From an uncultured bacterium (lineage in GTDB: Bacteria; Babelota; Babeliae; Babelales; Babelaceae): a stretch of DNA of 64,000 bases. The stretch's first letter is position 1; each line of letters opens with the position of its first letter. Below the pieces are notes generated by a model that saw only the letters and a program-made list of their open reading frames with translations, was not told the DNA's origin and ran no database searches. The stretch is taken from NCBI GenBank assembly GCA_963848965.1, contig CAWKFG010000004.1, forward strand, positions 96,001-160,000. The letters run 5' to 3'. Of this stretch, positions 1 through 64,000 are shown piece by piece. The position numbers and the translations under genes were made by a program.

Positions 1-2916
1 ATATTAGTTTATCAAACAAGCCCACACTCTCTTAAGAAAGTTGAAGAATATCTCAAGGGAAATACGATTGGAGAGTCACTACAAAAAGCTCGTGATCTTT
101 TAAAAGTTATAAGGTTTTTTGGAATAAGCAAAGATACTTTTGATGTTCTCTTACAAGCATGCGCGAAGACAACTAACTGTGAACCTAATGAGCTTTTTTA
201 CTCCCGAGAAGATCTTTATAAAGAGGCTACAGAGGAAAATTTAAAGTCATTATCCTTAAGCTCTTCTCCTCAAGCTACAGAAGAAAACAGCACTTGGATA
301 CGTAATGAGCTTAATACTCAGCTCAATCTTTCACCACTTGCTCGGCGCAAGATAGCCTTTACTATGGCATTACAGCACGAAAATCAAGATCCTACAACAA
401 GCCTTTCTTATATTATTGATCAAAAGTCATGGCAAGATCTAGAACTACTGTGCGGACCAAAGTCAAATCCACATTTCTGCTTTGCCAGCGCCGTTGATCG
501 TACATCAACAGAGATAGGCAAAGCACTCTTGTATACTAGGCTTTTACAACCGCTTACTACTATTCAAGAGCTTAAAAAAAGACAATCTATTGTTCAAGAA
601 CTACTTAAGCCATCGATATTTCAAGAACTGGATGCCCTTTTTGCACAGTTTTTTAAAGAGCCAAAACATGAAAATAATGTTCTATCTTTTCTCAACGGTG
701 CTGACTTTTTCAAAAATGAATTAAGCTATAATGAAATACAAATTCCTTTCTTTGCTAAATTCTCTCAGTGGTTTAATACCAATGAGATTACAGGCTTTTG
801 GAGCGCTTCTGATAAACTTATTTATAAAATTAGTAATACACTCCTACAGGGGAAGACAAAAACATATGAATTTTGCCTCAATGGTTTAGAGTATTTCTCG
901 ATAATCAAAAATAATAGGCCTCGTATAGATGAAACTATAGAATTCATTAAGTGTTGCTTTAAGTTCTTTATACCCAAGCTCGTTAACGCAACTTCTGAGA
1001 AGTCCTCTAAGCAGGCCTCTGATATGGTTTCTAAATATATAGTAAATGAAAAAATATCCTTAGGGATACCATTTACTAAGTACAAGCTACCTCAAGAGCC
1101 TTCATTCACATCTCCTATTTTTGGTGCTACACTCGGCTGGGCTTATAGCTCTTTTTTAGGAGCGCCGCACATGCTCACGGAAAGCATAATAACAACCTCA
1201 GTAATGCACGTTGTAACACACTTGCTCTATAGTGCGATGAGTGATAATAATTACAGTAGAGCAATTCAAGGATTAGCAGAGGCAAGCATATGCCTCCAGG
1301 AAAAGCTTATACTACTTTCAAAATATGTTAAATTTATCAAAGAGCTTCATACTTTTCTGAAAAATAAGTCACCAAAGCTTTTAGAGCTTATTCCTTCTTT
1401 ACAAGCTTTAGATCTAGGACAAGAAACTCCTCGTCAAAATGTATTCTCTTATTTCTGGCATTTTCCTACAGATATTACCAAGCAGTACATCTTTACAGAC
1501 GCAACGTCTTTCGAGCAGTTCATAAGTAAGCTCTGTAGTGCAACTTTTGATGAGCAAGGTAATATTTTTTCAAGGTATCATATTGGTCGTGTTATCGCAG
1601 TTTATCGCCTTGTAGATCTTCATAAAGAAAGACTTTCTGCCACTGCCACAGCACTTGCAGAACTTGACGCATATCTTTCAGTTGCACGATTGTATAATGA
1701 ATCGCAAGATAAACCAAATAAATATAGCTTTGTTAATTATGATACGTCAGAAACACCTGTTATTGATCTTAAAAACTTTTGGAATCCTTGTGTTGGATAT
1801 GATGCAGTAGCTAATACCTTAACTATGGGTATTGATAATCATCCAAAAGACCTTATAATTACAGGGCCAAATACCGGTGGTAAATCAACACTTATGAGGG
1901 CTCTTGTTTCTGCTATTTTAATGGGCCAATCATTAGGCATAGTTCCTGCACAAGAAGGATCACACATAACATTATTCTCAAATATACGCGCATATCTTAA
2001 TATAACTGATGATTCGTCGCTAGGTCTTTCTTTATTCTGGGCAAGTGCTAGGCGAGCTAAAGAGCTTTTAGAGGCAGCACAAAGACCAACAGGCCATTCA
2101 CTTACACTTTTTGATGAGATATATAATGGAACTGCTCCGAAAATAGGCGAATCTTTAGCCTATGGCACCCTTCTATTTATGACCGATAGCAATCATTGTC
2201 CTCGAAATATATGTATAACTACGACTCACTATCCTTTTGTACAACAATTACGAGAAGAGATAGATACCAAATGTGCTTATTATAGAATAAGCGATAAAGA
2301 AGATTCTGAAAATCGCTATAAACTTTTACCAGGTATTTATACAGAGTCCAACGGCCTTACTATTGCTCAAGAAGTAGGACTTAACGATGAAATTAGTAGA
2401 AACTCAAAACACTACTGTGAGCAAAAATACAAAAATAGTAATCTTAATTGCTTATTTAAGCCAGAAGCTCTCTTAAATACCTGTAAGGAAGAAGGGTTCA
2501 TATTCCTTATGAAACTTATAAAACAGAGCGAAATGAGAGCTTGGCTTCACGAGTTACTTTTAACAGCACCTTATGGCTATCATTTAGTAGAGCTAGCAAT
2601 AAAGCATGCAGTTAATCTCAAGTCATTCCTCAATCTTACAGATGATAAAGGCAGAACAGTACTTCATCGCGCAGCTATAAGAGATGCTAAAAACGGTGCA
2701 CTTATAAGCTTTCTTATCAAACAGGGAGCAAGCCTATGGATGTACGATGCTAAAGGCAAAAGGCCGCGAGACTACGCTTTACCGGACACTGTTGTCTGGA
2801 AGATATTAGTAGATGCAGAAAATACTCAAGGAACATATTTTGAGCAGCTACCTCAAGCATTAAGAGATAGACTCCAGAACTACATTACATATAATAAGAG
2901 AGCTGACGCTTTGTAA
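1..2916 (+). CDS. Divergent MutS-family (domain III/V) ATPase with C-terminal ankyrin repeat; 5' end lies outside the window
   Basis: Frame is open from base 1 through the ATG at 364. Walker A IITGPNTGGKST, Walker B LFDEIYNGT and TTHY motifs; ankyrin-like DDKGRTVLHRAA...GKRPRDYA near the C-terminus. Confidence 0.8.
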   Translation: MLVYQTSPHSLKKVEEYLKGNTIGESLQKARDLLKVIRFFGISKDTFDVLLQACAKTTNCEPNELFYSREDLYKEATEENLKSLSLSSSPQATEENSTWIRNELNTQLNLSPLARRKIAFTMALQHENQDPTTSLSYIIDQKSWQDLELLCGPKSNPHFCFASAVDRTSTEIGKALLYTRLLQPLTTIQELKKRQSIVQELLKPSIFQELDALFAQFFKEPKHENNVLSFLNGADFFKNELSYNEIQIPFFAKFSQWFNTNEITGFWSASDKLIYKISNTLLQGKTKTYEFCLNGLEYFSIIKNNRPRIDETIEFIKCCFKFFIPKLVNATSEKSSKQASDMVSKYIVNEKISLGIPFTKYKLPQEPSFTSPIFGATLGWAYSSFLGAPHMLTESIITTSVMHVVTHLLYSAMSDNNYSRAIQGLAEASICLQEKLILLSKYVKFIKELHTFLKNKSPKLLELIPSLQALDLGQETPRQNVFSYFWHFPTDITKQYIFTDATSFEQFISKLCSATFDEQGNIFSRYHIGRVIAVYRLVDLHKERLSATATALAELDAYLSVARLYNESQDKPNKYSFVNYDTSETPVIDLKNFWNPCVGYDAVANTLTMGIDNHPKDLIITGPNTGGKSTLMRALVSAILMGQSLGIVPAQEGSHITLFSNIRAYLNITDDSSLGLSLFWASARRAKELLEAAQRPTGHSLTLFDEIYNGTAPKIGESLAYGTLLFMTDSNHCPRNICITTTHYPFVQQLREEIDTKCAYYRISDKEDSENRYKLLPGIYTESNGLTIAQEVGLNDEISRNSKHYCEQKYKNSNLNCLFKPEALLNTCKEEGFIFLMKLIKQSEMRAWLHELLLTAPYGYHLVELAIKHAVNLKSFLNLTDDKGRTVLHRAAIRDAKNGALISFLIKQGASLWMYDAKGKRPRDYALPDTVVWKILVDAENTQGTYFEQLPQALRDRLQNYITYNKRADAL

Positions 2917-2979
2917 TTGGTAGAAGAAATAATTTTTCTAGATACAACGATATCTTTCTGTTGGGACTTAGGAATCACG

Positions 2980-3023
2980 AGCTGAAGGAGATTAGCTTAC
3001 TCATATCTAGTCAACCTTCAGCT
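2980..3023. terminator. Hairpin between convergent genes
   Basis: AGCTGAAGG...CCTTCAGCT inverted repeat downstream of both the MutS-like gene and the minus-strand peptide gene. Confidence 0.45.
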
Positions 3024-3119
3024 TGTTAAGTATTAAGCTTCTATTAGCTATCTAGCGCCTTTTACTAAAATAATTAACGTCTTTATTCAAGCCGATTTAA
3101 GCCTATAAATTATGCTCTA

Positions 3120-3281
3120 TCACTTCTTAATTGGCGGTATTTCATCATTTCGTGGTTTAGCACCTGATTCCATACGGAATCCAAGGGGCCAACCCAGAGT
3201 TAATAAAGAAGCATAACCTAACTCTTTTAATTGTGCTTTTTTGCTTACCGTATTTTCATTGTTGTACGTTGAAGGTGACAT
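3120..3281 (-). CDS. Putative lasso peptide precursor 1 (53 aa), not in ORF track
   Basis: Manual translation MSPSTYNNENTVSKKAQLKELGYASLLTL|GWPLGFRMESGAKPRNDEIPPIKK. GGAG RBS; leader L-12/G-8/T-2; core Gly1 and Glu9. Confidence 0.75.
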   Translation of the reverse strand: MSPSTYNNENTVSKKAQLKELGYASLLTLGWPLGFRMESGAKPRNDEIPPIKK

Positions 3282-3334
3282 GATATCTCCGTTATTGATT
3301 AAAGTAAAAATTCACTTTTTAATTCTTCCTCATC

Positions 3335-3363
3335 ATTGTAAATCTATCATAAAGGCTTGTCAA
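3335..3363 (-). promoter_or_regulatory. sigma70-type promoter for precursor 1
   Basis: Minus strand TTGACA-17 nt-TACAAT, about 55 nt upstream of the ATG at 3281. Confidence 0.65.
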
Positions 3364-3515
3364 AAAGACCCTTTGCCTTTAAAAATCTTGCTACCTAGTA
3401 ATTGCCTTATTTCATTAAAAACAGCAAATTTCTTTCTGGGATTATCCCCTAATTAAATTAGAGACAGCTGTTTATAATAGATCAACGAATAACAAGCTAA
3501 CACTGAGGGTAGCAG

Positions 3516-3543
3516 TTGACTTGGTTACATATTCCGCTAAAAT
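3516..3543 (+). promoter_or_regulatory. sigma70-type promoter for precursor 2
   Basis: TTGACT-16 nt-TAAAAT upstream of the ATG at 3650. Confidence 0.45.
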
Positions 3544-3649
3544 GTTACTATATAAATTATTGTTTTTAAATACCTCTAACTTTGGATAAAAATAAATTTT
3601 ATAAAATTTCAGATGTTAAGAATTTAATCTTTTAACTCATGGAGATACT

Positions 3650-3784
3650 ATGTTCATTACAAAAAACCATAACAACAAAAAAGCGAATGTTAAAGCGATT
3701 GGTAATGCTTCTTTAATTACCCTTGGTACTCGCGGTCACAGTGTTGAAATGGCTAAACCTATAAACTATGGTGTCAAAAGATAG
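3650..3784 (+). CDS. Putative lasso peptide precursor 2 (44 aa), not in ORF track
   Basis: Manual translation MFITKNHNNKKANVKAIGNASLITL|GTRGHSVEMAKPINYGVKR. GGAG RBS; leader V-12/G-8/T-2; core Gly1 and Glu8; leader is paralogous to precursor 1. Confidence 0.75.
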   Translation: MFITKNHNNKKANVKAIGNASLITLGTRGHSVEMAKPINYGVKR

Positions 3785-3815
3785 TAATACGGTTAATGAT
3801 AGCAATAAATTTAAT

Positions 3816-3846
3816 AAGGCATAGGTCACTTAATGACTTATGCCTT
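3816..3846. terminator. Hairpin terminator after precursor 2 and the convergent ankyrin gene
   Basis: AAGGCATAGGTCA...TGACTTATGCCTT stem-loop. Confidence 0.6.
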
Positions 3847-3877
3847 TACTAATTAAGAAATATGTTAATTTACTACA

Positions 3878-5269
3878 TTATACGGTATCAACAGCTGGAA
3901 TATTTCCTTTCAAAGATAAGAATAGCTCTTGAATAAGCTCTTTAGGCAACAACTGTAAATAATTTTGTGGTCGCGTAGAATCACTGCGTTGTGCAAGAGC
4001 AGCTATTTTCTTTAGAGCATGCTCACATAGCAACTGATATATTTGAGAGCGCTTTTCACTGCACTTTGAACCTTCACGCATAAGAATGATCTTAATAAGC
4101 ACAAGAGCTTCAAATGGATCTGTACCAAAATTAAGCAAGAGTTTAACAATTTCTATTCGGTTCTGAGCTACTGCATACATAAGAGCTCGAGATAAATGTG
4201 CTTGTTCTTCTTGCGTATAAGCAACAGCAGCATCAGAGCACACTAGCCATGTACGCACAGAATAAGGAACAAATAATTTAAGCCACGATAAAGAATACGA
4301 TAAAAATCCTTGGCTACGAGCCTGGGCTCTATCTTGAATTTCAATAAGGCATTTTTGAACATCTGTATAAGAATTTGTAATAATTGCATACTCAAGGGGA
4401 TTCGTAAAGCATGCTTGCAAAAGCTCTTTCATTGTTGTTTCGTTAACTCCATCAAAAACGAAAGGAAAGCTACTTCCCCCATTCTCTTCAGGCCTATTGA
4501 GTAAACCATAGATACAAAGGAGCCGCACTATTGCATTATACCTAGGTTCGCTAGTAAATATTCCATCTTTAATAAGATTGTGTCTAATCACAAATTCATG
4601 GAGATAATTAAGCGTTGCCCCCGCGCGAAGAAGCATTTCAACATATTTGGCATGACCGAGTACTATAGCAACCCATAGTGCATCTCTTGCTGAATTGCCC
4701 TTTATAGAAGCCTTGCAGCTTATAAGAAGCTTTACTAGAGATTCGTGATTATGCAAGATAGCTTGATAGAGAGGCCAACTTTTTTCAGCTTCCATACCGC
4801 CTATATGATATTTATCACAATTATTAATAAACTCAAGCCCATACCTATCTGGATGAGCTCCTTTATCAAGTGCTTCTTGCGCATCTACAAGGTCTCCTTT
4901 AATTGCAGCCCTGAGTAATGTACAATTAAGGTGAAACTGTAGTGGGTTCTCTGCTTTTATATGTAAGTAAGTAGTGAGTGAATCTGCACTATACTCATAC
5001 TCACTTTTATTAAAATGTGCCCCTTTTTCCAATAGATGAATACAGATATCCCAATACCCCTTATGTGCAGCACATTCTAAAGCTCTATTGCAACTCTTAT
5101 CTTTACTATTACCATTTGCACCCTGAGCAAGCAAAGCAGAAACTAGTGAAATATTATCTTTTTGAATAGCCTTTATTAATTGCATATCTAAGGAGGAACC
5201 CTTTTCCATGCTATAGCAGAAACTCTCTCCTAAAATTACAAGACTACTTAGTAAAAATCTAAAATACAC
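3878..5269 (-). CDS. Secreted ankyrin-repeat protein with C-terminal F-box-like motif
   Basis: Signal-like N-terminus, several ankyrin repeats, C-terminal NYLQLLPKELIQELFLSL. Confidence 0.85.
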   Translation of the reverse strand: MYFRFLLSSLVILGESFCYSMEKGSSLDMQLIKAIQKDNISLVSALLAQGANGNSKDKSCNRALECAAHKGYWDICIHLLEKGAHFNKSEYEYSADSLTTYLHIKAENPLQFHLNCTLLRAAIKGDLVDAQEALDKGAHPDRYGLEFINNCDKYHIGGMEAEKSWPLYQAILHNHESLVKLLISCKASIKGNSARDALWVAIVLGHAKYVEMLLRAGATLNYLHEFVIRHNLIKDGIFTSEPRYNAIVRLLCIYGLLNRPEENGGSSFPFVFDGVNETTMKELLQACFTNPLEYAIITNSYTDVQKCLIEIQDRAQARSQGFLSYSLSWLKLFVPYSVRTWLVCSDAAVAYTQEEQAHLSRALMYAVAQNRIEIVKLLLNFGTDPFEALVLIKIILMREGSKCSEKRSQIYQLLCEHALKKIAALAQRSDSTRPQNYLQLLPKELIQELFLSLKGNIPAVDTV

Positions 5270-5274
5270 GGCTG

Positions 5275-5763
5275 CTATCCCTTATTATTTTGAGCTTTAG
5301 AGCTATGTAGTTCTTCTCGTACTTTCATAAGCAAGATACCAAGCATATTCTTTCCTGTACCATCTCCGGCATCACCCCAATAAGCATCATTGGCAGTATG
5401 TTCAACAAGCAATGCATTACCAGTTGATAGAAGTATATCCTGTAAAGCTTTATGCTGCGTAAATTTAGCTCTTAGAGCTTCTAACATGATGTCATTTTTT
5501 ACCTGTTCCCAATCAGCTCTTAACGGCAACGACCGATTACGCCCTTGAGCTGCAACATCAATAGCTCGCACAGTGTTTCTAATTTCCTCTTCATACACAG
5601 TTCCTTCAAATTTCATCGCTTGAAAGTAGTGCTCAACTGTAGGCCATTTCTTTTCCTTAAGATAAATCTGGGCCGGATAAAAATTAGAAAATTCACCAAA
5701 CTTATCTGCTACTTTATAAAAGTTAATTGTGTTCATAGATAATATGTCTATTTTAATATACAT
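5275..5763 (-). CDS. NADAR/YbiA family N-glycosidase
   Basis: FSNFY, WPTVEHYFQAMKF, KFTQH, LLSTG, D.YWG.GDG.GKN.LG motifs; the true start may be the second Met. Confidence 0.92.
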   Translation of the reverse strand: MYIKIDILSMNTINFYKVADKFGEFSNFYPAQIYLKEKKWPTVEHYFQAMKFEGTVYEEEIRNTVRAIDVAAQGRNRSLPLRADWEQVKNDIMLEALRAKFTQHKALQDILLSTGNALLVEHTANDAYWGDAGDGTGKNMLGILLMKVREELHSSKAQNNKG

Positions 5764-5779
5764 TTTCTTCAGTGCTGTG

Positions 5780-6073
5780 CTAACTATCTATTGATTGAAT
5801 ACCACCAGTTTCTGGTACTTGAAAGACAATTACTCTTTCACAGACCTTACAATTATAATAATGGATCACCTTACTTTCTACAATAGGCGCCCATTGAGCC
5901 TTTTTGCAATATTCACAAACTACTACAAGTTTACGCTTGATTCGTGGAAATTTGGAAATCACCTTTTTTACTTTTTTATTTACATCTCCTACTACTTCTT
6001 TGTTATCTTGTTCCATTGCATGGATAGATATCATACAAAGACTAGCTACAAAAACCATTAACGATTGTTTCAT
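5780..6073 (-). CDS. Small secreted protein with CxxC...CxxC zinc-ribbon-like motif
   Basis: Signal peptide ending IHA|MEQ; CEYC and CKVC. Confidence 0.65.
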   Translation of the reverse strand: MKQSLMVFVASLCMISIHAMEQDNKEVVGDVNKKVKKVISKFPRIKRKLVVVCEYCKKAQWAPIVESKVIHYYNCKVCERVIVFQVPETGGIQSIDS

Positions 6074-6150
6074 AATTTTCTATTCCTATTAAAAGTAATC
6101 TAATTGTTAACTATGTTGAGTTTACAAGCAAATTATAGAGTATCAACAGC

Positions 6151-7836
6151 TCACTTATCCCGTGTTAAAAATAAAAATAGTTCTTTAATAAGCTCTTGAG
6201 GCAATACCTGTAAATAATTCTGTTGTTGGCCTTGATTATTAAATCTCGCAATAGTAACTATTTTTTGCAAGGCTCGCTCAAGTAAGAATTTGTAAATTTG
6301 ACAGCGCTTTTCACCACACTTTGAACCTTCGCGCATAAGAATAATCTTGATAAGAGCAAGAGCTTCAAAAGGATCTGTACCAAAATCAAGCAATAGTTTA
6401 ACAACTTCTTTACGATTCTGACCTACTGCATACATAAGAGCTCGTGAAAGCTGTGCCCGTTCTTCTTGTGTGTAAGCTATAGAATCATCTGACCATGTTA
6501 CTATTGCACGCAGAGAAAGAGGTACAATTGAAGACCCTAACACAGACAAACAATACGGCAAAAGATTTTGGTTGCGAGCACGCGCTCTACTTTGAAGCTC
6601 AGTAAGGCATTTTTGGACACCAAAATAAGAACCAGTGAGCGCAGCATACTCAAGAGGATCTGAAAACACTTTCTTGAAAACAGAACTTATGTGTGAGTTT
6701 TCTCGCATAGTTTGCAATATCGAACCACTAAACGGGTAAAATCGTAGAGGATAAGCTCGATTCTCTTGCCCTTCAGATTGATTATTATAACCATACATAC
6801 ATAGAAGCTTTAATATTTCGCATCGCTTTACAAAAAGATCCTCTTCTATAAGTATCTTTTCAAGTAAGTATTTAACCGAAAAGGAATAGCGACCTGGTAA
6901 CGCTCCTGCCTGTAAAAGCTCCTCAACACAAGCACTATGATGTGTACTTATAGCATGATCAATAATAGAGCCATGAGTATCGTCCTCAGAAGCATCTAAA
7001 ACAATTGAAGCCTTACATTTTATAAGAAGATTTATAAGTGCTTTATGATTATGAAAAACTGCTTGATAGAGAGGCCTTACTTGTTTCGCATCCCAAAAAC
7101 GTTCTTTTCCTATAAGCTCACGAGCATACCCATTAGGATCAGCACCGTGCTTAAGTGCTTCTTCTGCATCTTGGTAATTACCCTCTTTTGCAGCTTTTAT
7201 CAGCTTACAATTAAGGTCACACAGAGGTATATTCTTTGCTCTTATTATAAGAAGCTCTTTAAAGAGCGGAAATAATTGTGACTTTATGTGAATATGCCGA
7301 GCTCCTCTTTCTACTAACAGGAAAGCACTATCCCACTGCGCCTTATTTACTGCATCATCTAAAGCAGTTTTACCATCAAATGGATTAATTCCCGGCTTCG
7401 GTTTGTCCCTATAGTTACAATCTGCACCTGCATCTAAGAGTATTCTTACTATTTCTTTGTGCCCATATTTTGCAGCACGTCTTAACGGAGACTTTCTACA
7501 GTTTTTATGAGTAACCTGAGCCCCAGAAGCAAGAAGTAAACAAACCATATCTTTGTCACCTTTTTTGGCAGCAATACTTAAAGGAGTTTGATAGCTTTCG
7601 TGATGACTCATATACTTTATACGCTTACCAGTATAGACAGGCCATGTAGGACCTTTATAAAATTTGAAGACATAATTAGGATTTGCACCCTGCACAAGCA
7701 AACTGGAAGCTAGAACTTTATCCTCATTTTCAATAGCTTTTAAAAATTGCTTTTTCAAAGATATCGGTTTTTCCATTGCATAACAAAGCGGCATAAGCAA
7801 AAGGTTCAAGCTACATAAAACTATTCTAAAATACAT
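6151..7836 (-). CDS. Secreted ankyrin-repeat protein with C-terminal F-box-like motif (paralog)
   Basis: TPLSIAA, SPLRRAA and GKTALDDA ankyrins; C-terminal NYLQVLPQELIKELFLFL; C-terminal region highly similar to 3878-5269. Confidence 0.88.
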   Translation of the reverse strand: MYFRIVLCSLNLLLMPLCYAMEKPISLKKQFLKAIENEDKVLASSLLVQGANPNYVFKFYKGPTWPVYTGKRIKYMSHHESYQTPLSIAAKKGDKDMVCLLLASGAQVTHKNCRKSPLRRAAKYGHKEIVRILLDAGADCNYRDKPKPGINPFDGKTALDDAVNKAQWDSAFLLVERGARHIHIKSQLFPLFKELLIIRAKNIPLCDLNCKLIKAAKEGNYQDAEEALKHGADPNGYARELIGKERFWDAKQVRPLYQAVFHNHKALINLLIKCKASIVLDASEDDTHGSIIDHAISTHHSACVEELLQAGALPGRYSFSVKYLLEKILIEEDLFVKRCEILKLLCMYGYNNQSEGQENRAYPLRFYPFSGSILQTMRENSHISSVFKKVFSDPLEYAALTGSYFGVQKCLTELQSRARARNQNLLPYCLSVLGSSIVPLSLRAIVTWSDDSIAYTQEERAQLSRALMYAVGQNRKEVVKLLLDFGTDPFEALALIKIILMREGSKCGEKRCQIYKFLLERALQKIVTIARFNNQGQQQNYLQVLPQELIKELFLFLTRDK

Positions 7837-7865
7837 TACTTACCTTTCACTTACTATATTTACTA

Positions 7866-9218
7866 CTAGACGTAAGCACTGAGCAGCGTATAAGCATACT
7901 TTGAAAGAAAAAAAAGTGTTAATTCTTGCGTAATTTCACGAGGAAGAAAGTGTAAATAGTTGGATCGCACACTCAAGCCATCATATTGTGCAAGATCAAG
8001 TATACGCTGTTCAGCTTGTTTAAAAAGCGCTTCATAAAGCTGTGATTGTTCTGAATTAGGTTTTATGCCATCACGAAGTGCAATAACCCATGCTAATTCA
8101 AGAGCCGGATATGGATCTGCACCAAACTCAAGTAAACGCTCACTCATGCGCTTTCGTCCCTGTCCTATTGCACACATAAGAGCATTTGAAAGTCGAACGT
8201 GCTCTTCTTGAGTATAACGCACCGAGGGATCAGGATATTTTACTGAACAAGGATCCCAATACGTCTTCAAACATGTTAGATAGTATGTAGCAAGAGACTG
8301 ACAACGTGCTTGAGCAGTACGCTGAAGTTCCTTAAGCAGCTCGAACAATTCTTTAGCATCATACCATACAACTGCATGCTCAAGTGGATCTGGAAAGATC
8401 CTTTGATAAGTGTCCCTATAGCTCATGCTCTTATCTCTCTCACTCATACTTGGTGCCCCATATATACAAAACAATCGCATTATTTTGTATGTCGTAATAG
8501 GTTCACTATACCGCAATGTAGATAGAAGAGCCAAAAAATTTAAAGGCTTTGCCCCTGCCTCTAAAAGAGCTTTAACAACAGCTATTTGACCGAGTGCTGT
8601 AGCAGTATCAATAGCCTCTCCTTTAACATTAGCCTTACGACTAATAAGCAGCTCAGCAAGATTCTCATGTTTATGAATCATTGCTTGATGTAGGGGCCAG
8701 GTTTCTCTTACTTTATCAATAGGGTAACCACTTATATACAGGATATATGAATAGCCATCAGGGTCGGCACCTTGATCAAGCGCCTCTACCGCACTTTGAT
8801 AATTTCCTTCTTCTGCAGCTTTAAGCAATGTATTGTTAAGTTTAAAGGTACTTGTATCTGCTTTCAAGAGCATAAGCACAATGCCGTGTCTATTACAACA
8901 TACAGCATGATCCAAAGCAGTTTTTCCTTCTCCATCTTTTGCATTAAAATCTGCACCCTTGCTAAGAAGCAGCGCTACTATATCTTCGTGGCCCATTATT
9001 GTAGCCATTGTCAAAAGAGTACAACCATTACTATATCGAGTATCAATAATGTGAGGCTTCTCGTCAATAGGACTAGAAAGCAAAACAGTAACTTCCTGTA
9101 TCTTTCCACCCCAGACAGCTTCAAATAGATTTTTGTTATTTGGCACTTCTTCTTCCATACTATAGCAATAAGATCCATACAAGATTACGAGACTGCTCAA
9201 CAAAAATCTAAAATGCAT
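7866..9218 (-). CDS. Secreted ankyrin-repeat protein with C-terminal F-box-like motif (paralog)
   Basis: Ankyrins (GKTALDHA); C-terminal NYLHFLPREITQELTLFF; signal peptide nearly identical to 3878-5269. Confidence 0.88.
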   Translation of the reverse strand: MHFRFLLSSLVILYGSYCYSMEEEVPNNKNLFEAVWGGKIQEVTVLLSSPIDEKPHIIDTRYSNGCTLLTMATIMGHEDIVALLLSKGADFNAKDGEGKTALDHAVCCNRHGIVLMLLKADTSTFKLNNTLLKAAEEGNYQSAVEALDQGADPDGYSYILYISGYPIDKVRETWPLHQAMIHKHENLAELLISRKANVKGEAIDTATALGQIAVVKALLEAGAKPLNFLALLSTLRYSEPITTYKIMRLFCIYGAPSMSERDKSMSYRDTYQRIFPDPLEHAVVWYDAKELFELLKELQRTAQARCQSLATYYLTCLKTYWDPCSVKYPDPSVRYTQEEHVRLSNALMCAIGQGRKRMSERLLEFGADPYPALELAWVIALRDGIKPNSEQSQLYEALFKQAEQRILDLAQYDGLSVRSNYLHFLPREITQELTLFFLSKYAYTLLSAYV

Positions 9219-9400
9219 AAAATTTTCCTAATTATAATAACTATTAGACAACAAAAATTATTGTACCATAGTCTTTATACTTTTACCAGTTCGTAAAAGT
9301 ATGTGAATAGGCATAAAAATTTACCAAACAGATTACCAGACCTTTTATTTGTGACAATTAAGAATAACAGATATACCAGCTCCAAAACCTAGAAAATGAT

Positions 9401-9425
9401 AAACGAGGGATTAAGTCCCTCGTTT
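9401..9425 (-). terminator. Rho-independent terminator
   Basis: AAACGAGGGA-TTAAG-TCCCTCGTTT perfect stem downstream of 9474-9830. Confidence 0.6.
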
Positions 9426-9473
9426 ATTTGCAAATTTAATGCAGTACTTTTTTGTGGATTATTAGGACACTCT

Positions 9474-9830
9474 CTACATAGTGGCTGATGGCAGTTGAGC
9501 ATTCTCCTTACCAACAAATTCGGCAAACTTCTTTGCTGGATAAATAAGACATTTTTTGCCACTTTTGGTAGAAAATGTGCCTATATACCCTTCTTCCGGT
9601 TCTGAAATCTCTTGCGTTGTACCTCCTGGACACGCCATAACCGTCGTAAAGACCTTCTGTGTATCTTCATCAAGAGAACAAGTAGCTTTGTTCGCTTCAC
9701 TGTTCCATATACAGTTGATAAAAGATTCTTCAAAATTAGGATTGAGAGTTAATTTATACTCATCGGCATGAATAGTACCTAAAAACAGTAAACTTATTGT
9801 TGCAAAAATTGAAATAAAGATCTTTTTCAT
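9474..9830 (-). CDS. Secreted hypothetical protein (4 Cys)
   Basis: Signal peptide MKKIFIS...IHA; AAGGAG RBS. Confidence 0.75.
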   Translation of the reverse strand: MKKIFISIFATISLLFLGTIHADEYKLTLNPNFEESFINCIWNSEANKATCSLDEDTQKVFTTVMACPGGTTQEISEPEEGYIGTFSTKSGKKCLIYPAKKFAEFVGKENAQLPSATM

Positions 9831-10068
9831 TTTTATCTCCTTTAAATTATACGATTTTATTTAATTTATATTATAAGATATTTAATAGCAATGAAACAAT
9901 AGTTTAATAACATTAAGCCTATTGTAAAAATTAAGAACTATAGCTGCTATTAAAATTTCTATCAAGTACTCTAAAGTGTGAAAGAGATATTACAAGAAGA
10001 ACTTGGTCAAATTTTACAAGCAGAAAACCCACTCAAAAATAGTAAAATAGATCAGATTGAATTTCCTA

Positions 10069-10359
10069 CTAAATTATAGAGCAAAGAGATTGCTGATCCT
10101 CTGAACCTTCTTGAAATTCTAGAAAGTCATTAGAAATCCAATAATGACAACTGTTACATGGAACAGAAACATCCATATGTCTGAAATCAGGAAGCATCTT
10201 AAAAGTCTGCCATGTTCGACAGCTCGGACATTGAGCTGTTGCCGTGAGCATTTTTTCTGAATTTTGAGTCACTTTCTCCATTGTATCTTTAGGTTTTTGC
10301 ATTGGATACAGTGGTATAATAAAAGCTATTGATACAATAATAATAAAAAGTTTGTTCAT
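10069..10359 (-). CDS. Small secreted zinc-ribbon-like protein ending in CaaX (CSII)
   Basis: Signal peptide; CPSC and CNSC; C-terminus ...SLCSII-stop. Confidence 0.65.
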   Translation of the reverse strand: MNKLFIIIVSIAFIIPLYPMQKPKDTMEKVTQNSEKMLTATAQCPSCRTWQTFKMLPDFRHMDVSVPCNSCHYWISNDFLEFQEGSEDQQSLCSII

Positions 10360-10394
10360 AAATAACCCTTATAATTTTTACAGAATAGTAAAAA

Positions 10395-10417
10395 AGGGAG
10401 TTGATTCTCAACTCCCT
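10395..10417 (-). terminator. Terminator of ssb
   Basis: AGGGAGTTGA-TTC-TCAACTCCCT stem with a T-run on the minus strand. Confidence 0.7.
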
Positions 10418-10424
10418 CATCAAT

Positions 10425-10916
10425 TTAGAAAGGCAAATCGTCTTCGAACGCATCTTTAAATACAGCATCTGGTACTGTATCATCACTTGATGTATCTTTA
10501 TCTTTAGACTTCATAGATGCTCCTTTTGCTGGAGCTGCTTGAGAAGGAGTAATACCAGATTCATCAGTTACGCCTTCTGCTTGCTGGTTGCTGCCCAAGA
10601 AGACAACTCGTTCAGCTACAATAGCATGACGGCGTCTTGTTTGGCCTTCTGCTTCCCAAGTATCTAACTTTAAACGTCCTTCTACAAGCACTGGACGTCC
10701 TTTTTGTAGATATTGTCTACAATTGTCTGCTTGTGGTCCCCAGACTTCAACATCAACGTAACAAACTTCTTGTACAAGCAACCCTGTTTGCTTGTTACGA
10801 AATTGCCTGTTTGATGCAATACTTAATTTACAAAGCCCTTGCCCTGATTGCTGCTGCTTATAATCTGGATCTCTTGTAAGATTACCAATCATAATGATGC
10901 GATTATAACTTGCCAC
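10425..10916 (-). CDS. ssb: Single-stranded DNA-binding protein
   Basis: NRIIMIGNLTRDP, KG..V.VEGRL and C-terminal DDLPF. Confidence 0.97.
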   Translation of the reverse strand: MASYNRIIMIGNLTRDPDYKQQQSGQGLCKLSIASNRQFRNKQTGLLVQEVCYVDVEVWGPQADNCRQYLQKGRPVLVEGRLKLDTWEAEGQTRRRHAIVAERVVFLGSNQQAEGVTDESGITPSQAAPAKGASMKSKDKDTSSDDTVPDAVFKDAFEDDLPF

Positions 10917-11002
10917 TGTATACCTCTTTTTTAGTAGAAGCGTTATACTCTTTAATGAATAGTATAACAGAAATGCAAATTTAAAAAAGCGGTTCTACTC
11001 TA

Positions 11003-11392
11003 TTAAGCAGCCGATTGTGGTGTTTTAATAGAGGTTACAAACTTCTTGAGTTCAGCAAGCTCTTTGTCATACTGTTCTTTTCGCTCTCTTAATTTCTGCA
11101 AGTGTGCTGAAAGTTGCTGACGAGACGCTGTAGAAAAGAATGACTTTTTTTCTCCTTGCGCTATATCTTCAATTTGTCTGTACAGTTCTTGTTGAAGTTG
11201 AGCATTCAATTCAATAGTTTTACTTTCCTGCTGCACAAGCGTAGCAAGAAGTTCTACTGTTTCTTGACGCAATTGATTTAATGATTTTCTTTTTTCTTGC
11301 GCTGGTGTCACTAAAAAGCTTTCTCCAAAACACCAAAATGCAAATGCAAGCATAAGAAGCATGAGTGCTTTAAGCATATAATGTATCTTCAT
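11003..11392 (-). CDS. Hypothetical membrane-anchored or secreted coiled-coil protein
   Basis: Hydrophobic N-terminus; overlaps the pgsA stop, consistent with an operon. Confidence 0.7.
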   Translation of the reverse strand: MKIHYMLKALMLLMLAFAFWCFGESFLVTPAQEKRKSLNQLRQETVELLATLVQQESKTIELNAQLQQELYRQIEDIAQGEKKSFFSTASRQQLSAHLQKLRERKEQYDKELAELKKFVTSIKTPQSAA

Positions 11393-11976
11393 GATAATAA
11401 TCCTTTATAACCAATATACGTATAATGAAAGAGAGTGCCTAGTGTAAGCGCAGTTATAGTATATAAAAAAACGTAAAAAGTAGTAACCGGCATCCAATGT
11501 AAGAAAGCACAGATAAAGAGCCACCACATGAATAAAACCTGCACAACAGCTGCTAATTTTCCAAGCCACGTAGGACGTATAGAAACTGCATGTTTTACAA
11601 AGCTTACATAGCCTGCTCCTAGAACTAATAACAGCTCTTTAAGAAGTACTATTACAACGAACCAACGAGGGAGCTTAAATAACGGTGAATCAACGAATGC
11701 TAGTGTAATATAGCAAGAACCCAAGAGCAATTTATCTGCTATAGGGTCTAAGTATGCACCAAGTGGAGTCTCTTCTTGTAAGAATCGTGCTAATGCTCCA
11801 TCTATTACATCGGTAATTGCAGCACCAGTAAAAAGCACAAATGCCGTACCCCACTCGTGTATCAGCATACTATAAACAATACAAGGAATAAGTGCTATAC
11901 GAGCAAGCGTAAAGCATGTTGAAAGCGTAATAGTTTTAGGTAAAAAGAAGTTCTTATTTACTTTTGTCTCTATCAT
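11389..11976 (-). CDS. pgsA: CDP-alcohol phosphatidyltransferase (PgsA-like)
   Basis: TDVIDGALAR...LGAYLDPIADK motif; multiple TM segments. Confidence 0.88.
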   Translation of the reverse strand: MIETKVNKNFFLPKTITLSTCFTLARIALIPCIVYSMLIHEWGTAFVLFTGAAITDVIDGALARFLQEETPLGAYLDPIADKLLLGSCYITLAFVDSPLFKLPRWFVVIVLLKELLLVLGAGYVSFVKHAVSIRPTWLGKLAAVVQVLFMWWLFICAFLHWMPVTTFYVFLYTITALTLGTLFHYTYIGYKGLLS

Positions 11977-13030
11977 ACTGAGTAATTACCCCACCACCAA
12001 GACATTGTGTTCCATCGTATATAACAGCAAATTGACCAGCAGCAATACCCTGATCCCGTTCCTGCAGCTTGATCATATAGCACTGATCATCAAGCTTTGT
12101 CACTGTTCCTTTATGGCATCTAACGCCATGACGTACTTTAATAGAGTACTCGTTACCTGATGTAGGCACATCGCCAATCCAATTGCACGCCATTATGTTA
12201 AATGTATCACGCACTTTGTCTTCTGTATAGTAGGCACGAGAAATGAGCACGGTATTTGTTTCTGGATTTTTTGAAACAACATACCATGGCCCTCCAGGAA
12301 GACCAAGTCCTTGGCGTTGCCCAACAGTGTAATACCAAAAGCCCTTATGCTTTCCTAGCACTTTACCCGTTTCATATTCAACAAGATCACCTTCTTTATC
12401 GCCCATATGATGGCGAATAAAGTCACTAAACTTGAGTTTACCCAAAAAGCAGATACCCTGGCTATCTTTACGATCTTTATTGGGTAGATTATATGCAAGA
12501 GCTTTTTGACGTACTTCTTTTTTACTCATATGTCCAATAGGAAAGAGAGCGCGCTTAAGCTGCGCTTGGTTTACATGAGATAGAAAATAGGTTTGATCTT
12601 TTATAGGATCCGGAGCAGTAAAAAGCAGAGAGCGGTCACTTGCATGCTTCACTTGAGCATAATGGCCTGTTGCTACATAATCAAAAGAGTCACCTATATA
12701 CTTTAAAAATGCACCAAACTTCACTCGTTGATTACACAAAATGTCAGGGTTAGGGGTACGCCCTGCCTTAATTTCTGCAATAGTATAGGCAACCACTTCA
12801 TCCCAATATTCTCTTTGAAAGGAAACTACCTCTAAAGGAACATTCGCTTGTTTGCATACTGCTTCTACATATGCTAGATCTTCTTGCCAAGGACAGGTGC
12901 CCAAATAAGAAAGTTCATCTTCAAGCCAGATCTTTAAATAAAAGGCAGTAACCGCATAACCCTGCTCCTGCAATAAACGCAAAGCAACAGAGCTATCAAC
13001 TCCTCCTGAAACTAATACGGCTACCTTCAT
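11954..13030 (-). CDS. mnmA: tRNA 2-thiouridylase MnmA
   Basis: SGGVDS, TPNPDILCN, ATGHYA, KDQTYFL and DSQGICF motifs. Confidence 0.97.
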   Translation of the reverse strand: MKVAVLVSGGVDSSVALRLLQEQGYAVTAFYLKIWLEDELSYLGTCPWQEDLAYVEAVCKQANVPLEVVSFQREYWDEVVAYTIAEIKAGRTPNPDILCNQRVKFGAFLKYIGDSFDYVATGHYAQVKHASDRSLLFTAPDPIKDQTYFLSHVNQAQLKRALFPIGHMSKKEVRQKALAYNLPNKDRKDSQGICFLGKLKFSDFIRHHMGDKEGDLVEYETGKVLGKHKGFWYYTVGQRQGLGLPGGPWYVVSKNPETNTVLISRAYYTEDKVRDTFNIMACNWIGDVPTSGNEYSIKVRHGVRCHKGTVTKLDDQCYMIKLQERDQGIAAGQFAVIYDGTQCLGGGVITQYDRDKSK

Positions 13031-13163
13031 ATTTTTTCTTTCAAATAGAAAATATAACAGTGTCTATTATACTTCTTATTATACACAGATAGAAAAAAAT
13101 GACAAGATGCTCTAAAGCAGCCCTGCTTATAAAACTTTAATAAAATAAAGAAAAAAGGTGTCG

Positions 13164-13187
13164 TAAAGGGCCTCTTTGGGCCCTTTA
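13164..13187 (-). terminator. Terminator after Gly/Pro peptide A
   Basis: TAAAGGGCC...GGCCCTTTA stem immediately after the stop. Confidence 0.6.
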
Positions 13188-13189
13188 AT

Positions 13190-13471
13190 TTATGGTTGAC
13201 CTTGACCAAATTGAGTAGCAGTTCCTCGACCTTGACCTGGCTGAACAACAGTTCCAACTGATGGTTCTGCAAGGGTACCACCACCTGGTTCTTGTGTCAC
13301 TACAATGAAGGTAGGTGTGCCTCCTGGAGTTCCTGTAGTCACTACCGCTTCACCCGGTATAACCCCTCGAGCTCCTTCTGGTTGTGCTATAAATACTGAT
13401 GTAGGGCCAGGTTCTCCACCACCAAACAAACCTGCTGTAAAAAACATTGAGATTAAAAGCATGATCTTCAT
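13190..13471 (-). CDS. Secreted Gly/Pro/Thr-rich peptide A (93 aa)
   Basis: AAGGAG RBS 6 nt before MKIMLL; paralog of 16984-17265 (shared EPGP and VGTVVQPGQG..ATQ.G). Confidence 0.75.
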   Translation of the reverse strand: MKIMLLISMFFTAGLFGGGEPGPTSVFIAQPEGARGVIPGEAVVTTGTPGGTPTFIVVTQEPGGGTLAEPSVGTVVQPGQGRGTATQFGQGQP

Positions 13472-13677
13472 CATATACTCCTTTGTTAAGATTATTATTT
13501 TCATTATTGTAAGAGTACCGTGTATTTATCAAATCATTCAATAAAAACAGACATTTTTTTCTTGAAAAGTGCTCTAAAATGCACTATTTTCAGCAAGTTC
13601 TAGTAGTAAAAAGAATAGTTGCTACTATATAAAGCTAATAATAAAAAAAGGCCCCCTAAGGAGCCCTTGATAAAAGG

Positions 13678-15252
13678 TTAACTACATTCAGGCCGGCAAA
13701 AAAGTTGAACTGGACAGAATTTGCCTTGTAAAGCAACTGAAAAAGCATTGTTGCAAATTCGCGCAAAACCATCAGTATCAATACCAAAGAAAGGTGGATA
13801 AATATTAATAAAGCTAAACACTTCAAAATATTCTTCAATGAACTCTTCTGGATCTATACCCTGCCCTCGTAAGCAATCCTGAAATTGAGGACTTATAAGA
13901 ATATCTCCAAATGTTTGAAATGGCCCTTGCGGTGTTAATGGAATCTTACACACAATGCTTAAAAATGGTCCAAAGTTAGCAAGCGAGATTTGATTGACAG
14001 CAACAGGATCTGCATTAATAGCTCGTATTGCTAAATCTAAAAATGTTTTTGGACGAGCTTCTTCATCCGACTCTAAAATTTCTGCTGTAGCTTCTAACAC
14101 TGGAAATACGAGTGCTGACTGAATATCATTAGAAGGAGTAAAAATTTCTGATTGAGGGAACGTTGCCCCTAGAACTGTTTGAAAGTTAAGCGGTATCTTT
14201 AAGCTTTCAAGCAACTGCGCAAAGAGCTTAGCGCCAGTTGTATCAATAAACGGCTCATTTGCTCCACTATCAAGATAAAGACATTTAGAACGTAGTTGCT
14301 CTTGTACAGATCTGCTCTTTTGAACGAGAGTATAAGGATCATTACGTAACCACCTTTGAAGAACACTCCTATTTGGAGTAAGCTTACCATTAGTAATCAC
14401 AGGAGAAAAATCCTCATTAACAAGGATAGGCAAATCAACTTTAAATGGTTCTTTTTCTACATTAGGACTCAAAGCAGCAGAAAGCGCAAAAAGCTGATAA
14501 GTATTCGGACCATTAGTTGGCACTACCTTTCCTGCTCCTGGACCTGCACCTGGAATTTCAAGCAATACTTTATTGTAAAAATCAGGATTAAATACCTGAG
14601 GTGCCATTGCAATAATAGTCGAAGGACTATGAGCTGCCACTGCTCCGTATACATCTGGATGCTTTATAGTAAGGAGAAATGCTGCATAAGCACCCATTGA
14701 ATGCCCAGCGATTTGTGTTGAAGCCGCATCAGTTCTTGTTCTATAATGCTCATTAACAAAAGTACGAAGCTCATTAACAATATAGTCTTCAAAGTTACCA
14801 TTAAGCTCTGAATTTACGAAAAAGCTTCCAAGATATCCATTACTTAAGCTTCCATCAGGTTTGACTATAATGACTGGCGGCAACTGCCCTGTTTCAATTA
14901 ACAAGTCAACAACGGGAAAAATACTTGCATAACTTGAGAAATTCTGACCAAAGCCATGAAGAAAATAGATCACTGGATATTGCTCTGTATTACCAGCGTC
15001 ATTATATCCTCGAGGAAGATATACTTCAAAATATCTAAATGGATCTTCTGCTGATTCCTGATTTGTCGGAGATGGTCCTACATTTGTAGTAGGCGCAAAT
15101 CCATCATAGACAAGCAAGCTTCCTGATTGAGTTTGTCGAACTACGCTTTTTTTTACGCCTTTAGGGCACGATTTACAACTTTTTGCATTGATGAATAAGG
15201 GCGAGAATACTAATAATGCAAGCCCAAGAAATTGTAGAGTTAATCTTTTCAT
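13678..15252 (-). CDS. Secreted alpha/beta-hydrolase (putative esterase family)
   Basis: VYLPRGY, YPVIYFLHG and nucleophile elbow GHSMG; signal peptide. Confidence 0.88.
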   Translation of the reverse strand: MKRLTLQFLGLALLVFSPLFINAKSCKSCPKGVKKSVVRQTQSGSLLVYDGFAPTTNVGPSPTNQESAEDPFRYFEVYLPRGYNDAGNTEQYPVIYFLHGFGQNFSSYASIFPVVDLLIETGQLPPVIIVKPDGSLSNGYLGSFFVNSELNGNFEDYIVNELRTFVNEHYRTRTDAASTQIAGHSMGAYAAFLLTIKHPDVYGAVAAHSPSTIIAMAPQVFNPDFYNKVLLEIPGAGPGAGKVVPTNGPNTYQLFALSAALSPNVEKEPFKVDLPILVNEDFSPVITNGKLTPNRSVLQRWLRNDPYTLVQKSRSVQEQLRSKCLYLDSGANEPFIDTTGAKLFAQLLESLKIPLNFQTVLGATFPQSEIFTPSNDIQSALVFPVLEATAEILESDEEARPKTFLDLAIRAINADPVAVNQISLANFGPFLSIVCKIPLTPQGPFQTFGDILISPQFQDCLRGQGIDPEEFIEEYFEVFSFINIYPPFFGIDTDGFARICNNAFSVALQGKFCPVQLFCRPECS

Positions 15253-15275
15253 AAGGTCCTTATAGCTTATAATTT

Positions 15276-16727
15276 TTACTGTGCACCCAAACGTTGTTCA
15301 AAATACGGAGTATAAAAGATACCATTTGGATCAAAGATTCGACGTACTGCATTAAATGCATCAACATTTTGTTTGCCGTACAGTCTAATAGTTTTTTCGA
15401 CTGTTAAAAACTCTGGATTATTACCCCATGAAGGACGTCCTTCATATTTAAGCAAGATATCATTAAAATCTCGCAAAATATTTGTAGCTTGTTCAGATTT
15501 ATCTGGGAAGATAATAATGAATCCAATAAGCCATGAAGGTCTATTTGTCGGACTTAAATATGAAAAGTTTGCATCAGAAACAAAACGTACTTCAGAGGTT
15601 GCTATAAACTCAATACCTCGTGCTTTATAGTCTTGGACAAGCTTTACAAAATCAGCAAGTGCTTGACGAACAAACTCTGCTCGCACAGAAAGCTCATTAA
15701 TACGAGCACGGCTTACAGCACTTTCATGAAAGAAGGAAACTGACTTATAAAAGAATTCAACTACACCAGAAGCAATTCCTCCTGCAATAATAGCTTCGTT
15801 AATAGCTGCATATGCAGAAACAGGTAATAGCGGGTTTACAATAGCATTTACTTCTCCTACAGCAGCAGAGTTTGCAAGATAGCGTGCAAAATTACGTGTG
15901 CTATTATTTGTTACTGGAGCATTAGTTACATTAAAAGTCTGTACTAGTGTTGATTCACTTACCGGATCTAGCAATAATTGAAAATGCTCTTGAGTTGCAA
16001 GCAATCTATCAATTTTAGGAACTACAGTAGCAAGCGGAACTACTTCAGCAACAACATCGCGCTTAGTAGCAGGAAAGCACTGTAATGTAGCAGCATAAAT
16101 AACACCAAGCACTCCTAAGCTCACACGTGCTGCAGGAAGCCATTCAGGATGAGATGATGATGACACAATTTGCAAATTACCTCGCCCATCAACAAATTGA
16201 ATCTCAAGCGCTGCATCTGCATAACTGCCATGACGCCCACTACCATGAACAGCATTAGCCAACATACCGCCAACAGTAATTTCATATGCACCTGGCTGAT
16301 CTATTAATTCCAAGCCATGCTTTGCAAGTTCTCGAGATAAGTTATAAAGACTTACGCCCCCTTGCGCTTTTACCGTCATTTTATGAAGATCTATTTCTAA
16401 TATCTTATCTAAACCGCGCATGCTAATAAGATAATTATCCTCTCCTACTTCTACATCTCCGCCACCTGGTTCACCCTCTCCTGGAAACCCTGCAATAACA
16501 GAATGTAATCCTCCAAAAGGTCGTATTTTCTTTCCATCAGTTATAGCAGTACGTACTGTAGCTTGTAATTCTTCTAATGTTCGTGGCATAAAAATGCGTG
16601 CTGCACACGTAGTATTTCCTGAAGAATCTATTATACAATTACCATTCTCACCTTCATGAGCAATAACCTGAAAAATATGTAACAGAGAATAGCATATAAT
16701 TATTCTTTGCATGATGAAATAATTCAT
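15276..16727 (-). CDS. FAD-linked oxidase (aldonolactone oxidase / VAO family)
   Basis: PRTLEEL, RPFGGLHS, ITVGG..ANAVHGSG, SLGVLGVI and FDPNGIF motifs. Confidence 0.88.
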   Translation of the reverse strand: MNYFIMQRIIICYSLLHIFQVIAHEGENGNCIIDSSGNTTCAARIFMPRTLEELQATVRTAITDGKKIRPFGGLHSVIAGFPGEGEPGGGDVEVGEDNYLISMRGLDKILEIDLHKMTVKAQGGVSLYNLSRELAKHGLELIDQPGAYEITVGGMLANAVHGSGRHGSYADAALEIQFVDGRGNLQIVSSSSHPEWLPAARVSLGVLGVIYAATLQCFPATKRDVVAEVVPLATVVPKIDRLLATQEHFQLLLDPVSESTLVQTFNVTNAPVTNNSTRNFARYLANSAAVGEVNAIVNPLLPVSAYAAINEAIIAGGIASGVVEFFYKSVSFFHESAVSRARINELSVRAEFVRQALADFVKLVQDYKARGIEFIATSEVRFVSDANFSYLSPTNRPSWLIGFIIIFPDKSEQATNILRDFNDILLKYEGRPSWGNNPEFLTVEKTIRLYGKQNVDAFNAVRRIFDPNGIFYTPYFEQRLGAQ

Positions 16728-16959
16728 TGATCTCCTTTTTTTAAAGAGCGGCTCTAGTATTGAAGATCAAAATTACTTCCTGGCTTTGAGAATGTCAACC
16801 AAAACTATTTGTTCATCTTGTATATTACTGAAGAGATTTATAATTCTTCTCTTTAAGAAGTAGGAGCTCAGATACAGGTATTACTATATATTTTGCGCGA
16901 AAGTTCTACAATTGAAGTTGTAAAGGAGAAGACTAGATATGGAATTGCTAAATAGCCGC

Positions 16960-16979
16960 AAGGGCTCAATTGAGCCCTT
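16960..16979 (-). terminator. Palindromic terminator after Gly/Pro peptide B
   Basis: AAGGGCTCAATTGAGCCCTT perfect palindrome just after the stop. Confidence 0.6.
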
Positions 16980-16983
16980 TTAT

Positions 16984-17265
16984 TTATGGTCTACCAATTT
17001 GTGTAGCAGGACCTTGCCCAGGTTGTACCACTGTACCAACTGCTATAGGCATCTCTGGACCAGAGCCAGACTCTTGTACTACTGAAATAACTCGAGGCCG
17101 CCCAGTTACATCTCCTCTAAAACTAGTAGTCATTCCTTCTTGTGGTATAATAGTTCGCCTTGCTCCTCCAGGATATCGTATTGATATAACCTCAGGACCA
17201 GGTTCAGATCCAGCACCAAAAAGTGCGGTAGTTAAAAATAATGCAAATAAAAGCATAATCTTCAT
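16984..17265 (-). CDS. Secreted Gly/Pro/Thr-rich peptide B (93 aa)
   Basis: AAGGAG RBS; paralog of 13190-13471. Confidence 0.75.
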   Translation of the reverse strand: MKIMLLFALFLTTALFGAGSEPGPEVISIRYPGGARRTIIPQEGMTTSFRGDVTGRPRVISVVQESGSGPEMPIAVGTVVQPGQGPATQIGRP

Positions 17266-17550
17266 AGCATACTCCTTTATTGTAATTGTTATTTAATTTA
17301 TTAAAGTAATAGTATCACGTATTAAGCACAACATTCAATTAAAAACAGTATTTTTCGCTTAAAACCCTCTTCAAAACAACATTTTCAATAATTTATACTT
17401 AAAAAAACATTTTTAGCGCTACCAAAATCGACTTTTTTAGAGCTTCTTCTAAAAGTCAACCATGTATTAACCACTATATAATTCACAGAGCTTCCAGAGT
17501 GTGGTATTCTTGAAATACGATAAAAATATACTGCAGCTTCAGGAGGCATC

Positions 17551-19212
17551 ATGAATAGTATTGAACACATTCAAAAAAGTTTTACCGATTTTGTTCAAAA
17601 ACAGTTTTCTGTAGATCTTACAAAGCTTCCTCTGTTTGTTTTTAATCTCAATACAAGTAGTGTCAAAGAGCAGTTTGGTGATATAAGTACCAATATCCCT
17701 TTTATCTTAGCTAAAGAGCTTAAAAAGAACCCTCAAGAGATAGCCGCTTCTATTACCAAAGGTATACAAAATCAGTATATCCAAAAGTTAGAAGTAGCAG
17801 GAGCAGGTTTTATTAACATCTATCTTACTCATGAAGCAGTACAACTTTTAGCGCAGCAGTTAGGAGCTGAAAAAGACTCATTCTTCAAACTTCCTAGTAC
17901 TGCACCACATCACAATTATTCAGTAGAATTTGTAAGCGCTAATCCTACAGGACCATTACATCTTGGCCACGGACGAGGTGGCATTATAGGAGATGTTCTC
18001 GGTAATATATTAAGATTTTTAGGTAACTCTGTAACAAAAGAATTTTACATTAATGATGCAGGCTCCCAAATGCAAAAACTAGGAGAGTCATTTAAAATAC
18101 GGTGTGAACAGCTTGCAGGATTTCCAGTACAAATTTCTGAAGAAGGCTATCACGGTGAATATCTTATTGAACTTGCAGAACAAGCACGTAAAGAATATGG
18201 CGATGCCCTTTCAAAACAGTCTGCTGAGTTTTATATAACCTACGCACATACACATCTTCTTAAAGCAATAGAAAATACACTTAAAAAATATGGTATCTCA
18301 TTTGACGTTTGGTTCTCTGAATCTCAACTTCACAAGAATGATGCAATAGCTCATGCAATTGCTTTTCTTATAGAAAGAGGCTATATCTACGAGCATGATA
18401 AAGCTCTTTGGTTTAAATCTACTGCATTTGGTGATGATAAAGATCGTGTTATCAAAAAGAATACAGGTGAGTTTACTTATGTAGCAGCAGATATAGCCTA
18501 TCTACAGAATAAAATGCAACGGGGCTTTGATAAGCTCATCATGATCTTAGGACAAGACCATCATAGCTACGTTACCCGCTTGAAAGCAGTCATGTCTGCT
18601 CTTGGCTATGATCCAGATCGATTAGACGTTATCCTTTATCAATTAGTAACTATAAAAGAAAGTGGTACTGCTTTACGTATGTCAAAACGTGCAGGACGAA
18701 TTGTTACGCTTAACGATGTTATTGATGAAGTAGGCGTAGATGTTGCACGATTCTTTTACCTTAACAAAAAAGCAGATGCGCACTTAGAGTTTGATATAGA
18801 TCTTGCTCTCAAGCAAACAGATGAAAATCCTGTCTATTATATTCAATATGCATATGTACGAATTAAGAGCATACTTGAAAAAGCTCAGCACGAAGAGTTT
18901 GTACAACAGCTGAGTAACATAACCCCTGCCGATAGTAAGTATATTACGGATGCGGAAAAGACACTCATTAAAAAGATAGCTACTCTTAAAGACCTCTTAG
19001 CATCTATTTCGCATAACTATCAAACGCACTTGCTTGCTTATTATGTTATTGAGCTTGCTCAAGCATTTCATAGCTATTATAATGCACATAAAGTTATTGA
19101 TAAAAACAATCTAGAACAAAGTAGAGGGCGCCTGTTTGTTATATCGCTGGTACAACAAACACTCAAAACGTGCTTTGACCTTTTAGGGATAAGCTCCCCT
19201 GAAAAGATGTGA
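17551..19212 (+). CDS. argS: Arginine--tRNA ligase
   Basis: VEFVSANPTGPLHLGHGR (HIGH-type), MSKRAG and YYIQYAY motifs. Confidence 0.97.
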   Translation: MNSIEHIQKSFTDFVQKQFSVDLTKLPLFVFNLNTSSVKEQFGDISTNIPFILAKELKKNPQEIAASITKGIQNQYIQKLEVAGAGFINIYLTHEAVQLLAQQLGAEKDSFFKLPSTAPHHNYSVEFVSANPTGPLHLGHGRGGIIGDVLGNILRFLGNSVTKEFYINDAGSQMQKLGESFKIRCEQLAGFPVQISEEGYHGEYLIELAEQARKEYGDALSKQSAEFYITYAHTHLLKAIENTLKKYGISFDVWFSESQLHKNDAIAHAIAFLIERGYIYEHDKALWFKSTAFGDDKDRVIKKNTGEFTYVAADIAYLQNKMQRGFDKLIMILGQDHHSYVTRLKAVMSALGYDPDRLDVILYQLVTIKESGTALRMSKRAGRIVTLNDVIDEVGVDVARFFYLNKKADAHLEFDIDLALKQTDENPVYYIQYAYVRIKSILEKAQHEEFVQQLSNITPADSKYITDAEKTLIKKIATLKDLLASISHNYQTHLLAYYVIELAQAFHSYYNAHKVIDKNNLEQSRGRLFVISLVQQTLKTCFDLLGISSPEKM

Positions 19213-19674
19213 TTAAGTAGCTTTCTCTGCTTCCTTAGCACTCGATACTTGAGGAAAAGAATATTCACTTATTTCATCTTTTTGCTTGTCTTTTTCTCCA
19301 CGATTTAGAACTTGTGCTAATTTCTTAAGAAGAATAATTCTAAAAGAGTATTTCTCTAATTTTTTTTCCTGCTCTGTAGCACAGTTACGGCCTATAGCAG
19401 TTGTTATTCTTTTTAAAAGATAGAGACCAGAACCGACAAGAGCTCCTTTTCCAAAAGACATAAGGTTATCTTGTGTATGACATACTTCTCCATGCCTTAA
19501 GCGAGCATAAAGATTGGTATAAGTATAACACAAGAAAGGAATCGTAAAATCTCCTGTATAACCACTGTAGGCTCCTGCAAGAAAGTGTCCATCTGCTTTA
19601 ATGTCTTGTATAGCACTTGCAACAAATAGACTCATAAGTATACTCAATACTAGCTTTTGCATATATTCCTCCAA
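19213..19674 (-). CDS. Hypothetical secreted/membrane protein
   Basis: GGAGG RBS before MQKLVLS; hydrophobic N-terminus. Confidence 0.6.
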   Translation of the reverse strand: MEEYMQKLVLSILMSLFVASAIQDIKADGHFLAGAYSGYTGDFTIPFLCYTYTNLYARLRHGEVCHTQDNLMSFGKGALVGSGLYLLKRITTAIGRNCATEQEKKLEKYSFRIILLKKLAQVLNRGEKDKQKDEISEYSFPQVSSAKEAEKAT

Positions 19675-19871
19675 ACAAAAATGTACACTACTGTTCTAAA
19701 TGATACCTTAACGATAGCAAAAAGAGCTATAAAAACAACTGGTTACAACAGAAATAACTTATAGTACACTAGAAAAGCGTCTTAAGAAAAAAGCAAACTA
19801 TTGAAAAAATAATTTCAAATTATTTAAAATAAATATACGTTAGCCTCTGGAGTACCTGGAGGTTTATTATA

Positions 19872-21014
19872 ATGAGGGGGGAAATGATGGTACTGAAGTA
19901 TGTGTGTGCACTAACGTGCACGTTAGTCATTTGTGTAATAGAAGCAAAAGAAAGTTTTATTGTAGGAGGATGGATTCCTTACTGGAGAGCAGCTGATGGA
20001 ATTCAATCAGTTAAAAGCCATATCTCATATTTAAACGAGCTTAGTCCATTTTCATACGAAGTTGATAAAAAGGGTATGATTACAGATCCCTTTGCACGAA
20101 AGCAAAAAGAGTGGGACGAGTTTTTTGAGCACTGTAGACAAAAAAAACTTAAGCTTATTCCTTCTATTTTTTGGAAAGATACAGAAGCAATGCACGCAAT
20201 TCTATCAAATAAAGCTGCTCGTCAAGCTCATATAAACCATATACTAGAAAAAATTACGGCAAAAAAGTTTAAAGGAGTTAACCTTAACTATGAACGAGTC
20301 AGCGGACAGGACAGGAATGCGTTTCTTGATTTTGTACAAGAGCTTTCTAGAAGACTCCATGCTAAAGGTTTAGAGCTCCATTTTACTATTGAAGGACGAA
20401 CAAGCGATAGAACATTTAGCCTTATTCGTAATAAAGAAGCTCATGACTCGCTTGGTGGTGCAACTAATCCTGCTCGAGATCTACCTAATCATCGCTATAA
20501 AACAATACTCTCTCATTGTTGCGATAGAGTTATTGTGATGGCCTATGATGAATGGGGAGAGGCTTATCGTTATAATTCAGCAAACCTAAAAAACAAATAC
20601 TATTTGTCACACTCATCAAAGCAGTGGATCGAGCAGATACTCAAATATATGCGTACTTTTATTCCTGCACGCAAACTCGTTCTGGGTATTCCAACTTACG
20701 GCCTTGAATTTGCCATTGCAATGAACGGTAAAACACTTGAGTTTAGAAAGACAAAAAGTCCTTCCTATATACGAGCAGTTGAACTAGCTCAAGAGCATAG
20801 ACGCAAGCCACGACGCACTGAAGGTGGCGAACTTTCGTTTACCTATCCTTGTGAAGGTGAAGAACGGTATATATGCTATCCTGATAGCACGTTTATAAAA
20901 GATCGTATAACGCTTGCTAAAAAGTGTGGCCTTAAAGGTATCTATCTCTTTAAGCTTGATGGAGCTGAAGACAAAAGAATGTGGCCTTATTTACGAGTTG
21001 CTCTTAAGTCTTAG
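19872..21014 (+). CDS. Glycoside hydrolase family 18 protein
   Basis: ELSPFSYEV, FKGVNLNYE (DxDxE position), VMAYDE and KLVLGIPTYG motifs; signal peptide. Confidence 0.85.
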   Translation: MRGEMMVLKYVCALTCTLVICVIEAKESFIVGGWIPYWRAADGIQSVKSHISYLNELSPFSYEVDKKGMITDPFARKQKEWDEFFEHCRQKKLKLIPSIFWKDTEAMHAILSNKAARQAHINHILEKITAKKFKGVNLNYERVSGQDRNAFLDFVQELSRRLHAKGLELHFTIEGRTSDRTFSLIRNKEAHDSLGGATNPARDLPNHRYKTILSHCCDRVIVMAYDEWGEAYRYNSANLKNKYYLSHSSKQWIEQILKYMRTFIPARKLVLGIPTYGLEFAIAMNGKTLEFRKTKSPSYIRAVELAQEHRRKPRRTEGGELSFTYPCEGEERYICYPDSTFIKDRITLAKKCGLKGIYLFKLDGAEDKRMWPYLRVALKS

Positions 21015-23658
21015 TTTTTATATATTCTTTGAGCCGCCAAAGTACATCAAGAGCTTGTTTAGCAGTTAAATGTTCACAATCAAGCTGTGCAATCTCTGCT
21101 GCAAGCATACGTTCAGGCCCAGATTCTTGTTCTCGCTGGCTAATATAAGCTTCAAGCTCGCGCTTACGTTGCTCAAGTTCACTACATTTAGCTGCAAGAA
21201 CTTGAATATCTGATGAACTAGATGGAACATGGTAAAAATTGTGCCCTTCTTGGCTTAAGTTACTTAAAATCTCATGTGCACGCTGAAGAACGTGAGATGG
21301 CAACTGTGCTACTTTAGCAACTTCTAAACCAAAACTTCCGTCAGCAGTACCCTGTAAAATTCTATGTAAAAGAACAATACCAGAAGCAGTTCTTGTACTC
21401 GCTGCATAATAAGAAGCAATGCCAGGAAACTGTTCTGATAATGCTGTAAGCTCATGATAATGCGTTGCAAAAAGGCATCGTGCTTTAACGTTGGTATAGA
21501 TATACTCAACAACTGCTTGCGCAATAGCAAGACCATCAAACGTACTTGTTCCACGTCCTACCTCATCAAGAATAACTAAACTCTGATGAGTAGCTTGATT
21601 ACAAATAAGCGCCGTTTCTTCCATCTCTACTAAGAAAGTACTTTTTCCTTCAGCAACGTTATCTGCAGCACCTATACGAGTAAATATTCTATCGACCAAA
21701 GAGATATCTGCCTTTTTTGCAGGAACAAAGACACCCATATGCGCCATAAGCGTAATAAGAGCAACCTGACGCAAGAAGGTCGATTTACCACCCATGTTAG
21801 GCCCTGTAATAAGCCACAACGATTCCTTTTCTGAAAGTGAAACATTATTAGGAACAAATTTACTTTGCAACCTTATTTCAACAACTGGATGTCTTCCTTC
21901 TACTATAAGCAACTCATTACGATCATTGAATGTTGGTCGTGTATACCCTTGAGAGTAAGAGACATGTGCTAACGCAGCAAGTGCATCTATATAAGAAAGA
22001 GCTTGAGAAAGCCGTTTTAATATACCTACAAAAGATTCTACTTTCTGTTTGATTGTCTCGAAAACGTCTTTTTCAATTTCAGTAATTTCAGTGCGCGCTC
22101 TCATAAGGTCATATTCAAGATCACGAAGCTCCTGCGTGGTAAATCGCTCTCGATTTACTAATGTTTGGGTACGCATATAATGTGCTGGTACCAGATGCAA
22201 ATTTGCCTTAGTAACTTCTATACCATAGCCATGAGCACCATTAAACTTAATTTTAAGAGAATTGATGCCTGTTGCTTCTTGCTCTTTCCTTTCTAACATA
22301 ACAACTGCTTGAGCACCTTCTTCAACAAGCTTTCTGAGTCTATCAAGCTCACCATTATAGCCAGTTTTAACAAGCCACTCTTTTGTTGTATCATCATTAA
22401 TTGAGACCTGTAAAAAATCACACAGCTCTTTAAAGTCTGCTATTTTAGATCGTACAATACCAAGTAATGAACTAGTAGGCTGTGCATCAAGAAGCTGCGC
22501 TACTTCAGGCACCACCGTAAGCGCTCGCAATAGAGAAAGATAATCATGAACGGTTGCTCTACGTAATGCGATACGCCCTACAACACGTTCTATATCACCT
22601 ATTTCTTGAATAACTTTCCGTAGTTGTTCTTGTAATCCTATATCTTTTACCAAAGTTTCTACAGCATCGAGACGCTGCTCAATAAGTTCCTGTTTTATCA
22701 ATGGTCGCAAAATCCATTTTTTTACAGTACGAGAACCCATAGACGTTACTGCTTTGTCTAAAACAGCAAAAAGCGTATGTGAAGCACTACCATCTTGGCT
22801 ATTTTTCACAAGCTCTAAATTACGTTGAGTAGCAGCATCAAGCATAAGAAAATCTTCTTGTTGATAAGCAAAAAGCTGCTTAAGATGCATAAGACCGCGA
22901 TCATTATTGCGCTTAAGATAGGTATACAGCATAGTAATACCAAAGCCTACTGCATCTGAAGAATCAACAACAAGTGGTGATTGTGGAAACTGCTCTTTAA
23001 ACCATGCAAATGCATGATCTAAAGAATTATCTCCATGAGGATTAAACTTTTCTAAAGACAATGCAAAACCATGACGCTGAAGATGTAATGCAAAGCTATG
23101 TCCTGCCTTTGTATCAGGAAGAATAACTTCGTCTGGCATAAATCTACTTAACTCTGCTTCCAACAATGAAAGTGAAGTATCACGTAAAGATGTTACAAAA
23201 AGCTGCCCTGTAAGCAATTCTGCAAAAAGCAATGCCCACTTATGTTCTGTAGGAAAGAATGCACATAAATAAGATGCTGATTTCTCATCTAAAAGTTTAA
23301 TATCAGTAAGAGTTCCAGGCGTTAACACTTGTGTTACACCACGCTCAACAACCTTGCCCGCTTTTGCAGGCTCAAGTTGGTCACAGATTGCTACTTTAAA
23401 GCCGCCTTTGACAAGCTTTGTAAGATAATGATCAAGAACATGCACGGGAACACCGCACAATGGAATTGGCTGCCCTTGGGGCGTAGTTCCTCGTTGAGTA
23501 AGCGTAATACCTAAAAATGAAGACGCTTTTTGCGCATCTTCAAAGAACAGTTCATAAAAGTCTCCTACTTGAAAAAGCAAAAGTGTATCTGGATGTCTTT
23601 GCTTAATCTCGTGATATTGTCGCATAAGCGGAGAAAGATTTAATTTATCTGAACTCAT
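21004..23658 (-). CDS. mutS: DNA mismatch repair protein MutS
   Basis: PLMRQY, GDFYELFFEDA, TGPNMGGKST, STFLVEM and DEVGRGTST motifs. Confidence 0.98.
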   Translation of the reverse strand: MSSDKLNLSPLMRQYHEIKQRHPDTLLLFQVGDFYELFFEDAQKASSFLGITLTQRGTTPQGQPIPLCGVPVHVLDHYLTKLVKGGFKVAICDQLEPAKAGKVVERGVTQVLTPGTLTDIKLLDEKSASYLCAFFPTEHKWALLFAELLTGQLFVTSLRDTSLSLLEAELSRFMPDEVILPDTKAGHSFALHLQRHGFALSLEKFNPHGDNSLDHAFAWFKEQFPQSPLVVDSSDAVGFGITMLYTYLKRNNDRGLMHLKQLFAYQQEDFLMLDAATQRNLELVKNSQDGSASHTLFAVLDKAVTSMGSRTVKKWILRPLIKQELIEQRLDAVETLVKDIGLQEQLRKVIQEIGDIERVVGRIALRRATVHDYLSLLRALTVVPEVAQLLDAQPTSSLLGIVRSKIADFKELCDFLQVSINDDTTKEWLVKTGYNGELDRLRKLVEEGAQAVVMLERKEQEATGINSLKIKFNGAHGYGIEVTKANLHLVPAHYMRTQTLVNRERFTTQELRDLEYDLMRARTEITEIEKDVFETIKQKVESFVGILKRLSQALSYIDALAALAHVSYSQGYTRPTFNDRNELLIVEGRHPVVEIRLQSKFVPNNVSLSEKESLWLITGPNMGGKSTFLRQVALITLMAHMGVFVPAKKADISLVDRIFTRIGAADNVAEGKSTFLVEMEETALICNQATHQSLVILDEVGRGTSTFDGLAIAQAVVEYIYTNVKARCLFATHYHELTALSEQFPGIASYYAASTRTASGIVLLHRILQGTADGSFGLEVAKVAQLPSHVLQRAHEILSNLSQEGHNFYHVPSSSSDIQVLAAKCSELEQRKRELEAYISQREQESGPERMLAAEIAQLDCEHLTAKQALDVLWRLKEYIKTKT

Positions 23659-23825
23659 AATTTTATACTATCTGTGTGCATGGTTATTTTTTTTATTGTA
23701 CCATATATCACCGTTTTTGCTAAGCACAAAATAGAAGCATAGAGTATCACTATAAACAATAGCACGTTACTACAGGTTCAAAAGGTAAAACTGATTGCCA
23801 AATATCAAATCAGGATCGACATAAA

Positions 23826-23853
23826 TTGACAAACTTTAAATAATGACTATACT
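23826..23853 (+). promoter_or_regulatory. sigma70-type promoter
   Basis: TTGACA-16 nt-TATACT upstream of 23896. Confidence 0.5.
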
Positions 23854-23895
23854 AAGAATTAAAAAATATAACCATTCTTTACGTATACGATATCA

Positions 23896-26800
23896 ATGAC
23901 CATGCAACGCTTTTTTTACCATTTTGTAATATGTTTATATGTGAGCTTTACAAGCTCTTTTTTATTCTCTATGCAAGCACCAGAAACAAGTATCTTTGAT
24001 GCACTTATTCCGCTTACTATAGAGAGTTATCATCATATAGTACCTCTAAAAGATGTGCTTAAGCATATTACTACCTATCAAAAAGTATCTCTTAACGGAA
24101 TAGATAAAATATCAGGGTTTCATTACTATGGACATCTTAATCCTTACATAGAGCATATGTTTGATGGAACTCTTATTAAAATTAATAGTCGATTCTGGAT
24201 CTTTACTTATGATGATATTAAACAATTTCATACTGGCTATATAATCTATCAAGGAAAAGTATATCAGCAGCCAAAAAGTTTCTTTCCTTCCTCATGGACC
24301 TTAAGTCAAGTTGCTACCTATATACAAGAATTAGCACAAGAAGGAGTTTGCCAAAGCAAGAGAGCACAAGAAACAGAACACACTTATTCTCTTATTATTA
24401 AACCTTCTTCAACAGATACTCTGCAGATTCCTCTTAAAGTAGCTCTTCATGCTTCTCTACCTGCGCATATTCTTACTATTTACCCTATTTTAAAAGAAAC
24501 AAAAAGAGTAGTTTTAAGCAATTTAGAGACGTTAGCAGTACAGCAAAAAGCAGCATATTCTATTGCTAAGAGCACCGCACCTAAAAGTACTTCAAATTTA
24601 CTTGAAGCTCTTTTAACACCATCGCACTCACTTTTTTCAGTTTTAGCATTACTTGAAGAATCTGATATACATGCCAAAAATGAAAAAGGACAAACTCCTT
24701 TAATGCTTGCAGCTCAAGCTGGCAACTGTGATCTTATTACCCTATTGCTAGAGCAAGAAGCAACTATAGAAGTCCAAGATATACTTGGTAATACAGCCTT
24801 GCACTATGCTATTGATTCTGGGATTTATGAAGCCGTATTAGGACTAGCACGACAAGTTATCATTAATAAAGCTAATAATCAAGGAGTAACCCCCCTCATT
24901 CGCGCATTACAAAGAAAGCAGTACGATATCGCTGAGTTACTGCTTTATCTTGGCGCTGAAGTTACCAGCACTGATACCTCTGGCTACACTCCTCTTATAC
25001 ATGCAGTTACGCATCATCATCTTACTCGACAAGAAACTCAAGCATGTATACCATTTATTGAAGCTTTAATAAAAAAAGGTGGCACTATAAATGCGCAAGA
25101 TAACGATGGTTCTACTGCTCTTATGCATGCTATAGCTCATCATAATACTATTCTTGCAAAATATCTGCTACAAAACCAAGCAGATTACAGGACTGTTAAA
25201 AACCAGCGAGAAGAAACTGCCTATACGCTAGCTGTTAACACTCATTTTCAAGAAATAATTTCTCTTATAGATCAGAAAGAGAACGAAAGGAAGATGGTAG
25301 CAGAACGTAAAGAACAACAAAAAAAGCAACGGGAATCTTTGCAGGCAATAAAATCAGAGATTATTAAAGATATGCTTTCTTCTTCATCGTTAAAACTACT
25401 ACCTTCTATAGACCAAGAACTCCTCAATAAAATGTTTTTATTTGCAGTAAAAGAGAATAAAGGCAAAGTTATAGAACAACTTCTTGTAAAGCTCAAAGAC
25501 TTTCTAAAGCCAGAAACCTATCACGAAGCATTGAGTCTTACTTTTACTCATAATGTAAGCATTTTTTCAACGCTTATACAGCACATGTCTTTAAAGAAAG
25601 AGCTCGCTGAAGAGTGGTTTCTAAAACTCTTAGAAGCTCACTACAAAGAACAAAAATGTAACTATAGCACTCTCCTTGCATTCTTAAGTACCAATCATCC
25701 CTCTGTTCTTACAAAAGCACTCCAAGCACAAGATTATCATAACTATCTCTTAAAATTTGTAGAACAGCGTATTGTACCATTTTCTCATACTCAAGCTGGC
25801 GAATTCCTTTTAGAAGCAGTACGTCACAATGCAGGCTCTCTTATTGAAAAGCTTCTTGCTGTTTATCCATCTGTCTTACCATATAAAAATGGTAAAGGAC
25901 AGAATGCTCTTATGATTGCAGCTCAAGCAGATCATCCTTCACTTATTACTGCTCTTTATAGAAAAGGATTACAGCTTCATGAGCAAGATAATTCAGGCAA
26001 AACTGCTATAAACTATGCCCCTGCAGGTAGTAGTGCTTTAAAAGAAATACAAACGCTTTGTACTCAAGAAGAGCGTGAAGAGCAAGAAAAGCAAAAAGTT
26101 AGACTTTTACAAGAACGTAAAAGCAAAATCGAAGAGCTACAACGACAAGGTTATTCATCTTTAATGATTGCAGCCTATTATAATGATGTCGATACCATTG
26201 AAAGAGATAAAATCACCAACATCAATAGTACGACTTCTAAAGGTATAACAGCAGTAATGGTTGCAATTGAGCGTAATAATAGAGAGGCCCTTGATGCTCT
26301 TTTTGCTAAACCCGGCCTTCTTATTAATGCACAAGATAAAACAGGAATGACTGCCCTTATGTATGCTGTAAAAAACAATAATGCTTCGCTTGTAGAAAAG
26401 CTTTTTGCTCAAGGAGCTTCAGCATTTATCCGTAACCAAACAGGCAAACAAGTATTCACCCTTACTAAAAGCATCTCAAGTAGTGTACAAAAACTGCTCG
26501 AAACATATGGGGCTCAAGAGCTTATGGCGCATCTAGCACCCGTATTTGATGCAACCGAAGAAGCTATTGTTGTTATGTTAGACGAAATTGATAAAAAAGT
26601 GCACTTTAATCAGCTTTCTTGTAAACTAAAAGCACATATTGCGAGTCTTCTCATACAGAAAAATGATTCAAAAGTGCTGAAATATTTTTTAAGAAAAGCA
26701 GCTCTTACCATAGACGATCTTATACACAATATGCCATTTAATCCTCTTGTTTACGCAGCAGATCGTTTAGACAGAGCTATGCTCTCTGTTTTTCTTACGC

Positions 26801-28305
26801 ATGCCGTGCACAATGGTAAAGAAGGCCCTGTAATAACAATGAATAGGTATCTTGATCAGCTTTTTTTTACTATACCAGCGTATTTCTCAAATATAGTTGC
26901 TTTCTGTAGACAGGGCATCGAGGAGGCCCATCTTCAGCGCCATCGGCCTCATACCACATTTGACATGGCTCTTAAATTACATGATTTCTTACCATTAATT
27001 GTACACTTTTACCTAGAAAGTAAATTTGAGGATATGAAAAAACTTATTACGATAATAAAACCGAAAGTAGATACTATTATCGTAGGCTATAACAACGGCA
27101 CTTCGTTACTCTTACATGCAATACTTCAGGGCGTAGATAATAACCTTATTACATTCTTGCTTAATTATACAGAAAACATAAATCATACAGACAACAAGGG
27201 CAATACTCCTCTTTTAGCTGCGTGTCTTCAAAATAAGCCTAATGCAGAGCTTGTACAACTTCTTATAGACCATAAAGCAGATGTTAATGCTTATAGTACC
27301 GAAGGGGCTTCTCCTTTGATGGCTGCCATCAGAAAAGGTCATTATGATATTGCAAAAATGCTTATTAAGGCTGGCGCTTCTGTCAATAAAAAGGAATATA
27401 TATCGACAGCGCCACTTCCTCTTGCTTGTGAATCTGGCAACATAGATATGGTAAAACTTCTTCTTGAGCATAACATTGATGTAAATCAAGCACCCCAAAG
27501 AGGAGACAGCGCTCTTATAAAGGTTTGCGCTACAAAAGATGCACAAATAGCACGACTTCTTATTGCACATAATGCTGATGTCAATAAACAAAATTCCACA
27601 GGTCTTACAGCACTAGCAATTGCAAGTAACAAGGGCTCTCTTACACTAGTAAAAATGCTGCTTGATGCAGGTGCAGACCCTAATATACAAAACCATTACG
27701 GAGAAACTGCGCTTGCTGCTGCTATAACACACATAAGACCAGAAACAGTAAATATAATTAAGCTTTTGCTTGAACATGGAGCTAATCCTAATAAAGAAGG
27801 TACTTTAGGGCATACTCCGCTTTTTGCAGCAGTACGCAATAATTGTGCTCAAGCCGCGCAGCTTCTACTTAATGCTAAAGCAGATGTTAATCATCAAGAT
27901 AAAGAAGGCTCTACTGCTCTTTTGGAAGCATGTAATATGGGTCATAAAGAACTCGTAAAAGTTCTTCTTGAACATAATGCTGACGTTAATACTGTATCTT
28001 ATGTTCAACGAATATCTCCTCTTATAGCAGCTTGTTCACCTGGAGGCTCATTTGTTCAACCTAATGAACAAAGTCAGGCAGGCAATTATAGCATTACAGA
28101 ACCCTTGAAAGAGAGTGCTAGCACTAAACAGAACAAAAAAGAGATTATAGAGATGCTTCTTGCTGTACCAGGAATTAATGTAGCATACGAAATGAGACCT
28201 GGATCTGGATATAATGCTCTTAAATTAGCACAAATGTGGAGTAATAAAGATGCAGTTAAACTCATAAAAGCTTATATGAGTAAAGCACAACAGCAAAAGA
28301 AATAG
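23896..28305 (+). CDS. Large secreted protein: N-terminal bacterial EndoU-like nuclease plus many ankyrin repeats
   Basis: Signal peptide; KHI...SGFH...PKSFFPSSWT...TIYP pattern; numerous G.TPL/G.TAL ankyrin repeats. Confidence 0.85.
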   Translation: MTMQRFFYHFVICLYVSFTSSFLFSMQAPETSIFDALIPLTIESYHHIVPLKDVLKHITTYQKVSLNGIDKISGFHYYGHLNPYIEHMFDGTLIKINSRFWIFTYDDIKQFHTGYIIYQGKVYQQPKSFFPSSWTLSQVATYIQELAQEGVCQSKRAQETEHTYSLIIKPSSTDTLQIPLKVALHASLPAHILTIYPILKETKRVVLSNLETLAVQQKAAYSIAKSTAPKSTSNLLEALLTPSHSLFSVLALLEESDIHAKNEKGQTPLMLAAQAGNCDLITLLLEQEATIEVQDILGNTALHYAIDSGIYEAVLGLARQVIINKANNQGVTPLIRALQRKQYDIAELLLYLGAEVTSTDTSGYTPLIHAVTHHHLTRQETQACIPFIEALIKKGGTINAQDNDGSTALMHAIAHHNTILAKYLLQNQADYRTVKNQREETAYTLAVNTHFQEIISLIDQKENERKMVAERKEQQKKQRESLQAIKSEIIKDMLSSSSLKLLPSIDQELLNKMFLFAVKENKGKVIEQLLVKLKDFLKPETYHEALSLTFTHNVSIFSTLIQHMSLKKELAEEWFLKLLEAHYKEQKCNYSTLLAFLSTNHPSVLTKALQAQDYHNYLLKFVEQRIVPFSHTQAGEFLLEAVRHNAGSLIEKLLAVYPSVLPYKNGKGQNALMIAAQADHPSLITALYRKGLQLHEQDNSGKTAINYAPAGSSALKEIQTLCTQEEREEQEKQKVRLLQERKSKIEELQRQGYSSLMIAAYYNDVDTIERDKITNINSTTSKGITAVMVAIERNNREALDALFAKPGLLINAQDKTGMTALMYAVKNNNASLVEKLFAQGASAFIRNQTGKQVFTLTKSISSSVQKLLETYGAQELMAHLAPVFDATEEAIVVMLDEIDKKVHFNQLSCKLKAHIASLLIQKNDSKVLKYFLRKAALTIDDLIHNMPFNPLVYAADRLDRAMLSVFLTHAVHNGKEGPVITMNRYLDQLFFTIPAYFSNIVAFCRQGIEEAHLQRHRPHTTFDMALKLHDFLPLIVHFYLESKFEDMKKLITIIKPKVDTIIVGYNNGTSLLLHAILQGVDNNLITFLLNYTENINHTDNKGNTPLLAACLQNKPNAELVQLLIDHKADVNAYSTEGASPLMAAIRKGHYDIAKMLIKAGASVNKKEYISTAPLPLACESGNIDMVKLLLEHNIDVNQAPQRGDSALIKVCATKDAQIARLLIAHNADVNKQNSTGLTALAIASNKGSLTLVKMLLDAGADPNIQNHYGETALAAAITHIRPETVNIIKLLLEHGANPNKEGTLGHTPLFAAVRNNCAQAAQLLLNAKADVNHQDKEGSTALLEACNMGHKELVKVLLEHNADVNTVSYVQRISPLIAACSPGGSFVQPNEQSQAGNYSITEPLKESASTKQNKKEIIEMLLAVPGINVAYEMRPGSGYNALKLAQMWSNKDAVKLIKAYMSKAQQQKK

Positions 28306-28306
28306 C

Positions 28307-29506
28307 TCAAAGCAACCTTTGAGCATTATCTTGTAGCTTTTTCAGTACATATAGTACTTGTTTTCGCTCTTCTTCTGTAACGTTTTGAAGTACTTTGTTC
28401 TCTACAACTTCATGAATAGGCCAGAGATGGCTAAGCATTTGTTCACCTTGCACAGTTATTTCAAGCACATCCTGCTGTTGAGTTACATAACCAGAGCCTA
28501 TAAGAGGTTCTGCAACTTTGTTCATATGCTCTCGTGTAGTACCAAACTCTTTACTTAATGTAGTTATGCTCTCTTTTCGATCACACGTAAGCATCATAAG
28601 TACTATAAGTTGTGTACTAGTAAGTGGAGAAACTTTCTTTAAATGATGGTCAAAGACACTTCTTACTAAATGAAGCGTTACTCCAAGCTCTCGCATAAAT
28701 GCACTTTGAATGTAGTGAGTAAGCATAGTGAGCACATGCTTTAATTTTAACTCATAGAGGCTAATGCCTGTAAATACTCCAACATTGAGCGATTCTACAA
28801 GGCCTCCCATAGGAACCTGAATAGTCATATCAGCTTCATTCATGAGTTCTGGAGAAACTCCTTCAGTTTCATTGCCTACGACAAGTGCAAGCGGTCTTTG
28901 AGGGAGTATACATTGTGATTGAATTGTTGGAGCTTCGGGACTTGTGGCAACTATATAAAAATTCTGAGCGCGCAGATACGCTACAGCCTCTTGAACAGAA
29001 TCACAAAGCGTAAATTTCATTTTAAATACATAGGCTCGCGAAGCCTCAATAACTTTTTTATAATAAGGATCAAAATCTTTATGAGTTGTCACAATATCAT
29101 AGATATTAAAAGCTGCAGCTGTTCGCATAATAGTTCCAATATTACCATGATCAAGTACCCTATCTAGCAATAGAGCAAAAGGACCCATAGTTCCATAAGT
29201 ATTAATATTTGTTATCGATGCCACTGCTATACACGATACAAGATAGGAAGTATCACTCACCTTTTTAAGTATACCTTCTGTTACTGCATGACAAGGAATG
29301 TTTTCTTGCATAAGCTCTGCAATAAAGGGAGACTCTCCTTCTTGAGGAGCATACAACACGTAATCAAAATGAGCACCTGCAATCCTTGCAAGCTCAATTA
29401 TACGAGCTTCTAATAGTAAAACTTTTTTATGAAGCATTCTTCCAGCTCCCGAAGAAAGCTCACGAGCAAGCACAATAAGAGGATGTTTAATCGAATCAAT
29501 AATCAT
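28307..29506 (-). CDS. TrmH/SpoU RNA methyltransferase fused to a C-terminal MarR-like winged helix
   Basis: DHGNIGTIMRTA, VVGNETEGVS and VESLNVGV SPOUT motifs; C-terminal LTSTQLIVL...L..SGYV...ITVQG. Confidence 0.85.
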   Translation of the reverse strand: MIIDSIKHPLIVLARELSSGAGRMLHKKVLLLEARIIELARIAGAHFDYVLYAPQEGESPFIAELMQENIPCHAVTEGILKKVSDTSYLVSCIAVASITNINTYGTMGPFALLLDRVLDHGNIGTIMRTAAAFNIYDIVTTHKDFDPYYKKVIEASRAYVFKMKFTLCDSVQEAVAYLRAQNFYIVATSPEAPTIQSQCILPQRPLALVVGNETEGVSPELMNEADMTIQVPMGGLVESLNVGVFTGISLYELKLKHVLTMLTHYIQSAFMRELGVTLHLVRSVFDHHLKKVSPLTSTQLIVLMMLTCDRKESITTLSKEFGTTREHMNKVAEPLIGSGYVTQQQDVLEITVQGEQMLSHLWPIHEVVENKVLQNVTEEERKQVLYVLKKLQDNAQRLL

Positions 29507-29671
29507 AGAATTACTCAGCTAAGATACTTTATCCAGTATACGTTTTATTATTCATACTAGTTTTATCATAGAAAATCTAACTAATCTAGAAGCATTGCTT
29601 ACGTACCCCAGTTTGAAGTTATACAGAAATCTAGGGTCCTGGGCTCATGCAATTGCACTTACTATGGCACA

Positions 29672-31819
29672 TTACTCAAGCTCTTTAAGTACCCATTGCG
29701 GCAGTTTAACAGTATAGCGCTCAATAAGCTCACGTAATAGAGGCTTATTAAAACTCATAAAAAGTTTTAGCAAAGAATACAAACAGGAGGTATTGAGTGT
29801 TTCCTGCTGAGATTTTTGGACATACTCTTCTTTAGTTAAAGAAGAAAGATCAAGAAAGTTACCTTCTAGAGAAATACAATGCAAGTAAATCAATACTGTC
29901 ATTTGTTGCCATGATGCTGGTTTAAATCCTCTTGGTATATAATGGAAGTGAACTTTATTTTTATCGGAGAGAACATAGAGAATGGAATGTTGGTTAGAAT
30001 AAACCTTTATACGTCGCACCGTACTTTCAAATGAATGAGGAGTTGGATCTAGTATACCTATTGTTGGATGACCATCTATAGTATACAACGTAGCATCAAG
30101 TTCTTCTGAATCTTTATGTTTCATCCATTTCCCCATAAAATGCGGCTCTAATAATAAAAAATAGGTACCATCTGCAGTCAAAAGCGGAGGATATTTAGAC
30201 GTAATACATTCACCATTAGGTTTTGTTATACACTTTATCTTATTACCATTGAACGCATAAAGACTATCTACTTTATAATCATCAGATACTGTATGAGACA
30301 ATAAAAAGTAAGGGCTATCTGCAGTACACGATGCAAAACATTGCTCAAAATATGCTATCTGTTTGCTTGTAAGAATATCCCAGAGAGCAACACAACAGCT
30401 GCCATGCGTATCTCTTAGATCTGAGTTTGAAGTACCAAAAAGGAGTTTTGTTCCACAAGGGCTCAAAACAATACCTAAATGATTCTCGTAAATATAATAT
30501 GGTATCTTATGCTCTAGAAAACATAGTTGCTTTTCTTGTTTTACATCCCAGACTTCTATGTGTTCAGGAAACATGACAGCAAGAATATTATGGCGCCTAT
30601 TAAAGTCATAATAACAACGTATTGTATTTGCTTGCTCTTTTTCAGATAACGTAAAATTAAACACACGTACTGCTTCACCTGTTGGTACAGTGATTACACA
30701 AGCATTATGAGGATTAACAGCAAGTAACGCGATATTTGAGAGAAAGTAAGCACAATGGTATGAATTATTTTCAATAACGAGCAGTTGTTTTCCTGTACTT
30801 GTATTCCATACTACAAGACGTCCATCTTCTGTTGCATAATTATATGTTGCAGGTTGAAGAATAACTAGTGCTTGAGAACTCTCGAAACAAAGATCACTAT
30901 GTCTAACAAATGCCCTTTTTGCATGTAGCTGCTGAAATAAGACTGCCTGTTTCTTACCCTTCAGGTCACAGGTAATATAGCGCCATACATTTTCCGCGCG
31001 CCGTACGTTTTCTGATTGCTGAACTGTTTCAACCGCTGCTAAAAAAGTGGTATCTGCTAACATCCCCTCTTCTAGTCTTACCTCATCATATTTTTTGTCT
31101 TTGTAACAATCTAAAGAGAGAGTATGCGTTGGATTCCTCAACTGGAATGTATTGTGCGATATTATCTGTAAAGAAGAATTATAGAGATAAAAGAGAGAAG
31201 CAATCTTGCGAGAAAGCTCTTCTGATATAGCAAAACCATTAGGTATCTTGAGAAAATCTTTGTCTGTTAAATTTTTTGCTATATATCTACACAAGGCTTC
31301 TACCAATAAAGGGACATCAAAAAAATCAGCTGCTATTAATAATGGCAGAGCAAGCTCCTGAAATTGCTTTTGCGCTAAGCGCTGATAGAGTTCTACTATT
31401 TTTTTATTAAGACACTTACCTTTTATTGCAGTACCCTCTAATTTGTTAACAAGCATAGTAACAAGAGATTCAAATTCGTCTACTATAAGAGCTGGCAAAG
31501 ACTCTATAGGCACCTGTTTATACAGCTGGGCAACTGAAAAAACTAAGCGAAAAAGAGTTCCAAAAACAGTACTATTAACAGAAGGAAGCTTAATACGAGA
31601 TTCTTGAGCCTCTTTAAATCCACCAAGCACAAGATGCTTAATTGTCTTAGAAAAGATACTCAATATACGTAATGCTCTTTTATTTAAAGTTACATGTTTA
31701 TCATCACTACAAACAAAAGTAATACCCTCTTCTGTAGATAGTTCTGATGCGTTCATACCAAAGAGAGGTAAAAACACAGAATAGGCATAAACACATAAAA
31801 GTAACTTTAGTCTTTTCAC
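29672..31819 (-). CDS. Secreted BTB/Skp1-like plus WD40-like protein
   Basis: ITFVCSDD...SKTIKHLV..GFKEAQESRIKLPSVNS...LLIAADFFDVPLL, followed by VVWNT, EVWDV and ALWDI repeats. Confidence 0.75.
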   Translation of the reverse strand: MKRLKLLLCVYAYSVFLPLFGMNASELSTEEGITFVCSDDKHVTLNKRALRILSIFSKTIKHLVLGGFKEAQESRIKLPSVNSTVFGTLFRLVFSVAQLYKQVPIESLPALIVDEFESLVTMLVNKLEGTAIKGKCLNKKIVELYQRLAQKQFQELALPLLIAADFFDVPLLVEALCRYIAKNLTDKDFLKIPNGFAISEELSRKIASLFYLYNSSLQIISHNTFQLRNPTHTLSLDCYKDKKYDEVRLEEGMLADTTFLAAVETVQQSENVRRAENVWRYITCDLKGKKQAVLFQQLHAKRAFVRHSDLCFESSQALVILQPATYNYATEDGRLVVWNTSTGKQLLVIENNSYHCAYFLSNIALLAVNPHNACVITVPTGEAVRVFNFTLSEKEQANTIRCYYDFNRRHNILAVMFPEHIEVWDVKQEKQLCFLEHKIPYYIYENHLGIVLSPCGTKLLFGTSNSDLRDTHGSCCVALWDILTSKQIAYFEQCFASCTADSPYFLLSHTVSDDYKVDSLYAFNGNKIKCITKPNGECITSKYPPLLTADGTYFLLLEPHFMGKWMKHKDSEELDATLYTIDGHPTIGILDPTPHSFESTVRRIKVYSNQHSILYVLSDKNKVHFHYIPRGFKPASWQQMTVLIYLHCISLEGNFLDLSSLTKEEYVQKSQQETLNTSCLYSLLKLFMSFNKPLLRELIERYTVKLPQWVLKELE

Positions 31820-31900
31820 AGAGCCCCACTCATATAAAATATTATTAATTAGTTTACAAAATATAATAAAAAAATAAAGTATTAAAGGTTATTATGACTT

Positions 31901-31940
31901 ATAAATAAGAAACAACTTCTATAAATAAGAAACAACTTCT
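31901..31940. repeat. 20-bp perfect tandem duplication
   Basis: ATAAATAAGAAACAACTTCT x2. Confidence 0.9.
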
Positions 31941-32012
31941 ATAGAGGTAAAGCTTTGTATAGTGAAAATAAGATCCTCTATATGGATATAGAGCAAACAT
32001 TTTAGAAACAGA

Positions 32013-35000
32013 CTAATGGGCCAAAAACTTATAGTCAAAAATTTGCTCATTTAAAAAACCAACAAACTCATCGGTTGCTATATCGATATTATCAATAAAT
32101 CGGTTACGTGATACATTAGAGCGACCTGACTTCCAAACGTGCTCCTGAGGGTTAAGGTCAGGTGCGCAAGGTGGAAACTGAATAAGATGAAATTTATGCT
32201 TGGTTTCAGCTAAAAATGATTTAATTTTTGAGGATTTATGCCATATAGCATTATCCCATATAATAACAATTTTATAATTTTTGTACTCATTTCCGATTGA
32301 ATTCAACACTTTGCAAGTTTCATCTGAATTAGCCCCTATTGCTTTGAAAGCATGCTCTTTGCCGTTAGAAAGATTCAAAAAACCATAGATACATCTAAGC
32401 TGTCGATTACTTGAAGTAGGGTCGAGAACTGGCGCATTAGCGAAGAGATTGTTTTTTTTTCGCCATGTTTCCAGTTCCCGCCACATCGAACCCACCATGC
32501 AGATTTAGTGCAGTGGGCTCTCCTGTTCTTTTCGCATTAGGGTTTATGTGACTCATCATGCTGGTTCCACTTTCGGTCCTTGATAGTACCTTATCTCGTA
32601 GTCATTATATAGTTTGAGTGTCTTGTATATCAGGTCGTTACTCCATCTCTTCCAGCCGAACCCCTTTTGGCCTCTTGCTTTCGCTAGGTGCCTTCTCACT
32701 TTGTTTTCTATCCATCGCCTTACGTTCTTGAAGCATCTTCCGGAGTTCCCCGTCCTAAAGTAGTTTGCCCATCCCCTTATTATCGGGTTCATTAGCTCTA
32801 TTATCCTTTGTACAGGTTGTGACATGTATCGCTTGCATATGTCTCTTATTTTTGTCACGAGCTTGTCACGGGCTCCTTTCTTTGGAGTTGTCTGTGGCCT
32901 TATCTTGCCGCTGAGTGACTTTACTAGTCTCACATCGAAGCCTAAGAAGCCGAAGCTTTCGCCTTTGCTTAGATCTACTATCTTTGTTTTCTCGTGGTTG
33001 ATCTGCAGATCGAGTTTTTGTAGCTCTTCTTGTAGTCTTCTCGGTATTGCTTTCGTTAGCCATTCTTGGTTGTAGTGTCCATCGATCAGCACTACAAGGT
33101 CATCTGCGAATCTTGCGTATCCTACGTTTGTGTAGATGCTCCAGCTGGTCGTCTCTTTTGCTTCTTCCAGCATCTTGTCTATGTCGTTCAGATAGATGTT
33201 TGCTAGCAGAGGCGACAGCGGCCCTCCTTGTGGTATGCCTCTTTTACCGCTTGCTTTGCATATCAGCTTTAGCAGGTGCATGATTTGTTTGTCTTGCACC
33301 CTTTGGGCTATATGCTTGAATAGTATGTCGTGTCTTACGCTGTCGAAGTGTGCTTTGATATCCAGGTCAATTACTTTAGTTTTTCCTAGGAGTATCGCTT
33401 GTTTCACACTTTCTATTGCTTTGTGAGGGTCCCGGTTTGGTCTGTATCCATATGATCCTTTTTGGAAGTCTGCTTCAAATATCGGTTCGAGTATGAGCTT
33501 TAATGCGCCTTGCACTACTCTGTCCTTTATGGATGGAATTGATAGTGTACACATTTTTCCGTTGCTTTTCGGTATCGTTTGCTTACGGTTTGCTAGTGGG
33601 TGATAGTTCTCTTCTCTAAGTTCGCTTTGGATCCCTTGCAGAAACTTATCTACCCCTTCTCTTTCTATCATTCCGAACGTCACGCCGTCTATTCCTGGCG
33701 CTCCGTTGTTCCGCTTGGCCAGCGTGTAGGATTGTTTGAGCGTTTCCATCTTGGTTATATGGATATAGAGCCCCCAGAACTTATGGGGCTTGTCGGTCTT
33801 CGCCTTAATGTATATTTTCCTTTGCACGTCTTGCAGTTTGGTTGGCTTCTTTATCATCTTGCCTTGCCTCCCATATAAAGGAATCGCTAACCGAGAGCGT
33901 TATCATTGCTCTCAACAGTAGGGGTCCTTCGCTCTGCGGTTATTAATCGCTTCTTCGCTACTAGTACCCCATCCGACACCCTCTCGCTTTCGATGCACTT
34001 CCCAGGTGCTCTGGTTATAGCATCTACTCATTTTTTTTCCGTCTGTATTTCTCAGATGGGCGAGTAGGATCTCCCGAGTTGCCGTTGTTGTCCTTGCAAT
34101 CGTGCTGTTGCTGTCTACCCCGTCCAGATTAATTGTCGTATCAGTCAGACTTTCGCCAACTAATGGTGCCTTCGCCAAAGAAGTACAGGCTCGGCTCTGG
34201 AATCTCCCAACTTTCGAGGCTACTTTGCATTCACTTTCCGTTACGGCCCGATTGCTTGCTCATCCTCCCTTGGAGAACTTTGTTGAGAGGCTTCAGCTCC
34301 TTCAGTTTCTTGTTGGGCTGCTCTCCTAGCTACGAGTTCTGACTTTTCTCTCGATGGGTCTACCTGTGGGTTCCCATAGGACATCAATAGCCTTGCTGCG
34401 GCGCACACATCAATTTTAGGAAATTCACCTTTTGGAAGCCATATCTTTTGTGTTGTAGTTTGCGTTGTTAAGAACATCTCGTCTTCAGCTAAAACAACAG
34501 TATTAGGTTCGTTCAGTGTATCAATAATCCATTGTTTGTTCTTTTGGATCCATTCATCTATAGTTTTTTGATCTCTGTTTTTATATTGCTTATCCGGCTT
34601 ATGATAAGTAAATTTGGCATCTTTAAAAATGATATAAATCGATGTTTTGGATTTATATTCAACTCCATATTGTTCTTTAATTAGATGCGCCAGAATCGCT
34701 GTAGTCCAAAAATTAGAATTATACCCAAATGCTTCTGGTGTTGAGTTATGCAGAATTGTAATAATTTGCTCTCTCTGATTCCTCGTCAATAAACGTTTTG
34801 GATATCTCTTTCTATCTTTTAATGCTGCAATTCCTCGTTCTATGTACTTTTTTCTAAGGTCAAATGCATATTTTTGGCCATACCTTGTTAAACGCTTGAT
34901 TAGTTCAGGATTAGCTGCGCAGTCAACTAATAATATTGCCTGTATTCTTTTTAATTCATTAGCAGTACATTCTTTATCATTCTGTAATTCTACTAATTTA

Positions 35001-35026
35001 TTAAGTTGTTGTTCGGTTAATTTTAC
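32013..35026 (-). CDS. IS630 transposase in two exons (35026-34407 and 32415-32013), about 340 aa after splicing; start codon appears to be GTA
   Basis: Joined exons read GEFPKIDV/SSNRQLRCIYGF in frame; AAGGAG RBS at 35035-35040 precedes GTA AAA TTA. Confidence 0.8.
32416..34406 (-). mobile_element. Group II intron (1991 nt)
   Basis: 5' GTGCG; domain V GAGAGCCCACTGCACTAAATCTGCATGGTGGGTTC; domain VI ending CTCGACCCTAC; encodes an RT. Confidence 0.93.
32556..33857 (-). CDS. ltrA: Group II intron reverse transcriptase/maturase, no endonuclease domain
   Basis: GAPGIDG, IPSIKDRVVQ, PQGGPLSPLLANIYL, RFADD, FGFLG and domain X NPIIRGWANYF. Confidence 0.95.
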   Translation of the reverse strand: MIKKPTKLQDVQRKIYIKAKTDKPHKFWGLYIHITKMETLKQSYTLAKRNNGAPGIDGVTFGMIEREGVDKFLQGIQSELREENYHPLANRKQTIPKSNGKMCTLSIPSIKDRVVQGALKLILEPIFEADFQKGSYGYRPNRDPHKAIESVKQAILLGKTKVIDLDIKAHFDSVRHDILFKHIAQRVQDKQIMHLLKLICKASGKRGIPQGGPLSPLLANIYLNDIDKMLEEAKETTSWSIYTNVGYARFADDLVVLIDGHYNQEWLTKAIPRRLQEELQKLDLQINHEKTKIVDLSKGESFGFLGFDVRLVKSLSGKIRPQTTPKKGARDKLVTKIRDICKRYMSQPVQRIIELMNPIIRGWANYFRTGNSGRCFKNVRRWIENKVRRHLAKARGQKGFGWKRWSNDLIYKTLKLYNDYEIRYYQGPKVEPA

Positions 35027-35100
35027 TTTTTGATCTCCTTCTTTTTATCAAAAAGTTTACACTGCTTTAGTCTGATTTTAAAGTGTGACGTCTATATTAT

Positions 35101-35125
35101 AAAGCCGGGGGGTGTCCCCGGCTTT
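35101..35125 (-). terminator. Terminator
   Basis: AAAGCCGGGG...CCCCGGCTTT stem. Confidence 0.65.
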
Positions 35126-35210
35126 AAGTATATAAAAATTCCAGTTACTTAATTTTGACCATAAGGTCAATTGATAAATTGCTCTTATAAGTCTTTCTAA
35201 TATCCTACTA

Positions 35211-35921
35211 TCAAAGCCCATGAAATTTCTTAATAGGACAATTAGCGCTGTGCCCAACTATTGGAAATGGTCCAGGTTCAGAAGGATTTTCTTTTGATAG
35301 TGAGCATTGTGGACAGTAATTATCTTTATCTTGTTGATTACTAGAATATTTATAGTTTCTCATTTCGGCAGCTTTGTATTTTTGCTCTTGGTTTCTTACT
35401 AGTTGCCGTTCTCTTTGTCTCCGTTCTTCTTTAACTTTTCGTAAAACTTTTTCCTTTTCTGCTTGTAACTCTTTAGACTTTCTATCACGTTCTAAAGATA
35501 ATTCATATGCTGCTTCTGGAGACTTTAATCCGTGCTTTAACCTATAGGCCGCTTCTTTTTGTGCTACAAAGAGTTTATAAGCTTTACTTGTACAAGGATC
35601 CCACTCCTCTTCGTCCTCTTGAGCAAAGAGTCCCTTTCTCGCTCTATATTCTTCAAGTGTCTCTTTCCTTAACCCACGTCTTTGTCTATACTCTTCCGGG
35701 GTCTCTTTCCGATGTCCTTCATCTTTTAATTCATTTTGAGCAGAGAGTCCCTTTCTCGCTCTATATTCTTCAGGTGTCTCCTTCCTTAACCCACGTCTTT
35801 GTCTATACTCTTCCGGGGTCTCTTTCCGGCGTCCTTCATCTTTTTCCATCGCTATTGAATGCTGAAAAATTGCGAAAGAAGATACTAAGCTAAAAATAAA
35901 AGCCATTCTTAAAAAATACAT
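35211..35921 (-). CDS. Secreted charged repeat protein (ETPEEYR units) with C-terminal CPQC...H...C
   Basis: Signal peptide ending SIA|MEK; four KET(P/L)EEYR units. Confidence 0.75.
   Translation of the reverse strand: MYFLRMAFIFSLVSSFAIFQHSIAMEKDEGRRKETPEEYRQRRGLRKETPEEYRARKGLSAQNELKDEGHRKETPEEYRQRRGLRKETLEEYRARKGLFAQEDEEEWDPCTSKAYKLFVAQKEAAYRLKHGLKSPEAAYELSLERDRKSKELQAEKEKVLRKVKEERRQRERQLVRNQEQKYKAAEMRNYKYSSNQQDKDNYCPQCSLSKENPSEPGPFPIVGHSANCPIKKFHGL
35619..35844. repeat. 117-bp-period near-identical duplication within the CDS
   Basis: Copies begin TTGAGCA at 35619 and 35736; 39-aa period. Confidence 0.9.
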
Positions 35922-36136
35922 AATTATCACCTGTTAGTAATATAAGTTTACTGCATAATGAATATTATCAAACTTTTTAAAGCTCAAAACTTTCTCCTCT
36001 TTAGAAAAAGTACTAACTTATCCCATTCTTCTATGCCTATCATCACCAACTCCTTTCAGCAAAGTACCTCCTGGTCAAAAACACATTTACTATTTTACAT
36101 AAAAAAAATATTGGCCTAAGCCAGACACTACAAATT

Positions 36137-36197
36137 ATGAGAAGTTTTCATCAATTATCATACAACGAAAGAAATAAAATTTATAGTGGACTAATTG
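36137..36197 (+). pseudogene. Possible IS30-family transposase N-terminal fragment
   Basis: MRSFHQLSYNERNKIYSGL resembles the IS30 HTH start; cut at the ISAs1 end. Confidence 0.4.
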
Positions 36198-36198
36198 C

Positions 36199-36519
36199 CA
36201 GGGCAGGGCTGTCTTATTTAATTTATCCTTTTAAAAGAGTAAGCATGCCACAATCATCTCCGATTAAGCTCTTACGCAACGTTTTAATCGCTATATTCTC
36301 AAACTTCTTATTAGCAGGATGTATCGATTGATATCTCTTTATCAGATTTAGACCCACTCGCCTTATTACTGCCTCATTTTGAGCGATATTCTTATTCCAA
36401 ATTATGCGGTTATCTTCTTTAAAAATTACGTCAAGAACCCAATTTAACGAATCTTCAATTCCCCAATGTGCTCTACTGACGGCTAAATTTTTTTGAGCAT
36501 TTGGCTTTAAGCTATTGAT
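36199..36519 (-). pseudogene. ISAs1-family transposase C-terminal remnant with terminal GCCCTG
   Basis: Manual translation ...RAHWGIEDSLNWVLDVIFKED...LLKG-stop (36223); CAGGGC end at about 36199. Confidence 0.85.
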
Positions 36520-36624
36520 AATATCGATATAGCAACCGATGAGTTTGTTGGTTTTTTAAATGAGCAAATTTTTGACTATAAGTTTTTGGCCCATTAGTCT
36601 GTTTCTAAAATGTTTGCTCTATAT
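36513..36624 (+). mobile_element. Isolated right end of the same IS630, inverted
   Basis: 112-bp reverse complement of 31986-32097. Confidence 0.92.
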
Positions 36625-36826
36625 TGCATTGAGAAAAGCCAGAAGGATTAAATTCAATAACTTGATGGTATATTTTAATGTACACAGTGATAGAAACATA
36701 TAAAAAAGATAAATTCATTTTCCAACATTCTTTGTACGGTCTATCCTATCGTAAAGCTTAAGAGCCACTGAATAGAACATCCCTCTCACTTAAAAGCAAG
36801 AGGGATATCGTCTTTAAAAGCTACTT

Positions 36827-37702
36827 TTACTGTACTTCTACAAGCATGCCTTCTTCTTGAGGGAAAATAGCACCTTCAGTATCTTGAAGACTATTAAGAG
36901 TCTTAATCGAACGTTGTCCTTCTCGAATAACGTGATTTAAAAGAACTGGGTGAATTACAGATCTTAATTGATTCTTACCTGCTGCTTCTCGAGCTGTTTT
37001 GTTGTACGCATCGAGTGCTTTTGCTGCTTTTAATGAGATTTGTAACATCATTTCTTTTTCACTCTTTACTATATTTTCAAATTTCTGAGATAAATCTTCT
37101 CCTTTAGTAAACAGTTCTCGTTCGCTTGGATCTAAAAGATGTGCTGCAAATCCTGCGTGTTCACCATTGATAATATTCCAGAAGGTTATCTCATCTCGAT
37201 CGCTGTACGGTATACCATTAAGTTTATCTACAAAGTAATCAAGCTCTAAAATAATATGTCGAGCAAAAAGAGGGAAAATCCATCCTATCCATTGTCCTGA
37301 ATTTAAAGTTTTAAGAACTTGCATTTTATACGCTCTTAATTTCTTTGTAAGAGGAAGTATCGCTCCTATAATTCGAGGATTTTGTTTCAATGCCTTTCTA
37401 AAAGCTTCAAATCTTTTATGTAGAGCAAGACCCTGTTTTTTTAATGTAGGTTCTTCAATACCTAAATGAAGGAAAAGAGCGTGCTCAGACATCTGACGAG
37501 CCCAAAAGTTTACCTCATCTAAAGCAATCTCTGGAGCAACTTTTATACTACGATATCGAGTATCTCCTAAAGCAGCTCTACGTTCTAATACGCCACTTAA
37601 TTCACGAACTTGTGGTGTCAGAGGCCCTTTAGCAAGAACATAAAAACCCATAGAAGCAATTCCGCCTACAAGAAGAGCTATAGATAATCTTATAACTTTC
37701 AT
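36827..37702 (-). CDS. DUF2935-like helical protein with signal peptide
   Basis: Duplicated FW....EHA.F motif and ...H...E pairs. Confidence 0.75.
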   Translation of the reverse strand: MKVIRLSIALLVGGIASMGFYVLAKGPLTPQVRELSGVLERRAALGDTRYRSIKVAPEIALDEVNFWARQMSEHALFLHLGIEEPTLKKQGLALHKRFEAFRKALKQNPRIIGAILPLTKKLRAYKMQVLKTLNSGQWIGWIFPLFARHIILELDYFVDKLNGIPYSDRDEITFWNIINGEHAGFAAHLLDPSERELFTKGEDLSQKFENIVKSEKEMMLQISLKAAKALDAYNKTAREAAGKNQLRSVIHPVLLNHVIREGQRSIKTLNSLQDTEGAIFPQEEGMLVEVQ

Positions 37703-37898
37703 TATTTCTCCTTATTTAAAAAGTTATTTTTTATTTTAAACGTACCAATTTTAAATCATAATTGTCAATTAATTATTTTTTTTAAATAACAAGACGTACT
37801 GATTTATTTTCAGATAAAAAACCCTATAACAAAAGAGTACTTAGTTCTTTACAATACCTTTTAGAAAAGCATTCTCAGATATGTGGACAATCATAGTA

Positions 37899-40829
37899 TT
37901 AACCTACTAGAGTATTCCAAGGAATAATTGGCTCAACTGTTTGATAATCATCAAACAATGGCGATTTACTTTCAATACCAAAGTAGAGTGGTAAAGTAAT
38001 GTTTTCAAGAAGTCGGAGAGCTGCACTAAAGTCTTCTCTATGACCTTTGCGAACAACGATTTCACTACGAATATCCTTAAAGATCATCTCTAATGTAGCA
38101 ATTGCACGGATCCACAAACGAACTAAAGGAATTTGTTCTGGCTTTAGTTCAGTAAGCTTATTTTGTGCTTGTGTAGCCATTTCTTGCTTGATCTTTGGCA
38201 TAAGATTATTTACAGTAATCTGCCTATAAAGCTCTGTTGTCGACATAGCCCACAGTGGTTTGCCACCTTGGATACAGCGTTGTTTGTACTGAGCTACAAG
38301 CATTGTTACAATATTCTTTGGGCTTTTAAAGGGTGCAAACCCATAGGCATAAATACCAAAGAATGTTCCTGGATTTTCCCAATCAAGGCAATGTGGATAC
38401 TTAGCAAAGAGGCCCCACCTACGTTGCTTCATAGGTAGATTAACAATATTGAACTTCATTGGCGGCTTTATATCACCTAAAGAAGCTGGATCTATAAGCG
38501 GTAATCGTCTTTGTAATGCAAACATATACCCCTGTAGATCAATCTTGAGTACTAAAGGAGGAACAAACTGTTCAAGCTGCTCCATCTTATAGCCATCATC
38601 TGTAACAGTAAGTGATAAAAGCTGCGAAAGAAGAGCATACCACTGAGCACGTACTCCTTGCGTTATATCCTTGAGCATATTCGGCTCACGACAATCTCTA
38701 TGTACAAGGTACTTTATTTCAGCATCTACACCAGTTTCCAATGTTATCTGAGGCTGTACTTTACCTCCAGGACCAACAAGCGGTTTAAATGCTCCTTCCA
38801 TACCTTCCCACAGCGTAGTAAAATATGGAATTGTAATAAGCTTAGTAAAGAGAGATGAAAGGACTGTACTAAACTGTGCTACAGAATCTGCAGAGAAGCG
38901 CACAATAGCCTCATATATTCTATCTAAGCCATAATTTTCATAGTAAATTGTTTTTTCTGGCTCTAACCGCTCTCTACTTTCAGCAGAAAGCAAAGAAGAA
39001 TGCTGTTGTAATGTTTTAAGCGTTCTTTCTCGCACTTTTTCTTCAAGATCTTTACCTCGCAATGAGGTAAGTGCTCCAGCACCCTTATCTTCTAAAAGCT
39101 CATATAAGCTCCATCGTAATGCTGTTTCTAAAGTAAGCATAGCAATAGTTGATTCTAGGCGAGTATTAAGCAAATGACAGATTTCCTGCTCTCTATGAAT
39201 ACGATGCTGATAAAAGCTATCCTTTATTGCATAGGTATCACCAAAAAGCTTTTTAAGATATTGGAGCACAAAGTTAACACGAATATTTTCACGAGAAGAA
39301 CGTGGATACATACTTAAAAAGTCTATAAACACCACACGTTTAACATCAGCGTCATGCAACTTCTTTTTAAGGTCATCTAAAAATGCATCATAGTGCATAG
39401 GAAGTGAAAGGCCATTACTAAAGAGCATCTGCTCTGGCTCTACCACTTTTAACCCCATTGAATGAGCACCAGCCAACGTTACCAATATTCGAAGCTGCTC
39501 TGGTCGATTTTGATTAAATAAGTAATATCGCTCTTTATATTGAAATGGGATCCAAACAACCTGCTTTACGTCCATCGTATTGCAATTAAGAACGTATTGT
39601 CGTAAAGGATCTGCATCTTCATAAAGTGCTTTATTTTCTTGCGTTACCTCAGCACTTAGCTTATTAAATTGAGTTATAAGCTCATCTTTATTAAGTGCCA
39701 CATAGCGATTAAGCTGATTTTTTATTATAGGAGTAATGTCTTTAGCTGTCTGAATATCAACAAATACAAAGCCATCAGGTTTAATAGTAAAGTGGCTTAT
39801 TTGTGCAGGCAGATCAACAAGAAACACTTTATCTTTCAGTTGATATACTTCTGCTTGCTGCGATGATGAATTATCACAACGATCATATTTTTCAAAGTGA
39901 TCTTTGTATTTACCCCAATTTTTTATATTATTAAGCAGTGTACTTTTACCAACGCCATCTACAAAGCTACAGAAAATATAAGCAGTATTTTGGTCTTCAA
40001 GAGGATGTACTTCTTGCTGTAATACCTTAATAAACTCTTGAGCATTGGCTGTTGCTTTTGCCTTTTGGCAACCCAAAACTTCAATAGGATAAGTAATATC
40101 TGGTCCTACAAAAATTTTCATTAAAGGAGTTACACCCTCTTTTAATGCTCGAGCATAATCAATAGAAAAGAGCATATCTTGAGTACCTACTATCTCCTGT
40201 GATCCTGTAGTTGAAGCACGCTTATACATAGTAGACCAAAATTCAATAAGTTCTCCAAGAACGCCCTTAAAATTTTTCTTGTGTAATGCACGCTCTATAA
40301 ACTCTCGTGATTCAAGCAAGGTATCAAAATCTTTACCAAACGCATGTTTTTGAAATAATGTTGCTTTATCGTCAAAAAGAGCAATAGGCCGTGCGAGAAT
40401 ATGACTTACATACGAACGTTTAGTATCTTTGTACCAATAGCGTTCAAGCCACTCTGCATCTTTGAGTAAGAATCCTGTCATATAACCAAAGATATTACGA
40501 GTAGGCTGAGAAAGACCTGCAGTCGTTTTTACAATAACTTCATCTTCAAGAGCTTCTCTTGTCCAGCTTGTTGTATATGGTGTAATCGCATCTTCTTGGT
40601 ATCCAATAATGATCATACGGCCGTCAACCGAAAACTGTGCATCTCGCAGCGACTTTTCTAATTCAAGAAAACTGTCACGAGTTTTTTTCAAGATAAAAGG
40701 ATGATATTCATGTGTATATCTACCAGAAAGGTCATAACTTGAAATAAAGCTTTGATGAAACGTATCCGTAGAAGCTCCCACAAGAGATATCACATATAAA
40801 ACTGTTAGTATACATAATTTTTTATACAT
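37899..40829 (-). CDS. Large secreted hypothetical protein with a P-loop-like motif
   Basis: Signal MYKKLC...; FVDGVGKSTLLN and VDLPAQ. Confidence 0.7.
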   Translation of the reverse strand: MYKKLCILTVLYVISLVGASTDTFHQSFISSYDLSGRYTHEYHPFILKKTRDSFLELEKSLRDAQFSVDGRMIIIGYQEDAITPYTTSWTREALEDEVIVKTTAGLSQPTRNIFGYMTGFLLKDAEWLERYWYKDTKRSYVSHILARPIALFDDKATLFQKHAFGKDFDTLLESREFIERALHKKNFKGVLGELIEFWSTMYKRASTTGSQEIVGTQDMLFSIDYARALKEGVTPLMKIFVGPDITYPIEVLGCQKAKATANAQEFIKVLQQEVHPLEDQNTAYIFCSFVDGVGKSTLLNNIKNWGKYKDHFEKYDRCDNSSSQQAEVYQLKDKVFLVDLPAQISHFTIKPDGFVFVDIQTAKDITPIIKNQLNRYVALNKDELITQFNKLSAEVTQENKALYEDADPLRQYVLNCNTMDVKQVVWIPFQYKERYYLFNQNRPEQLRILVTLAGAHSMGLKVVEPEQMLFSNGLSLPMHYDAFLDDLKKKLHDADVKRVVFIDFLSMYPRSSRENIRVNFVLQYLKKLFGDTYAIKDSFYQHRIHREQEICHLLNTRLESTIAMLTLETALRWSLYELLEDKGAGALTSLRGKDLEEKVRERTLKTLQQHSSLLSAESRERLEPEKTIYYENYGLDRIYEAIVRFSADSVAQFSTVLSSLFTKLITIPYFTTLWEGMEGAFKPLVGPGGKVQPQITLETGVDAEIKYLVHRDCREPNMLKDITQGVRAQWYALLSQLLSLTVTDDGYKMEQLEQFVPPLVLKIDLQGYMFALQRRLPLIDPASLGDIKPPMKFNIVNLPMKQRRWGLFAKYPHCLDWENPGTFFGIYAYGFAPFKSPKNIVTMLVAQYKQRCIQGGKPLWAMSTTELYRQITVNNLMPKIKQEMATQAQNKLTELKPEQIPLVRLWIRAIATLEMIFKDIRSEIVVRKGHREDFSAALRLLENITLPLYFGIESKSPLFDDYQTVEPIIPWNTLVG

Positions 40830-41685
40830 AGAGCTCTCCCAGCACATACATAAGCCGTTCTTGCTCTAAAAGGTCGAGTACTTCTTGGTATTTTTTTACC
40901 GTAAGCTGATATGAAGCAAGGAGCCTCTCCGTTTTAATCTTAGTTATATGGTAATTAATTTTTTCTAAGCACTTTTTTGCAACCTGTAAGCTTTGATTAT
41001 AACCAGCACTATCATTAATCATTTGATAGGCACTATCTACAGCTTTACAGAAACCATAACTTAAACAATCGACAAAGAAAGCGTAGAATTGCAAAAACAT
41101 GGAATCGGAATTCTCTTTTAGAGCACTTCCCATAAGGTCCCAATACTGCATGATAGGCAATACTCGTTCTGGAACTTTTGCAGCTTCCTCTTTATAGAGG
41201 AGCTCATTAGTACTTACATCAATATACGTCTGATTGAGCCAGCTATCAAAATATTGACATTGCCAAAGAAACTTAATCCAATAGTCTTCCTCGTAAAAAT
41301 CCTCTTCTTTATCACAGAAGTAGAACCAGCGCCGTTCTGGCTTGGTAAAGATATCCATAACCTCTTTCCAGGCTATAGTAAACTCGTCAACTGGAAGCTC
41401 CATAAACTCCTGTGTTATCCAAGGAGCATTAAGCTTATAGTTCCCTAGCATGCGTAAAAAAGAGTCTATACGACTTACTGGTTGCTTTTTTTGAGGTACT
41501 ACAGAAGAGCTACCCTCTGTTGCTTGAGAAGTCTTTTCGTATTTTTCCAGTTCTTCAAAGAGTGAATCAAAAGACCATGAGCTATCTTCTACAGTATCTT
41601 TTGGGCTTTCTGGTATTTCACTGCCAGCATAGGCAAGAAAGCCTATGCTGGCTATAAAACTTATGAATAGTTTTATCCTAAACAT
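40822..41685 (-). CDS. Secreted hypothetical protein
   Basis: 287-aa ORF with signal peptide; overlaps both neighbours. Confidence 0.7.
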   Translation of the reverse strand: MFRIKLFISFIASIGFLAYAGSEIPESPKDTVEDSSWSFDSLFEELEKYEKTSQATEGSSSVVPQKKQPVSRIDSFLRMLGNYKLNAPWITQEFMELPVDEFTIAWKEVMDIFTKPERRWFYFCDKEEDFYEEDYWIKFLWQCQYFDSWLNQTYIDVSTNELLYKEEAAKVPERVLPIMQYWDLMGSALKENSDSMFLQFYAFFVDCLSYGFCKAVDSAYQMINDSAGYNQSLQVAKKCLEKINYHITKIKTERLLASYQLTVKKYQEVLDLLEQERLMYVLGELYV

Positions 41686-42827
41686 TACATTCCTAAGATA
41701 ACAGCAAGCGGCGAATTACGCAGCACTCCTATGAGCTCTTTGCCTATCATCTTCTTGATCTTTTCTTTGTCTTCGCTGATATTTTCTGGTTTTACCAATA
41801 AGCGAAGTCTCTTGAATGTACGAGTTGGTTCAACATCTTCATAACCAGCTGCTCTTTGTACAAACTCAAATTCTTCAAGAGCACTAATAAGACCAAAAAG
41901 AGTACCCTTAATAAGTATACTAAGAGCAAGAGCTTTAGTACTGTATTCTGCTTGATTGTGTTCTGTTTCTACAAATTCGTTAACACGCTTAGAAAGATAT
42001 CCAATAGAGTTACGGAGTTTATTTTGGATACTTTCTGAAGTTTGGATCTCTAAAGCACCTGTCAGTGGTATCTGTGTTGTAACATAGTGCATGAACCCAA
42101 GAGTTTGTTCTATATCTCTCACTAAAGCATTTACCTTTAATGCAATTTCTTCTTTAGAAGCAGCCATATTAACACCCTCTTTTTTATCTTGAGCTATCCA
42201 CTCAATAAGAAGGCCAAATGTTCGATAAAGATTAATCTTTTTACCTACAAACCAGGTAATCGTATGAGGAAGGAAAAGGTAGTCACTTACCTTCATACCA
42301 GCAGGAGTAAGATATCTAAAGAAAGGCATTCCTGAATAGCTTAAAAGAACATTTGCCATAAAGCCAGGTAAGATGTGTCCCATAGCACCTTTAGTAGAGC
42401 CTAAAAGGCTTACTACTCCGCTTGGAATACCACATACCTTATTCCATGCACTTTTAGGCCAGCGCTGGTACCACGGATCTTGCATCTCTGGCGCTTCAAC
42501 AGGCTTTGCAGCTTCTTTCTGACCTGCTTTAAGTTCATCAAATTGCCGTTTAAGCTCATTAAGTTCTGCTGCAAGCTTCTCCTGCGAAGGAGGCAGCTTT
42601 TTTGGATCATCTTGGTAATACCATTTATACCCTAAATATCCAGCAGTTCCTAAAACTGCACCAAGAGTAAGCCACCGTACTTTAGTGCGTAGCTTATCTT
42701 GAACTTCAAGCTCACTTATAGTAGCATTGATCATTTCATCAGAGATAGGTGCTACTTTATCAAGAGCGCTTGCATAACGAGCGCTTATTCCTAGTAATAA
42801 AACTAATGATATACTATGCCTTTTCAT
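41685..42827 (-). CDS. Hypothetical membrane/secreted protein
   Basis: 380-aa ORF with signal peptide, TM segment and coiled coil; GGAGG RBS. Confidence 0.7.
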   Translation of the reverse strand: MKRHSISLVLLLGISARYASALDKVAPISDEMINATISELEVQDKLRTKVRWLTLGAVLGTAGYLGYKWYYQDDPKKLPPSQEKLAAELNELKRQFDELKAGQKEAAKPVEAPEMQDPWYQRWPKSAWNKVCGIPSGVVSLLGSTKGAMGHILPGFMANVLLSYSGMPFFRYLTPAGMKVSDYLFLPHTITWFVGKKINLYRTFGLLIEWIAQDKKEGVNMAASKEEIALKVNALVRDIEQTLGFMHYVTTQIPLTGALEIQTSESIQNKLRNSIGYLSKRVNEFVETEHNQAEYSTKALALSILIKGTLFGLISALEEFEFVQRAAGYEDVEPTRTFKRLRLLVKPENISEDKEKIKKMIGKELIGVLRNSPLAVILGM

Positions 42828-42846
42828 AAAACCTCCACTTCACATA

Positions 42847-43809
42847 TCAAAGTTGTAATGATGGACCAGTGCCAAGAAGATCTGCTAATTGACTCATTCC
42901 TCCTGCTGATGATCCACTCTGCATTGTCGGCTTAGTAAACGTTAGCTTATTCATTCTTGAAACGTTTTCACCTTCAAGTAACAATGCTACTTGTTCAAAA
43001 GAATTACATGTCCAACCAAGCCAACGATTAATATATTCACTTCTTTGTTCAACGTCTTCGAAGGAATTCACACTTCTAATCAGCTCAATAAGCTTTTCCA
43101 GATAACATACGGTACGTTCAATATAGAAACATACTTCTATATTATCATGTGGTGCAAAAGCATGTAACATTCTACCTAGTTGAAATCTTAAACTAAAGTA
43201 AGATGCATCTTCATAAGATTTATCATAAGATCCAGTAGAACGCTTTAAAAACTCAATAGCATGGTAGAGTTCTTTAATTAGCTCGAGTTGAACTACTTGC
43301 CAATTGTTCTCAGTAAGTTCCGTAACTTGTAAACCTGTTTGACCCATATCTACAAGCTCTGCTCTTCTTTTCTTATCTCTAGTACCAGCAGAAACTTTAG
43401 TAAATGGCAAACAAAAAGTACATATACGATTATTGATTTTTGCTAAACTATTCCAACCCAAGCCTGCAGAACCAAATGCCATTCTATAAAGATAAGCACC
43501 TAGAAGTGTACTAAGGTGCTTTATATTTGCAGGAATCAGTCCTAAAAAAACAGAAGTTGTCTGATTTGTATTATTAATTACCGACTGCAATGAACCCTCA
43601 ATAATCGATTCTTGAAGCCGCTTTAGCAAAGGACCATCTTTAGGAGCAGAAGTAGGAATCGTAAAAACTTGCTGATATGATTGGCCTGCTTGATTACCGC
43701 CTGCAGTCCCGCCTGCTATTACAGCTTTTGTTATGGCTAGAATACACAACACAGCTAGTAAGCTAAACTTAAAAGGTGCCCTTTTTTCTACAAAAATATT
43801 AACCTTCAT
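42847..43809 (-). CDS. Hypothetical secreted protein
   Basis: 320-aa ORF, first gene of a four-gene operon. Confidence 0.7.
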   Translation of the reverse strand: MKVNIFVEKRAPFKFSLLAVLCILAITKAVIAGGTAGGNQAGQSYQQVFTIPTSAPKDGPLLKRLQESIIEGSLQSVINNTNQTTSVFLGLIPANIKHLSTLLGAYLYRMAFGSAGLGWNSLAKINNRICTFCLPFTKVSAGTRDKKRRAELVDMGQTGLQVTELTENNWQVVQLELIKELYHAIEFLKRSTGSYDKSYEDASYFSLRFQLGRMLHAFAPHDNIEVCFYIERTVCYLEKLIELIRSVNSFEDVEQRSEYINRWLGWTCNSFEQVALLLEGENVSRMNKLTFTKPTMQSGSSAGGMSQLADLLGTGPSLQL

Positions 43810-43997
43810 AGACCTTCCCTAACTATTAACAATGATAAATGCTTAAAATTTTATTCAACTAATCTTTAATTAAGCTTAAATCATTTTTAGAGTGATTACA
43901 AATGGTGTTCAAAATCATATGATACATGAGCCTTTTTCCTAAAATAGAGACAATCTTAAAGGTAACTCTGCACAGACATGACCTTTAAAACGTTATG

Positions 43998-46900
43998 TTA
44001 CATAAGAAGACACCAACTCTTTGAATTTTTTTCAACTTGGGTTTTAGAATTAATCTCAGCTTGCATTGAAGCAATAAGCTCTGGCGTTAGTTTAAGAAAA
44101 TTAATTTTAAGAAACCCTAAAGCATTATAGAAATCTTCTTCCCTCAAGATTTTATCTCTTGAATTAGCAAAGATTAATGCATGATTACAAACTTCTATAA
44201 TATCGTCAAAGGATAGAACATAGACATATTTTTCTACTAATGCCTCTCCTTCATCGTATAGAGAATATGTTCTAGCATCTCGTAAGTGCTGAACCTTTAT
44301 CAGTATATTATCTGCACTACACCTTTCTCTATAATCAGGAAGATTTCGTAAACGTGCATTTTCTTCCATCGTTTCTGCTCTTATCAAGGACATAGCCTCC
44401 TGACTCAAAATCCTTTTTTTACCTAGAATCTCTGCACTAAGCTTATTAAAAAAATCATTTGAAACAGCTACTGCTCTTCCACGTGTATAAGCAAGCAATA
44501 GATTTCGAACAGCTACAGGTTTGCGCTGCAACTCTATTTTTTTACATTCGGGGTTATCTTTAATATATGCTAACGCTCTTGTCCCAATCATATCCTCTTT
44601 GCTTATACTACTTCTCCCACTTGCTACAGCGTATTTAAAGGCATCTTTAACCACTGTAGAAATAAAAGATTTAGTACAGTTATCAAAAAAGTAAGTTGCC
44701 AGCTCTTTAATAGCTTCCTCGTTAAGAGAATGCGTCTTTTTGTTCAAACAATGCTGTACAATTGCCCATCCATAGGGTTTATCAATAGTCAAATTAGTAA
44801 TTTTCATACATAAAGCAATGTCCAAATCCCCATAAAGTAGGCCTCTGTTTTGTTTTTGGGCAATTCTGCAGCCTCTAGCCACAATTTTTTCTAGTATTGA
44901 AGCATTAAGCCCTTCAGTCCTATTAGATAATACAGTTAATATTGCATCATTTACCTCCCAACCCTTTTTTACCAAATAATGTCCAAACAAAATTTTACGC
45001 AGGGCTACATCTGGTAGTGTTTTAGGATTCATCGAATGTATAGCGATAAGAAAATGATCTAATGCGATTTGTCTTTGTTCATTTCCACTTTTAGCTAAAT
45101 CTAATGCTTTTTTAACCATCTCTTCTATTTGCCTTCCTGTAAGACCTGCAGTTTCAGCAGCAAGACGTCTATAGGTCGCATCATCAATATTAGTTTTACC
45201 TGCAGCGAAATGGCGCAACATTATCTCTCGTTGTGGTTGCTGCGGTACACGCTCATCATGGAAGTACAAAGCACTATACATATCTTGTTCCGTTACGACA
45301 AGTTTTTCTTGATCTCGGGCATCTGCTAAAGCTATAGCTTTTAATACAACCTTTTCTAGTTTCCGCCCAGAAAGCCCTTCTGTTGCATCAGCAAGTCTAT
45401 TTAAAAGAGCTTCTTCTAGCACAATACCATTTTTACGAGCATGAAGAGCAAAAATTTGTTGACGTTCCTCTCTTGTAGGCAGATCTATTTTAATAGTGTA
45501 GTCATCAAGCCTATCAAGAATAGTAGGATCCATGTTCTCTAAATGATTAGTAGCGCCTATAAAGAATATGTTAGGATTCTTTTTATCAAGCTCGGCTTGT
45601 AGGGCTATACGAGCTTCTTCATATGAACGAGCGTTAGCATTACCTGCATCAGCCTTTCCTGTAATTAAATCTATTTCGTCTATAAAAACGATAACTGACT
45701 TTTGTGCTCTTGCTGCTTGAGCAAATACGTCTTTAATAGTTTGAGCACCAGAACCTTGGTATTTTGTTACTATCTCAGAAGCAAAGATCATAAACAACTC
45801 ACATTTAGTAGAGCCTGCTATAGCTTTACCAAGCATACTTTTACCTGTTCCTTGAGGGCCATATAAAAGCATACCCAAGCGCCTGTTATGTGCTCGCGGA
45901 TTATTAAGTGCTTGAACGGTTCTTACTATTTCCTGAGGTACACCTATAAGCTCCTCAAGAGTAATAGTTGGTATACCTACGCTATAGTTAATTGACCCAT
46001 TATCAGAGCCCTGAGACATAAATGCCTTAAAGATATCTTTAAGTTTTGGCATAGATTCTTGAGAATGCTTAGGTTCTTCTTGCTTTGTTTTTTCTTGCGA
46101 TTGTTGATCTTTAGTTTCTGATTTTGTAGATGCATTCTGTGAAGATGGTTCTGCTTTTTTAGGTCCTGCAGATCGGTTCTGTGGCCGAGGCTGCTCTATT
46201 GGATCTTCTCCATTGAGTACTCGTATAACATTTCGAGCATGAAGATCATTGATACGAGGAGTATGAGAAGAATCAGCAAAAACATATTGTATTTTATTAC
46301 GTTGCTTTTTAATAACACAGGTAAACCAATGAGGAAAACCTGATTGATGAATAATTAAAACAGCAGTAAATGAACTGAATGGACTTTTCATATCTTGAGC
46401 AAGCGATTGCAGTTCACTATTCATTTCAAACTGATTTTGTAATGGATTTTCAAAAGGGTCTTCAATATAGAATACTTCTTTAAATGGTATATAAGTGTTA
46501 TCAAAAAGTTCTTGTATTAATTCACTGTTACGCTCTTTTTCAAGTACATAAAGTGCTTTAATTTCTTCAGTTTCAAGCCATTGACCGAATCCTCCAATTC
46601 CCCCGCCTCTTACTTTACCCTTTCCTCCACTATAAGTATGACGATATATAATTTCCTGACGTGCAGAGAGAATAATGTTGTCATCTTGAATTGAGAAAGA
46701 AAGTTGCGCGAAATGAGGCAGATAGCTCATAATTCTAGCAGTATTTTGCAATGCTTGATATGCAGCCTTATTATCATCTTCTTTTATAGTTTTAATAAAC
46801 CATTCTTGTGCTATACGAGCAACCGCTTCTAAAGAGATATCATAACGCAGCAAATCTCCTTGCCTTACACCTTGAGTAGCGGCTATACGCTGACTTACTG

Positions 46901-47510
46901 ATGAGAGTATTCCTTGCAATGCACGTCTTTCTTCTTCATTCTCTTGAGAGCCTGCAGCAAAAGGCTCAAAAGATACTTTCGTAGGTGCTAAGTTTAAATC
47001 ATATGTTCCTTGCTCTGCTACTCGAGCTCCCTTAATACTTTTTAATAAAACATCTCTTATATACCATGAAGCCAATTGTCTCGCACGAGCTTCAATGACA
47101 TGTGCTCGCCAAACGCTTATTTTATCACCAAACAATTCACTGACAGGAGTCTTTGATGTTAACAGTGCCTGAACTTCGTGTTTATTTTCTTCTTCTGCAG
47201 ATAAAAGACGAGCAATTATAAGACCATTTTTAAGTGCATGATAGCCACAACTAGCACTACCACCAAGCATTCCATCTTGATTGATAACCTCCAATTGCAT
47301 GTATTCATGCACTGGTTGTTGTGCTCCAAAATCTTCAAACAGTTCTGGCTTAAAGGTGCCTGATTGGCGCTTAGCATCTTGTGGCACATTGCTTTGTATA
47401 TCTACACGTTCTTGTTTTTGCTTTCTTCGAGAGCCCTTGCCCTTTTCCATACTAAAAAGCGTAAAAGACGTAAAAGATAGTAAAAAGAGCATAAAAAGAT
47501 TTCTATACAT
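43998..47510 (-). CDS. Secreted AAA+ ATPase with N-terminal Cys-His-Asp protease-like domain, repeated AAA lids and C-terminal CaaX
   Basis: GPQGTGKS, VFIDEID and GATNH; SCGYHALKN...HWFTC...FADSS; ends in CLLM. Confidence 0.85.
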   Translation of the reverse strand: MYRNLFMLFLLSFTSFTLFSMEKGKGSRRKQKQERVDIQSNVPQDAKRQSGTFKPELFEDFGAQQPVHEYMQLEVINQDGMLGGSASCGYHALKNGLIIARLLSAEEENKHEVQALLTSKTPVSELFGDKISVWRAHVIEARARQLASWYIRDVLLKSIKGARVAEQGTYDLNLAPTKVSFEPFAAGSQENEEERRALQGILSSVSQRIAATQGVRQGDLLRYDISLEAVARIAQEWFIKTIKEDDNKAAYQALQNTARIMSYLPHFAQLSFSIQDDNIILSARQEIIYRHTYSGGKGKVRGGGIGGFGQWLETEEIKALYVLEKERNSELIQELFDNTYIPFKEVFYIEDPFENPLQNQFEMNSELQSLAQDMKSPFSSFTAVLIIHQSGFPHWFTCVIKKQRNKIQYVFADSSHTPRINDLHARNVIRVLNGEDPIEQPRPQNRSAGPKKAEPSSQNASTKSETKDQQSQEKTKQEEPKHSQESMPKLKDIFKAFMSQGSDNGSINYSVGIPTITLEELIGVPQEIVRTVQALNNPRAHNRRLGMLLYGPQGTGKSMLGKAIAGSTKCELFMIFASEIVTKYQGSGAQTIKDVFAQAARAQKSVIVFIDEIDLITGKADAGNANARSYEEARIALQAELDKKNPNIFFIGATNHLENMDPTILDRLDDYTIKIDLPTREERQQIFALHARKNGIVLEEALLNRLADATEGLSGRKLEKVVLKAIALADARDQEKLVVTEQDMYSALYFHDERVPQQPQREIMLRHFAAGKTNIDDATYRRLAAETAGLTGRQIEEMVKKALDLAKSGNEQRQIALDHFLIAIHSMNPKTLPDVALRKILFGHYLVKKGWEVNDAILTVLSNRTEGLNASILEKIVARGCRIAQKQNRGLLYGDLDIALCMKITNLTIDKPYGWAIVQHCLNKKTHSLNEEAIKELATYFFDNCTKSFISTVVKDAFKYAVASGRSSISKEDMIGTRALAYIKDNPECKKIELQRKPVAVRNLLLAYTRGRAVAVSNDFFNKLSAEILGKKRILSQEAMSLIRAETMEENARLRNLPDYRERCSADNILIKVQHLRDARTYSLYDEGEALVEKYVYVLSFDDIIEVCNHALIFANSRDKILREEDFYNALGFLKINFLKLTPELIASMQAEINSKTQVEKNSKSWCLLM

Positions 47511-47733
47511 AACAATTCCCTTCAATTGTGACTAGCATAGTTTTTAATATTTTAACTTTACACTGCTTAATAATTACAGCTAAGTATAATTTAGTTCTTG
47601 CCCATGTCAACCTCTTTTTTCAATATGGGCCAATGTCCGTTACATCCAGAAACAATTAGCCACGCAGACACCCTCTTTTATTTTCCAATAAAAAACTTAA
47701 TTTGGGTGGTAGAATTTTTTTATAAAATGGTTA

Positions 47734-47762
47734 TTGACATATGTGAAATTTATTTCTATTCT
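47734..47762 (+). promoter_or_regulatory. sigma70-type promoter
   Basis: TTGACA-17 nt-TATTCT upstream of 47826. Confidence 0.5.
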
Positions 47763-47825
47763 AGGCGATGGCGTTTGCTTTGAGCATTCGTTGTACAAGC
47801 AGTATATAATCGAAGGGGGATTATT

Positions 47826-50800
47826 ATGAGTTTTTTAACTCGCTTACGTAAAAATAAGTCTATTTCTTGGACACTTTTTGTCTGTTTTACTCTTTCTCAT
47901 GTGCCTCTCATACGCCCAATGGCAGCGCCAGTTATCGCCCCTCATGCACAAGCAGCTCTTGCAGCATTTTTAGGCTGGGCATACAAACAAGCTGATCAGC
48001 AGAGAGATACTCAACGATTACTTAGTGATGTTGGTCTTGCTCATTTACAAGAAGACCTTGTCCTTGCAATTATTACAGGAGATATGCAGCAACTAGGCAC
48101 TTTATGTACTTCTTATCAAGAAAAACTTTCAGAATCATCGCACTCTTTCGATAGCGCAGCATTTGTTCAACATATAGAAAATCTTCAAAAACGAGCACCT
48201 TCCTATAGTACTATTTACAATCTTATTAACTCTGCAGCCCAGAGAAAATGGGCCACAGCTGAACAAGAAAAACCCCGTGTTCTTATACCTCCTTATGAAG
48301 ATACTCACGAGCAAAGTATTCCAACAGGAGGAACTATTAACCCTTCTTTTCCAGCTCCAAAACCGGGTATACCGCGACCTCCTCGTCCATTTATACCACC
48401 GGTTCATCCTAATGTAGGGACCTACGATAATCCACCAGATCCTGAAAATAAACTGCCTGAACCAGTTAAACCTCCTTTTAACCCAGATGCTCTACCAAAA
48501 AGTGGTTTTGTCTCAAACGTTTCTGGTTTGACTGCAGTAGGTATTGCTTTTTACGAGCTTATTGCAAGCTTTTACAAAGCCTCTACACGAGTGAAAGAGC
48601 AAAAGCATCTTGATGAACAAATAGATAAGGCCTTTGAAAGCAATACTGATATGCATGCTCTTTATAAAGAAGCAATGCATAGTGCTATTACTATAACGCT
48701 CAAAGCACACTGTCCTTATAGTACAAGCAGTGAACGCAATCATGCATTACTTGCTATGAACCATATTGGCATCATAGGAAGAGCAGGACGATATATAACA
48801 CAATTTATACAAACTCTGAATCCTTACTATTTTCATGAAGATGGATCACTCAAGCATACTCGTTCAAAAATTGATTATGAACATGCAGTAGACCGCCTTA
48901 TCCCTCTTATGAAAAAGATGGCAACAAACAAAGAAGAGTATCGTGAGTATCTTGCAGAATTAGAAACAGCATTTCATTTAGAAAGCCCTGAAGCTCGAAA
49001 AAAGTTTCCTAAAATTTATCAAAAGATTCAAAGAGCTTTTAAAAGCGGATGGGCACCCCATCAAGAAAGCGACTTTCTTAATACTTTATATGAAATGCTT
49101 CCAAAAGATGTTCAAAAATATGGTACTATTCATCCTTCTGTCATTCAAAATAATCCGCATAATAAAGCATTCATCTCATTCATTAATGACTGTAATTTTG
49201 ACATAACAGATCCTCAAGCAGATCCTCTTGCTCAAGCACAAAAAGCAAAAGAGTTTTATGAGAGCTATGGCAAACATCAAACACTTGAAGAAAAGCTTTC
49301 TTTTATTGCATCTAATCCGTCATACATAAAACAGTATCAGACTATGATGAGAAATTTCTTTCAAGAAATAGTCTCATCCACTTTTGACGGTAGAAATATA
49401 CCTTATGCTTTTGAAAACGATCCATATGCTTCTCAATTTTCTACAGCCGACATAAAAGACCATATTAAACAACTTGCTGTACGGTATCACTTTAAAAAAA
49501 ATATACAAGCACAATTTAGTCTTGAAGGATTCAATAACAAAGAGATAGAGCAGCTGCTCTATGCTTTTATAACACCCACAACTACGCGTAATTATACGGA
49601 ACTTCCTTCGTCTAAAGCTATTATAGATCACCTTGTAGATGGCTCAACTGCAAAAAGAAATGCTATTGGCCAGACGCTCTTTAACCAATTCTTTACAACA
49701 GAAGGAATATTACGCTCTTTAGAAGAAAAAGCGCACGAGTATCCAGAACTTGCACAACTCAATGCCCTTACTCAGAAAAATAAAGATGTCTTACGTTATA
49801 CAAACTATTTCCTTGCTCTTGATAGCACGCCAGAGACAAAAAAGCATATAGCACAGGGCATTGGCTACCTTGCAGCAGCCTCTCGAGATACACACGCTGC
49901 ATCCGATTATTTACGTCTTGCACGAGCACATTATGCTGCTCTTACAAATACAAAAGGATGCGCCGATCTCCTTGAGTGTGGCAACTTTGCACAACTTTAT
50001 AAAAATGCTCACCAAAATGGCGTACAAAACCTTATTCGCAAAGTAGCTCTCGAAGGTCTTACATTACAAGAAAAAAGTTCTGCCTATACATCACAAGAAG
50101 AGCAACACAGGCATGCAATACTTTCACGCTATGCTCTTAAAACTGCTCATATAGCACATCAACTAAATGCACGAGGAAAAAGTGAAGATGCAAGAACAAT
50201 GGCACTTAATGTTCTTGAACTGCTTAAGGATCCTCAGCACTCTACACAATCATTTGAAGTACTCGTTGATATTATTAACAAAGTAAGCAGTATGCCTGGA
50301 GCATTTGATCCTGCTTCATTAATATGTACAGCATTAAGAAGAGATCTTGATGAATGTAAACCTGATCTTATTAAAAAGGCACATACTGAAACAAAAAAAT
50401 TTGAAGAAGCCCTTCAAGCAGATAGTAAAAAAATAAATCCAGGTAACCAAAGAATTCTTCATGAAAAGTTAAAAGCAGCTGCAACACAAGCACAGAAGGT
50501 ACTTGATCGAGTAGCACGCTATCCTGATCCACAAGGTATGTGTGCTGCTGTGAATGCAGATCTGTTAAGAAGACTAAGCCAAGAAGCACATGCACGTAAT
50601 GTTGCTGGTCATACAAAAGAGGCTATTAAGCTCTTTAATGACTTTGCTCCTGGACTCATTGAAGAGTGTGAAGCTTATGACAAAAATAAGCAAGATAAAC
50701 CACAAGATACCAGTCCTATAAAAGCGCCTCAACCAGCATCTCCTAAAGGTACCTGTCAAGCAGAAGTACCAAAAACGCCTGCTCCAACATGCGGTACAAG

Positions 50801-51296
50801 TACTCGACCAGCAGAAAAAGCACCATCATGCGGCACAGGAGCTCAAGAACATAAAGAGCCTAAACCACGACCATGTGGTGCTGGCCAACAAGTAGCCCCG
50901 AGTTTCGGACCTTCAGAAGATGAAGTTATCGGAAAGGCCATAGAAAAATTATTTGAACTGATTGAAAAAGAAAAGAGCCAGCAACCTGTTCCACAACAAC
51001 CTCAAAATGAAGAAGCTCCTTCAGTATCAGCTCCTTCAAAAGAACAAGATAGTACTCAAGAAAAAGAGCCAGAGCACGCACAGAATGTACCAAGTAAAGT
51101 AATACCAGCAGTTTTACCAGTTCCAACAACTACGCCTGCTTTACCAGTAAATACAACTGCTCCGATTTCAATTACGCCTATACCGGTAGCTCCCCAAACG
51201 TCTACTGTCTTGCCATCTTCAAACCACACTAACTTCAGTACAACCACATCTCCTTTCCAGCAAGTAGTACTGGAAATATTGCATTACAACCTGTAA
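47826..51296 (+). CDS. Large secreted Pro-rich protein; probable N-terminal part of a polymorphic toxin
   Basis: 1156-aa ORF with signal-like N-terminus; coding-like sequence continues across frameshifts into an EndoU domain. Confidence 0.7.
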   Translation: MSFLTRLRKNKSISWTLFVCFTLSHVPLIRPMAAPVIAPHAQAALAAFLGWAYKQADQQRDTQRLLSDVGLAHLQEDLVLAIITGDMQQLGTLCTSYQEKLSESSHSFDSAAFVQHIENLQKRAPSYSTIYNLINSAAQRKWATAEQEKPRVLIPPYEDTHEQSIPTGGTINPSFPAPKPGIPRPPRPFIPPVHPNVGTYDNPPDPENKLPEPVKPPFNPDALPKSGFVSNVSGLTAVGIAFYELIASFYKASTRVKEQKHLDEQIDKAFESNTDMHALYKEAMHSAITITLKAHCPYSTSSERNHALLAMNHIGIIGRAGRYITQFIQTLNPYYFHEDGSLKHTRSKIDYEHAVDRLIPLMKKMATNKEEYREYLAELETAFHLESPEARKKFPKIYQKIQRAFKSGWAPHQESDFLNTLYEMLPKDVQKYGTIHPSVIQNNPHNKAFISFINDCNFDITDPQADPLAQAQKAKEFYESYGKHQTLEEKLSFIASNPSYIKQYQTMMRNFFQEIVSSTFDGRNIPYAFENDPYASQFSTADIKDHIKQLAVRYHFKKNIQAQFSLEGFNNKEIEQLLYAFITPTTTRNYTELPSSKAIIDHLVDGSTAKRNAIGQTLFNQFFTTEGILRSLEEKAHEYPELAQLNALTQKNKDVLRYTNYFLALDSTPETKKHIAQGIGYLAAASRDTHAASDYLRLARAHYAALTNTKGCADLLECGNFAQLYKNAHQNGVQNLIRKVALEGLTLQEKSSAYTSQEEQHRHAILSRYALKTAHIAHQLNARGKSEDARTMALNVLELLKDPQHSTQSFEVLVDIINKVSSMPGAFDPASLICTALRRDLDECKPDLIKKAHTETKKFEEALQADSKKINPGNQRILHEKLKAAATQAQKVLDRVARYPDPQGMCAAVNADLLRRLSQEAHARNVAGHTKEAIKLFNDFAPGLIEECEAYDKNKQDKPQDTSPIKAPQPASPKGTCQAEVPKTPAPTCGTSTRPAEKAPSCGTGAQEHKEPKPRPCGAGQQVAPSFGPSEDEVIGKAIEKLFELIEKEKSQQPVPQQPQNEEAPSVSAPSKEQDSTQEKEPEHAQNVPSKVIPAVLPVPTTTPALPVNTTAPISITPIPVAPQTSTVLPSSNHTNFSTTTSPFQQVVLEILHYNL

Positions 51297-52014
51297 CTGC
51301 ACAAGAATGGTCTCAGAGCAAGAAAGCAGAAATTTTTAACTGAGCTTCAAAATAGAGGTATTGTATTACGAAAAAGATCCTTATATTACCCCAGAGAAGT
51401 TCGAAAAAGTAGTAGAATGGGCTTGCACAGTCTTTAGAGATACAGATACTATCTATCTAAGGCTTGAACAACTTAAGGAAATTAACTCGATATTTACATG
51501 AAGAAGCAAAACCTATACTACCGGTTATCCCTGGATACACAACTCAGCCAATCGAGCTTATATTTGATATTTACCATATTTTTCTTCCTGAAATTACCTA
51601 TAAGGAATCTAACGGTAATGTTGGTCAAATAAAGGGACTTCATGCAGATTGTGGTGGCGAAATAGAGCAATTAGGTAATTCTGGAGAGCCTTTTAGAATA
51701 AAAGTAAAGCATACAGGTAAAGAAGCACGAGGTTGTGAAAAACTTACATTTACTCTTGATGGTGTAGAATCAGGAGAAAAAGATGCCTTTCCCAAGCACT
51801 ATAATTGGTTTGAATGTATGCAAGAGCGATTGAAGCACTTAAGAATATCCAAACACATGTAACTAAATCAAAAACTAGCGGCCAACTTATAGTTTATGGC
51901 ATCAGTAAAAATGGTATAGTTATTAAATTTGTTATCCAAAGAAGAAAGGTACAGACCTTTCATCCGGATATTGACCGAATAATAGAGCTAACAACAACAG
52001 GCAAATTATCATGA
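51250..52014 (+). pseudogene. Frameshifted EndoU-type nuclease toxin tip
   Basis: YHIF...KGLH...EKDAFPKHYNW in 51464-51862, continuing in another frame as ARAIEAL...GISKNGIVI...QTFHP (51814-52014). Confidence 0.7.
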
Positions 52015-52493
52015 AAGAGCAAGTAACGTTTTTTCACATTCGAGAATTTGATTGTTATAATATTCAACCTGGACAACAAGCAAATATGTCCTACGAGTTC
52101 GCATATATATCTTATTTTTTGATCGAAGAGTGCACCAAATGGCTAACACCTCAATTTATAGAATGGTTAAAACAGCCTCATAAGAATGAAGATTATAAAC
52201 CAGGAAGCGAGTTCTACCTTATTTACTTAGATGGAAATATAATTATCAGTGAAACTGTCTTTCTTAGCACAGAAGATATAGCAGGACCCATAGACGAAGA
52301 TTTACTTGAACAGATAAACGCTCCTAAGTTTTGTACTACCGTAGAGAAGCTTCTATCTCTGTTGGTTGAGTGGAATGCTATCATCAACACAACACCACGT
52401 TATCCTCGAGTCACGCTTACTAGGGAAGAAGATAATTTAAAGCTCTCTATTGAAAGTCATGATAGTCCACTTGAAGAGTTAGAGCCAAAGTAA
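52011..52493 (+). CDS. Putative immunity protein for the EndoU toxin
   Basis: Acidic 160-aa protein without signal peptide; ATGA overlap with the toxin stop. Confidence 0.55.
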   Translation: MKEQVTFFHIREFDCYNIQPGQQANMSYEFAYISYFLIEECTKWLTPQFIEWLKQPHKNEDYKPGSEFYLIYLDGNIIISETVFLSTEDIAGPIDEDLLEQINAPKFCTTVEKLLSLLVEWNAIINTTPRYPRVTLTREEDNLKLSIESHDSPLEELEPK

Positions 52494-52520
52494 GAAAATA
52501 GGTATACTAACAAGGACAAT

Positions 52521-53459
52521 ATGTCAAAGAGCTTAAGGAAAGTAGAAATGAATTATAAGCCTCAGTTACTTCCTATTGGTCTTGCTTCCTTTAAAACTAT
52601 GGTGCAGGAAAACTTTATTTATGTGGACAAGACCCACTATATCTATGAGCTTATAACACAAGGTAAGTATTATTTTCTTTCTCGTCCTCGAAGATTTGGA
52701 AAGTCTTTGCTTCTATCAACTCTAGAGCAAATATTTCTTGGAAATAAGCAATTATTTAGTCCCTTTTTTATAGCTACCACAAATTACAATTGGACCGAAT
52801 ACCCAGTTATACATTTTAGTTTCTCTTCAATGTCCTCAAAAACCGTACAAGAGTTTGAAAACGATATTCGACGGACACTTGAGAGATTAGCTTATTCTCA
52901 TGGTATAGATATCAGCGATGCACCTTCTATAAAAACCAAATTTAAAGCACTTATCAAAAGAATTTCAATTAATAGCCCTGTAGCAATACTGATTGATGAA
53001 TATGATCATCCCCTGCTTAATAATATTCATGACTCTATTATAAAAGAGGCTTGCAATAGAGTCTTACATGACTTTCTAGTTATTCTTAAAGGCCTCGAAG
53101 AGTATATTCGTTTTACCTTTATTACAGGTATTACAAAATTCTCAGCAACCACAATATTCTCAGGGTTAAACAACTTAAATGATCTTACTGATTGTAGAAG
53201 TGCTGCAACACTTTTAGGATATACTAAGGAAGAAATTCTTAAATACTTTGAGCTACAGCTCCTTGCTAAATCACACTCTTATAAAACGTCTGTAGAATGC
53301 ATTCTAGAGCAAATGCAAGCACAGTATAATGAACATCAATCTGTAGTACAAGATCCAATAAATAAAAATAATCTGAAAGTTTACAATCCTTTTTCTGTAC
53401 TTTCTTACCTTAATAACAAACAAAAGACAGAAAATCCTATTCTAGAGCATTATCCATGA
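52521..53459 (+). CDS. AAA-ATPase-like protein (PD-(D/E)XK nuclease-associated family), C-terminally truncated
   Basis: LPIG, YVDKT, SRPRRFGKSL, LIDEYD, FITGITK and YNPFS motifs; ends before the nuclease domain usual in this family. Confidence 0.85.
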   Translation: MSKSLRKVEMNYKPQLLPIGLASFKTMVQENFIYVDKTHYIYELITQGKYYFLSRPRRFGKSLLLSTLEQIFLGNKQLFSPFFIATTNYNWTEYPVIHFSFSSMSSKTVQEFENDIRRTLERLAYSHGIDISDAPSIKTKFKALIKRISINSPVAILIDEYDHPLLNNIHDSIIKEACNRVLHDFLVILKGLEEYIRFTFITGITKFSATTIFSGLNNLNDLTDCRSAATLLGYTKEEILKYFELQLLAKSHSYKTSVECILEQMQAQYNEHQSVVQDPINKNNLKVYNPFSVLSYLNNKQKTENPILEHYP

Positions 53460-53503
53460 TATGTTCTAATAATCCATTACACTAGGTCCTCAAGGAGACT
53501 CTA

Positions 53504-54457
53504 ATGACCCTTGTAATATTATTTTCACTTTTCTTTTCCTCTTTACAAGCAAAATATCTCTCTTTACCACCAAGCATTAGCTCAAAAGCAATCTATCATA
53601 TAGAAACTCATCAGATAGATGAATGGTCGTGTGGTTATAATGCATTATTTAATACATGCAATCTAGAACAATTAATTGGATTAGATAATCCGTGTAGCAA
53701 CTTTGGAAAATTTAAAGAAATCTGCACAGCGTTTATAGAAAAGAAAAAAAGAAAACCAACCGATGCTATGTTTAATCAAGAGTTCGAAGATCTACCTTAT
53801 AAACTCAAATTAAGTCGTGCTCAATACTTAGGACTCGATGAAATAGGAAATGTTAGACCAGACCTTGACGAAAGCATATCTATGCAGCTAACCTCTACTA
53901 TGTCTCAAAGAGAAATAGACGACTATCTTAACAAGAAACAACAAATAAAAGAAAATGCTCTTATCTTGAGCCTTCAGAGAGAGTTTAGTAATAACAGTGA
54001 TTACTGTATACACTTTTTTTGCCATGTAATTATCGATAGTATTGGTCACTGTTTTGTCATATCTCTTGTCCAAAAAGGCAGCACCAACCGAGCATTGTAC
54101 ATTTTCGACAACCTAAACTCCCCTATTACAGAAAGTTCCGATAGTAAGAAGTATATAAATTTTCTTTGTACAACCTTCGGCATATCTTCTCGCGAAAGCT
54201 TTGATAAGTACAAAATAACCGTTCCAGATAAGTGGCCAACTGCACCAGCATCCCAGCCAACAACAAACACTACTAAAAAGAGTATGGTCAAAAAAAGCAA
54301 GAAAAAAGAAGAAACTAAAGAACAAAGGGATTACCTAGAACTCCTTATCCCGCTTAAATTACTATTACAGCCTTATGAGTCTAACAAATATATACCTAGT
54401 CTTTCGTTTATTAAAAAACCTCGGTTCATTTCCTTACCTTTTAGGGTATTTTTGTAG
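53504..54457 (+). CDS. Secreted papain-fold / Josephin-like Cys protease candidate
   Basis: HQIDEWSCGYNALFN...GHCFVISL...YIFDNLN; similar to the N-terminal domain of 43998-47510. Confidence 0.6.
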   Translation: MTLVILFSLFFSSLQAKYLSLPPSISSKAIYHIETHQIDEWSCGYNALFNTCNLEQLIGLDNPCSNFGKFKEICTAFIEKKKRKPTDAMFNQEFEDLPYKLKLSRAQYLGLDEIGNVRPDLDESISMQLTSTMSQREIDDYLNKKQQIKENALILSLQREFSNNSDYCIHFFCHVIIDSIGHCFVISLVQKGSTNRALYIFDNLNSPITESSDSKKYINFLCTTFGISSRESFDKYKITVPDKWPTAPASQPTTNTTKKSMVKKSKKKEETKEQRDYLELLIPLKLLLQPYESNKYIPSLSFIKKPRFISLPFRVFL

Positions 54458-54507
54458 TAATAAACTTATATGAAAAGGAAAATAGAGAGCAAAAGAGGAG
54501 AGAAAAC

Positions 54508-54560
54508 CGGGCAGAGTGTTGGATTCGAACCAACGGCCAAGGGATTGCGTCCCTGTGCTT
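54508..54560 (-). ncRNA. tRNA-like 3' half (possible Y RNA or tRNA remnant)
   Basis: AGGGA-CGCAA-TCCCT hairpin, T-arm GTTGG-TTCGAAT-CCAAC, then ACTCTGCC; no matching 5' acceptor strand. Confidence 0.55.
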
Positions 54561-54695
54561 GTAGTCCATGAAAGAGGTTAAAAGAAGTGATACAAGCTCA
54601 AGATGAGAAGATTGACAAAAAGCTTCTCCCCCAGCCTTGTTTACTGTGGTCCCAAAGCGAGATACAAGACGAGTTAATAATGTATTAAACTTCAT
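54560..54695 (-). pseudogene. 5' fragment of a TROVE/Ro60 (Rsr) gene
   Basis: MKFN...TVNKAGGEAF..S.HLELVSLLLTSF resembles TROVE protein N-termini; truncated after about 45 codons. Confidence 0.6.
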
Positions 54696-54855
54696 GTTTC
54701 ACATGCTCATTTAGACATAACTTAAAATAAATTTTTTCTAGGATAGTACTTTTTAAGTATTTGAACAACAAGTATCTTAATAAACTCCACAAATTTTTTT
54801 TAAGTATTATACTAGAAACAAAAGAGGTACGCTTAGATATCTAAGAAGGACTTTT

Positions 54856-55752
54856 ATGAACCACAATCAGCTAAAATTACTTTTCTTTATGCTGTTTAGC
54901 ATATTTTTCTCAACGACCTTTCAGGCCTATAATCACCCAACTAACTCTCAGCCAGCAGCGTCTCAAAATTCAAGCAGAATTGCTACATTTGTTAAAAAAC
55001 ATGACCTTCTTACTCTCATTGGTACTATCACCGGCATCACTTTTATATACCGAACGTTTAAAGCATACGAAGCAAAGAGAACATTAGCAGCAATGCAACT
55101 TCAAGCAGAGTTAGAGAGAGAACAAAGAGAACAAGAAAGACGACAACAAGAACACGAAAGAGAAACAGCAGAGCAACAATGGAGAAGACAACAAGCTACC
55201 CTAGAAGAAGAACGTGCTCGTCAACAAAGAGAATATGATCAGCAAGCTAGATTAGCCCGAGAACGACAACAGGCTGAATGGGAATTTCGACGCGAACAAG
55301 ACGAAAGAGAACGTATAGAAAGAGAAAGACTTCGTAGACAACAAGAAGAACGCGACCGCCAAGAAAGAGAGAGATTACGCAAGCAGCAAGAAGACCAAGA
55401 ACAGCAAGATATACGCAGAAGAGGAAGATTCTGGGCAAAATTAGGAAAACAATTATCACGCAAACAAGAGTCTTTAAAGAGACAAGCTCCTTATGTTTTT
55501 CTCTCTGAAGAAACAAGAAAGGTTTATGAAGAGCTTAATATTCCTCTTCATATCAGTCCCTTTGAACCACTTGGTGTAGCTGATAATGCTTCAAGACAAG
55601 ATCTCATAAAAGCACATAGGAAGCTCGTCCCCTTAGTGCACCCAGATAGAAATAAAACGCCTGAAGCAAATGCTCAATTTAGACTACTCGAAACATGTTA
55701 TCAAAATTGTATAGACATAAAAAACAGACAAGGTGCGTCACATAGCTTTTAA
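54856..55752 (+). CDS. Secreted/membrane coiled-coil protein with C-terminal J domain
   Basis: Signal peptide, TM segment, E/R/Q coiled coil, PFEPLGV...LIKAHRKL...HPDRN. Confidence 0.8.
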   Translation: MNHNQLKLLFFMLFSIFFSTTFQAYNHPTNSQPAASQNSSRIATFVKKHDLLTLIGTITGITFIYRTFKAYEAKRTLAAMQLQAELEREQREQERRQQEHERETAEQQWRRQQATLEEERARQQREYDQQARLARERQQAEWEFRREQDERERIERERLRRQQEERDRQERERLRKQQEDQEQQDIRRRGRFWAKLGKQLSRKQESLKRQAPYVFLSEETRKVYEELNIPLHISPFEPLGVADNASRQDLIKAHRKLVPLVHPDRNKTPEANAQFRLLETCYQNCIDIKNRQGASHSF

Positions 55753-55905
55753 AGAAAATAGTAATATAAGCTAAAACTTATAACGAATCCTTCAAAAGCA
55801 AGCTCTTGGCAATAATCCTTTTAATTTTTTTACTAATTCTTGAACTCTTTGAATTTATTATTTTATACTTGTAAATAAAATATAACATAAACCAAAGGAG
55901 AGCCA

Positions 55906-56355
55906 ATGAAAAAACTCTTTATAGTATTCTTTTCCTTTATAGCTTTTAGTGGGCTACAGGCTATGAAGGTAGGACCTGAAGGAAATTTAGACAGAATAAG
56001 AAAATTAATAGAGCAAACAGAAAGAAGAATGCAAGCAATTGCAAGTCCACGAACTGCTGTAGAATCAGAAGAACTAGCACGTCTTACACAATATCTTACT
56101 ACCTTACGGCAGCAAGAAGATGAAGTGGAAGAAGAATCACCTGTTGTAATACCTATTGGAATAACTCTTCCATCAGCACAAGAAGTAGCAGCAGCGTTTA
56201 GAAGTAGTCCTAATCAGCTTAAAGCAGAAATTAGCAAATTCCAAACTATATTAGAGGGACAAAGAACTAATAGAACTATGAATCCTACAGCTATTAGGGA
56301 GCTTCGACGTAAACTTGAGATATATCAAAATGCACAGAGAGAACTAGTCTCTTAA
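55906..56355 (+). CDS. Secreted hypothetical helical protein
   Basis: AAGGAG RBS; signal ending LQA|MKV. Confidence 0.75.
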   Translation: MKKLFIVFFSFIAFSGLQAMKVGPEGNLDRIRKLIEQTERRMQAIASPRTAVESEELARLTQYLTTLRQQEDEVEEESPVVIPIGITLPSAQEVAAAFRSSPNQLKAEISKFQTILEGQRTNRTMNPTAIRELRRKLEIYQNAQRELVS

Positions 56356-56363
56356 TAATTATA

Positions 56364-56385
56364 AAGGGCGCCCAAAGGCGCCCTT
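56364..56385. terminator. Bidirectional terminator
   Basis: AAGGGCGCC-CAAA-GGCGCCCTT between convergent genes. Confidence 0.65.
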
Positions 56386-56422
56386 CTTGACATTGATCCT
56401 CAGCGGTGTGAGGATATGCTCC

Positions 56423-59000
56423 CTAGATTGAGAGCACTCTTTTTAGATATGAGCCAGTATGGCTCTTCGTATTTTTAGCAACTTCATATGGTGTACCTTG
56501 AGCAACAATAGTACCTCCTTCATCACCACCTTCTGGTCCTAAATCAATAATATAGTCAGCCGTTTTAAGTACATCGATATTATGCTCGATAACAATAAGA
56601 GAATTACCCTTATTGACCAAGCTTTGTAATACCTGCAAAAGCTTTTCTATATCACTTGAATGTAACCCCGTTGTTGGTTCATCAAGAATATACAACGTAT
56701 TAGTACCACGTTTTGCCAGCTCGCAAGCAAGCTTCACGCGCTGCGCTTCTCCACCAGACAATGTTGTTGAAGATTGACCTAGCTTAATATAATCAAGCCC
56801 TACATCACATAACAGCTTAAGCTTCTTATGCAGCGATTTATGCGCTTCAAAGAAGGTTAATGCTTCAGCAGCTGTCATATCAAGCACTTGAGCAATATTC
56901 TTACCCTTATAAGTAATTTCAAGCGTTTGTGCATTATACCTACTACCTTTACATACATTACAGATCATACTTACGTCTGCAAGGAAATGCATAGATACAG
57001 TCACCATACCTTCACCACTACAATTTGAGCAACGCCCTTCTGCAACGTTAAAGCTAAAACGACCTACTTTATAGCCTCGTATAGAGCTTTCTGGTAATGA
57101 TGCAAACAATGCTCGTATATCTTCAAATATACCAAGATAGGTAGCAGGTGTCGAGCGTGAAGTACGACCAATTGGCGTTTGATCAATTACTACCATGTTA
57201 TCGATAGCATCGAGTCCTTCAACCTTTTCTTGACCAGCAAAAATCTGCTTCATCCACTCTGGTAACACTCCAGGCACTTTCTTGAGAGTTCGAGCTACAG
57301 CAGGTACCAATTCTTGCATTACAAGAGTACTTTTACCTGACCCTGATACTCCAGAAATACCACAAAGCACCTTCAGCGGAAACTTTACAGTAAGATTCTT
57401 AAGATTATGCGAGGAAGCATTACGCACTGTTACAAATCCTTGCGGCTTACGAAACTTCTCTGGTGTAACTATAGCACGTCTACCACTTAAATAAGCACCT
57501 GTTAAAGACTCTTTATTTTGAGCAATCTCTTGAGGACTACCTTTAGCAACAACTGCACCTCCCCATGTACCAGCTGCAGGACCCATATCAATAATATAGT
57601 CTGAGCTGAGCATAGTATCGGTATCATGCTCTACTACTACAACAGTATTTCCAAGATCACGTAACCTTTGCAATGTTTTAATAAGCCTATCATTATCACG
57701 CTGATGTAATCCAATGCTCGGTTCATCTAAAATATAGAGCACCCCACTCAATGCCGACCCAATCTGTGTTGCAAGCCTAATACGCTGTCCTTCACCACCA
57801 GAGAGCGTTCTTGCAGATCTATTAAGTGAAAGATAACCAAGACCAACATCACACAAGAATGAAAGGCGTGAGATAATCTCTTGTAACAAGCGGTGTACAA
57901 GCGTATGTTGATTTTCATCAAGCTTAAGATTGTTGAAAAACTCTGCAAGCGCTTTAATAGATAATGCACCAAGTTCATAAATATTCTTGTCAGCAATAGT
58001 TACTGCAAGCGCAGCCTCATTCAATCTTCTCCCTTGACATGCTGTACATTCAACAATGTTTTCTACAACATCATGAGCTTCATCATCTGTATAACGATAG
58101 CCCTTCTCTATGAGAAACTTCGTATACAGCTCCAAGGCCATGACAACGTCTACAAGCACCAATAGGCGAGTTAAAAGAAAAGAGTCGTGGCTCTACTTCA
58201 GGAAACGAATACGTACAACGCAAGCAAATACGCTCTGCTGCATAAAGATACTCTTTATCTCCTACTATAACTTTACAAATACCTTGTCCAAGTTTAAATG
58301 CTCGTTCAACAGCATCCTGTAATCGAGAAGCTTCTTCTTGTGTTACTTCGCAGGCATCAAGCAAGAGGTCAATAGAATGACGCTCAGTCTTTTTTAGACG
58401 TAATGCTTGAATATCCTCAATGCGCCTAAATACAAAACGCTGTCCATCAATAATAAAGCGATAATAGCCTGCCAAAAAGAGCTTTTCTAACTCATGAGTA
58501 AATTCACCCTTTTTGTGATGTGCAAGCGGTGCCGCAACCGTTATCGATTGCCCCATAAAATTCTGCGTAAGTAGTGCAGCAATCTTATCTGGTGCCTCTG
58601 CCACAATAGGCATATGACATTTAGGACATGCAAGCGCACCAATACGAGCAAAAAGTACCCGTAAGTAATCAGAAATTTCTGTAATAGTTCCTACCGTTGA
58701 TCGCGGATTAGAACCTACTGTTTTTTGATCTATAGCAATAGCAGGACAAAGCCCTTCAATACGATCTACATCAGGCTTTTTAGGCAACCCTAAGAATTGA
58801 CGTGCATAAGAAGACAAAGATTCAATATAGCGCCTTTTTCCTTCTGTATACAAAATATCTAAGGCCAACGAGCTCTTTCCTGAACCTGATGGACCGGTAA
58901 TAACCGTCAAGGAGTCCTTTGGGATCTCAACAGTAATATTCTTAAGATTATGCTCTCGTGCCCCTATCACTTTAATCCATTGCTTTCTTTCTTTATCCAT
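56423..59000 (-). CDS. uvrA: Excinuclease ABC subunit A, split by one frameshift near 58110-58125
   Basis: GAREHNLKN, TGPSGSGKSSLA and FSFNSPIGAC in 58083-59000; LSGGEGQRIRLA, GVSGSGKST and LSGGEAQRVKLA in 56423-58162. Confidence 0.93.
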
Positions 59001-59251
59001 AACTCCCCCTTAAACTCCAGCCTTGTAATTTTTTAAACATTGCCAAAGATAATTTTAAATGGTAAAATAATAGAGAATAGTAAGAATAGATCGGTTTTTA
59101 AAGAGATCTACCCTATCCTTTCTATTATATAACAAATATTAAAAAAAATAAAGCTCCAAAGAGGCAAAAACCCTCTTTGAATCAATATTTTTGAAAGATC
59201 TAGAAAAAACTTTGCTTTTTGGCTTAAAAGTCATATACTAGTACTATATAT

Positions 59252-59328
59252 GGTGGATGTAGCTCAGTTGGTAGAGCATCAGATTGTGGCTCTGAGGGTC
59301 ATGGGTTCGAATCCCATCATTCACCCCA
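59252..59328 (+). tRNA. tRNA-His (GTG)
   Basis: G-1, cloverleaf, anticodon arm TCAGA-TTGTGGC-TCTGA, GGTTCGAATCC, encoded CCA. Confidence 0.97.
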
Positions 59329-59380
59329 AAAAAAACTTGCATTCTTCATAAAAAATAGTACATTATTGAAGTACAAATGT

Positions 59381-59456
59381 CGGGGCGTGGCGCAATTGGT
59401 AGCGCACTCGCTTTGGGAGCGAGGGGTTGTCAGTTCGAGTCTGGCCGCCCCGACCA
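59381..59456 (+). tRNA. tRNA-Pro (TGG)
   Basis: CGGGGCG...CGCCCCG acceptor stem, anticodon arm CTCGC-TTTGGGA-GCGAG, encoded CCA. Confidence 0.97.
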
Positions 59457-59483
59457 GTTAGACCTTTCTAGCATATCTTCTTT

Positions 59484-60614
59484 ATGTTACTTATAGACCG
59501 CCGTTATCTTCGTTCATTCGATTGGCTTAGCTTTATAATTATCCTGATATTATCAAGCATTGGCCTTCTCTTCGTCTTTAGTGCTACCTATAAGCCTGAT
59601 GTTCCGTTCTCTCTGTTCTTTAAAAAGCAGGTTTTTGGGATAATATCTGGTATCTTTATTTACCTTGGTTGCTGCTTTTTAGATTATAGAACGCTTGAAC
59701 GTAATGGGTATTTTCTTTATTTTGCTACTCTTGCTATCCTTGCATTTACTCTTGTTAAAGGCAGTATTGGTATGGGAGCACAACGATGGGTTAACCTCGG
59801 GCTCTTTAAATTTCAGCCTTCAGAACTTACGAAGCTCTTTTTTCCAGCCTTTTTTAGCTACTATCTTTACACCGAAAAAGATATTCTTTCTCTTTCCATT
59901 ACTGAATTTTTGCCAGTGCTTGCTATACTTGGCGTAAGTTTTCTTCTTATTGCTAAACAGCCTGATTTAGGAACTGCTCTTATTATTCTTTTCTCTGGCG
60001 GAGTATTGTTGTGGCTTGCTGGAATGAATAGAAAGTTTTTCTTGTGGATGTTTGTTCTCTGCTCATGCACTGCCCCTATTCTTTATAAATGTTTAAAGCC
60101 ATTTCAGAGGCAACGAATAGAAGTGTTTTTCGGTGCAGGCGATAGAAAAAAAGAGCGCTATCAAATTGAACAGTCACGCATTGCCATAGGCTCTGGCGGC
60201 CTTGTAGGAAAAGGATTTCTGCAAGGAACGCAAAACCAACTTATGTTTTTACCTGCAAGTCGTACCGATTTTATTTTTGCAGTTGTTTGTGAAGAAACAG
60301 GATTTTTAGGAGCACTTATTCTTATAGCACTCTATATTCTTCTTTTTGTACGGTCATTTTGCGTTATCTTTACTATTAAAAACTTTTACGCTCAAATGCT
60401 TGCTACAGGACTTATTATCCATCTCATATTCTCAACAATTATTAATATCTGTATGGTAATGGGCCTTATGCCTATTGTAGGCATTCCACTGCCCTTTATG
60501 AGCTACGGTATAAGCCACCTGTGGATTACGTTTGCAAGTCTTGGATGGTTTAATAGTATTGCTATGCGACGATTCTACTTAAGTATGTCTGCTTCTCCAT
60601 CATTAGCGCACTAG
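59484..60614 (+). CDS. rodA: Rod shape-determining protein RodA (SEDS family)
   Basis: GAQRW, FQPSE, QPDLGT, AIGSGG..GKG, TDFIF and GIPLPFMSYG motifs. Confidence 0.93.
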   Translation: MLLIDRRYLRSFDWLSFIIILILSSIGLLFVFSATYKPDVPFSLFFKKQVFGIISGIFIYLGCCFLDYRTLERNGYFLYFATLAILAFTLVKGSIGMGAQRWVNLGLFKFQPSELTKLFFPAFFSYYLYTEKDILSLSITEFLPVLAILGVSFLLIAKQPDLGTALIILFSGGVLLWLAGMNRKFFLWMFVLCSCTAPILYKCLKPFQRQRIEVFFGAGDRKKERYQIEQSRIAIGSGGLVGKGFLQGTQNQLMFLPASRTDFIFAVVCEETGFLGALILIALYILLFVRSFCVIFTIKNFYAQMLATGLIIHLIFSTIINICMVMGLMPIVGIPLPFMSYGISHLWITFASLGWFNSIAMRRFYLSMSASPSLAH

Positions 60615-61193
60615 GGTAACTTTACCCGTTTTTAAATCGTAATAGGCGCCTACTATTTTTATACGACCATCTGTTACATACTCTTTAAGTATTGGTCCTG
60701 TATTATTAAGATTCTCTACTATAAAGCGCACGTTATCCTTCACCGCAACAGAAAGACCTTGTGAACTTTCATAAAGCTCTTTATTTTTTAAAGCAGGAAC
60801 TATCGTATTTATAATAGTCTGAATATGAGATATATAAGGTTTTCCAGTCTTTAAGAAAGATAATGATGCTTGTACTGCTCCACAATTTCTATGACCGAGT
60901 ACCATCACCAAAGAAGCACCTAAATACTTTACAGCGAATTCAATACTGCCAAGTCCAATTTCTTGCAGCGCAGATCCTGCTGCACGAACAACAAATAGGT
61001 CACCTAATTTTTGATGAAAAATAAGCTCTGGCGGTACTCGAGAATCTGAGCAGCTTACAATAACAGCAAAAGGACGTTGCGTCTCTACAAGCGAATGTCT
61101 CATTGATTTATCAACGCCAATACAAATACGCAAATCCTTTAAATGTTCCTTATTGCCTTTAAGCAATCGCTTAAGTGCATCCTGTGGTGTCAT
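60603..61193 (-). CDS. Beta-class carbonic anhydrase
   Basis: CSDSRVPPE, GDLFVVR.AG and GHRNCGAV motifs. Confidence 0.95.
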   Translation of the reverse strand: MTPQDALKRLLKGNKEHLKDLRICIGVDKSMRHSLVETQRPFAVIVSCSDSRVPPELIFHQKLGDLFVVRAAGSALQEIGLGSIEFAVKYLGASLVMVLGHRNCGAVQASLSFLKTGKPYISHIQTIINTIVPALKNKELYESSQGLSVAVKDNVRFIVENLNNTGPILKEYVTDGRIKIVGAYYDLKTGKVTLVR

Positions 61194-61404
61194 ACGTCCC
61201 TCGGTTGCCTAATTAAAAAAGAACAGATACTGAGCAGTACAAAAAATAGATAGCCTTATGACTAGCTCCCATTTTTACTATAACATCTATCGGACAGTAT
61301 ATCAAAGAAACCTCTTATAAAACAAGGTACCTGATCCTTGTTTTTTGAGGCTCATCTATTTTATACTTATATAAAATATACTTTCCTTTAATAGAGGAGC
61401 TTTC

Positions 61405-61629
61405 ATGGAATCTAATTCGTGTAATACACAAGAGATACTACAAAATCACTACTCATACCTCTTAGAACAACAATATCTTGCAGAAGAAGAAAATGTTCTT
61501 GATTTTCTGTATCCAGCAGAAGAGGATGAAGATGATGATGAAGATCTTGATGAGTCATTTGATGAAGATGACGAGGATGAAGATATAGACGAAGAAGAGG
61601 AAGAGGAATATCAATTGAAAGGCAATTAA
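61405..61629 (+). CDS. Small, highly acidic hypothetical protein
   Basis: GAGGAG RBS; D/E-rich tail; own terminator at 61667-61690. Confidence 0.65.
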   Translation: MESNSCNTQEILQNHYSYLLEQQYLAEEENVLDFLYPAEEDEDDDEDLDESFDEDDEDEDIDEEEEEEYQLKGN

Positions 61630-61666
61630 CAATCAGGCTTAATGATTCTTTGACTACAATATAGTT

Positions 61667-61690
61667 TAAGGCTCTTGCAAGAGAGCCTTA
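61667..61690 (+). terminator. Rho-independent terminator
   Basis: TAAGGCTCT...AGAGCCTTA followed by TTTT. Confidence 0.65.
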
Positions 61691-61776
61691 TTTTCTTTCG
61701 TTTGCGCATGCCAAAAAGCAAAATTTGGTATATACTAGAATGTATAAGATAGAAACTTTTAGAGTGGGGTATATAC

Positions 61777-62793
61777 ATGAAATCACCAGAAGGCATTACC
61801 CTCTTAGCACTTTCAGAAACGGCTGAAGAGCAACAGTTAGATTTTCATCCTAAAACATTTGATCATTATCTTGGACAAAAAGAGCTTAAAGAAAAGCTGT
61901 ATATTTATACGAAAGCAGCGTTAATGCGTAACGAGCCCTTAGACCACTTATTACTATTTGGTCCTCCTGGGCTTGGCAAAACAACACTCGCTCAAATTAT
62001 GGCTCATGTGATGAATACAGGTATTAAGATTTGCTCAGGCCCTATGCTTGAACGCACAGGAGACCTGGTAGCACTACTCTCTGGACTTGAGCCACGTGAT
62101 ATTTTGTTTATTGATGAAATTCATCGTATGCCTATCGCTGTTGAAGAAGTACTGTATAGCGCAATGGAACATTTTCGTGTCGATGTTATTATAGGACAAG
62201 GAGCGGGAGCTAAATCGATTAATTTACCTCTGAATCCTTTTACACTCATAGGAGCTACTACAAAAACAGGTATGATCTCTGCCCCGTTGCGTAGTAGATT
62301 TGGTATTATAGAGCGATTAGACTTTTATACGCACAAAGATTTACAAGCAATTGTACTTCAAAGTGCTCAGTATCTTGGGCTTGGGCTGTCTGAGAGTGCA
62401 GCATTACTTATAGCTCAAGCATCTCGCGGAACTCCGCGTATTGCTAAGAAAATAGTACGACGTGTACGAGATTTCGCTCAAGTACATGAAAAAGAGGCTG
62501 ATGATACAGTAGTCTCTCAAGCGCTCAGCTTCTTAGGTATAGATGTTGAAGGATTAAGCTCTGTTGACTATCTTATCTTACGCACTATGATTGAACGCTT
62601 TGATGGCGGACCAGTAGGAATTGAGACCCTTGCATCGCTTATTGGAGAAGATAAAGATACGCTCGAAGATGTGTACGAACCTTTTTTAATGCGACAAGGA
62701 TACCTTGAAAAAACACCTCGCGGTCGACAGATTCCTTATAAAAAGATACCCTATTTAAAAAGCAAGTTTCTTGGACAACATATGGTTTTATAG
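61777..62793 (+). CDS. ruvB: Holliday junction branch migration helicase RuvB
   Basis: GPPGLGKTTLA, FIDEIHR, GATT, PLRSRFG, RGTPRIA and GGPVG motifs. Confidence 0.97.
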   Translation: MKSPEGITLLALSETAEEQQLDFHPKTFDHYLGQKELKEKLYIYTKAALMRNEPLDHLLLFGPPGLGKTTLAQIMAHVMNTGIKICSGPMLERTGDLVALLSGLEPRDILFIDEIHRMPIAVEEVLYSAMEHFRVDVIIGQGAGAKSINLPLNPFTLIGATTKTGMISAPLRSRFGIIERLDFYTHKDLQAIVLQSAQYLGLGLSESAALLIAQASRGTPRIAKKIVRRVRDFAQVHEKEADDTVVSQALSFLGIDVEGLSSVDYLILRTMIERFDGGPVGIETLASLIGEDKDTLEDVYEPFLMRQGYLEKTPRGRQIPYKKIPYLKSKFLGQHMVL

Positions 62794-62801
62794 GAGTGTA
62801 C

Positions 62802-63518
62802 ATGGCAGGTCATTCGAAATGGAAACAGATTAAACATAAAAAAGCAATTACAGATACTAAGCGCGGTAAGATGTTTACCAAGCTTATTAAAGAAATTTCA
62901 GTTGCCGCTCGTCTAGGTGGCGGAGATCCTACTGGAAATCCACGGCTAAGACTCTTATTAGAAAAATCCAAAGAAATTAATATGCCGTTAGAAAACGCTC
63001 AACGTGCTATTAAACGAGGTACAGGAGAATTGCCTGGTGTCCATTATGAGCCGTATACTTATGAAGGATATGGCCCTGGTAATATTGCCGTTATTGTTGA
63101 TGTCCTTACTGATAACAAAAATAGAGCAATTGCAGAACTACGTACTGTGTTTACCCGTAAAGGGGGCGTTATTGCAGAAAATGGTGCAGTAAGCTGGATG
63201 TTTGATAAACTAGGTGTTATCCATGTACCAAAGCAAGGTATAACCGAAGATCAACTTATTGAAAAGCTTCTTGAATATCCAGTAAAAGATGTTTCCTCTG
63301 AAGAAGATGCATTTGTTATCACATGTGATCCAAAAGCACTCGACGAGGTAAAACAAGGGCTTGCTACTATGGGTATTAAAGTGGAAAATGCAGATATCGA
63401 ATGGGTTCCTCGTGATACAGTAGAACTTGCTACAGATACCGAAGCTAAAGCATATGAGTTTCTTTCTGCGCTTGAAGATTTAGATGATGTTCAAAATGTC
63501 TATACTAATGTAGGATAA
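62802..63518 (+). CDS. yebC: YebC/PmpR family protein
   Basis: MAGHSKW, YEGYGPG, TDNKNR and LEDLDDVQNVY motifs. Confidence 0.96.
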   Translation: MAGHSKWKQIKHKKAITDTKRGKMFTKLIKEISVAARLGGGDPTGNPRLRLLLEKSKEINMPLENAQRAIKRGTGELPGVHYEPYTYEGYGPGNIAVIVDVLTDNKNRAIAELRTVFTRKGGVIAENGAVSWMFDKLGVIHVPKQGITEDQLIEKLLEYPVKDVSSEEDAFVITCDPKALDEVKQGLATMGIKVENADIEWVPRDTVELATDTEAKAYEFLSALEDLDDVQNVYTNVG

Positions 63519-63530
63519 ACAAAGGGTACT

Positions 63531-64000
63531 ATGGTATTAAGTATGACAGGATTTAGTTCCTCAATTATCACTCTTCCTTTACACAAAAATACCTCCTCAA
63601 CAAAAGAGATTCAGATGACGATGACACTCAAGTCACTCAATTCCCGTTTTTTTGAGGCCAATTGCAAAGTACCCTACAGTCTTACTCAATTAGAAACGGA
63701 TTTTATTAAGAACTTTAAATCTAAGCTTCATAGAGGCAACATTTATTTTACTATTCATATGCACAATCCTAATGCCCTAACAGCTACCATTCAACCTTCA
63801 GTGAGCACTGTAGGAGAATATCTTAAAGCTCTTGAATATATTCAGCGCAATTTTGCACTTGAAGGTACTCTTTCCTTAAAAGATCTTATCTCACTGCCAG
63901 GAATTTTTGAAACCTATGAAGAGCCGTTAAGCGAAGATATCAAAGACTATATTCTGCAAGCTGTTGCAGCACTCACTGAATCTTTACATCAAACACGTAT
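63531..64000 (+). CDS. yicC: YicC/YloC family protein, runs off the window
   Basis: Manual translation MVLSMTGFS...LKSLNSRFFE...KLHRGNI. Confidence 0.85.
   Translation, partial: MVLSMTGFSSSIITLPLHKNTSSTKEIQMTMTLKSLNSRFFEANCKVPYSLTQLETDFIKNFKSKLHRGNIYFTIHMHNPNALTATIQPSVSTVGEYLKALEYIQRNFALEGTLSLKDLISLPGIFETYEEPLSEDIKDYILQAVAALTESLHQTR

Follow-up and report, generated by a model that had tools for sequence, protein, structure and literature searches.

The window, that is, the whole 64,000-nucleotide stretch that was analysed (its base 1 corresponds to C4:96001 on the contig), begins inside a MutS-like gene, beyond which two small open reading frames (ORFs) lie on opposite strands (Table 1). Both are present with the coordinates and translations given in the preliminary description, where they had been read as lasso-peptide-like precursors, and they are paralogues of each other, with 18/37 positions identical (49%, BLASTP E=8e-7). 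The minus-strand ORF divides into a leader of 29 aa, MSPSTYNNENTVSKKAQLKELGYASLLTL, and a core of 24 aa, GWPLGFRMESGAKPRNDEIPPIKK, and the plus-strand ORF into a leader of 25 aa, MFITKNHNNKKANVKAIGNASLITL, and a core of 19 aa, GTRGHSVEMAKPINYGVKR. Lasso cores have Gly or another small residue first, and Asp or Glu at position 7-9 for the isopeptide ring. Both leaders carry V or L at -12, G at -8 and T at -2, both cores start with Gly1, and Glu is found at position 8 in the plus-strand ORF and at position 9 in the minus-strand one, as had been claimed, with predicted rings Gly1-Glu8 and Gly1-Glu9, respectively; Cys is absent from both cores. According to PMC7549694 and PMC10368454, the penultimate Thr of the leader is a conserved recognition residue of lasso precursors. 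The strings preceding the start codons are ...ACGGAGATATC-ATG and ...ATGGAGATACT-ATG, and the GGAGATA pointed out earlier is indeed found in both, separated from the ATG by 2 nt; the minus-strand ORF has a single ATG, with GGAG 5 nt upstream. Neither ORF has a match in Pfam or NCBIfam. A recent segmental duplication as the origin of the pair was rejected, as blastn of window positions 2901-4000 against the genome returned no second copy of the precursor DNA. Contigs from three DNA runs (three studies) cover parts of 2950-3900 in five pieces, all at least 95% alike; a look-up of RNA runs containing this segment found none.

Table 1 Features at the locus. Positions without prefix are those of the window, positions with the prefix C4 those of the contig.
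Feature	Position	Strand	Evidence or remark
Fused RRE/B peptidase gene	C4:92680-93429		ends 2.6 kb before window base 1; 5.7-6.2 kb from the two ORFs
C cyclase gene	C4:93439-95241		0.76 kb from its end to window base 1, and 3.9-4.4 kb to the two ORFs
MutS-like gene, 3' part (971 codons of ~1,193)	1..2916	+	MutS_V 72.9 bits, MutS_III 48.4 bits (Pfam)
12-bp-stem hairpin between the convergent MutS-like gene and minus-strand precursor	2977..3026		z -3.59 (+), -2.48 (-)
Lasso precursor gene, 53 aa	3120..3281	-	ORF, family profile E=5.5e-16, motif positions
Sigma-70-like promoter match TTGACA-17-TACAAT, 11/12	3335..3363	-	consensus match only; 54 nt upstream of minus-strand precursor
Sigma-70-like promoter match TTGACT-16-TAAAAT, 10/12	3516..3543	+	consensus match only; 107 nt upstream of plus-strand precursor
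Lasso precursor gene, 44 aa	3650..3784	+	ORF, family profile E=2.6e-13, modelled on B protein
Perfect 13-bp hairpin, 32 nt past the plus-strand precursor stop	3816..3846	+	z -3.99; 0/200 shuffles fold as well

A sigma70-like promoter and a downstream hairpin had also been proposed for each ORF, which is borne out in part. Consensus matches are found upstream of both, but overall the region has no excess of promoter-like sites (7, against 4.7 +/- 2.3 in shuffles). The plus-strand gene is followed by a hairpin, with a weak T-run after it, whereas the DNA immediately 3' of the minus-strand ORF folds unremarkably (z 0.08); the nearest hairpin there is that at 2977-3026, possibly a two-way terminator common to the MutS-like gene and the minus-strand precursor. 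A terminator scan of the region returned no sites, none being called at the 3816-3846 hairpin either.

The search for further short ORFs with the same leader, proposed together with the preliminary description, was conducted with an HMM on every one of the 45,711 stop-to-stop frames that measure 20-160 aa, followed by start-codon inspection, and yielded 17 intact family members in the 1.73-Mb genome, the window pair included. T(-2) and G(+1) are invariant throughout the alignment (17/17), G(-8) is present in 15 members, and the acidic ring residue is Glu8 in 10 and Glu9 in the remaining 7. The paralogues have diverged to 20-39% identity. Mean pairwise identity among the 17 is 0.47 for leader positions -10 to -1 versus 0.09 and 0.11 for core positions 2-7 and 10-17, so that the conserved leaders and differing cores described for the pair are a property of the family. 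Cores range from 15 to 25 aa, and those of the window are of a length compatible with ring, loop and tail. The precursor genes are spread over at least seven places on two contigs: eight lie within one 17-kb stretch that takes in the window pair, two are contiguous with a B gene (C4:91994 and C4:92335), and five are either on the other contig (C1) or over 300 kb away from the nearest B/C gene. Two groups of neighbouring genes were considered and set aside. A sulfotransferase-glycosyltransferase-sulfotransferase operon just downstream of two precursors (L015:1767-4322) was rejected as lasso tailoring; it has homologs in none of the lasso loci L037-L195 and paralogues at C4:299-317 kb and C2, and its proteins have signal-like N-termini. 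No specific link was seen between the ABC pair that adjoins the orphan precursor of L020 and that of the second cluster described below, their ATPases having 35% identity and their permeases hardly aligning.

The absence of a lasso cyclase, peptidase or PqqD from these 64 kb, reported earlier, is correct: neither Transglut_core3 nor PqqD has a match within the window, and the only Asn_synthase match is sub-threshold (C4:108809-109033, 19.1 bits versus 21). The accompanying statement that no maturation genes are nearby is however a window-edge artefact, as a B and a C gene both end before C4:96001, where the window begins. Only the 3.6-kb MutS-like gene, which starts at C4:95335, 94 nt past the cyclase gene, separates them from the two precursors, one of which is on the opposite strand relative to B-C. 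The B protein matches Transglut_core3 (PF13471) with 62-64 bits against a cut-off of 26 and NCBIfam lasso_biosyn_B2 (NF033537) with 66 against 33, and of its Cys-His-Asp triad, C188 and H220 do not vary among 28 B sequences, of which at least 90% also have D232. Its N-terminus has no match to Pfam PqqD, which at E<=1 finds nothing anywhere in the genome, a stand-alone RRE included, and the RRE becomes visible only by family profile: the 28-sequence profile matches TfuB1 (6JX3_B, E=2.7e-5) and TbiB1 (5V1U, E=0.1) at positions 5-79, while one B sequence alone reaches no significance in the PDB (E=1.1). The C protein matches Asn_synthase (PF00733) with 73.6 bits, where 21 are required, and in NCBIfam it best matches lasso/macrolactam cyclases, although the cyclases stay far under the curated cut-offs (90 versus 525 for NF033535, and 86-119 versus 300 for NF033561). 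Judged by these scores, C belongs to the cyclase family, below the NCBIfam equivalog level. Its PP-loop, S245-G-G-x-D-S250, is invariant in 33 sequences, and the protein begins with MPLIAG, thus being without the Cys2 glutaminase nucleophile. The whole-genome search for cyclases, Transglut_core3 and RRE domains that had been suggested finds two B and three C enzymes in total, the RRE being fused in B; those that are not beside the window form a second cluster (B/C/C/ABC) ~700 kb away, at C4:792-798 kb, which carries an ABC-2 type ATPase and permease. From C4:78001 to window base 9218 no McjD-type ABC exporter was found, nor was an isopeptidase recognised beside the B-C cluster near the window.

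In the MutS-like protein, the ATPase domains MutS_III and MutS_V are accompanied by a hydrophobic N-terminus and, at the C-terminus, by a weak match to ankyrin; a look-up of the protein in the ESM Atlas gave no usable match. Five of the nine paralogues of this protein abut precursor genes.

The plus-strand precursor was modelled in complex with the neighbouring B protein. The model gives ipSAE values of 0.75, 0.75 and 0.73, compared with 0.00 for the best of three controls, and thereby passes a mark that 116 of 157 solved complexes and 2 of 215 mismatched pairs attained. For the partner, pLDDT is 55-57, and at least 55% of the contacts agree between runs. Residues 13-21 of the precursor contact B residues 19-36, on the RRE strand, while residues 23-28 (I-T-L/G-T-R, with the slash at the leader-core boundary) contact B residues 187-189 and 217-221, around Cys188 and His220. 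In the model, both the leader and the predicted cleavage site of the plus-strand ORF are thus seated on the B protein encoded next to it. The pass may reflect likeness to known structures, as lasso RRE-leader complexes have already been solved.

Across 261 genomes of the phylum, B was found in 16 and the precursor profile (E<=1e-3) in 15. All 15 precursor-positive genomes are B-positive, and none of the 245 B-negative genomes matched. In the loci of relatives the same precursor type occurs in tandem arrays directly beside B-C, a position downstream of C being usual (e.g. L037, L039 and L042); some precursors are multi-core, with 3-4 leader-core cassettes per ORF (L039, L042, L122), and the L039 locus has a McjD-like exporter. 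In the portions of the literature available to us, neither MutS-like adjacency nor multi-core precursors were found described for lasso systems. A scan of genome contigs with only the three in-genome cyclases gave 266 pattern matches and no confirmed one, and was repeated with a 33-sequence alignment; the closest cyclase loci examined are 38% identical (genome contigs) and 41% identical (metagenome contigs), and for the proteins P0001 and P0002 the figure is 60%. The lasso assignment had been made to hang on a cyclase or peptidase in this genome or its close relatives and on conservation of the ORFs; B and C are present, as are 17 family members, and the family co-occurs with B in the phylum.

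Taken together, the rules common to the 15 further paralogues, the co-occurrence with B and the complex model identify the two ORFs as lasso-type RiPP precursors. Both are probably functional 'A' genes of a lasso-peptide system whose enzymes are encoded just left of the window. The leader (..[IVL]x E [LI] G x A S x L T L) would bind the N-terminal RRE of the fused B, the transglutaminase-like Cys-His-Asp domain of which would cleave after Thr(-2)-Leu(-1). The C enzyme would then adenylate Glu8 (plus-strand ORF) or Glu9 (minus-strand ORF) and join this residue to the new amine of Gly1, leading to lariats of 19 and 24 residues, respectively, which would be of class-II type since neither core has Cys. 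The window pair would form the downstream end of a loosened B-C-[MutS-like]-A-A locus within the 17-kb stretch. At the scale of the genome, the two B and three C enzymes appear to serve all 17 precursors, with their conserved leaders and hypervariable cores; five of these precursors are true orphans. Expression, cleavage, cyclisation and threading of the window products, like the B/C set that acts on them and the role of the peptides, are what we infer from these genes.

The preliminary description had instead proposed free-standing precursors matured in trans, that is, by distant enzymes such as those of the second cluster rather than by the neighbouring B and C. Such maturation seems real in this genome, given the five members far from B/C or on C1, and the window pair does have its own promoter-like sites and is parted from C by another gene; for the pair itself we nevertheless consider it unlikely. 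The neighbouring B and C are on the same contig, 3.9-6.6 kb from the window ORFs, and the complex of the plus-strand ORF with this B, the one B that was modelled, passes its controls. In addition, the window leaders have A-S at -6/-5, in common with the precursor adjoining the same B (C4:92335), whereas V-S is found at these positions in 4/4 precursors of the second cluster and in 0/13 others. The proposal is improbable for the window pair, with B/C ~4 kb off, and seems to hold for the five distant precursors.

Decay also takes place in the region of the window pair, where truncated precursor-like fragments (C4:85744-85854 and C4:92107-92042) are found together with IS remnants, the 17-kb region containing a TnpB-type fragment and an IS4/5-family (DDE_Tnp_1) transposase. 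With one precursor inverted relative to B-C, the two ORFs could be seen as decaying relics of a lasso cluster broken by insertions or rearrangements, neither expressed nor processed now. This we regard as very unlikely, considering that neither frame is interrupted, that each has an SD-like GGAG and matches the -35/-10 consensus strongly, and that T-2, G1, E8/9 and G-8 have all been kept despite the divergence of the paralogues. The intervening MutS-like gene is not evidence of disruption, as such a gene is also near B in 8 of the 15 other B-positive genomes. It is hardly conceivable that the ORFs are chance frames, or other small proteins with a merely similar N-terminal motif: they are short, without Pfam or NCBIfam match, and the intergenic DNA that contains them is AT-rich and thus readily gives rise to ORFs and promoter-like sites, but the whole-genome profile gives them E-values of 1e-13 to 1e-16, the 17 paralogues have an invariant T-x-G and a fixed acidic position, co-occurrence with lasso B is strict across the 261 genomes, and the same ORF type stands in tandem beside B-C in relatives.

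As lasso precursors with adjacent enzymes, the window ORFs can be compared with known systems. The A/B/C logic and fused RRE-peptidase are like those of proteobacterial class II systems of the astexin, caulosegnin, caulonodin and rubrivinodin type, which are the fused RRE-B type and have two to three precursors per cluster according to PMC7549694. Precursor-like ORFs beside cyclases of Roseateles/Paucibacter (L093, L108), Phenylobacterium (L071, L072) and Hyphomonas (L110, L111) share the ..LG.A...T.G leader, Gly1 and the acidic residue at 8/9, and match the family profile weakly (E 0.04-0.2). The cyclases, however, are only 23-28% identical to the proteobacterial ones and form a separate clade (SH-like support 100, FastTree), the precursors number 17 at seven or more places on two contigs instead of one to three, and the host has a reduced 1.7-Mb genome and is probably an obligate intracellular bacterium. 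With microcin J25, whose system is McjABCD (PMC11420955 and PMC7549694), are shared the fused B, composed of N-terminal leader-binding and Cys protease domains, the Asn-synthetase-like C and, as predicted for the plus-strand ORF, an 8-residue Gly1-Glu8 ring; in contrast, the leaders are unrelated in length, precursors are many, and the cluster beside the window is without a McjD-type exporter, the second cluster having the ABC-2 ATPase/permease. The N-terminal ~75 residues of the B family align with TfuB1 (6JX3) and TbiB1 (5V1U) of the fusilassin and thermobaculin systems, and the leader is modelled on the equivalent strand, but RRE and peptidase here form one protein, instead of the RRE standing alone as B1, and Pfam PqqD misses the RRE. 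In prochlorosin-type RiPPs, one lanthionine synthetase serves many dispersed, hypervariable precursors. The conserved leader, hypervariable cores and many precursor genes, several of them far from the enzyme genes, are reminiscent of that arrangement, although class and chemistry differ; no paper describing it for lasso peptides was found in the portions of the literature available.

By its sequence, the system of the window pair thus belongs to a known RiPP class, of which it is a new form, expanded and dispersed, with predicted products. Most descriptions of lasso peptides concern free-living bacteria in which a single cluster comes with one to three precursors. The host is here probably a Babeliales (Dependentiae) bacterium, and probably an obligate intracellular parasite of protists, a lifestyle already suggested as probable in the preliminary description and in agreement with this placement; no paper linking the phylum Dependentiae to lasso peptides was found in the literature as far as it was accessible. 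We tentatively propose, as a joint reading that is rather doubtful as a whole, that the Babeliales have their own lasso lineage working as a combinatorial library, in which two to three enzyme sets would mature dispersed, hypervariable precursors (17 here, and multi-core ones in relatives), with MutS-like ATPases taking part in immunity, regulation or delivery, and with peptides that would not be ordinary bacteriocins but would hit the protist host or rival intracellular microbes. For practical purposes, the B and C genes found here show that claims of "no partner genes in the window" need to be checked past the window edge. The family, with its conserved leaders and variable cores, is a natural substrate panel for the tolerance of one lasso enzyme pair and can be drawn on for new lasso scaffolds from an uncultured phylum. 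Two peptidases, three cyclases and 17 precursor genes are an unusually large investment for a reduced 1.7-Mb genome, which implies that the peptides may matter for life inside the host cell.

Both small ORFs of the window lie at the positions given in the table, with the translations reported in the preliminary description. They are identical at 18 of 37 residues (E=8e-7) and are thus paralogues, and each carries GGAGATA 2 nt ahead of its ATG, as had been described. The sigma70-like promoters claimed for them stand in part: good -35/-10 matches precede both ORFs, but promoter-like sites in the 1-kb region are no more numerous (7) than in shuffles (4.7 +/- 2.3). Of the downstream hairpins, that of the + ORF is a perfect one, while no such structure belongs to the - ORF itself (z 0.08); the nearest one, at 2977-3026, is situated between this ORF and the upstream gene that converges on it. 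No RNA run is listed as containing this stretch, and near-identical DNA contigs of low depth from three studies match parts of it and do not bear on expression.

Coordinates of the features (window positions unless a contig, C1 or C4, or a locus, L015-L019, of the genome under study is named)
Feature	Position	Strand	Remark
Candidate precursor (- ORF)	3281-3120	-	53 aa
Candidate precursor (+ ORF)	3650-3784	+	44 aa
-35/-10 match ahead of - ORF	3363..3335	-	11/12
-35/-10 match ahead of + ORF	3516..3543	+	10/12
13-bp hairpin 3' of + ORF	3816-3846		z -3.99
B peptidase	C4:92680-93429		immediately left of window; Transglut_core3 type
C cyclase	C4:93439-95241		ends 760 nt before window base 1; Asn_synthase type
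Precursor-adjoining MutS-like gene	1-2916
Precursor-adjoining MutS-like gene	L015:7991-11497
Precursor-adjoining MutS-like gene	L017:1308-4358
Precursor-adjoining MutS-like gene	L018:7400-10198
Precursor-adjoining MutS-like gene	L019:4295-7327
Second lasso cluster	C4:791-798 kb (L016:5276-12112)		ABC-2 ATPase and permease, B, C, convergent second cyclase, then four tandem precursors
Precursor family, C4 (14)	starts 83082, 83436, 84657, 85129, 91994, 92335, 99281, 99650, 417366, 421309, 795650, 795863, 796132, 796337
Precursor family, C1 (3)	starts 407470, 432532, 448619
Group II intron D1-D4 element	34236-34369	-	84 bits
tRNA genes (two)	59253-59325 and 59381-59453	+

Every stop-to-stop frame of 20-160 aa in the genome (45,711 in total) was scanned with a motif and then with an HMM, and start codons were inspected. 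This yielded 17 intact family members; truncated fragments at C4:85744-85854 and C4:92107-92042 are not counted, nor are any weaker matches lacking the motif, and the GTG start of the 85129 member is uncertain. T(-2) and Gly1 are invariant in all 17, the acidic core residue is Glu8 in ten and Glu9 in seven, and G(-8) is present in 15. The penultimate Thr is documented in PMC7549694 and PMC10368454 as the residue by which lasso leaders are recognised. Pairwise identity averages 0.47 over leader positions -10 to -1 versus 0.09 and 0.11 over core positions 2-7 and 10-17, in keeping with the earlier observation that the leaders are conserved and the cores differ. A conserved leader joined to a hypervariable core is, judged from sequence, the pattern of a RiPP precursor family, and the lasso-like identity proposed for both ORFs is upheld. 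Eight of the members share a 17-kb stretch (C4:82978 to 99784) with B and C, another four are next to the second cluster, and the remaining five are orphans. The two truncated fragments lie in that 17-kb stretch, as do a TnpB-type (Cas12f1-like TNB) fragment and an IS4/5-family transposase (L015:4624-4839 and 5546-6367).

Whole-genome searches (1.73 Mb in 5 contigs, 37% G+C, 88.7% complete) returned three Asn_synthase-type and two Transglut_core3 genes. No lasso B, C or PqqD gene scored above threshold within the 64-kb window, which agrees with the preliminary description, but its further statement that no maturation genes lie nearby does not hold: a B and a C gene lie just left of the window, the distances from the end of C to the ORFs being 3.9 and 4.4 kb. 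The sole gene separating C from the two ORFs is MutS-like (~1,193 codons, the last 971 inside the window). B passed the NCBIfam lasso_biosyn_B2 model (66 bits vs a cut-off of 33), and in its family of 28 homologues Cys188 and His220 are invariant and Asp232 is kept in at least 90%. Pfam PqqD had no match anywhere in the genome. The first ~79 positions of the B-family profile match two lasso proteins that bind leaders and have solved structures, TfuB1 (E=2.7e-5) and TbiB1 (E=0.1), which makes B a fused RRE-peptidase. C, which is without an N-terminal Cys, has a PP-loop SGGxDS that is invariant across 33 sequences, and its top NCBIfam matches are lasso/macrolactam cyclases, with scores far under the curated cut-offs. 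The first reading was correct on the identity of the ORFs and mistaken on their isolation.

B (28-sequence alignment) was folded with the + ORF (17-sequence alignment), giving ipSAE values of 0.75, 0.75 and 0.73, the highest value among three controls being 0.00; 116 of 157 solved complexes attain the scoring mark, as do 2 of 215 mismatched pairs. The partner pLDDT is 55-57, and at least 55% of contacts agree between runs. Leader residues 13-21 of the + ORF are placed on B residues 19-36, and residues 23-28 (I-T-L|G-T-R) at B 187-189 and 217-221, i.e. the Cys188/His220 site. Solved lasso RRE-leader complexes exist, and the pass of the model therefore shows likeness to them rather than proof of binding. 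Positions -6/-5 are A-S in the window pair and in the precursor beside the neighbouring B gene, and V-S in all four precursors of the second cluster and in none of the 13 others. This suggests two leader classes, and the neighbouring B and C would be favoured for the window pair. Expression, cleavage, cyclisation and threading of the two peptides are predicted. The two cyclases of the second cluster are 65% identical overall and nearly identical over residues ~85-300, a mosaic which suggests gene conversion. At an orphan precursor, an ABC ATPase and ABC-2 permease follow directly (L020:6532-8732, +), possibly an export or immunity pair; this ATPase is 35% identical to that of the second cluster, and the two permeases are barely alignable. 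Within a few kb of another orphan are an RRXRR and HNH protein (IscB-like domain set; L018:14162-15451, -) and a 300-aa Peptidase_S9 hydrolase (L018:15866-16765, -); lasso isopeptidases are much longer than the latter.

In a set of 41 genomes, made up of the one under study and its closest kin, the same three carry both lasso B and a match to the precursor profile. Of 261 genomes across the phylum, 16 have B and 15 match the profile (E<=1e-3); all 15 are B-positive, and the 245 genomes without B give no match. Kin are not independent of one another, yet the B-positive genomes come from 8 of 21 families. The present genome has 17 precursor matches, the next highest 9. A search of the protein collection gave ~33 relatives of its cyclase (30-60% identity), almost all of them from metagenomes. 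The closest loci among genome contigs (30-38% identity) are mostly titled Candidatus Babeliales (within Candidatus Babelota, or Dependentiae), Babeliaceae or "uncultured bacterium", with proteobacterial lasso producers next at 23-28%. A FastTree tree was built from 81 cyclases (78 of 79 genome-contig loci with ORFs of at least 480 aa, and the three enzymes of this genome), with SH-like support only and a warning of long branches. Support is 97 for the group formed by the three enzymes and 100 for the larger clade around it, which also takes in Babeliales-type sequences and two MAG sequences on long branches, titled Phycisphaerales and Rickettsiaceae; 61 sequences, most of them proteobacterial, fall outside this clade. 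The two MAG sequences (L049 and L051) are unsafely placed, since their long branches join one another; their loci carry cyclase and B homologues (~30% identity) and have no match to the precursor profile. In related loci, tandem precursors of the same type adjoin B-C, frequently in the position immediately after C; the loci recovered included no ortholog of either window ORF. One related MAG locus (L039:2846-4110, +) has three ORFs downstream of the cyclase with 3, 3 and 4 in-frame leader-core cassettes (..TELG.AT.LTL|G......E..; 10 cores) beside an McjD-like ABC exporter, and multi-core ORFs also occur at L042:9677-10368, L122 and L134. The entries returned by one literature search gave no sign of lasso precursors with multiple cores.

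Of the ten MutS_V genes in the genome, one is a canonical MutS; the other nine form a paralogous set to which the gene opening the window belongs. For five of the nine (MutS_III/V, some with ankyrin) the distance to a precursor is 34-698 nt; three of these are co-directional with it, with gaps of 34, 103 and 143 nt. Under random placement the mean number of adjacencies was 0.29, and a single trial out of 200,000 gave five or more. The paralogues are old, with no DNA similarity, but duplication of a linked pair would inflate this figure. A MutS-like match lies 1.9-5.3 kb from the B match in 8 of the 15 other B-positive genomes (G146, G242, G009, G006, G109, G151, G168 and G155), and 10 of 38 match rows are near B, vs fewer than one expected by chance on a rough estimate. 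Two findings speak against a dedicated role: members of the family turn up throughout the phylum (223 of 261 genomes at E<=1e-20), and the B-negative genome G018 has a full-length relative of the long form. For these reasons the linkage is taken as real but unexplained.

Elsewhere in the window are three tandem ankyrin-repeat paralogues (3878-9218, -; 463, 561 and 450 aa) with signal-like N-termini and a conserved C-terminal block, and a NADAR-domain gene (5275-5763). An operon at L015:1767-4322 (-) encodes a sulfotransferase, a DXD glycosyltransferase (weak TcdA/TcdB-type match) and a sulfotransferase, all with signal-like N-termini; it has paralogues at C4:299-317 kb and on contig C2, and no link of the operon to lasso loci was seen elsewhere.

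In full-text literature searches, no paper tied lasso peptides to Dependentiae, Babeliales, Babelota or their isolates, the one co-mention being incidental. Lasso peptides are absent from two surveys mentioning BGCs in Dependentiae, and MutS, asparagine synthase, bacteriocin, secondary metabolite and transglutaminase from two papers on the genomics of the phylum. These clusters may well have been picked up already by automated pipelines in MAG surveys. As read from its genes, the system works like a class-II-type lasso system with a fused B, and has the features by which such membership can be tested. Its leader logic is common to alpha- and betaproteobacterial lasso clusters, whereas it differs from class-II-type systems in the lineage of its enzymes, in the number and dispersal of its precursors, in its MutS-like neighbour and in its host, probably an intracellular parasite of protists, with a reduced genome.

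What the first reader, a model, noticed from the sequence alone, without database searches (positions are those of the whole stretch)
43998..47510. Secreted Josephin-like protease fused to an AAA+ ATPase with serial lid repeats and a CaaX tail
Seen: signal peptide; NQ...SCGYHALKN, HWFTCV and FADSS in Gln/Cys-His-Asp order; one AAA module with intact Walker A/B; four to five repeated lid-like units (LADATEGLSGRKLE, LAAETAGLTGRQIE, LSNRTEGLNASILE...); C-terminus CLLM. Established: Josephin deubiquitinases show Q..C..H.LNN / HWF / N-or-D-S, ataxin-3 works with the AAA ATPase p97, and CaaX motifs are prenylated by eukaryotic enzymes. Inference: a host-membrane-anchored effector combining a deubiquitinase-like protease with an unfoldase-type ATPase.
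Basis: partly seen in the sequence, partly recalled or inferred. Interest (0 to 1): 0.78.

Follow-up and report, generated by a model that had tools for sequence, protein, structure and literature searches.

The report
Ubiquitin-protease-like effector fused to AAA+ motor
A bacterium that lives inside protists encodes a large exported protein that joins a new kind of ubiquitin-protease-like enzyme to an ATP-driven unfolding motor and a tail that host cells would lipidate, so it probably works on host membranes.

Summary

**What is there**
- A hydrophobic N-terminus.
- A cysteine-protease signature: Q78, C88, then H394-W395, then D413.
- One classic-clade AAA+ module.
- Tandem AAA+ lid copies. 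Three are firm, a fourth is seen by profile, and a fifth only as a helix pattern.
- A C-terminal CLLM.

**The protease domain**
- It has no Pfam family.
- It defines a family of 136 cluster representatives. In these, position 88 is only Cys or Ser, and His-Trp and Asp/Asn are nearly invariant.
- The only sequence links go to the Ulp1/CE clan: the CidB DUB domain at E 2.4e-4, and Peptidase_C48 in 7 of 74 members. They cover the His-Asp half only.
- I read it as a new Cys-before-His relative of Ulp1-like proteases. Josephin membership is not shown.

**Host targeting**
- A Cys at position -4 recurs in 13 of 138 family proteins (P 1.7e-8), which argues for exposure to host prenylation.
- The genome is Dependentiae-like.

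Deubiquitinase activity, hexamer formation and prenylation are inferred, not shown.

The parts
43998..47510 (-). Whole coding sequence: 1170 codons plus the stop at 43998-44000.
   Evidence: ORF list and translation.
47583..47610 (-). Promoter-like site, TTGACA-16-TATACT.
   Evidence: Best match of the scan, 11 of 12. A consensus match only: the total number of sites in the region is not above the shuffles.
47517..47523 (-). Ribosome-binding-site-like GAAGGGA, six bases before the ATG.
   Evidence: Read from the sequence.
47448..47510 (-). Residues 1-21: a hydrophobic export signal or anchor that ends in ...LFS-M-E.
   Evidence: Top hydropathy window of the protein. Nearly all family members start the same way. 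The [AGS]-M-E motif is enriched across the genome.
47319..47447 (-). Residues 22-64: a basic linker predicted to be disordered.
   Evidence: pLDDT 42-53 over residues 11-60; sequence.
46206..47318 (-). Residues 65-435: papain-fold cysteine-protease domain of a family that has no Pfam model.
   Evidence: No Pfam hit. AlphaFold2 pLDDT 84.3 and pTM 0.79. Fold matches to deubiquitinases. 136 representatives in the family.
47247..47279 (-). Q78 to C88: the putative oxyanion Gln and nucleophile Cys, at the start of helix 84-104.
   Evidence: Q is present in 108 of 124 sequences. Position 88 is Cys 106 / Ser 18. Helix from DSSP on the model.
46611..47093 (-). Residues about 140-300: a helical/beta insertion between the Cys helix and the His strand. 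Its role is unknown.
   Evidence: Secondary structure of the model. It is matched by only a few fold-search rows, none of them proteases.
46272..46331 (-). H394-W395 to D413-S414: the putative catalytic His, the aromatic 'gatekeeper' and the Asp, on strands 394-403 and 406-412.
   Evidence: Conservation. This stretch aligns to the His/Asp strands of the CidB Ulp1-type domain and to Pfam Peptidase_C48 in relatives.
45981..46205 (-). Residues 436-510: a linker rich in Ser, Gln, Lys and Glu.
   Evidence: Sequence. It carries no Pfam family of its own; the DUF815 match begins only at residue 512.
45486..45980 (-). Residues 511-675: AAA+ alpha/beta ATPase domain. Walker A at 551-558, Walker B at 606-614, and KYQG in TKYQGSG (582-588) at the place where I recall pore loop 1 to lie.
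   Evidence: Pfam AAA E 2.7e-27. The closest solved sequences are VAT and the Cdc48/p97 D2 domain, E 4e-44. Motif positions.
45255..45485 (-). Residues 676-752: the canonical AAA+ lid (unit 1).
45027..45254 (-). Residues 753-828: lid copy 2.
44796..45026 (-). Residues 829-905: lid copy 3.
44538..44795 (-). Residues 906-991: lid-like unit 4. The evidence is weaker.
   Evidence: An iterated profile first finds it in two relatives at 3e-4 to 4e-4. It has a four-helix pattern. Structurally it is covered only inside alignments that span several lids.
44112..44537 (-). Residues 992-1133: a possible fifth four-helix unit, split by a beta-hairpin and a disordered insert.
   Evidence: Helix pattern of the model only. 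Not detected by sequence.
44001..44012 (-). Residues 1167-1170: CLLM, a CaaX-type prenylation motif.
   Evidence: Sequence. Cys at -4 occurs in 13 of 138 family proteins, against 0-3 at each of the other last 12 positions. The paralog ends CNLF.

Best explanation
This is an exported effector of an intracellular, Dependentiae-like bacterium.

**Proposed sequence of events**
1. An N-terminal signal takes the protein out of the bacterial cytoplasm.
2. It reaches the host cytosol by an unknown route.
3. The host farnesylates the C-terminal CLLM, which tethers the protein to a membrane.
4. On the membrane, the papain-fold cysteine protease domain (Q78, C88, H394, D413, with W395 as a Gly-Gly gatekeeper) removes ubiquitin or a ubiquitin-like modifier.
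5. The single AAA+ module, presumably as a hexamer, threads or extracts the modified substrate.
6. The tandem lid copies serve as a docking platform.

**Family placement.** The protease domain belongs to a previously unnamed family. That family is a Cys-before-His (papain-order) relative of the Ulp1/CE-clan proteases.

**Shown here:** the domain architecture, residue conservation, fold class, lid repeats, and recurrence of the CaaX tail.

**Inferred:** export, delivery to the host, prenylation, isopeptidase activity, hexamer formation, and coupling of the two activities.
For: **Architecture.**

**Family signature**.
- Position 88 is only Cys (106) or Ser (18).
- All 93 Cys-bearing members that are also aligned at the His and Asp columns keep His and Asp/Asn.
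- W395 follows the His in 122 of 124 sequences. A His-aromatic motif conserved in over 90% of a family is reported as 477-fold enriched in DUBs and UbL proteases (PMC7391069, passages read).

**Fold** (model pLDDT 84.3).

**Sequence links.**
- The family profile hits only the CidB Ulp1-type DUB domain in the PDB, at E 2.4e-4.
- Peptidase_C48 is matched by 5 of 45 relatives at E<=1e-3 and by 7 of 74 at E<=1.
- Language-model neighbours include poxvirus core protease, C48 and ElaD clusters. Their scores are 0.77, so these are leads only.

**Host exposure.**
- Cys at -4 occurs in 13 of 138 family proteins against 1.66 expected, P 1.7e-8. The paralog ends CNLF.
- Across the genome, 33 ORFs have Cys at -4 against 18.5 expected.

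**Recurrent fusion.** 30 of 133 scanned representatives carry Pfam AAA.

**Host-associated lineage.**
- The window's MutS is 51-55% identical to that of Babeliales/Dependentiae genomes and 38-39% to Parachlamydiales.
- A cultured Dependentiae parasite is reported to have signal peptides on 44% of its coding sequences, including putative effectors (PMC6561590, passages read).
Against: - No activity, localisation or expression data exist.
- The query itself matches neither Peptidase_C48 nor Josephin in Pfam.
- Triad geometry could not be measured.
- A Sec-type signal does not explain entry into the host cytosol.
- The strongly basic stretch right after the hydrophobic segment would also fit a membrane anchor with the rest of the protein inside the bacterium.
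- By comparison with the recalled Arg-Arg or Arg-x-x-Arg motif of classic AAA+ proteins, ILDRLDD (664-670) keeps only one arginine, so ATPase coupling may be weak.
- Only 2 of the 4 full-length orthologs, counting the query, have the CaaX tail; P0002 and P0004 lack it.
- CE-clan relatives can be acetyltransferases rather than hydrolases (PMC7391069).
Confidence: 0.55

Rival explanations
1. The protease domain is a true, divergent member of the Josephin family. It would work like ataxin-3 or the bacterial Josephin-type DUBs and clippases.
For: - The residue order Gln-Cys...His-Trp...Asp/Asn-Ser is the Josephin order.
- Bacterial Josephins exist in Simkania, Parachlamydia and Burkholderia (bioRxiv 10.1101/2024.07.24.604956; abstract and section 6 read).
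Against: - Pfam Josephin is matched by 0 of 74 members at E<=1 and not by the query.
- No Josephin sequence appears when the family profile is run against the PDB at E<=10.
- The significant sequence links go to Ulp1/CE instead.
Confidence: 0.15
2. The domain is a CE-clan-type acetyltransferase, like YopJ or LegCE, and not a hydrolase. It would use the same Cys-His pair to acetylate host proteins.
For: - The sequence affinity is to the CE clan.
- The aromatic motif does not separate DUBs from acetyltransferases within that clan, as lpg1949 shows (PMC7391069, passages read).
- Foldseek's most probable partial hit is the Legionella effector Lem17 bound to IP6: probability 0.84, 95 columns.
Against: - No YopJ-type Pfam family (Peptidase_C55) is among the families matched by members.
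- The CE proteins matched are Ulp1, SENP, CidB and poxvirus-protease types, which are hydrolases.
Confidence: 0.1
3. The protein stays with the bacterium. It is anchored in the inner membrane by its N-terminal helix and acts as an ATP-dependent protease or as a self-processing enzyme, with the AAA+ ring feeding the cysteine protease. The CaaX-like ending would then have no function.
For: - The hydrophobic N-terminus is followed by a very basic stretch, which suits a signal anchor with the C-terminus inside the cell.
- From recall, AAA+ proteases such as FtsH are built as an anchor plus an AAA module plus a protease.
- ATP is available in the bacterial cytoplasm.
Against: - CaaX-like tails recur in the family far above chance (13 of 138, P 1.7e-8) and are enriched in this genome.
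- Most family members (103 of 133 scanned) have no AAA module.
- The conserved His-Trp points to Gly-Gly substrates.
- The domain order, protease before ATPase, differs from FtsH and Lon (recall).
Confidence: 0.1
4. In the AAA-fused branch the protease-like domain no longer cleaves. It serves as a receptor that hands ubiquitin-type-tagged proteins to the motor.
For: - Ser replaces Cys in 18 of 124 members, and 14 of those 18 carry a Walker A motif.
- 8 of the 17 Ser variants aligned at the His column have lost the His.
- The paralog on contig 1 has Ser and Arg at the Cys and His positions and still keeps its AAA module.
Against: This protein and its three orthologs keep Gln, Cys, His and Asp intact. 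The argument therefore applies to relatives and not to the gene in the window.
Confidence: 0.05

Closest known systems
Ulp1/SENP-type CE-clan proteases and bacterial CE effectors (CidB DUB domain, RickCE, XopD, SseL, ChlaDUB1; Pfam Peptidase_C48)
   Same: - The His-Trp strand, the following strand ending in Asp-Ser, and the helices before them match in sequence. CidB scores E 2.4e-4, and C48 hits in relatives cover profile positions up to about 157 of 217.
- Both have a strand, then Gln, then a loop, then a Cys-Gly at a helix start.
   Different: - The order of the catalytic residues is Cys, then His, then Asp, and not His-Asp-Cys. The Cys helix sits about 300 residues before the His.
- The CE clan is described as a circularly permuted papain fold (PMC7391069), so this family has the unpermuted order.
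- The query itself does not reach any Pfam C48 score.
Bacterial Josephin-like deubiquitinases and ubiquitin C-terminal clippases (BpJOS, PaJOS, PcJOS, SnJOS1/2) and eukaryotic Josephins
   Same: - Same residue order, and a His-Trp pair.
- They occur in bacteria that live inside eukaryotic cells (preprint 10.1101/2024.07.24.604956).
   Different: - No detectable sequence relationship.
- This domain is about twice as long because of a large insertion.
- The structural scores do not stand out from those of other DUB folds.
p97/Cdc48 with its deubiquitinase cofactors, and the proteasomal Rpt ring with its DUBs
   Same: - A classic-clade AAA+ unfoldase module. The closest solved sequences are VAT and the p97/Cdc48 D2 domain, E about 1e-42 to 4e-44.
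- It is combined with a ubiquitin-protease-like activity. The partnership of p97 with ataxin-3 and Otu1 is recalled, not tested here.
   Different: - Here the two functions are on one polypeptide.
- There is a single ATPase domain and no p97-type N-domain.
- The motor is followed by extra lid copies and a lipidation motif.
Circularly permuted effector deubiquitinases (EmcB/CoxDUB permuted OTU; LupA relative to LotA)
   Same: They set a precedent: effector DUB families of intracellular bacteria exist in both residue orders of the papain fold (PMC12501173 passages; PMC10318531 passages).
   Different: Those are OTU-related and come from Legionellales. They move the Cys helix to the C-terminal side. 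Here a CE-like core has the Cys helix on the N-terminal side.
CaaX-bearing bacterial effectors such as Legionella AnkB
   Same: A C-terminal Cys-aliphatic-aliphatic-X motif on a bacterial protein that carries eukaryote-directed domains. AnkB is anchored to the vacuole by host farnesylation (PMC5506055, abstract seen in the listing).
   Different: The lineage, the secretion route (a Sec-type signal rather than Dot/Icm) and the catalytic domains all differ.

Membership tests
Josephin (Pfam PF02099, MEROPS C86) | Sequence match to the Josephin profile | tested here: not met
   No Josephin hit for the whole protein at E<=1, for residues 1-450 at E<=0.1, or for any of 74 family members at E<=1. No Josephin chain appears at E<=10 when the family profile is run against the PDB. 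HMMER's filters may hide very weak matches.
Josephin (Pfam PF02099, MEROPS C86) | Catalytic order Gln, Cys, then His followed by an aromatic residue, then Asn/Asp | tested here: met
   Q78, C88, H394-W395 and D413, all conserved across the family.
Josephin (Pfam PF02099, MEROPS C86) | Fold closest to solved Josephin domains | tested here: inconclusive
Josephin (Pfam PF02099, MEROPS C86) | Hydrolysis of ubiquitin conjugates | not testable with these tools
   Needs probe or substrate assays.
Ulp1/CE clan (Pfam PF02902 Peptidase_C48) | Sequence match to the C48 profile at or above its cut-off (20.7 bits) | tested here: inconclusive
   The query has no hit. The relatives P0007 (21.0 bits), P0014 (26.1), P0019 (28.6) and P0024 (21.4) pass the cut-off, but they cover only profile positions up to about 157 of 217. 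7 of 74 members match at E<=1.
Ulp1/CE clan (Pfam PF02902 Peptidase_C48) | Catalytic order His, Asp/Glu, then Gln and Cys | tested here: not met
   The order here is Gln-Cys...His...Asp. No conserved Cys follows D413, and the domain ends about 20 residues later.
Ulp1/CE clan (Pfam PF02902 Peptidase_C48) | His-Trp strand followed by a strand ending in Asp-Ser | tested here: met
   HWFTCV...FADSS aligns to the same motifs of the CidB Ulp1-type domain, E 2.4e-4.
Ulp1/CE clan (Pfam PF02902 Peptidase_C48) | Structural similarity to solved CE proteases | tested here: inconclusive
Classic-clade AAA+ ATPase (Pfam PF00004) | AAA profile match with Walker A and Walker B | tested here: met
   E 2.7e-27 over residues 547-670. 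GPQGTGKS at 551-558 and VIVFIDEID at 606-614.
Classic-clade AAA+ ATPase (Pfam PF00004) | Helical lid after the ATPase core | tested here: met
Classic-clade AAA+ ATPase (Pfam PF00004) | Two arginines in the second region of homology, and an aromatic pore loop (motifs recalled, not from a call) | tested here: inconclusive
   ILDRLDD (664-670) keeps one arginine. TKYQGSG (582-588) keeps the aromatic residue and the Gly. The assignment rests on recalled motif positions.
Classic-clade AAA+ ATPase (Pfam PF00004) | Hexamer formation and ATP hydrolysis | not tested
CaaX-prenylated proteins | Cys at -4 followed by two aliphatic residues and a specifying last residue | tested here: met
   The tail is CLLM. 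That a final Met directs farnesylation is recalled.
CaaX-prenylated proteins | The motif is kept by selection in relatives | tested here: met
   13 of 138 family proteins have Cys at -4, with tails such as CVIL, CVIA, CTIS and CIIS, against 0-3 at each other position from -1 to -12. The paralog ends CNLF. P0002 and P0004 lack the motif.
CaaX-prenylated proteins | Prenylation by a eukaryotic transferase | not testable with these tools
   Needs expression in eukaryotic cells or an in vitro prenylation assay.

The most novel reading that the evidence does not exclude
The protein is a single-chain mimic of the host p97-deubiquitinase machine. It is lipid-anchored on a host membrane, where its AAA+ ring pulls ubiquitin- or UbL-tagged proteins out while its own isopeptidase strips the tag.

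Its protease domain founds an unrecognised family that keeps the papain residue order but is sister to the Ulp1/CE clan. It could therefore be the missing unpermuted form of that clan.

The family is spread through symbionts of protists (Dependentiae, some Chlamydiae). These proteins are exported with a lineage-specific signal whose cleavage would leave Met-Glu N-termini, like those of native host cytosolic proteins.
Probability: 0.2. Interest if true: 0.85.

Novelty: new variant of a known kind. Interest (0 to 1): 0.66.

Why it matters
Deubiquitinase effectors are a main way for intracellular bacteria to escape host defence. Nearly all known ones come from Proteobacteria and Chlamydiae.

**If true, this finding would add four things:**
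- A DUB-type family without a Pfam model, from the almost unstudied phylum Dependentiae.
- A form of the Ulp1-like core with the catalytic residues in papain order. This bears on how the CE clan arose.
- A recurrent fusion of that core to an AAA+ motor, in 30 of 133 representatives. Such a fusion would be a built-in version of the p97-DUB partnership.
- An AAA+ protein with three to five lids in tandem. I know of no precedent (from recall; no dedicated search was made).

The recurrent CaaX tails give a simple, testable handle on which proteins of these bacteria reach the host cytosol.

Tried and rejected
- **Locus search with the 29-sequence alignment:** A 7-sequence alignment worked.
- **Pfam scan of the 138-sequence alignment:** over the size limit. 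I replaced it with a list scan and a 74-member alignment.
- **Testing the permutation idea by profile-profile comparison:** I looked for canonical Peptidase_C48 genes in 61 genomes of the same order and found none at E<=1e-5. The control genomes were silent too, so this shows nothing either way.
- **Scanning the 80-86-residue Cys segments alone** (the query and three paralogs) against Pfam at E<=10: no hits.
- **Giant-virus link suggested by the Atlas** (scores 0.81-0.84, leads only): no relative in viral contigs, and no BFVD match at E<=0.001. The best was a Hokovirus protein at 2.2e-3.
- **Foldseek against the PDB for the protease domain:** nothing at E<=0.001.
- **A ubiquitin from this genome for a complex prediction:** only a partial ubiquitin-like ORF without a Gly-Gly end turned up. 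No complex job was run.
- **Model coordinates:** not provided, so the Cys-His-Asp distances could not be measured.
- **Earlier notes of this scan:** nothing relevant.
- **Literature:** searches for a DUB in Dependentiae and for a DUB or Ulp1 fused to AAA+ in an effector listed no matching paper. Subscription journals are not covered.
- **Relatives of the C-terminal 421 residues:** only the close orthologs P0002 and P0004.


Full report
**1. The observation**

The window holds one long ORF on the minus strand, 43998..47510, of 1170 residues from the ATG.
- A TTG five codons upstream is also in frame.
- The ATG is preceded at six bases by GAAGGGA.
- The region's best sigma-70-like site, TTGACA-16-TATACT with 11 of 12 matches, lies at 47610..47583. 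The total number of such sites in the region (14) is not above the shuffles (12.7).

- A hydrophobic N-terminus. Residues 5-19 are the most hydrophobic 15-residue window of the protein.
- NQDG...SCGYHALKN at 77-95, HWFTCV at 394-399 and FADSS at 411-415. The acidic residue is D413.
- One Pfam AAA domain at 547-670 (E 2.7e-27), with GPQGTGKS and VIVFIDEID.
- CLLM at the end.

**2. The organism**

The window is part of a 1.73-Mb, five-contig genome of about 36% G+C.
- Its MutS is 51-55% identical to that of three genomes titled Babeliales, Babelota or Dependentiae. It is 38-39% identical to that of two Parachlamydiales genomes.
- Related genomes in the collection are 0.5-1.9 Mb.
- The window also encodes a 1469-residue ankyrin-repeat protein and many signal-bearing proteins without known families.
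- This fits the Dependentiae, which are intracellular parasites of protists. For one cultured member, 44% of coding sequences are reported to carry signal peptides, putative effectors included (PMC6561590, passages read).

**3. The protease-like domain is a real, conserved and unnamed family**

Residues 1-450 match no Pfam family.

A full HMMER search of 1.84 billion representatives found 136 proteins at E<=0.001, 38 of them at E<=1e-10. I aligned all 138 sequences in hand (the query, its three orthologs and the further representatives) to a family profile. This gave 124 sequences at the key columns:

| Position | Residues seen (of 124) |
|---|---|
| Q78 | 108 |
| 88 | Cys 106, Ser 18, nothing else |
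| G89 | Gly 114, Ala 10 |
| Y90 | 123 |
| N95 | 124 |
| H394 | 116 |
| W395 | 122 |
| 413 | Asp 112, Asn 12 |
| S414 | 118 |

The residues co-vary.
- All 93 Cys-bearing members that are also aligned at the His and Asp columns keep both His and Asp/Asn.
- Of the 17 Ser variants aligned at the His column, 8 have lost the His.
- 14 of the 18 Ser variants carry a Walker A motif, against 12 of 106 Cys forms. This count uses a crude regular expression.

This is the pattern expected of a Cys-His catalytic pair that has decayed in one AAA-fused branch.

The His is followed by Trp in 98% of members. A His-aromatic motif conserved in over 90% of a family is reported to be 477-fold enriched among deubiquitinases and Gly-Gly-cleaving UbL proteases (PMC7391069, passages read).

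**4. Fold**

AlphaFold2 on a 29-sequence alignment gave mean pLDDT 84.3 and pTM 0.79.
- C88 lies in the first turn of helix 84-104.
- H394 lies at the start of strand 394-403.
- D413 lies just after strand 406-412.
- A helical/beta insertion sits between about residues 140 and 300.

Foldseek found nothing in the PDB at E<=0.001. Its partial hits with sensible geometry were CE-clan enzymes: the CidB DUB domain (probability 0.75, rmsd 3.9, 91 columns, 23% identity), RickCE and monkeypox I7L.

|---|---|
| BpJOS | 5.9 (rmsd 4.2, 142 residues, model 71..442) |
| ATG4A | 5.6 |
| an OTU | 5.6 |
| cytomegalovirus M48 | 5.6 |
| PaJOS | 5.5 |
| PcJOS | 5.5 |
| USP30 | 5.3 |
| JOSD2 | 5.0 |
| ataxin-3 | 4.8 |

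CE enzymes matched only the C-terminal part: OtDUB 5.0, XopD 4.6 (305..435) and NopD 4.5.

So the fold is papain-like and its nearest neighbours are almost all ubiquitin or UbL proteases. No single family stands out, and all scores lie in the range the tool calls middling.

**5. Which family?**

Sequence gives a clearer answer than structure.
- A profile of 74 family members without AAA domains hits only one thing in the PDB. It is the Ulp1-type DUB domain of Wolbachia CidB (E 2.4e-4), aligned over the strands that carry HW and DS.
- Pfam Peptidase_C48 is matched by 5 of 45 relatives at E<=1e-3, four of them above the curated cut-off.
- It is matched by 7 of 74 members at E<=1. ElaD/SseL-like_C is matched by 2 of 74 and Josephin by none.
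- The C48 matches never extend past about profile position 157 of 217, so they stop before the Gln-Cys part of that family.
- In this protein the strand-Gln-loop-Cys-Gly-helix element lies at the N-terminal end instead, and the domain ends about 20 residues after D413.
- The CE clan is described as a circularly permuted form of the papain fold (PMC7391069).
- Effector DUB families are already known in both orders: EmcB against OTU (PMC12501173) and LupA against LotA (PMC10318531).

The simplest reading is a family related to Ulp1/CE proteases that has the papain (Cys-before-His) order. I could not prove the permutation relationship.
- A search for canonical C48 genes to build a comparison profile found none in 61 genomes of the order, with silent controls.
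- The isolated Cys segments match nothing in Pfam.

The protein therefore works like a DUB or ULP. It fails one defining feature of each candidate family: the profile match for Josephin and the residue order for CE.

**6. The ATPase and the lid repeats**

The AAA module is of the classic clade.
- Its closest solved sequences are VAT and the D2 domains of Cdc48/p97 (E 4e-44 to 1e-41).
- The best NCBIfam models are the proteasome-activating nucleotidase and FtsH, all far below their family cut-offs.
- Walker A and B are intact.
- By recalled motif positions, the pore loop reads KYQG, and the second region of homology keeps one of the two usual arginines.

After the canonical lid (676-752) come two clear copies.

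| Pair of units | Local-alignment z | Shuffles reaching the score (of 200) |
|---|---|---|
| 1-2 | 13.4 | 0 |
| 1-3 | 11.7 | 0 |
| 2-3 | 8.3 | 0 |

All five full-length relatives have the three units.

A fourth unit enters an iterated profile at 3e-4 to 4e-4 in two relatives before its own inclusion. A fifth is not seen by sequence.

The AlphaFold2 model of residues 676-1170 rests on 6 sequences and has pLDDT 76.9. It shows:
- five successive four-helix units;
- the fifth unit split by a beta-hairpin and a disordered stretch;
- then one more helix and a disordered tail bearing CLLM.

Solved AAA+ lids superpose on each of the first three units:

|---|---|---|---|---|
| 1 | 2..78 | i-AAA protease | 12.6 | 1.8 |
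| 2 | 70..156 | ATAD1 | 11.5 | 2.3 |
| 3 | 147..230 | FtsH | 11.0 | 1.8 |
| 3 | 156..228 | Vps4 | 10.1 | 1.6 |

Unit 4 is covered only inside alignments that span several lids.

Only the close orthologs share this C-terminal region.

**7. The CaaX tail and export**

Cys at position -4 occurs in 13 of the 138 family proteins. The tails are CLLM, CIIS, CTIV, CVIL, CVIA twice, CTIS twice, CNLI, CILF, CVIS, CWLV and CVLV.
- Every other position from -1 to -12 has 0-3 Cys. The expectation is 1.66, giving a binomial P of 1.7e-8.
- The 90%-identical paralog on contig 5 ends CNLF.
- Ortholog P0003 ends CIIS. P0002 and P0004 have no such tail.
- In a crude ORF set of the whole genome, 33 of 1353 ORFs have Cys at -4. 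Neighbouring positions have 10-22, with 18.5 expected (Poisson P 0.0015).

Only eukaryotes prenylate such tails (established knowledge). Recurrence of the motif is therefore the best evidence here that these proteins meet host cytosol. AnkB of Legionella is a known case (PMC5506055, abstract in the listing).

Nearly all family members begin with a signal-like hydrophobic segment. How a Sec-exported protein would cross into the host is not known.

**8. Mechanism proposed, and what is shown**

Shown:
- the architecture;
- conservation of the catalytic signature;
- a papain fold with DUB or ULP neighbours;
- an intact ATP-binding site;
- three to five tandem lids;
- a recurrent CaaX tail;
- a recurrent protease-AAA fusion, in 30 of 133 scanned representatives.

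Inferred:
- export, host delivery and farnesylation of C1167;
- cleavage after a Gly-Gly end of ubiquitin or a relative;
- hexamer formation;
- cooperation of motor and protease, in the manner of p97 with its DUB cofactors (recalled).

Rivals are a true Josephin, a CE-type acetyltransferase, a bacterium-resident ATP-dependent protease, and a non-catalytic receptor role. The last fits the Ser-variant relatives but not this protein.

**9. Novelty**

None of the listed papers describes a DUB in Dependentiae or an effector that fuses a DUB- or Ulp1-like domain to an AAA+ ATPase (searches; the library lacks most subscription journals). The domain has no Pfam model.

I rate it a new variant of a known kind: a DUB-type effector built on an unnamed protease family and an unusual AAA+ architecture.

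Noticed in passing
Whole genome G000; in the window e.g. 47448-47510 (minus strand): A lineage-specific N-terminal motif.
- 183 of 1353 crude ORFs have a hydrophobic start followed by [SAGC]-M-[EDQ], with the consensus L-[YFL]-[AGS]-M-E. The same motif occurs in 10 of 1119 ORFs in an internal control window.
- The dipeptide Met-Glu is about 20-fold enriched at ORF positions 17-21, at 1.35% against 0.067%.
- It looks like a signal-peptidase site that would leave Met-Glu as the new N-terminus, or like a second start codon.
- The gene call for ortholog P0002 starts exactly at that Met.
- CaaX tails are 2.9-fold enriched among carriers of the motif, 10 of 183 against 23 of 1170 (Fisher P 0.009).
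   Followed up: partly
Window 47826-51296 (+) and locus L020 871-5385 (-) with 5688-8939 (+): The effector gene and its divergently transcribed neighbour are duplicated as a pair. The neighbour is a 1156-residue signal-bearing protein without a Pfam family. The contig-5 copy of the neighbour (1504 residues) is 40% identical over 373 residues (E 8e-79). The effector paralog there is 90% identical in the protease domain and 44% identical over the C-terminal region, residues 676-1170, and it ends CNLF.
   Followed up: partly
L003 508-2742 (-) and L004 331-2112 (-), own genome contigs 1 and 4: Two more paralogs.
- A 744-residue form has Ser and Arg in place of the Cys and His (NSGYHALKN, TRWF). 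It still has an AAA module and a hydrophobic C-terminal segment.
- A 593-residue form has no AAA. It has Cys, His and Asn, and a CxxC...CxxC ending.
   Followed up: partly
G003:C1:410342-412858 (1920-residue ORF) and protein P0009 (1915 aa): Some relatives carry several protease-like domains in tandem before one AAA module: three matched stretches in the G003 ORF and four in P0009. One related genome, G003, has 12 matches to the domain.
   Followed up: no
Protein P0132 (453 aa): One family member has a RanBP2-type zinc ribbon (E 5e-11) just after its signal. From recall, this eukaryote-type module often binds ubiquitin. It is a weak hint in the same direction as the DUB reading.
   Followed up: no
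Window 37899-43809 (minus strand): Four tightly packed genes lie directly downstream on the same strand (320, 380, 287 and 982 residues). All have signal-like starts, and none has a significant Pfam family. They may form an operon of exported proteins.
   Followed up: no
Window 56423-59000 (minus strand): UvrA is split into two overlapping ORFs. Residues 3-293 of the family model lie on one ORF and 406-941 on the other. This could be a frameshift, a pseudogene or an assembly error.
   Followed up: no
Window 32013-36000: A group II intron reverse transcriptase/maturase at 32556-33857 (E 2e-105) sits in a stretch of higher G+C (0.43) and strongly negative AT skew.
   Followed up: no
G000:C1:528245-528370 (locus L021 1381-1767, minus strand): A 128-residue ORF matches the first 41 of 72 positions of the Pfam ubiquitin family, at 29.8 bits against a cut-off of 25.4. 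It has no Gly-Gly end.
   Followed up: partly
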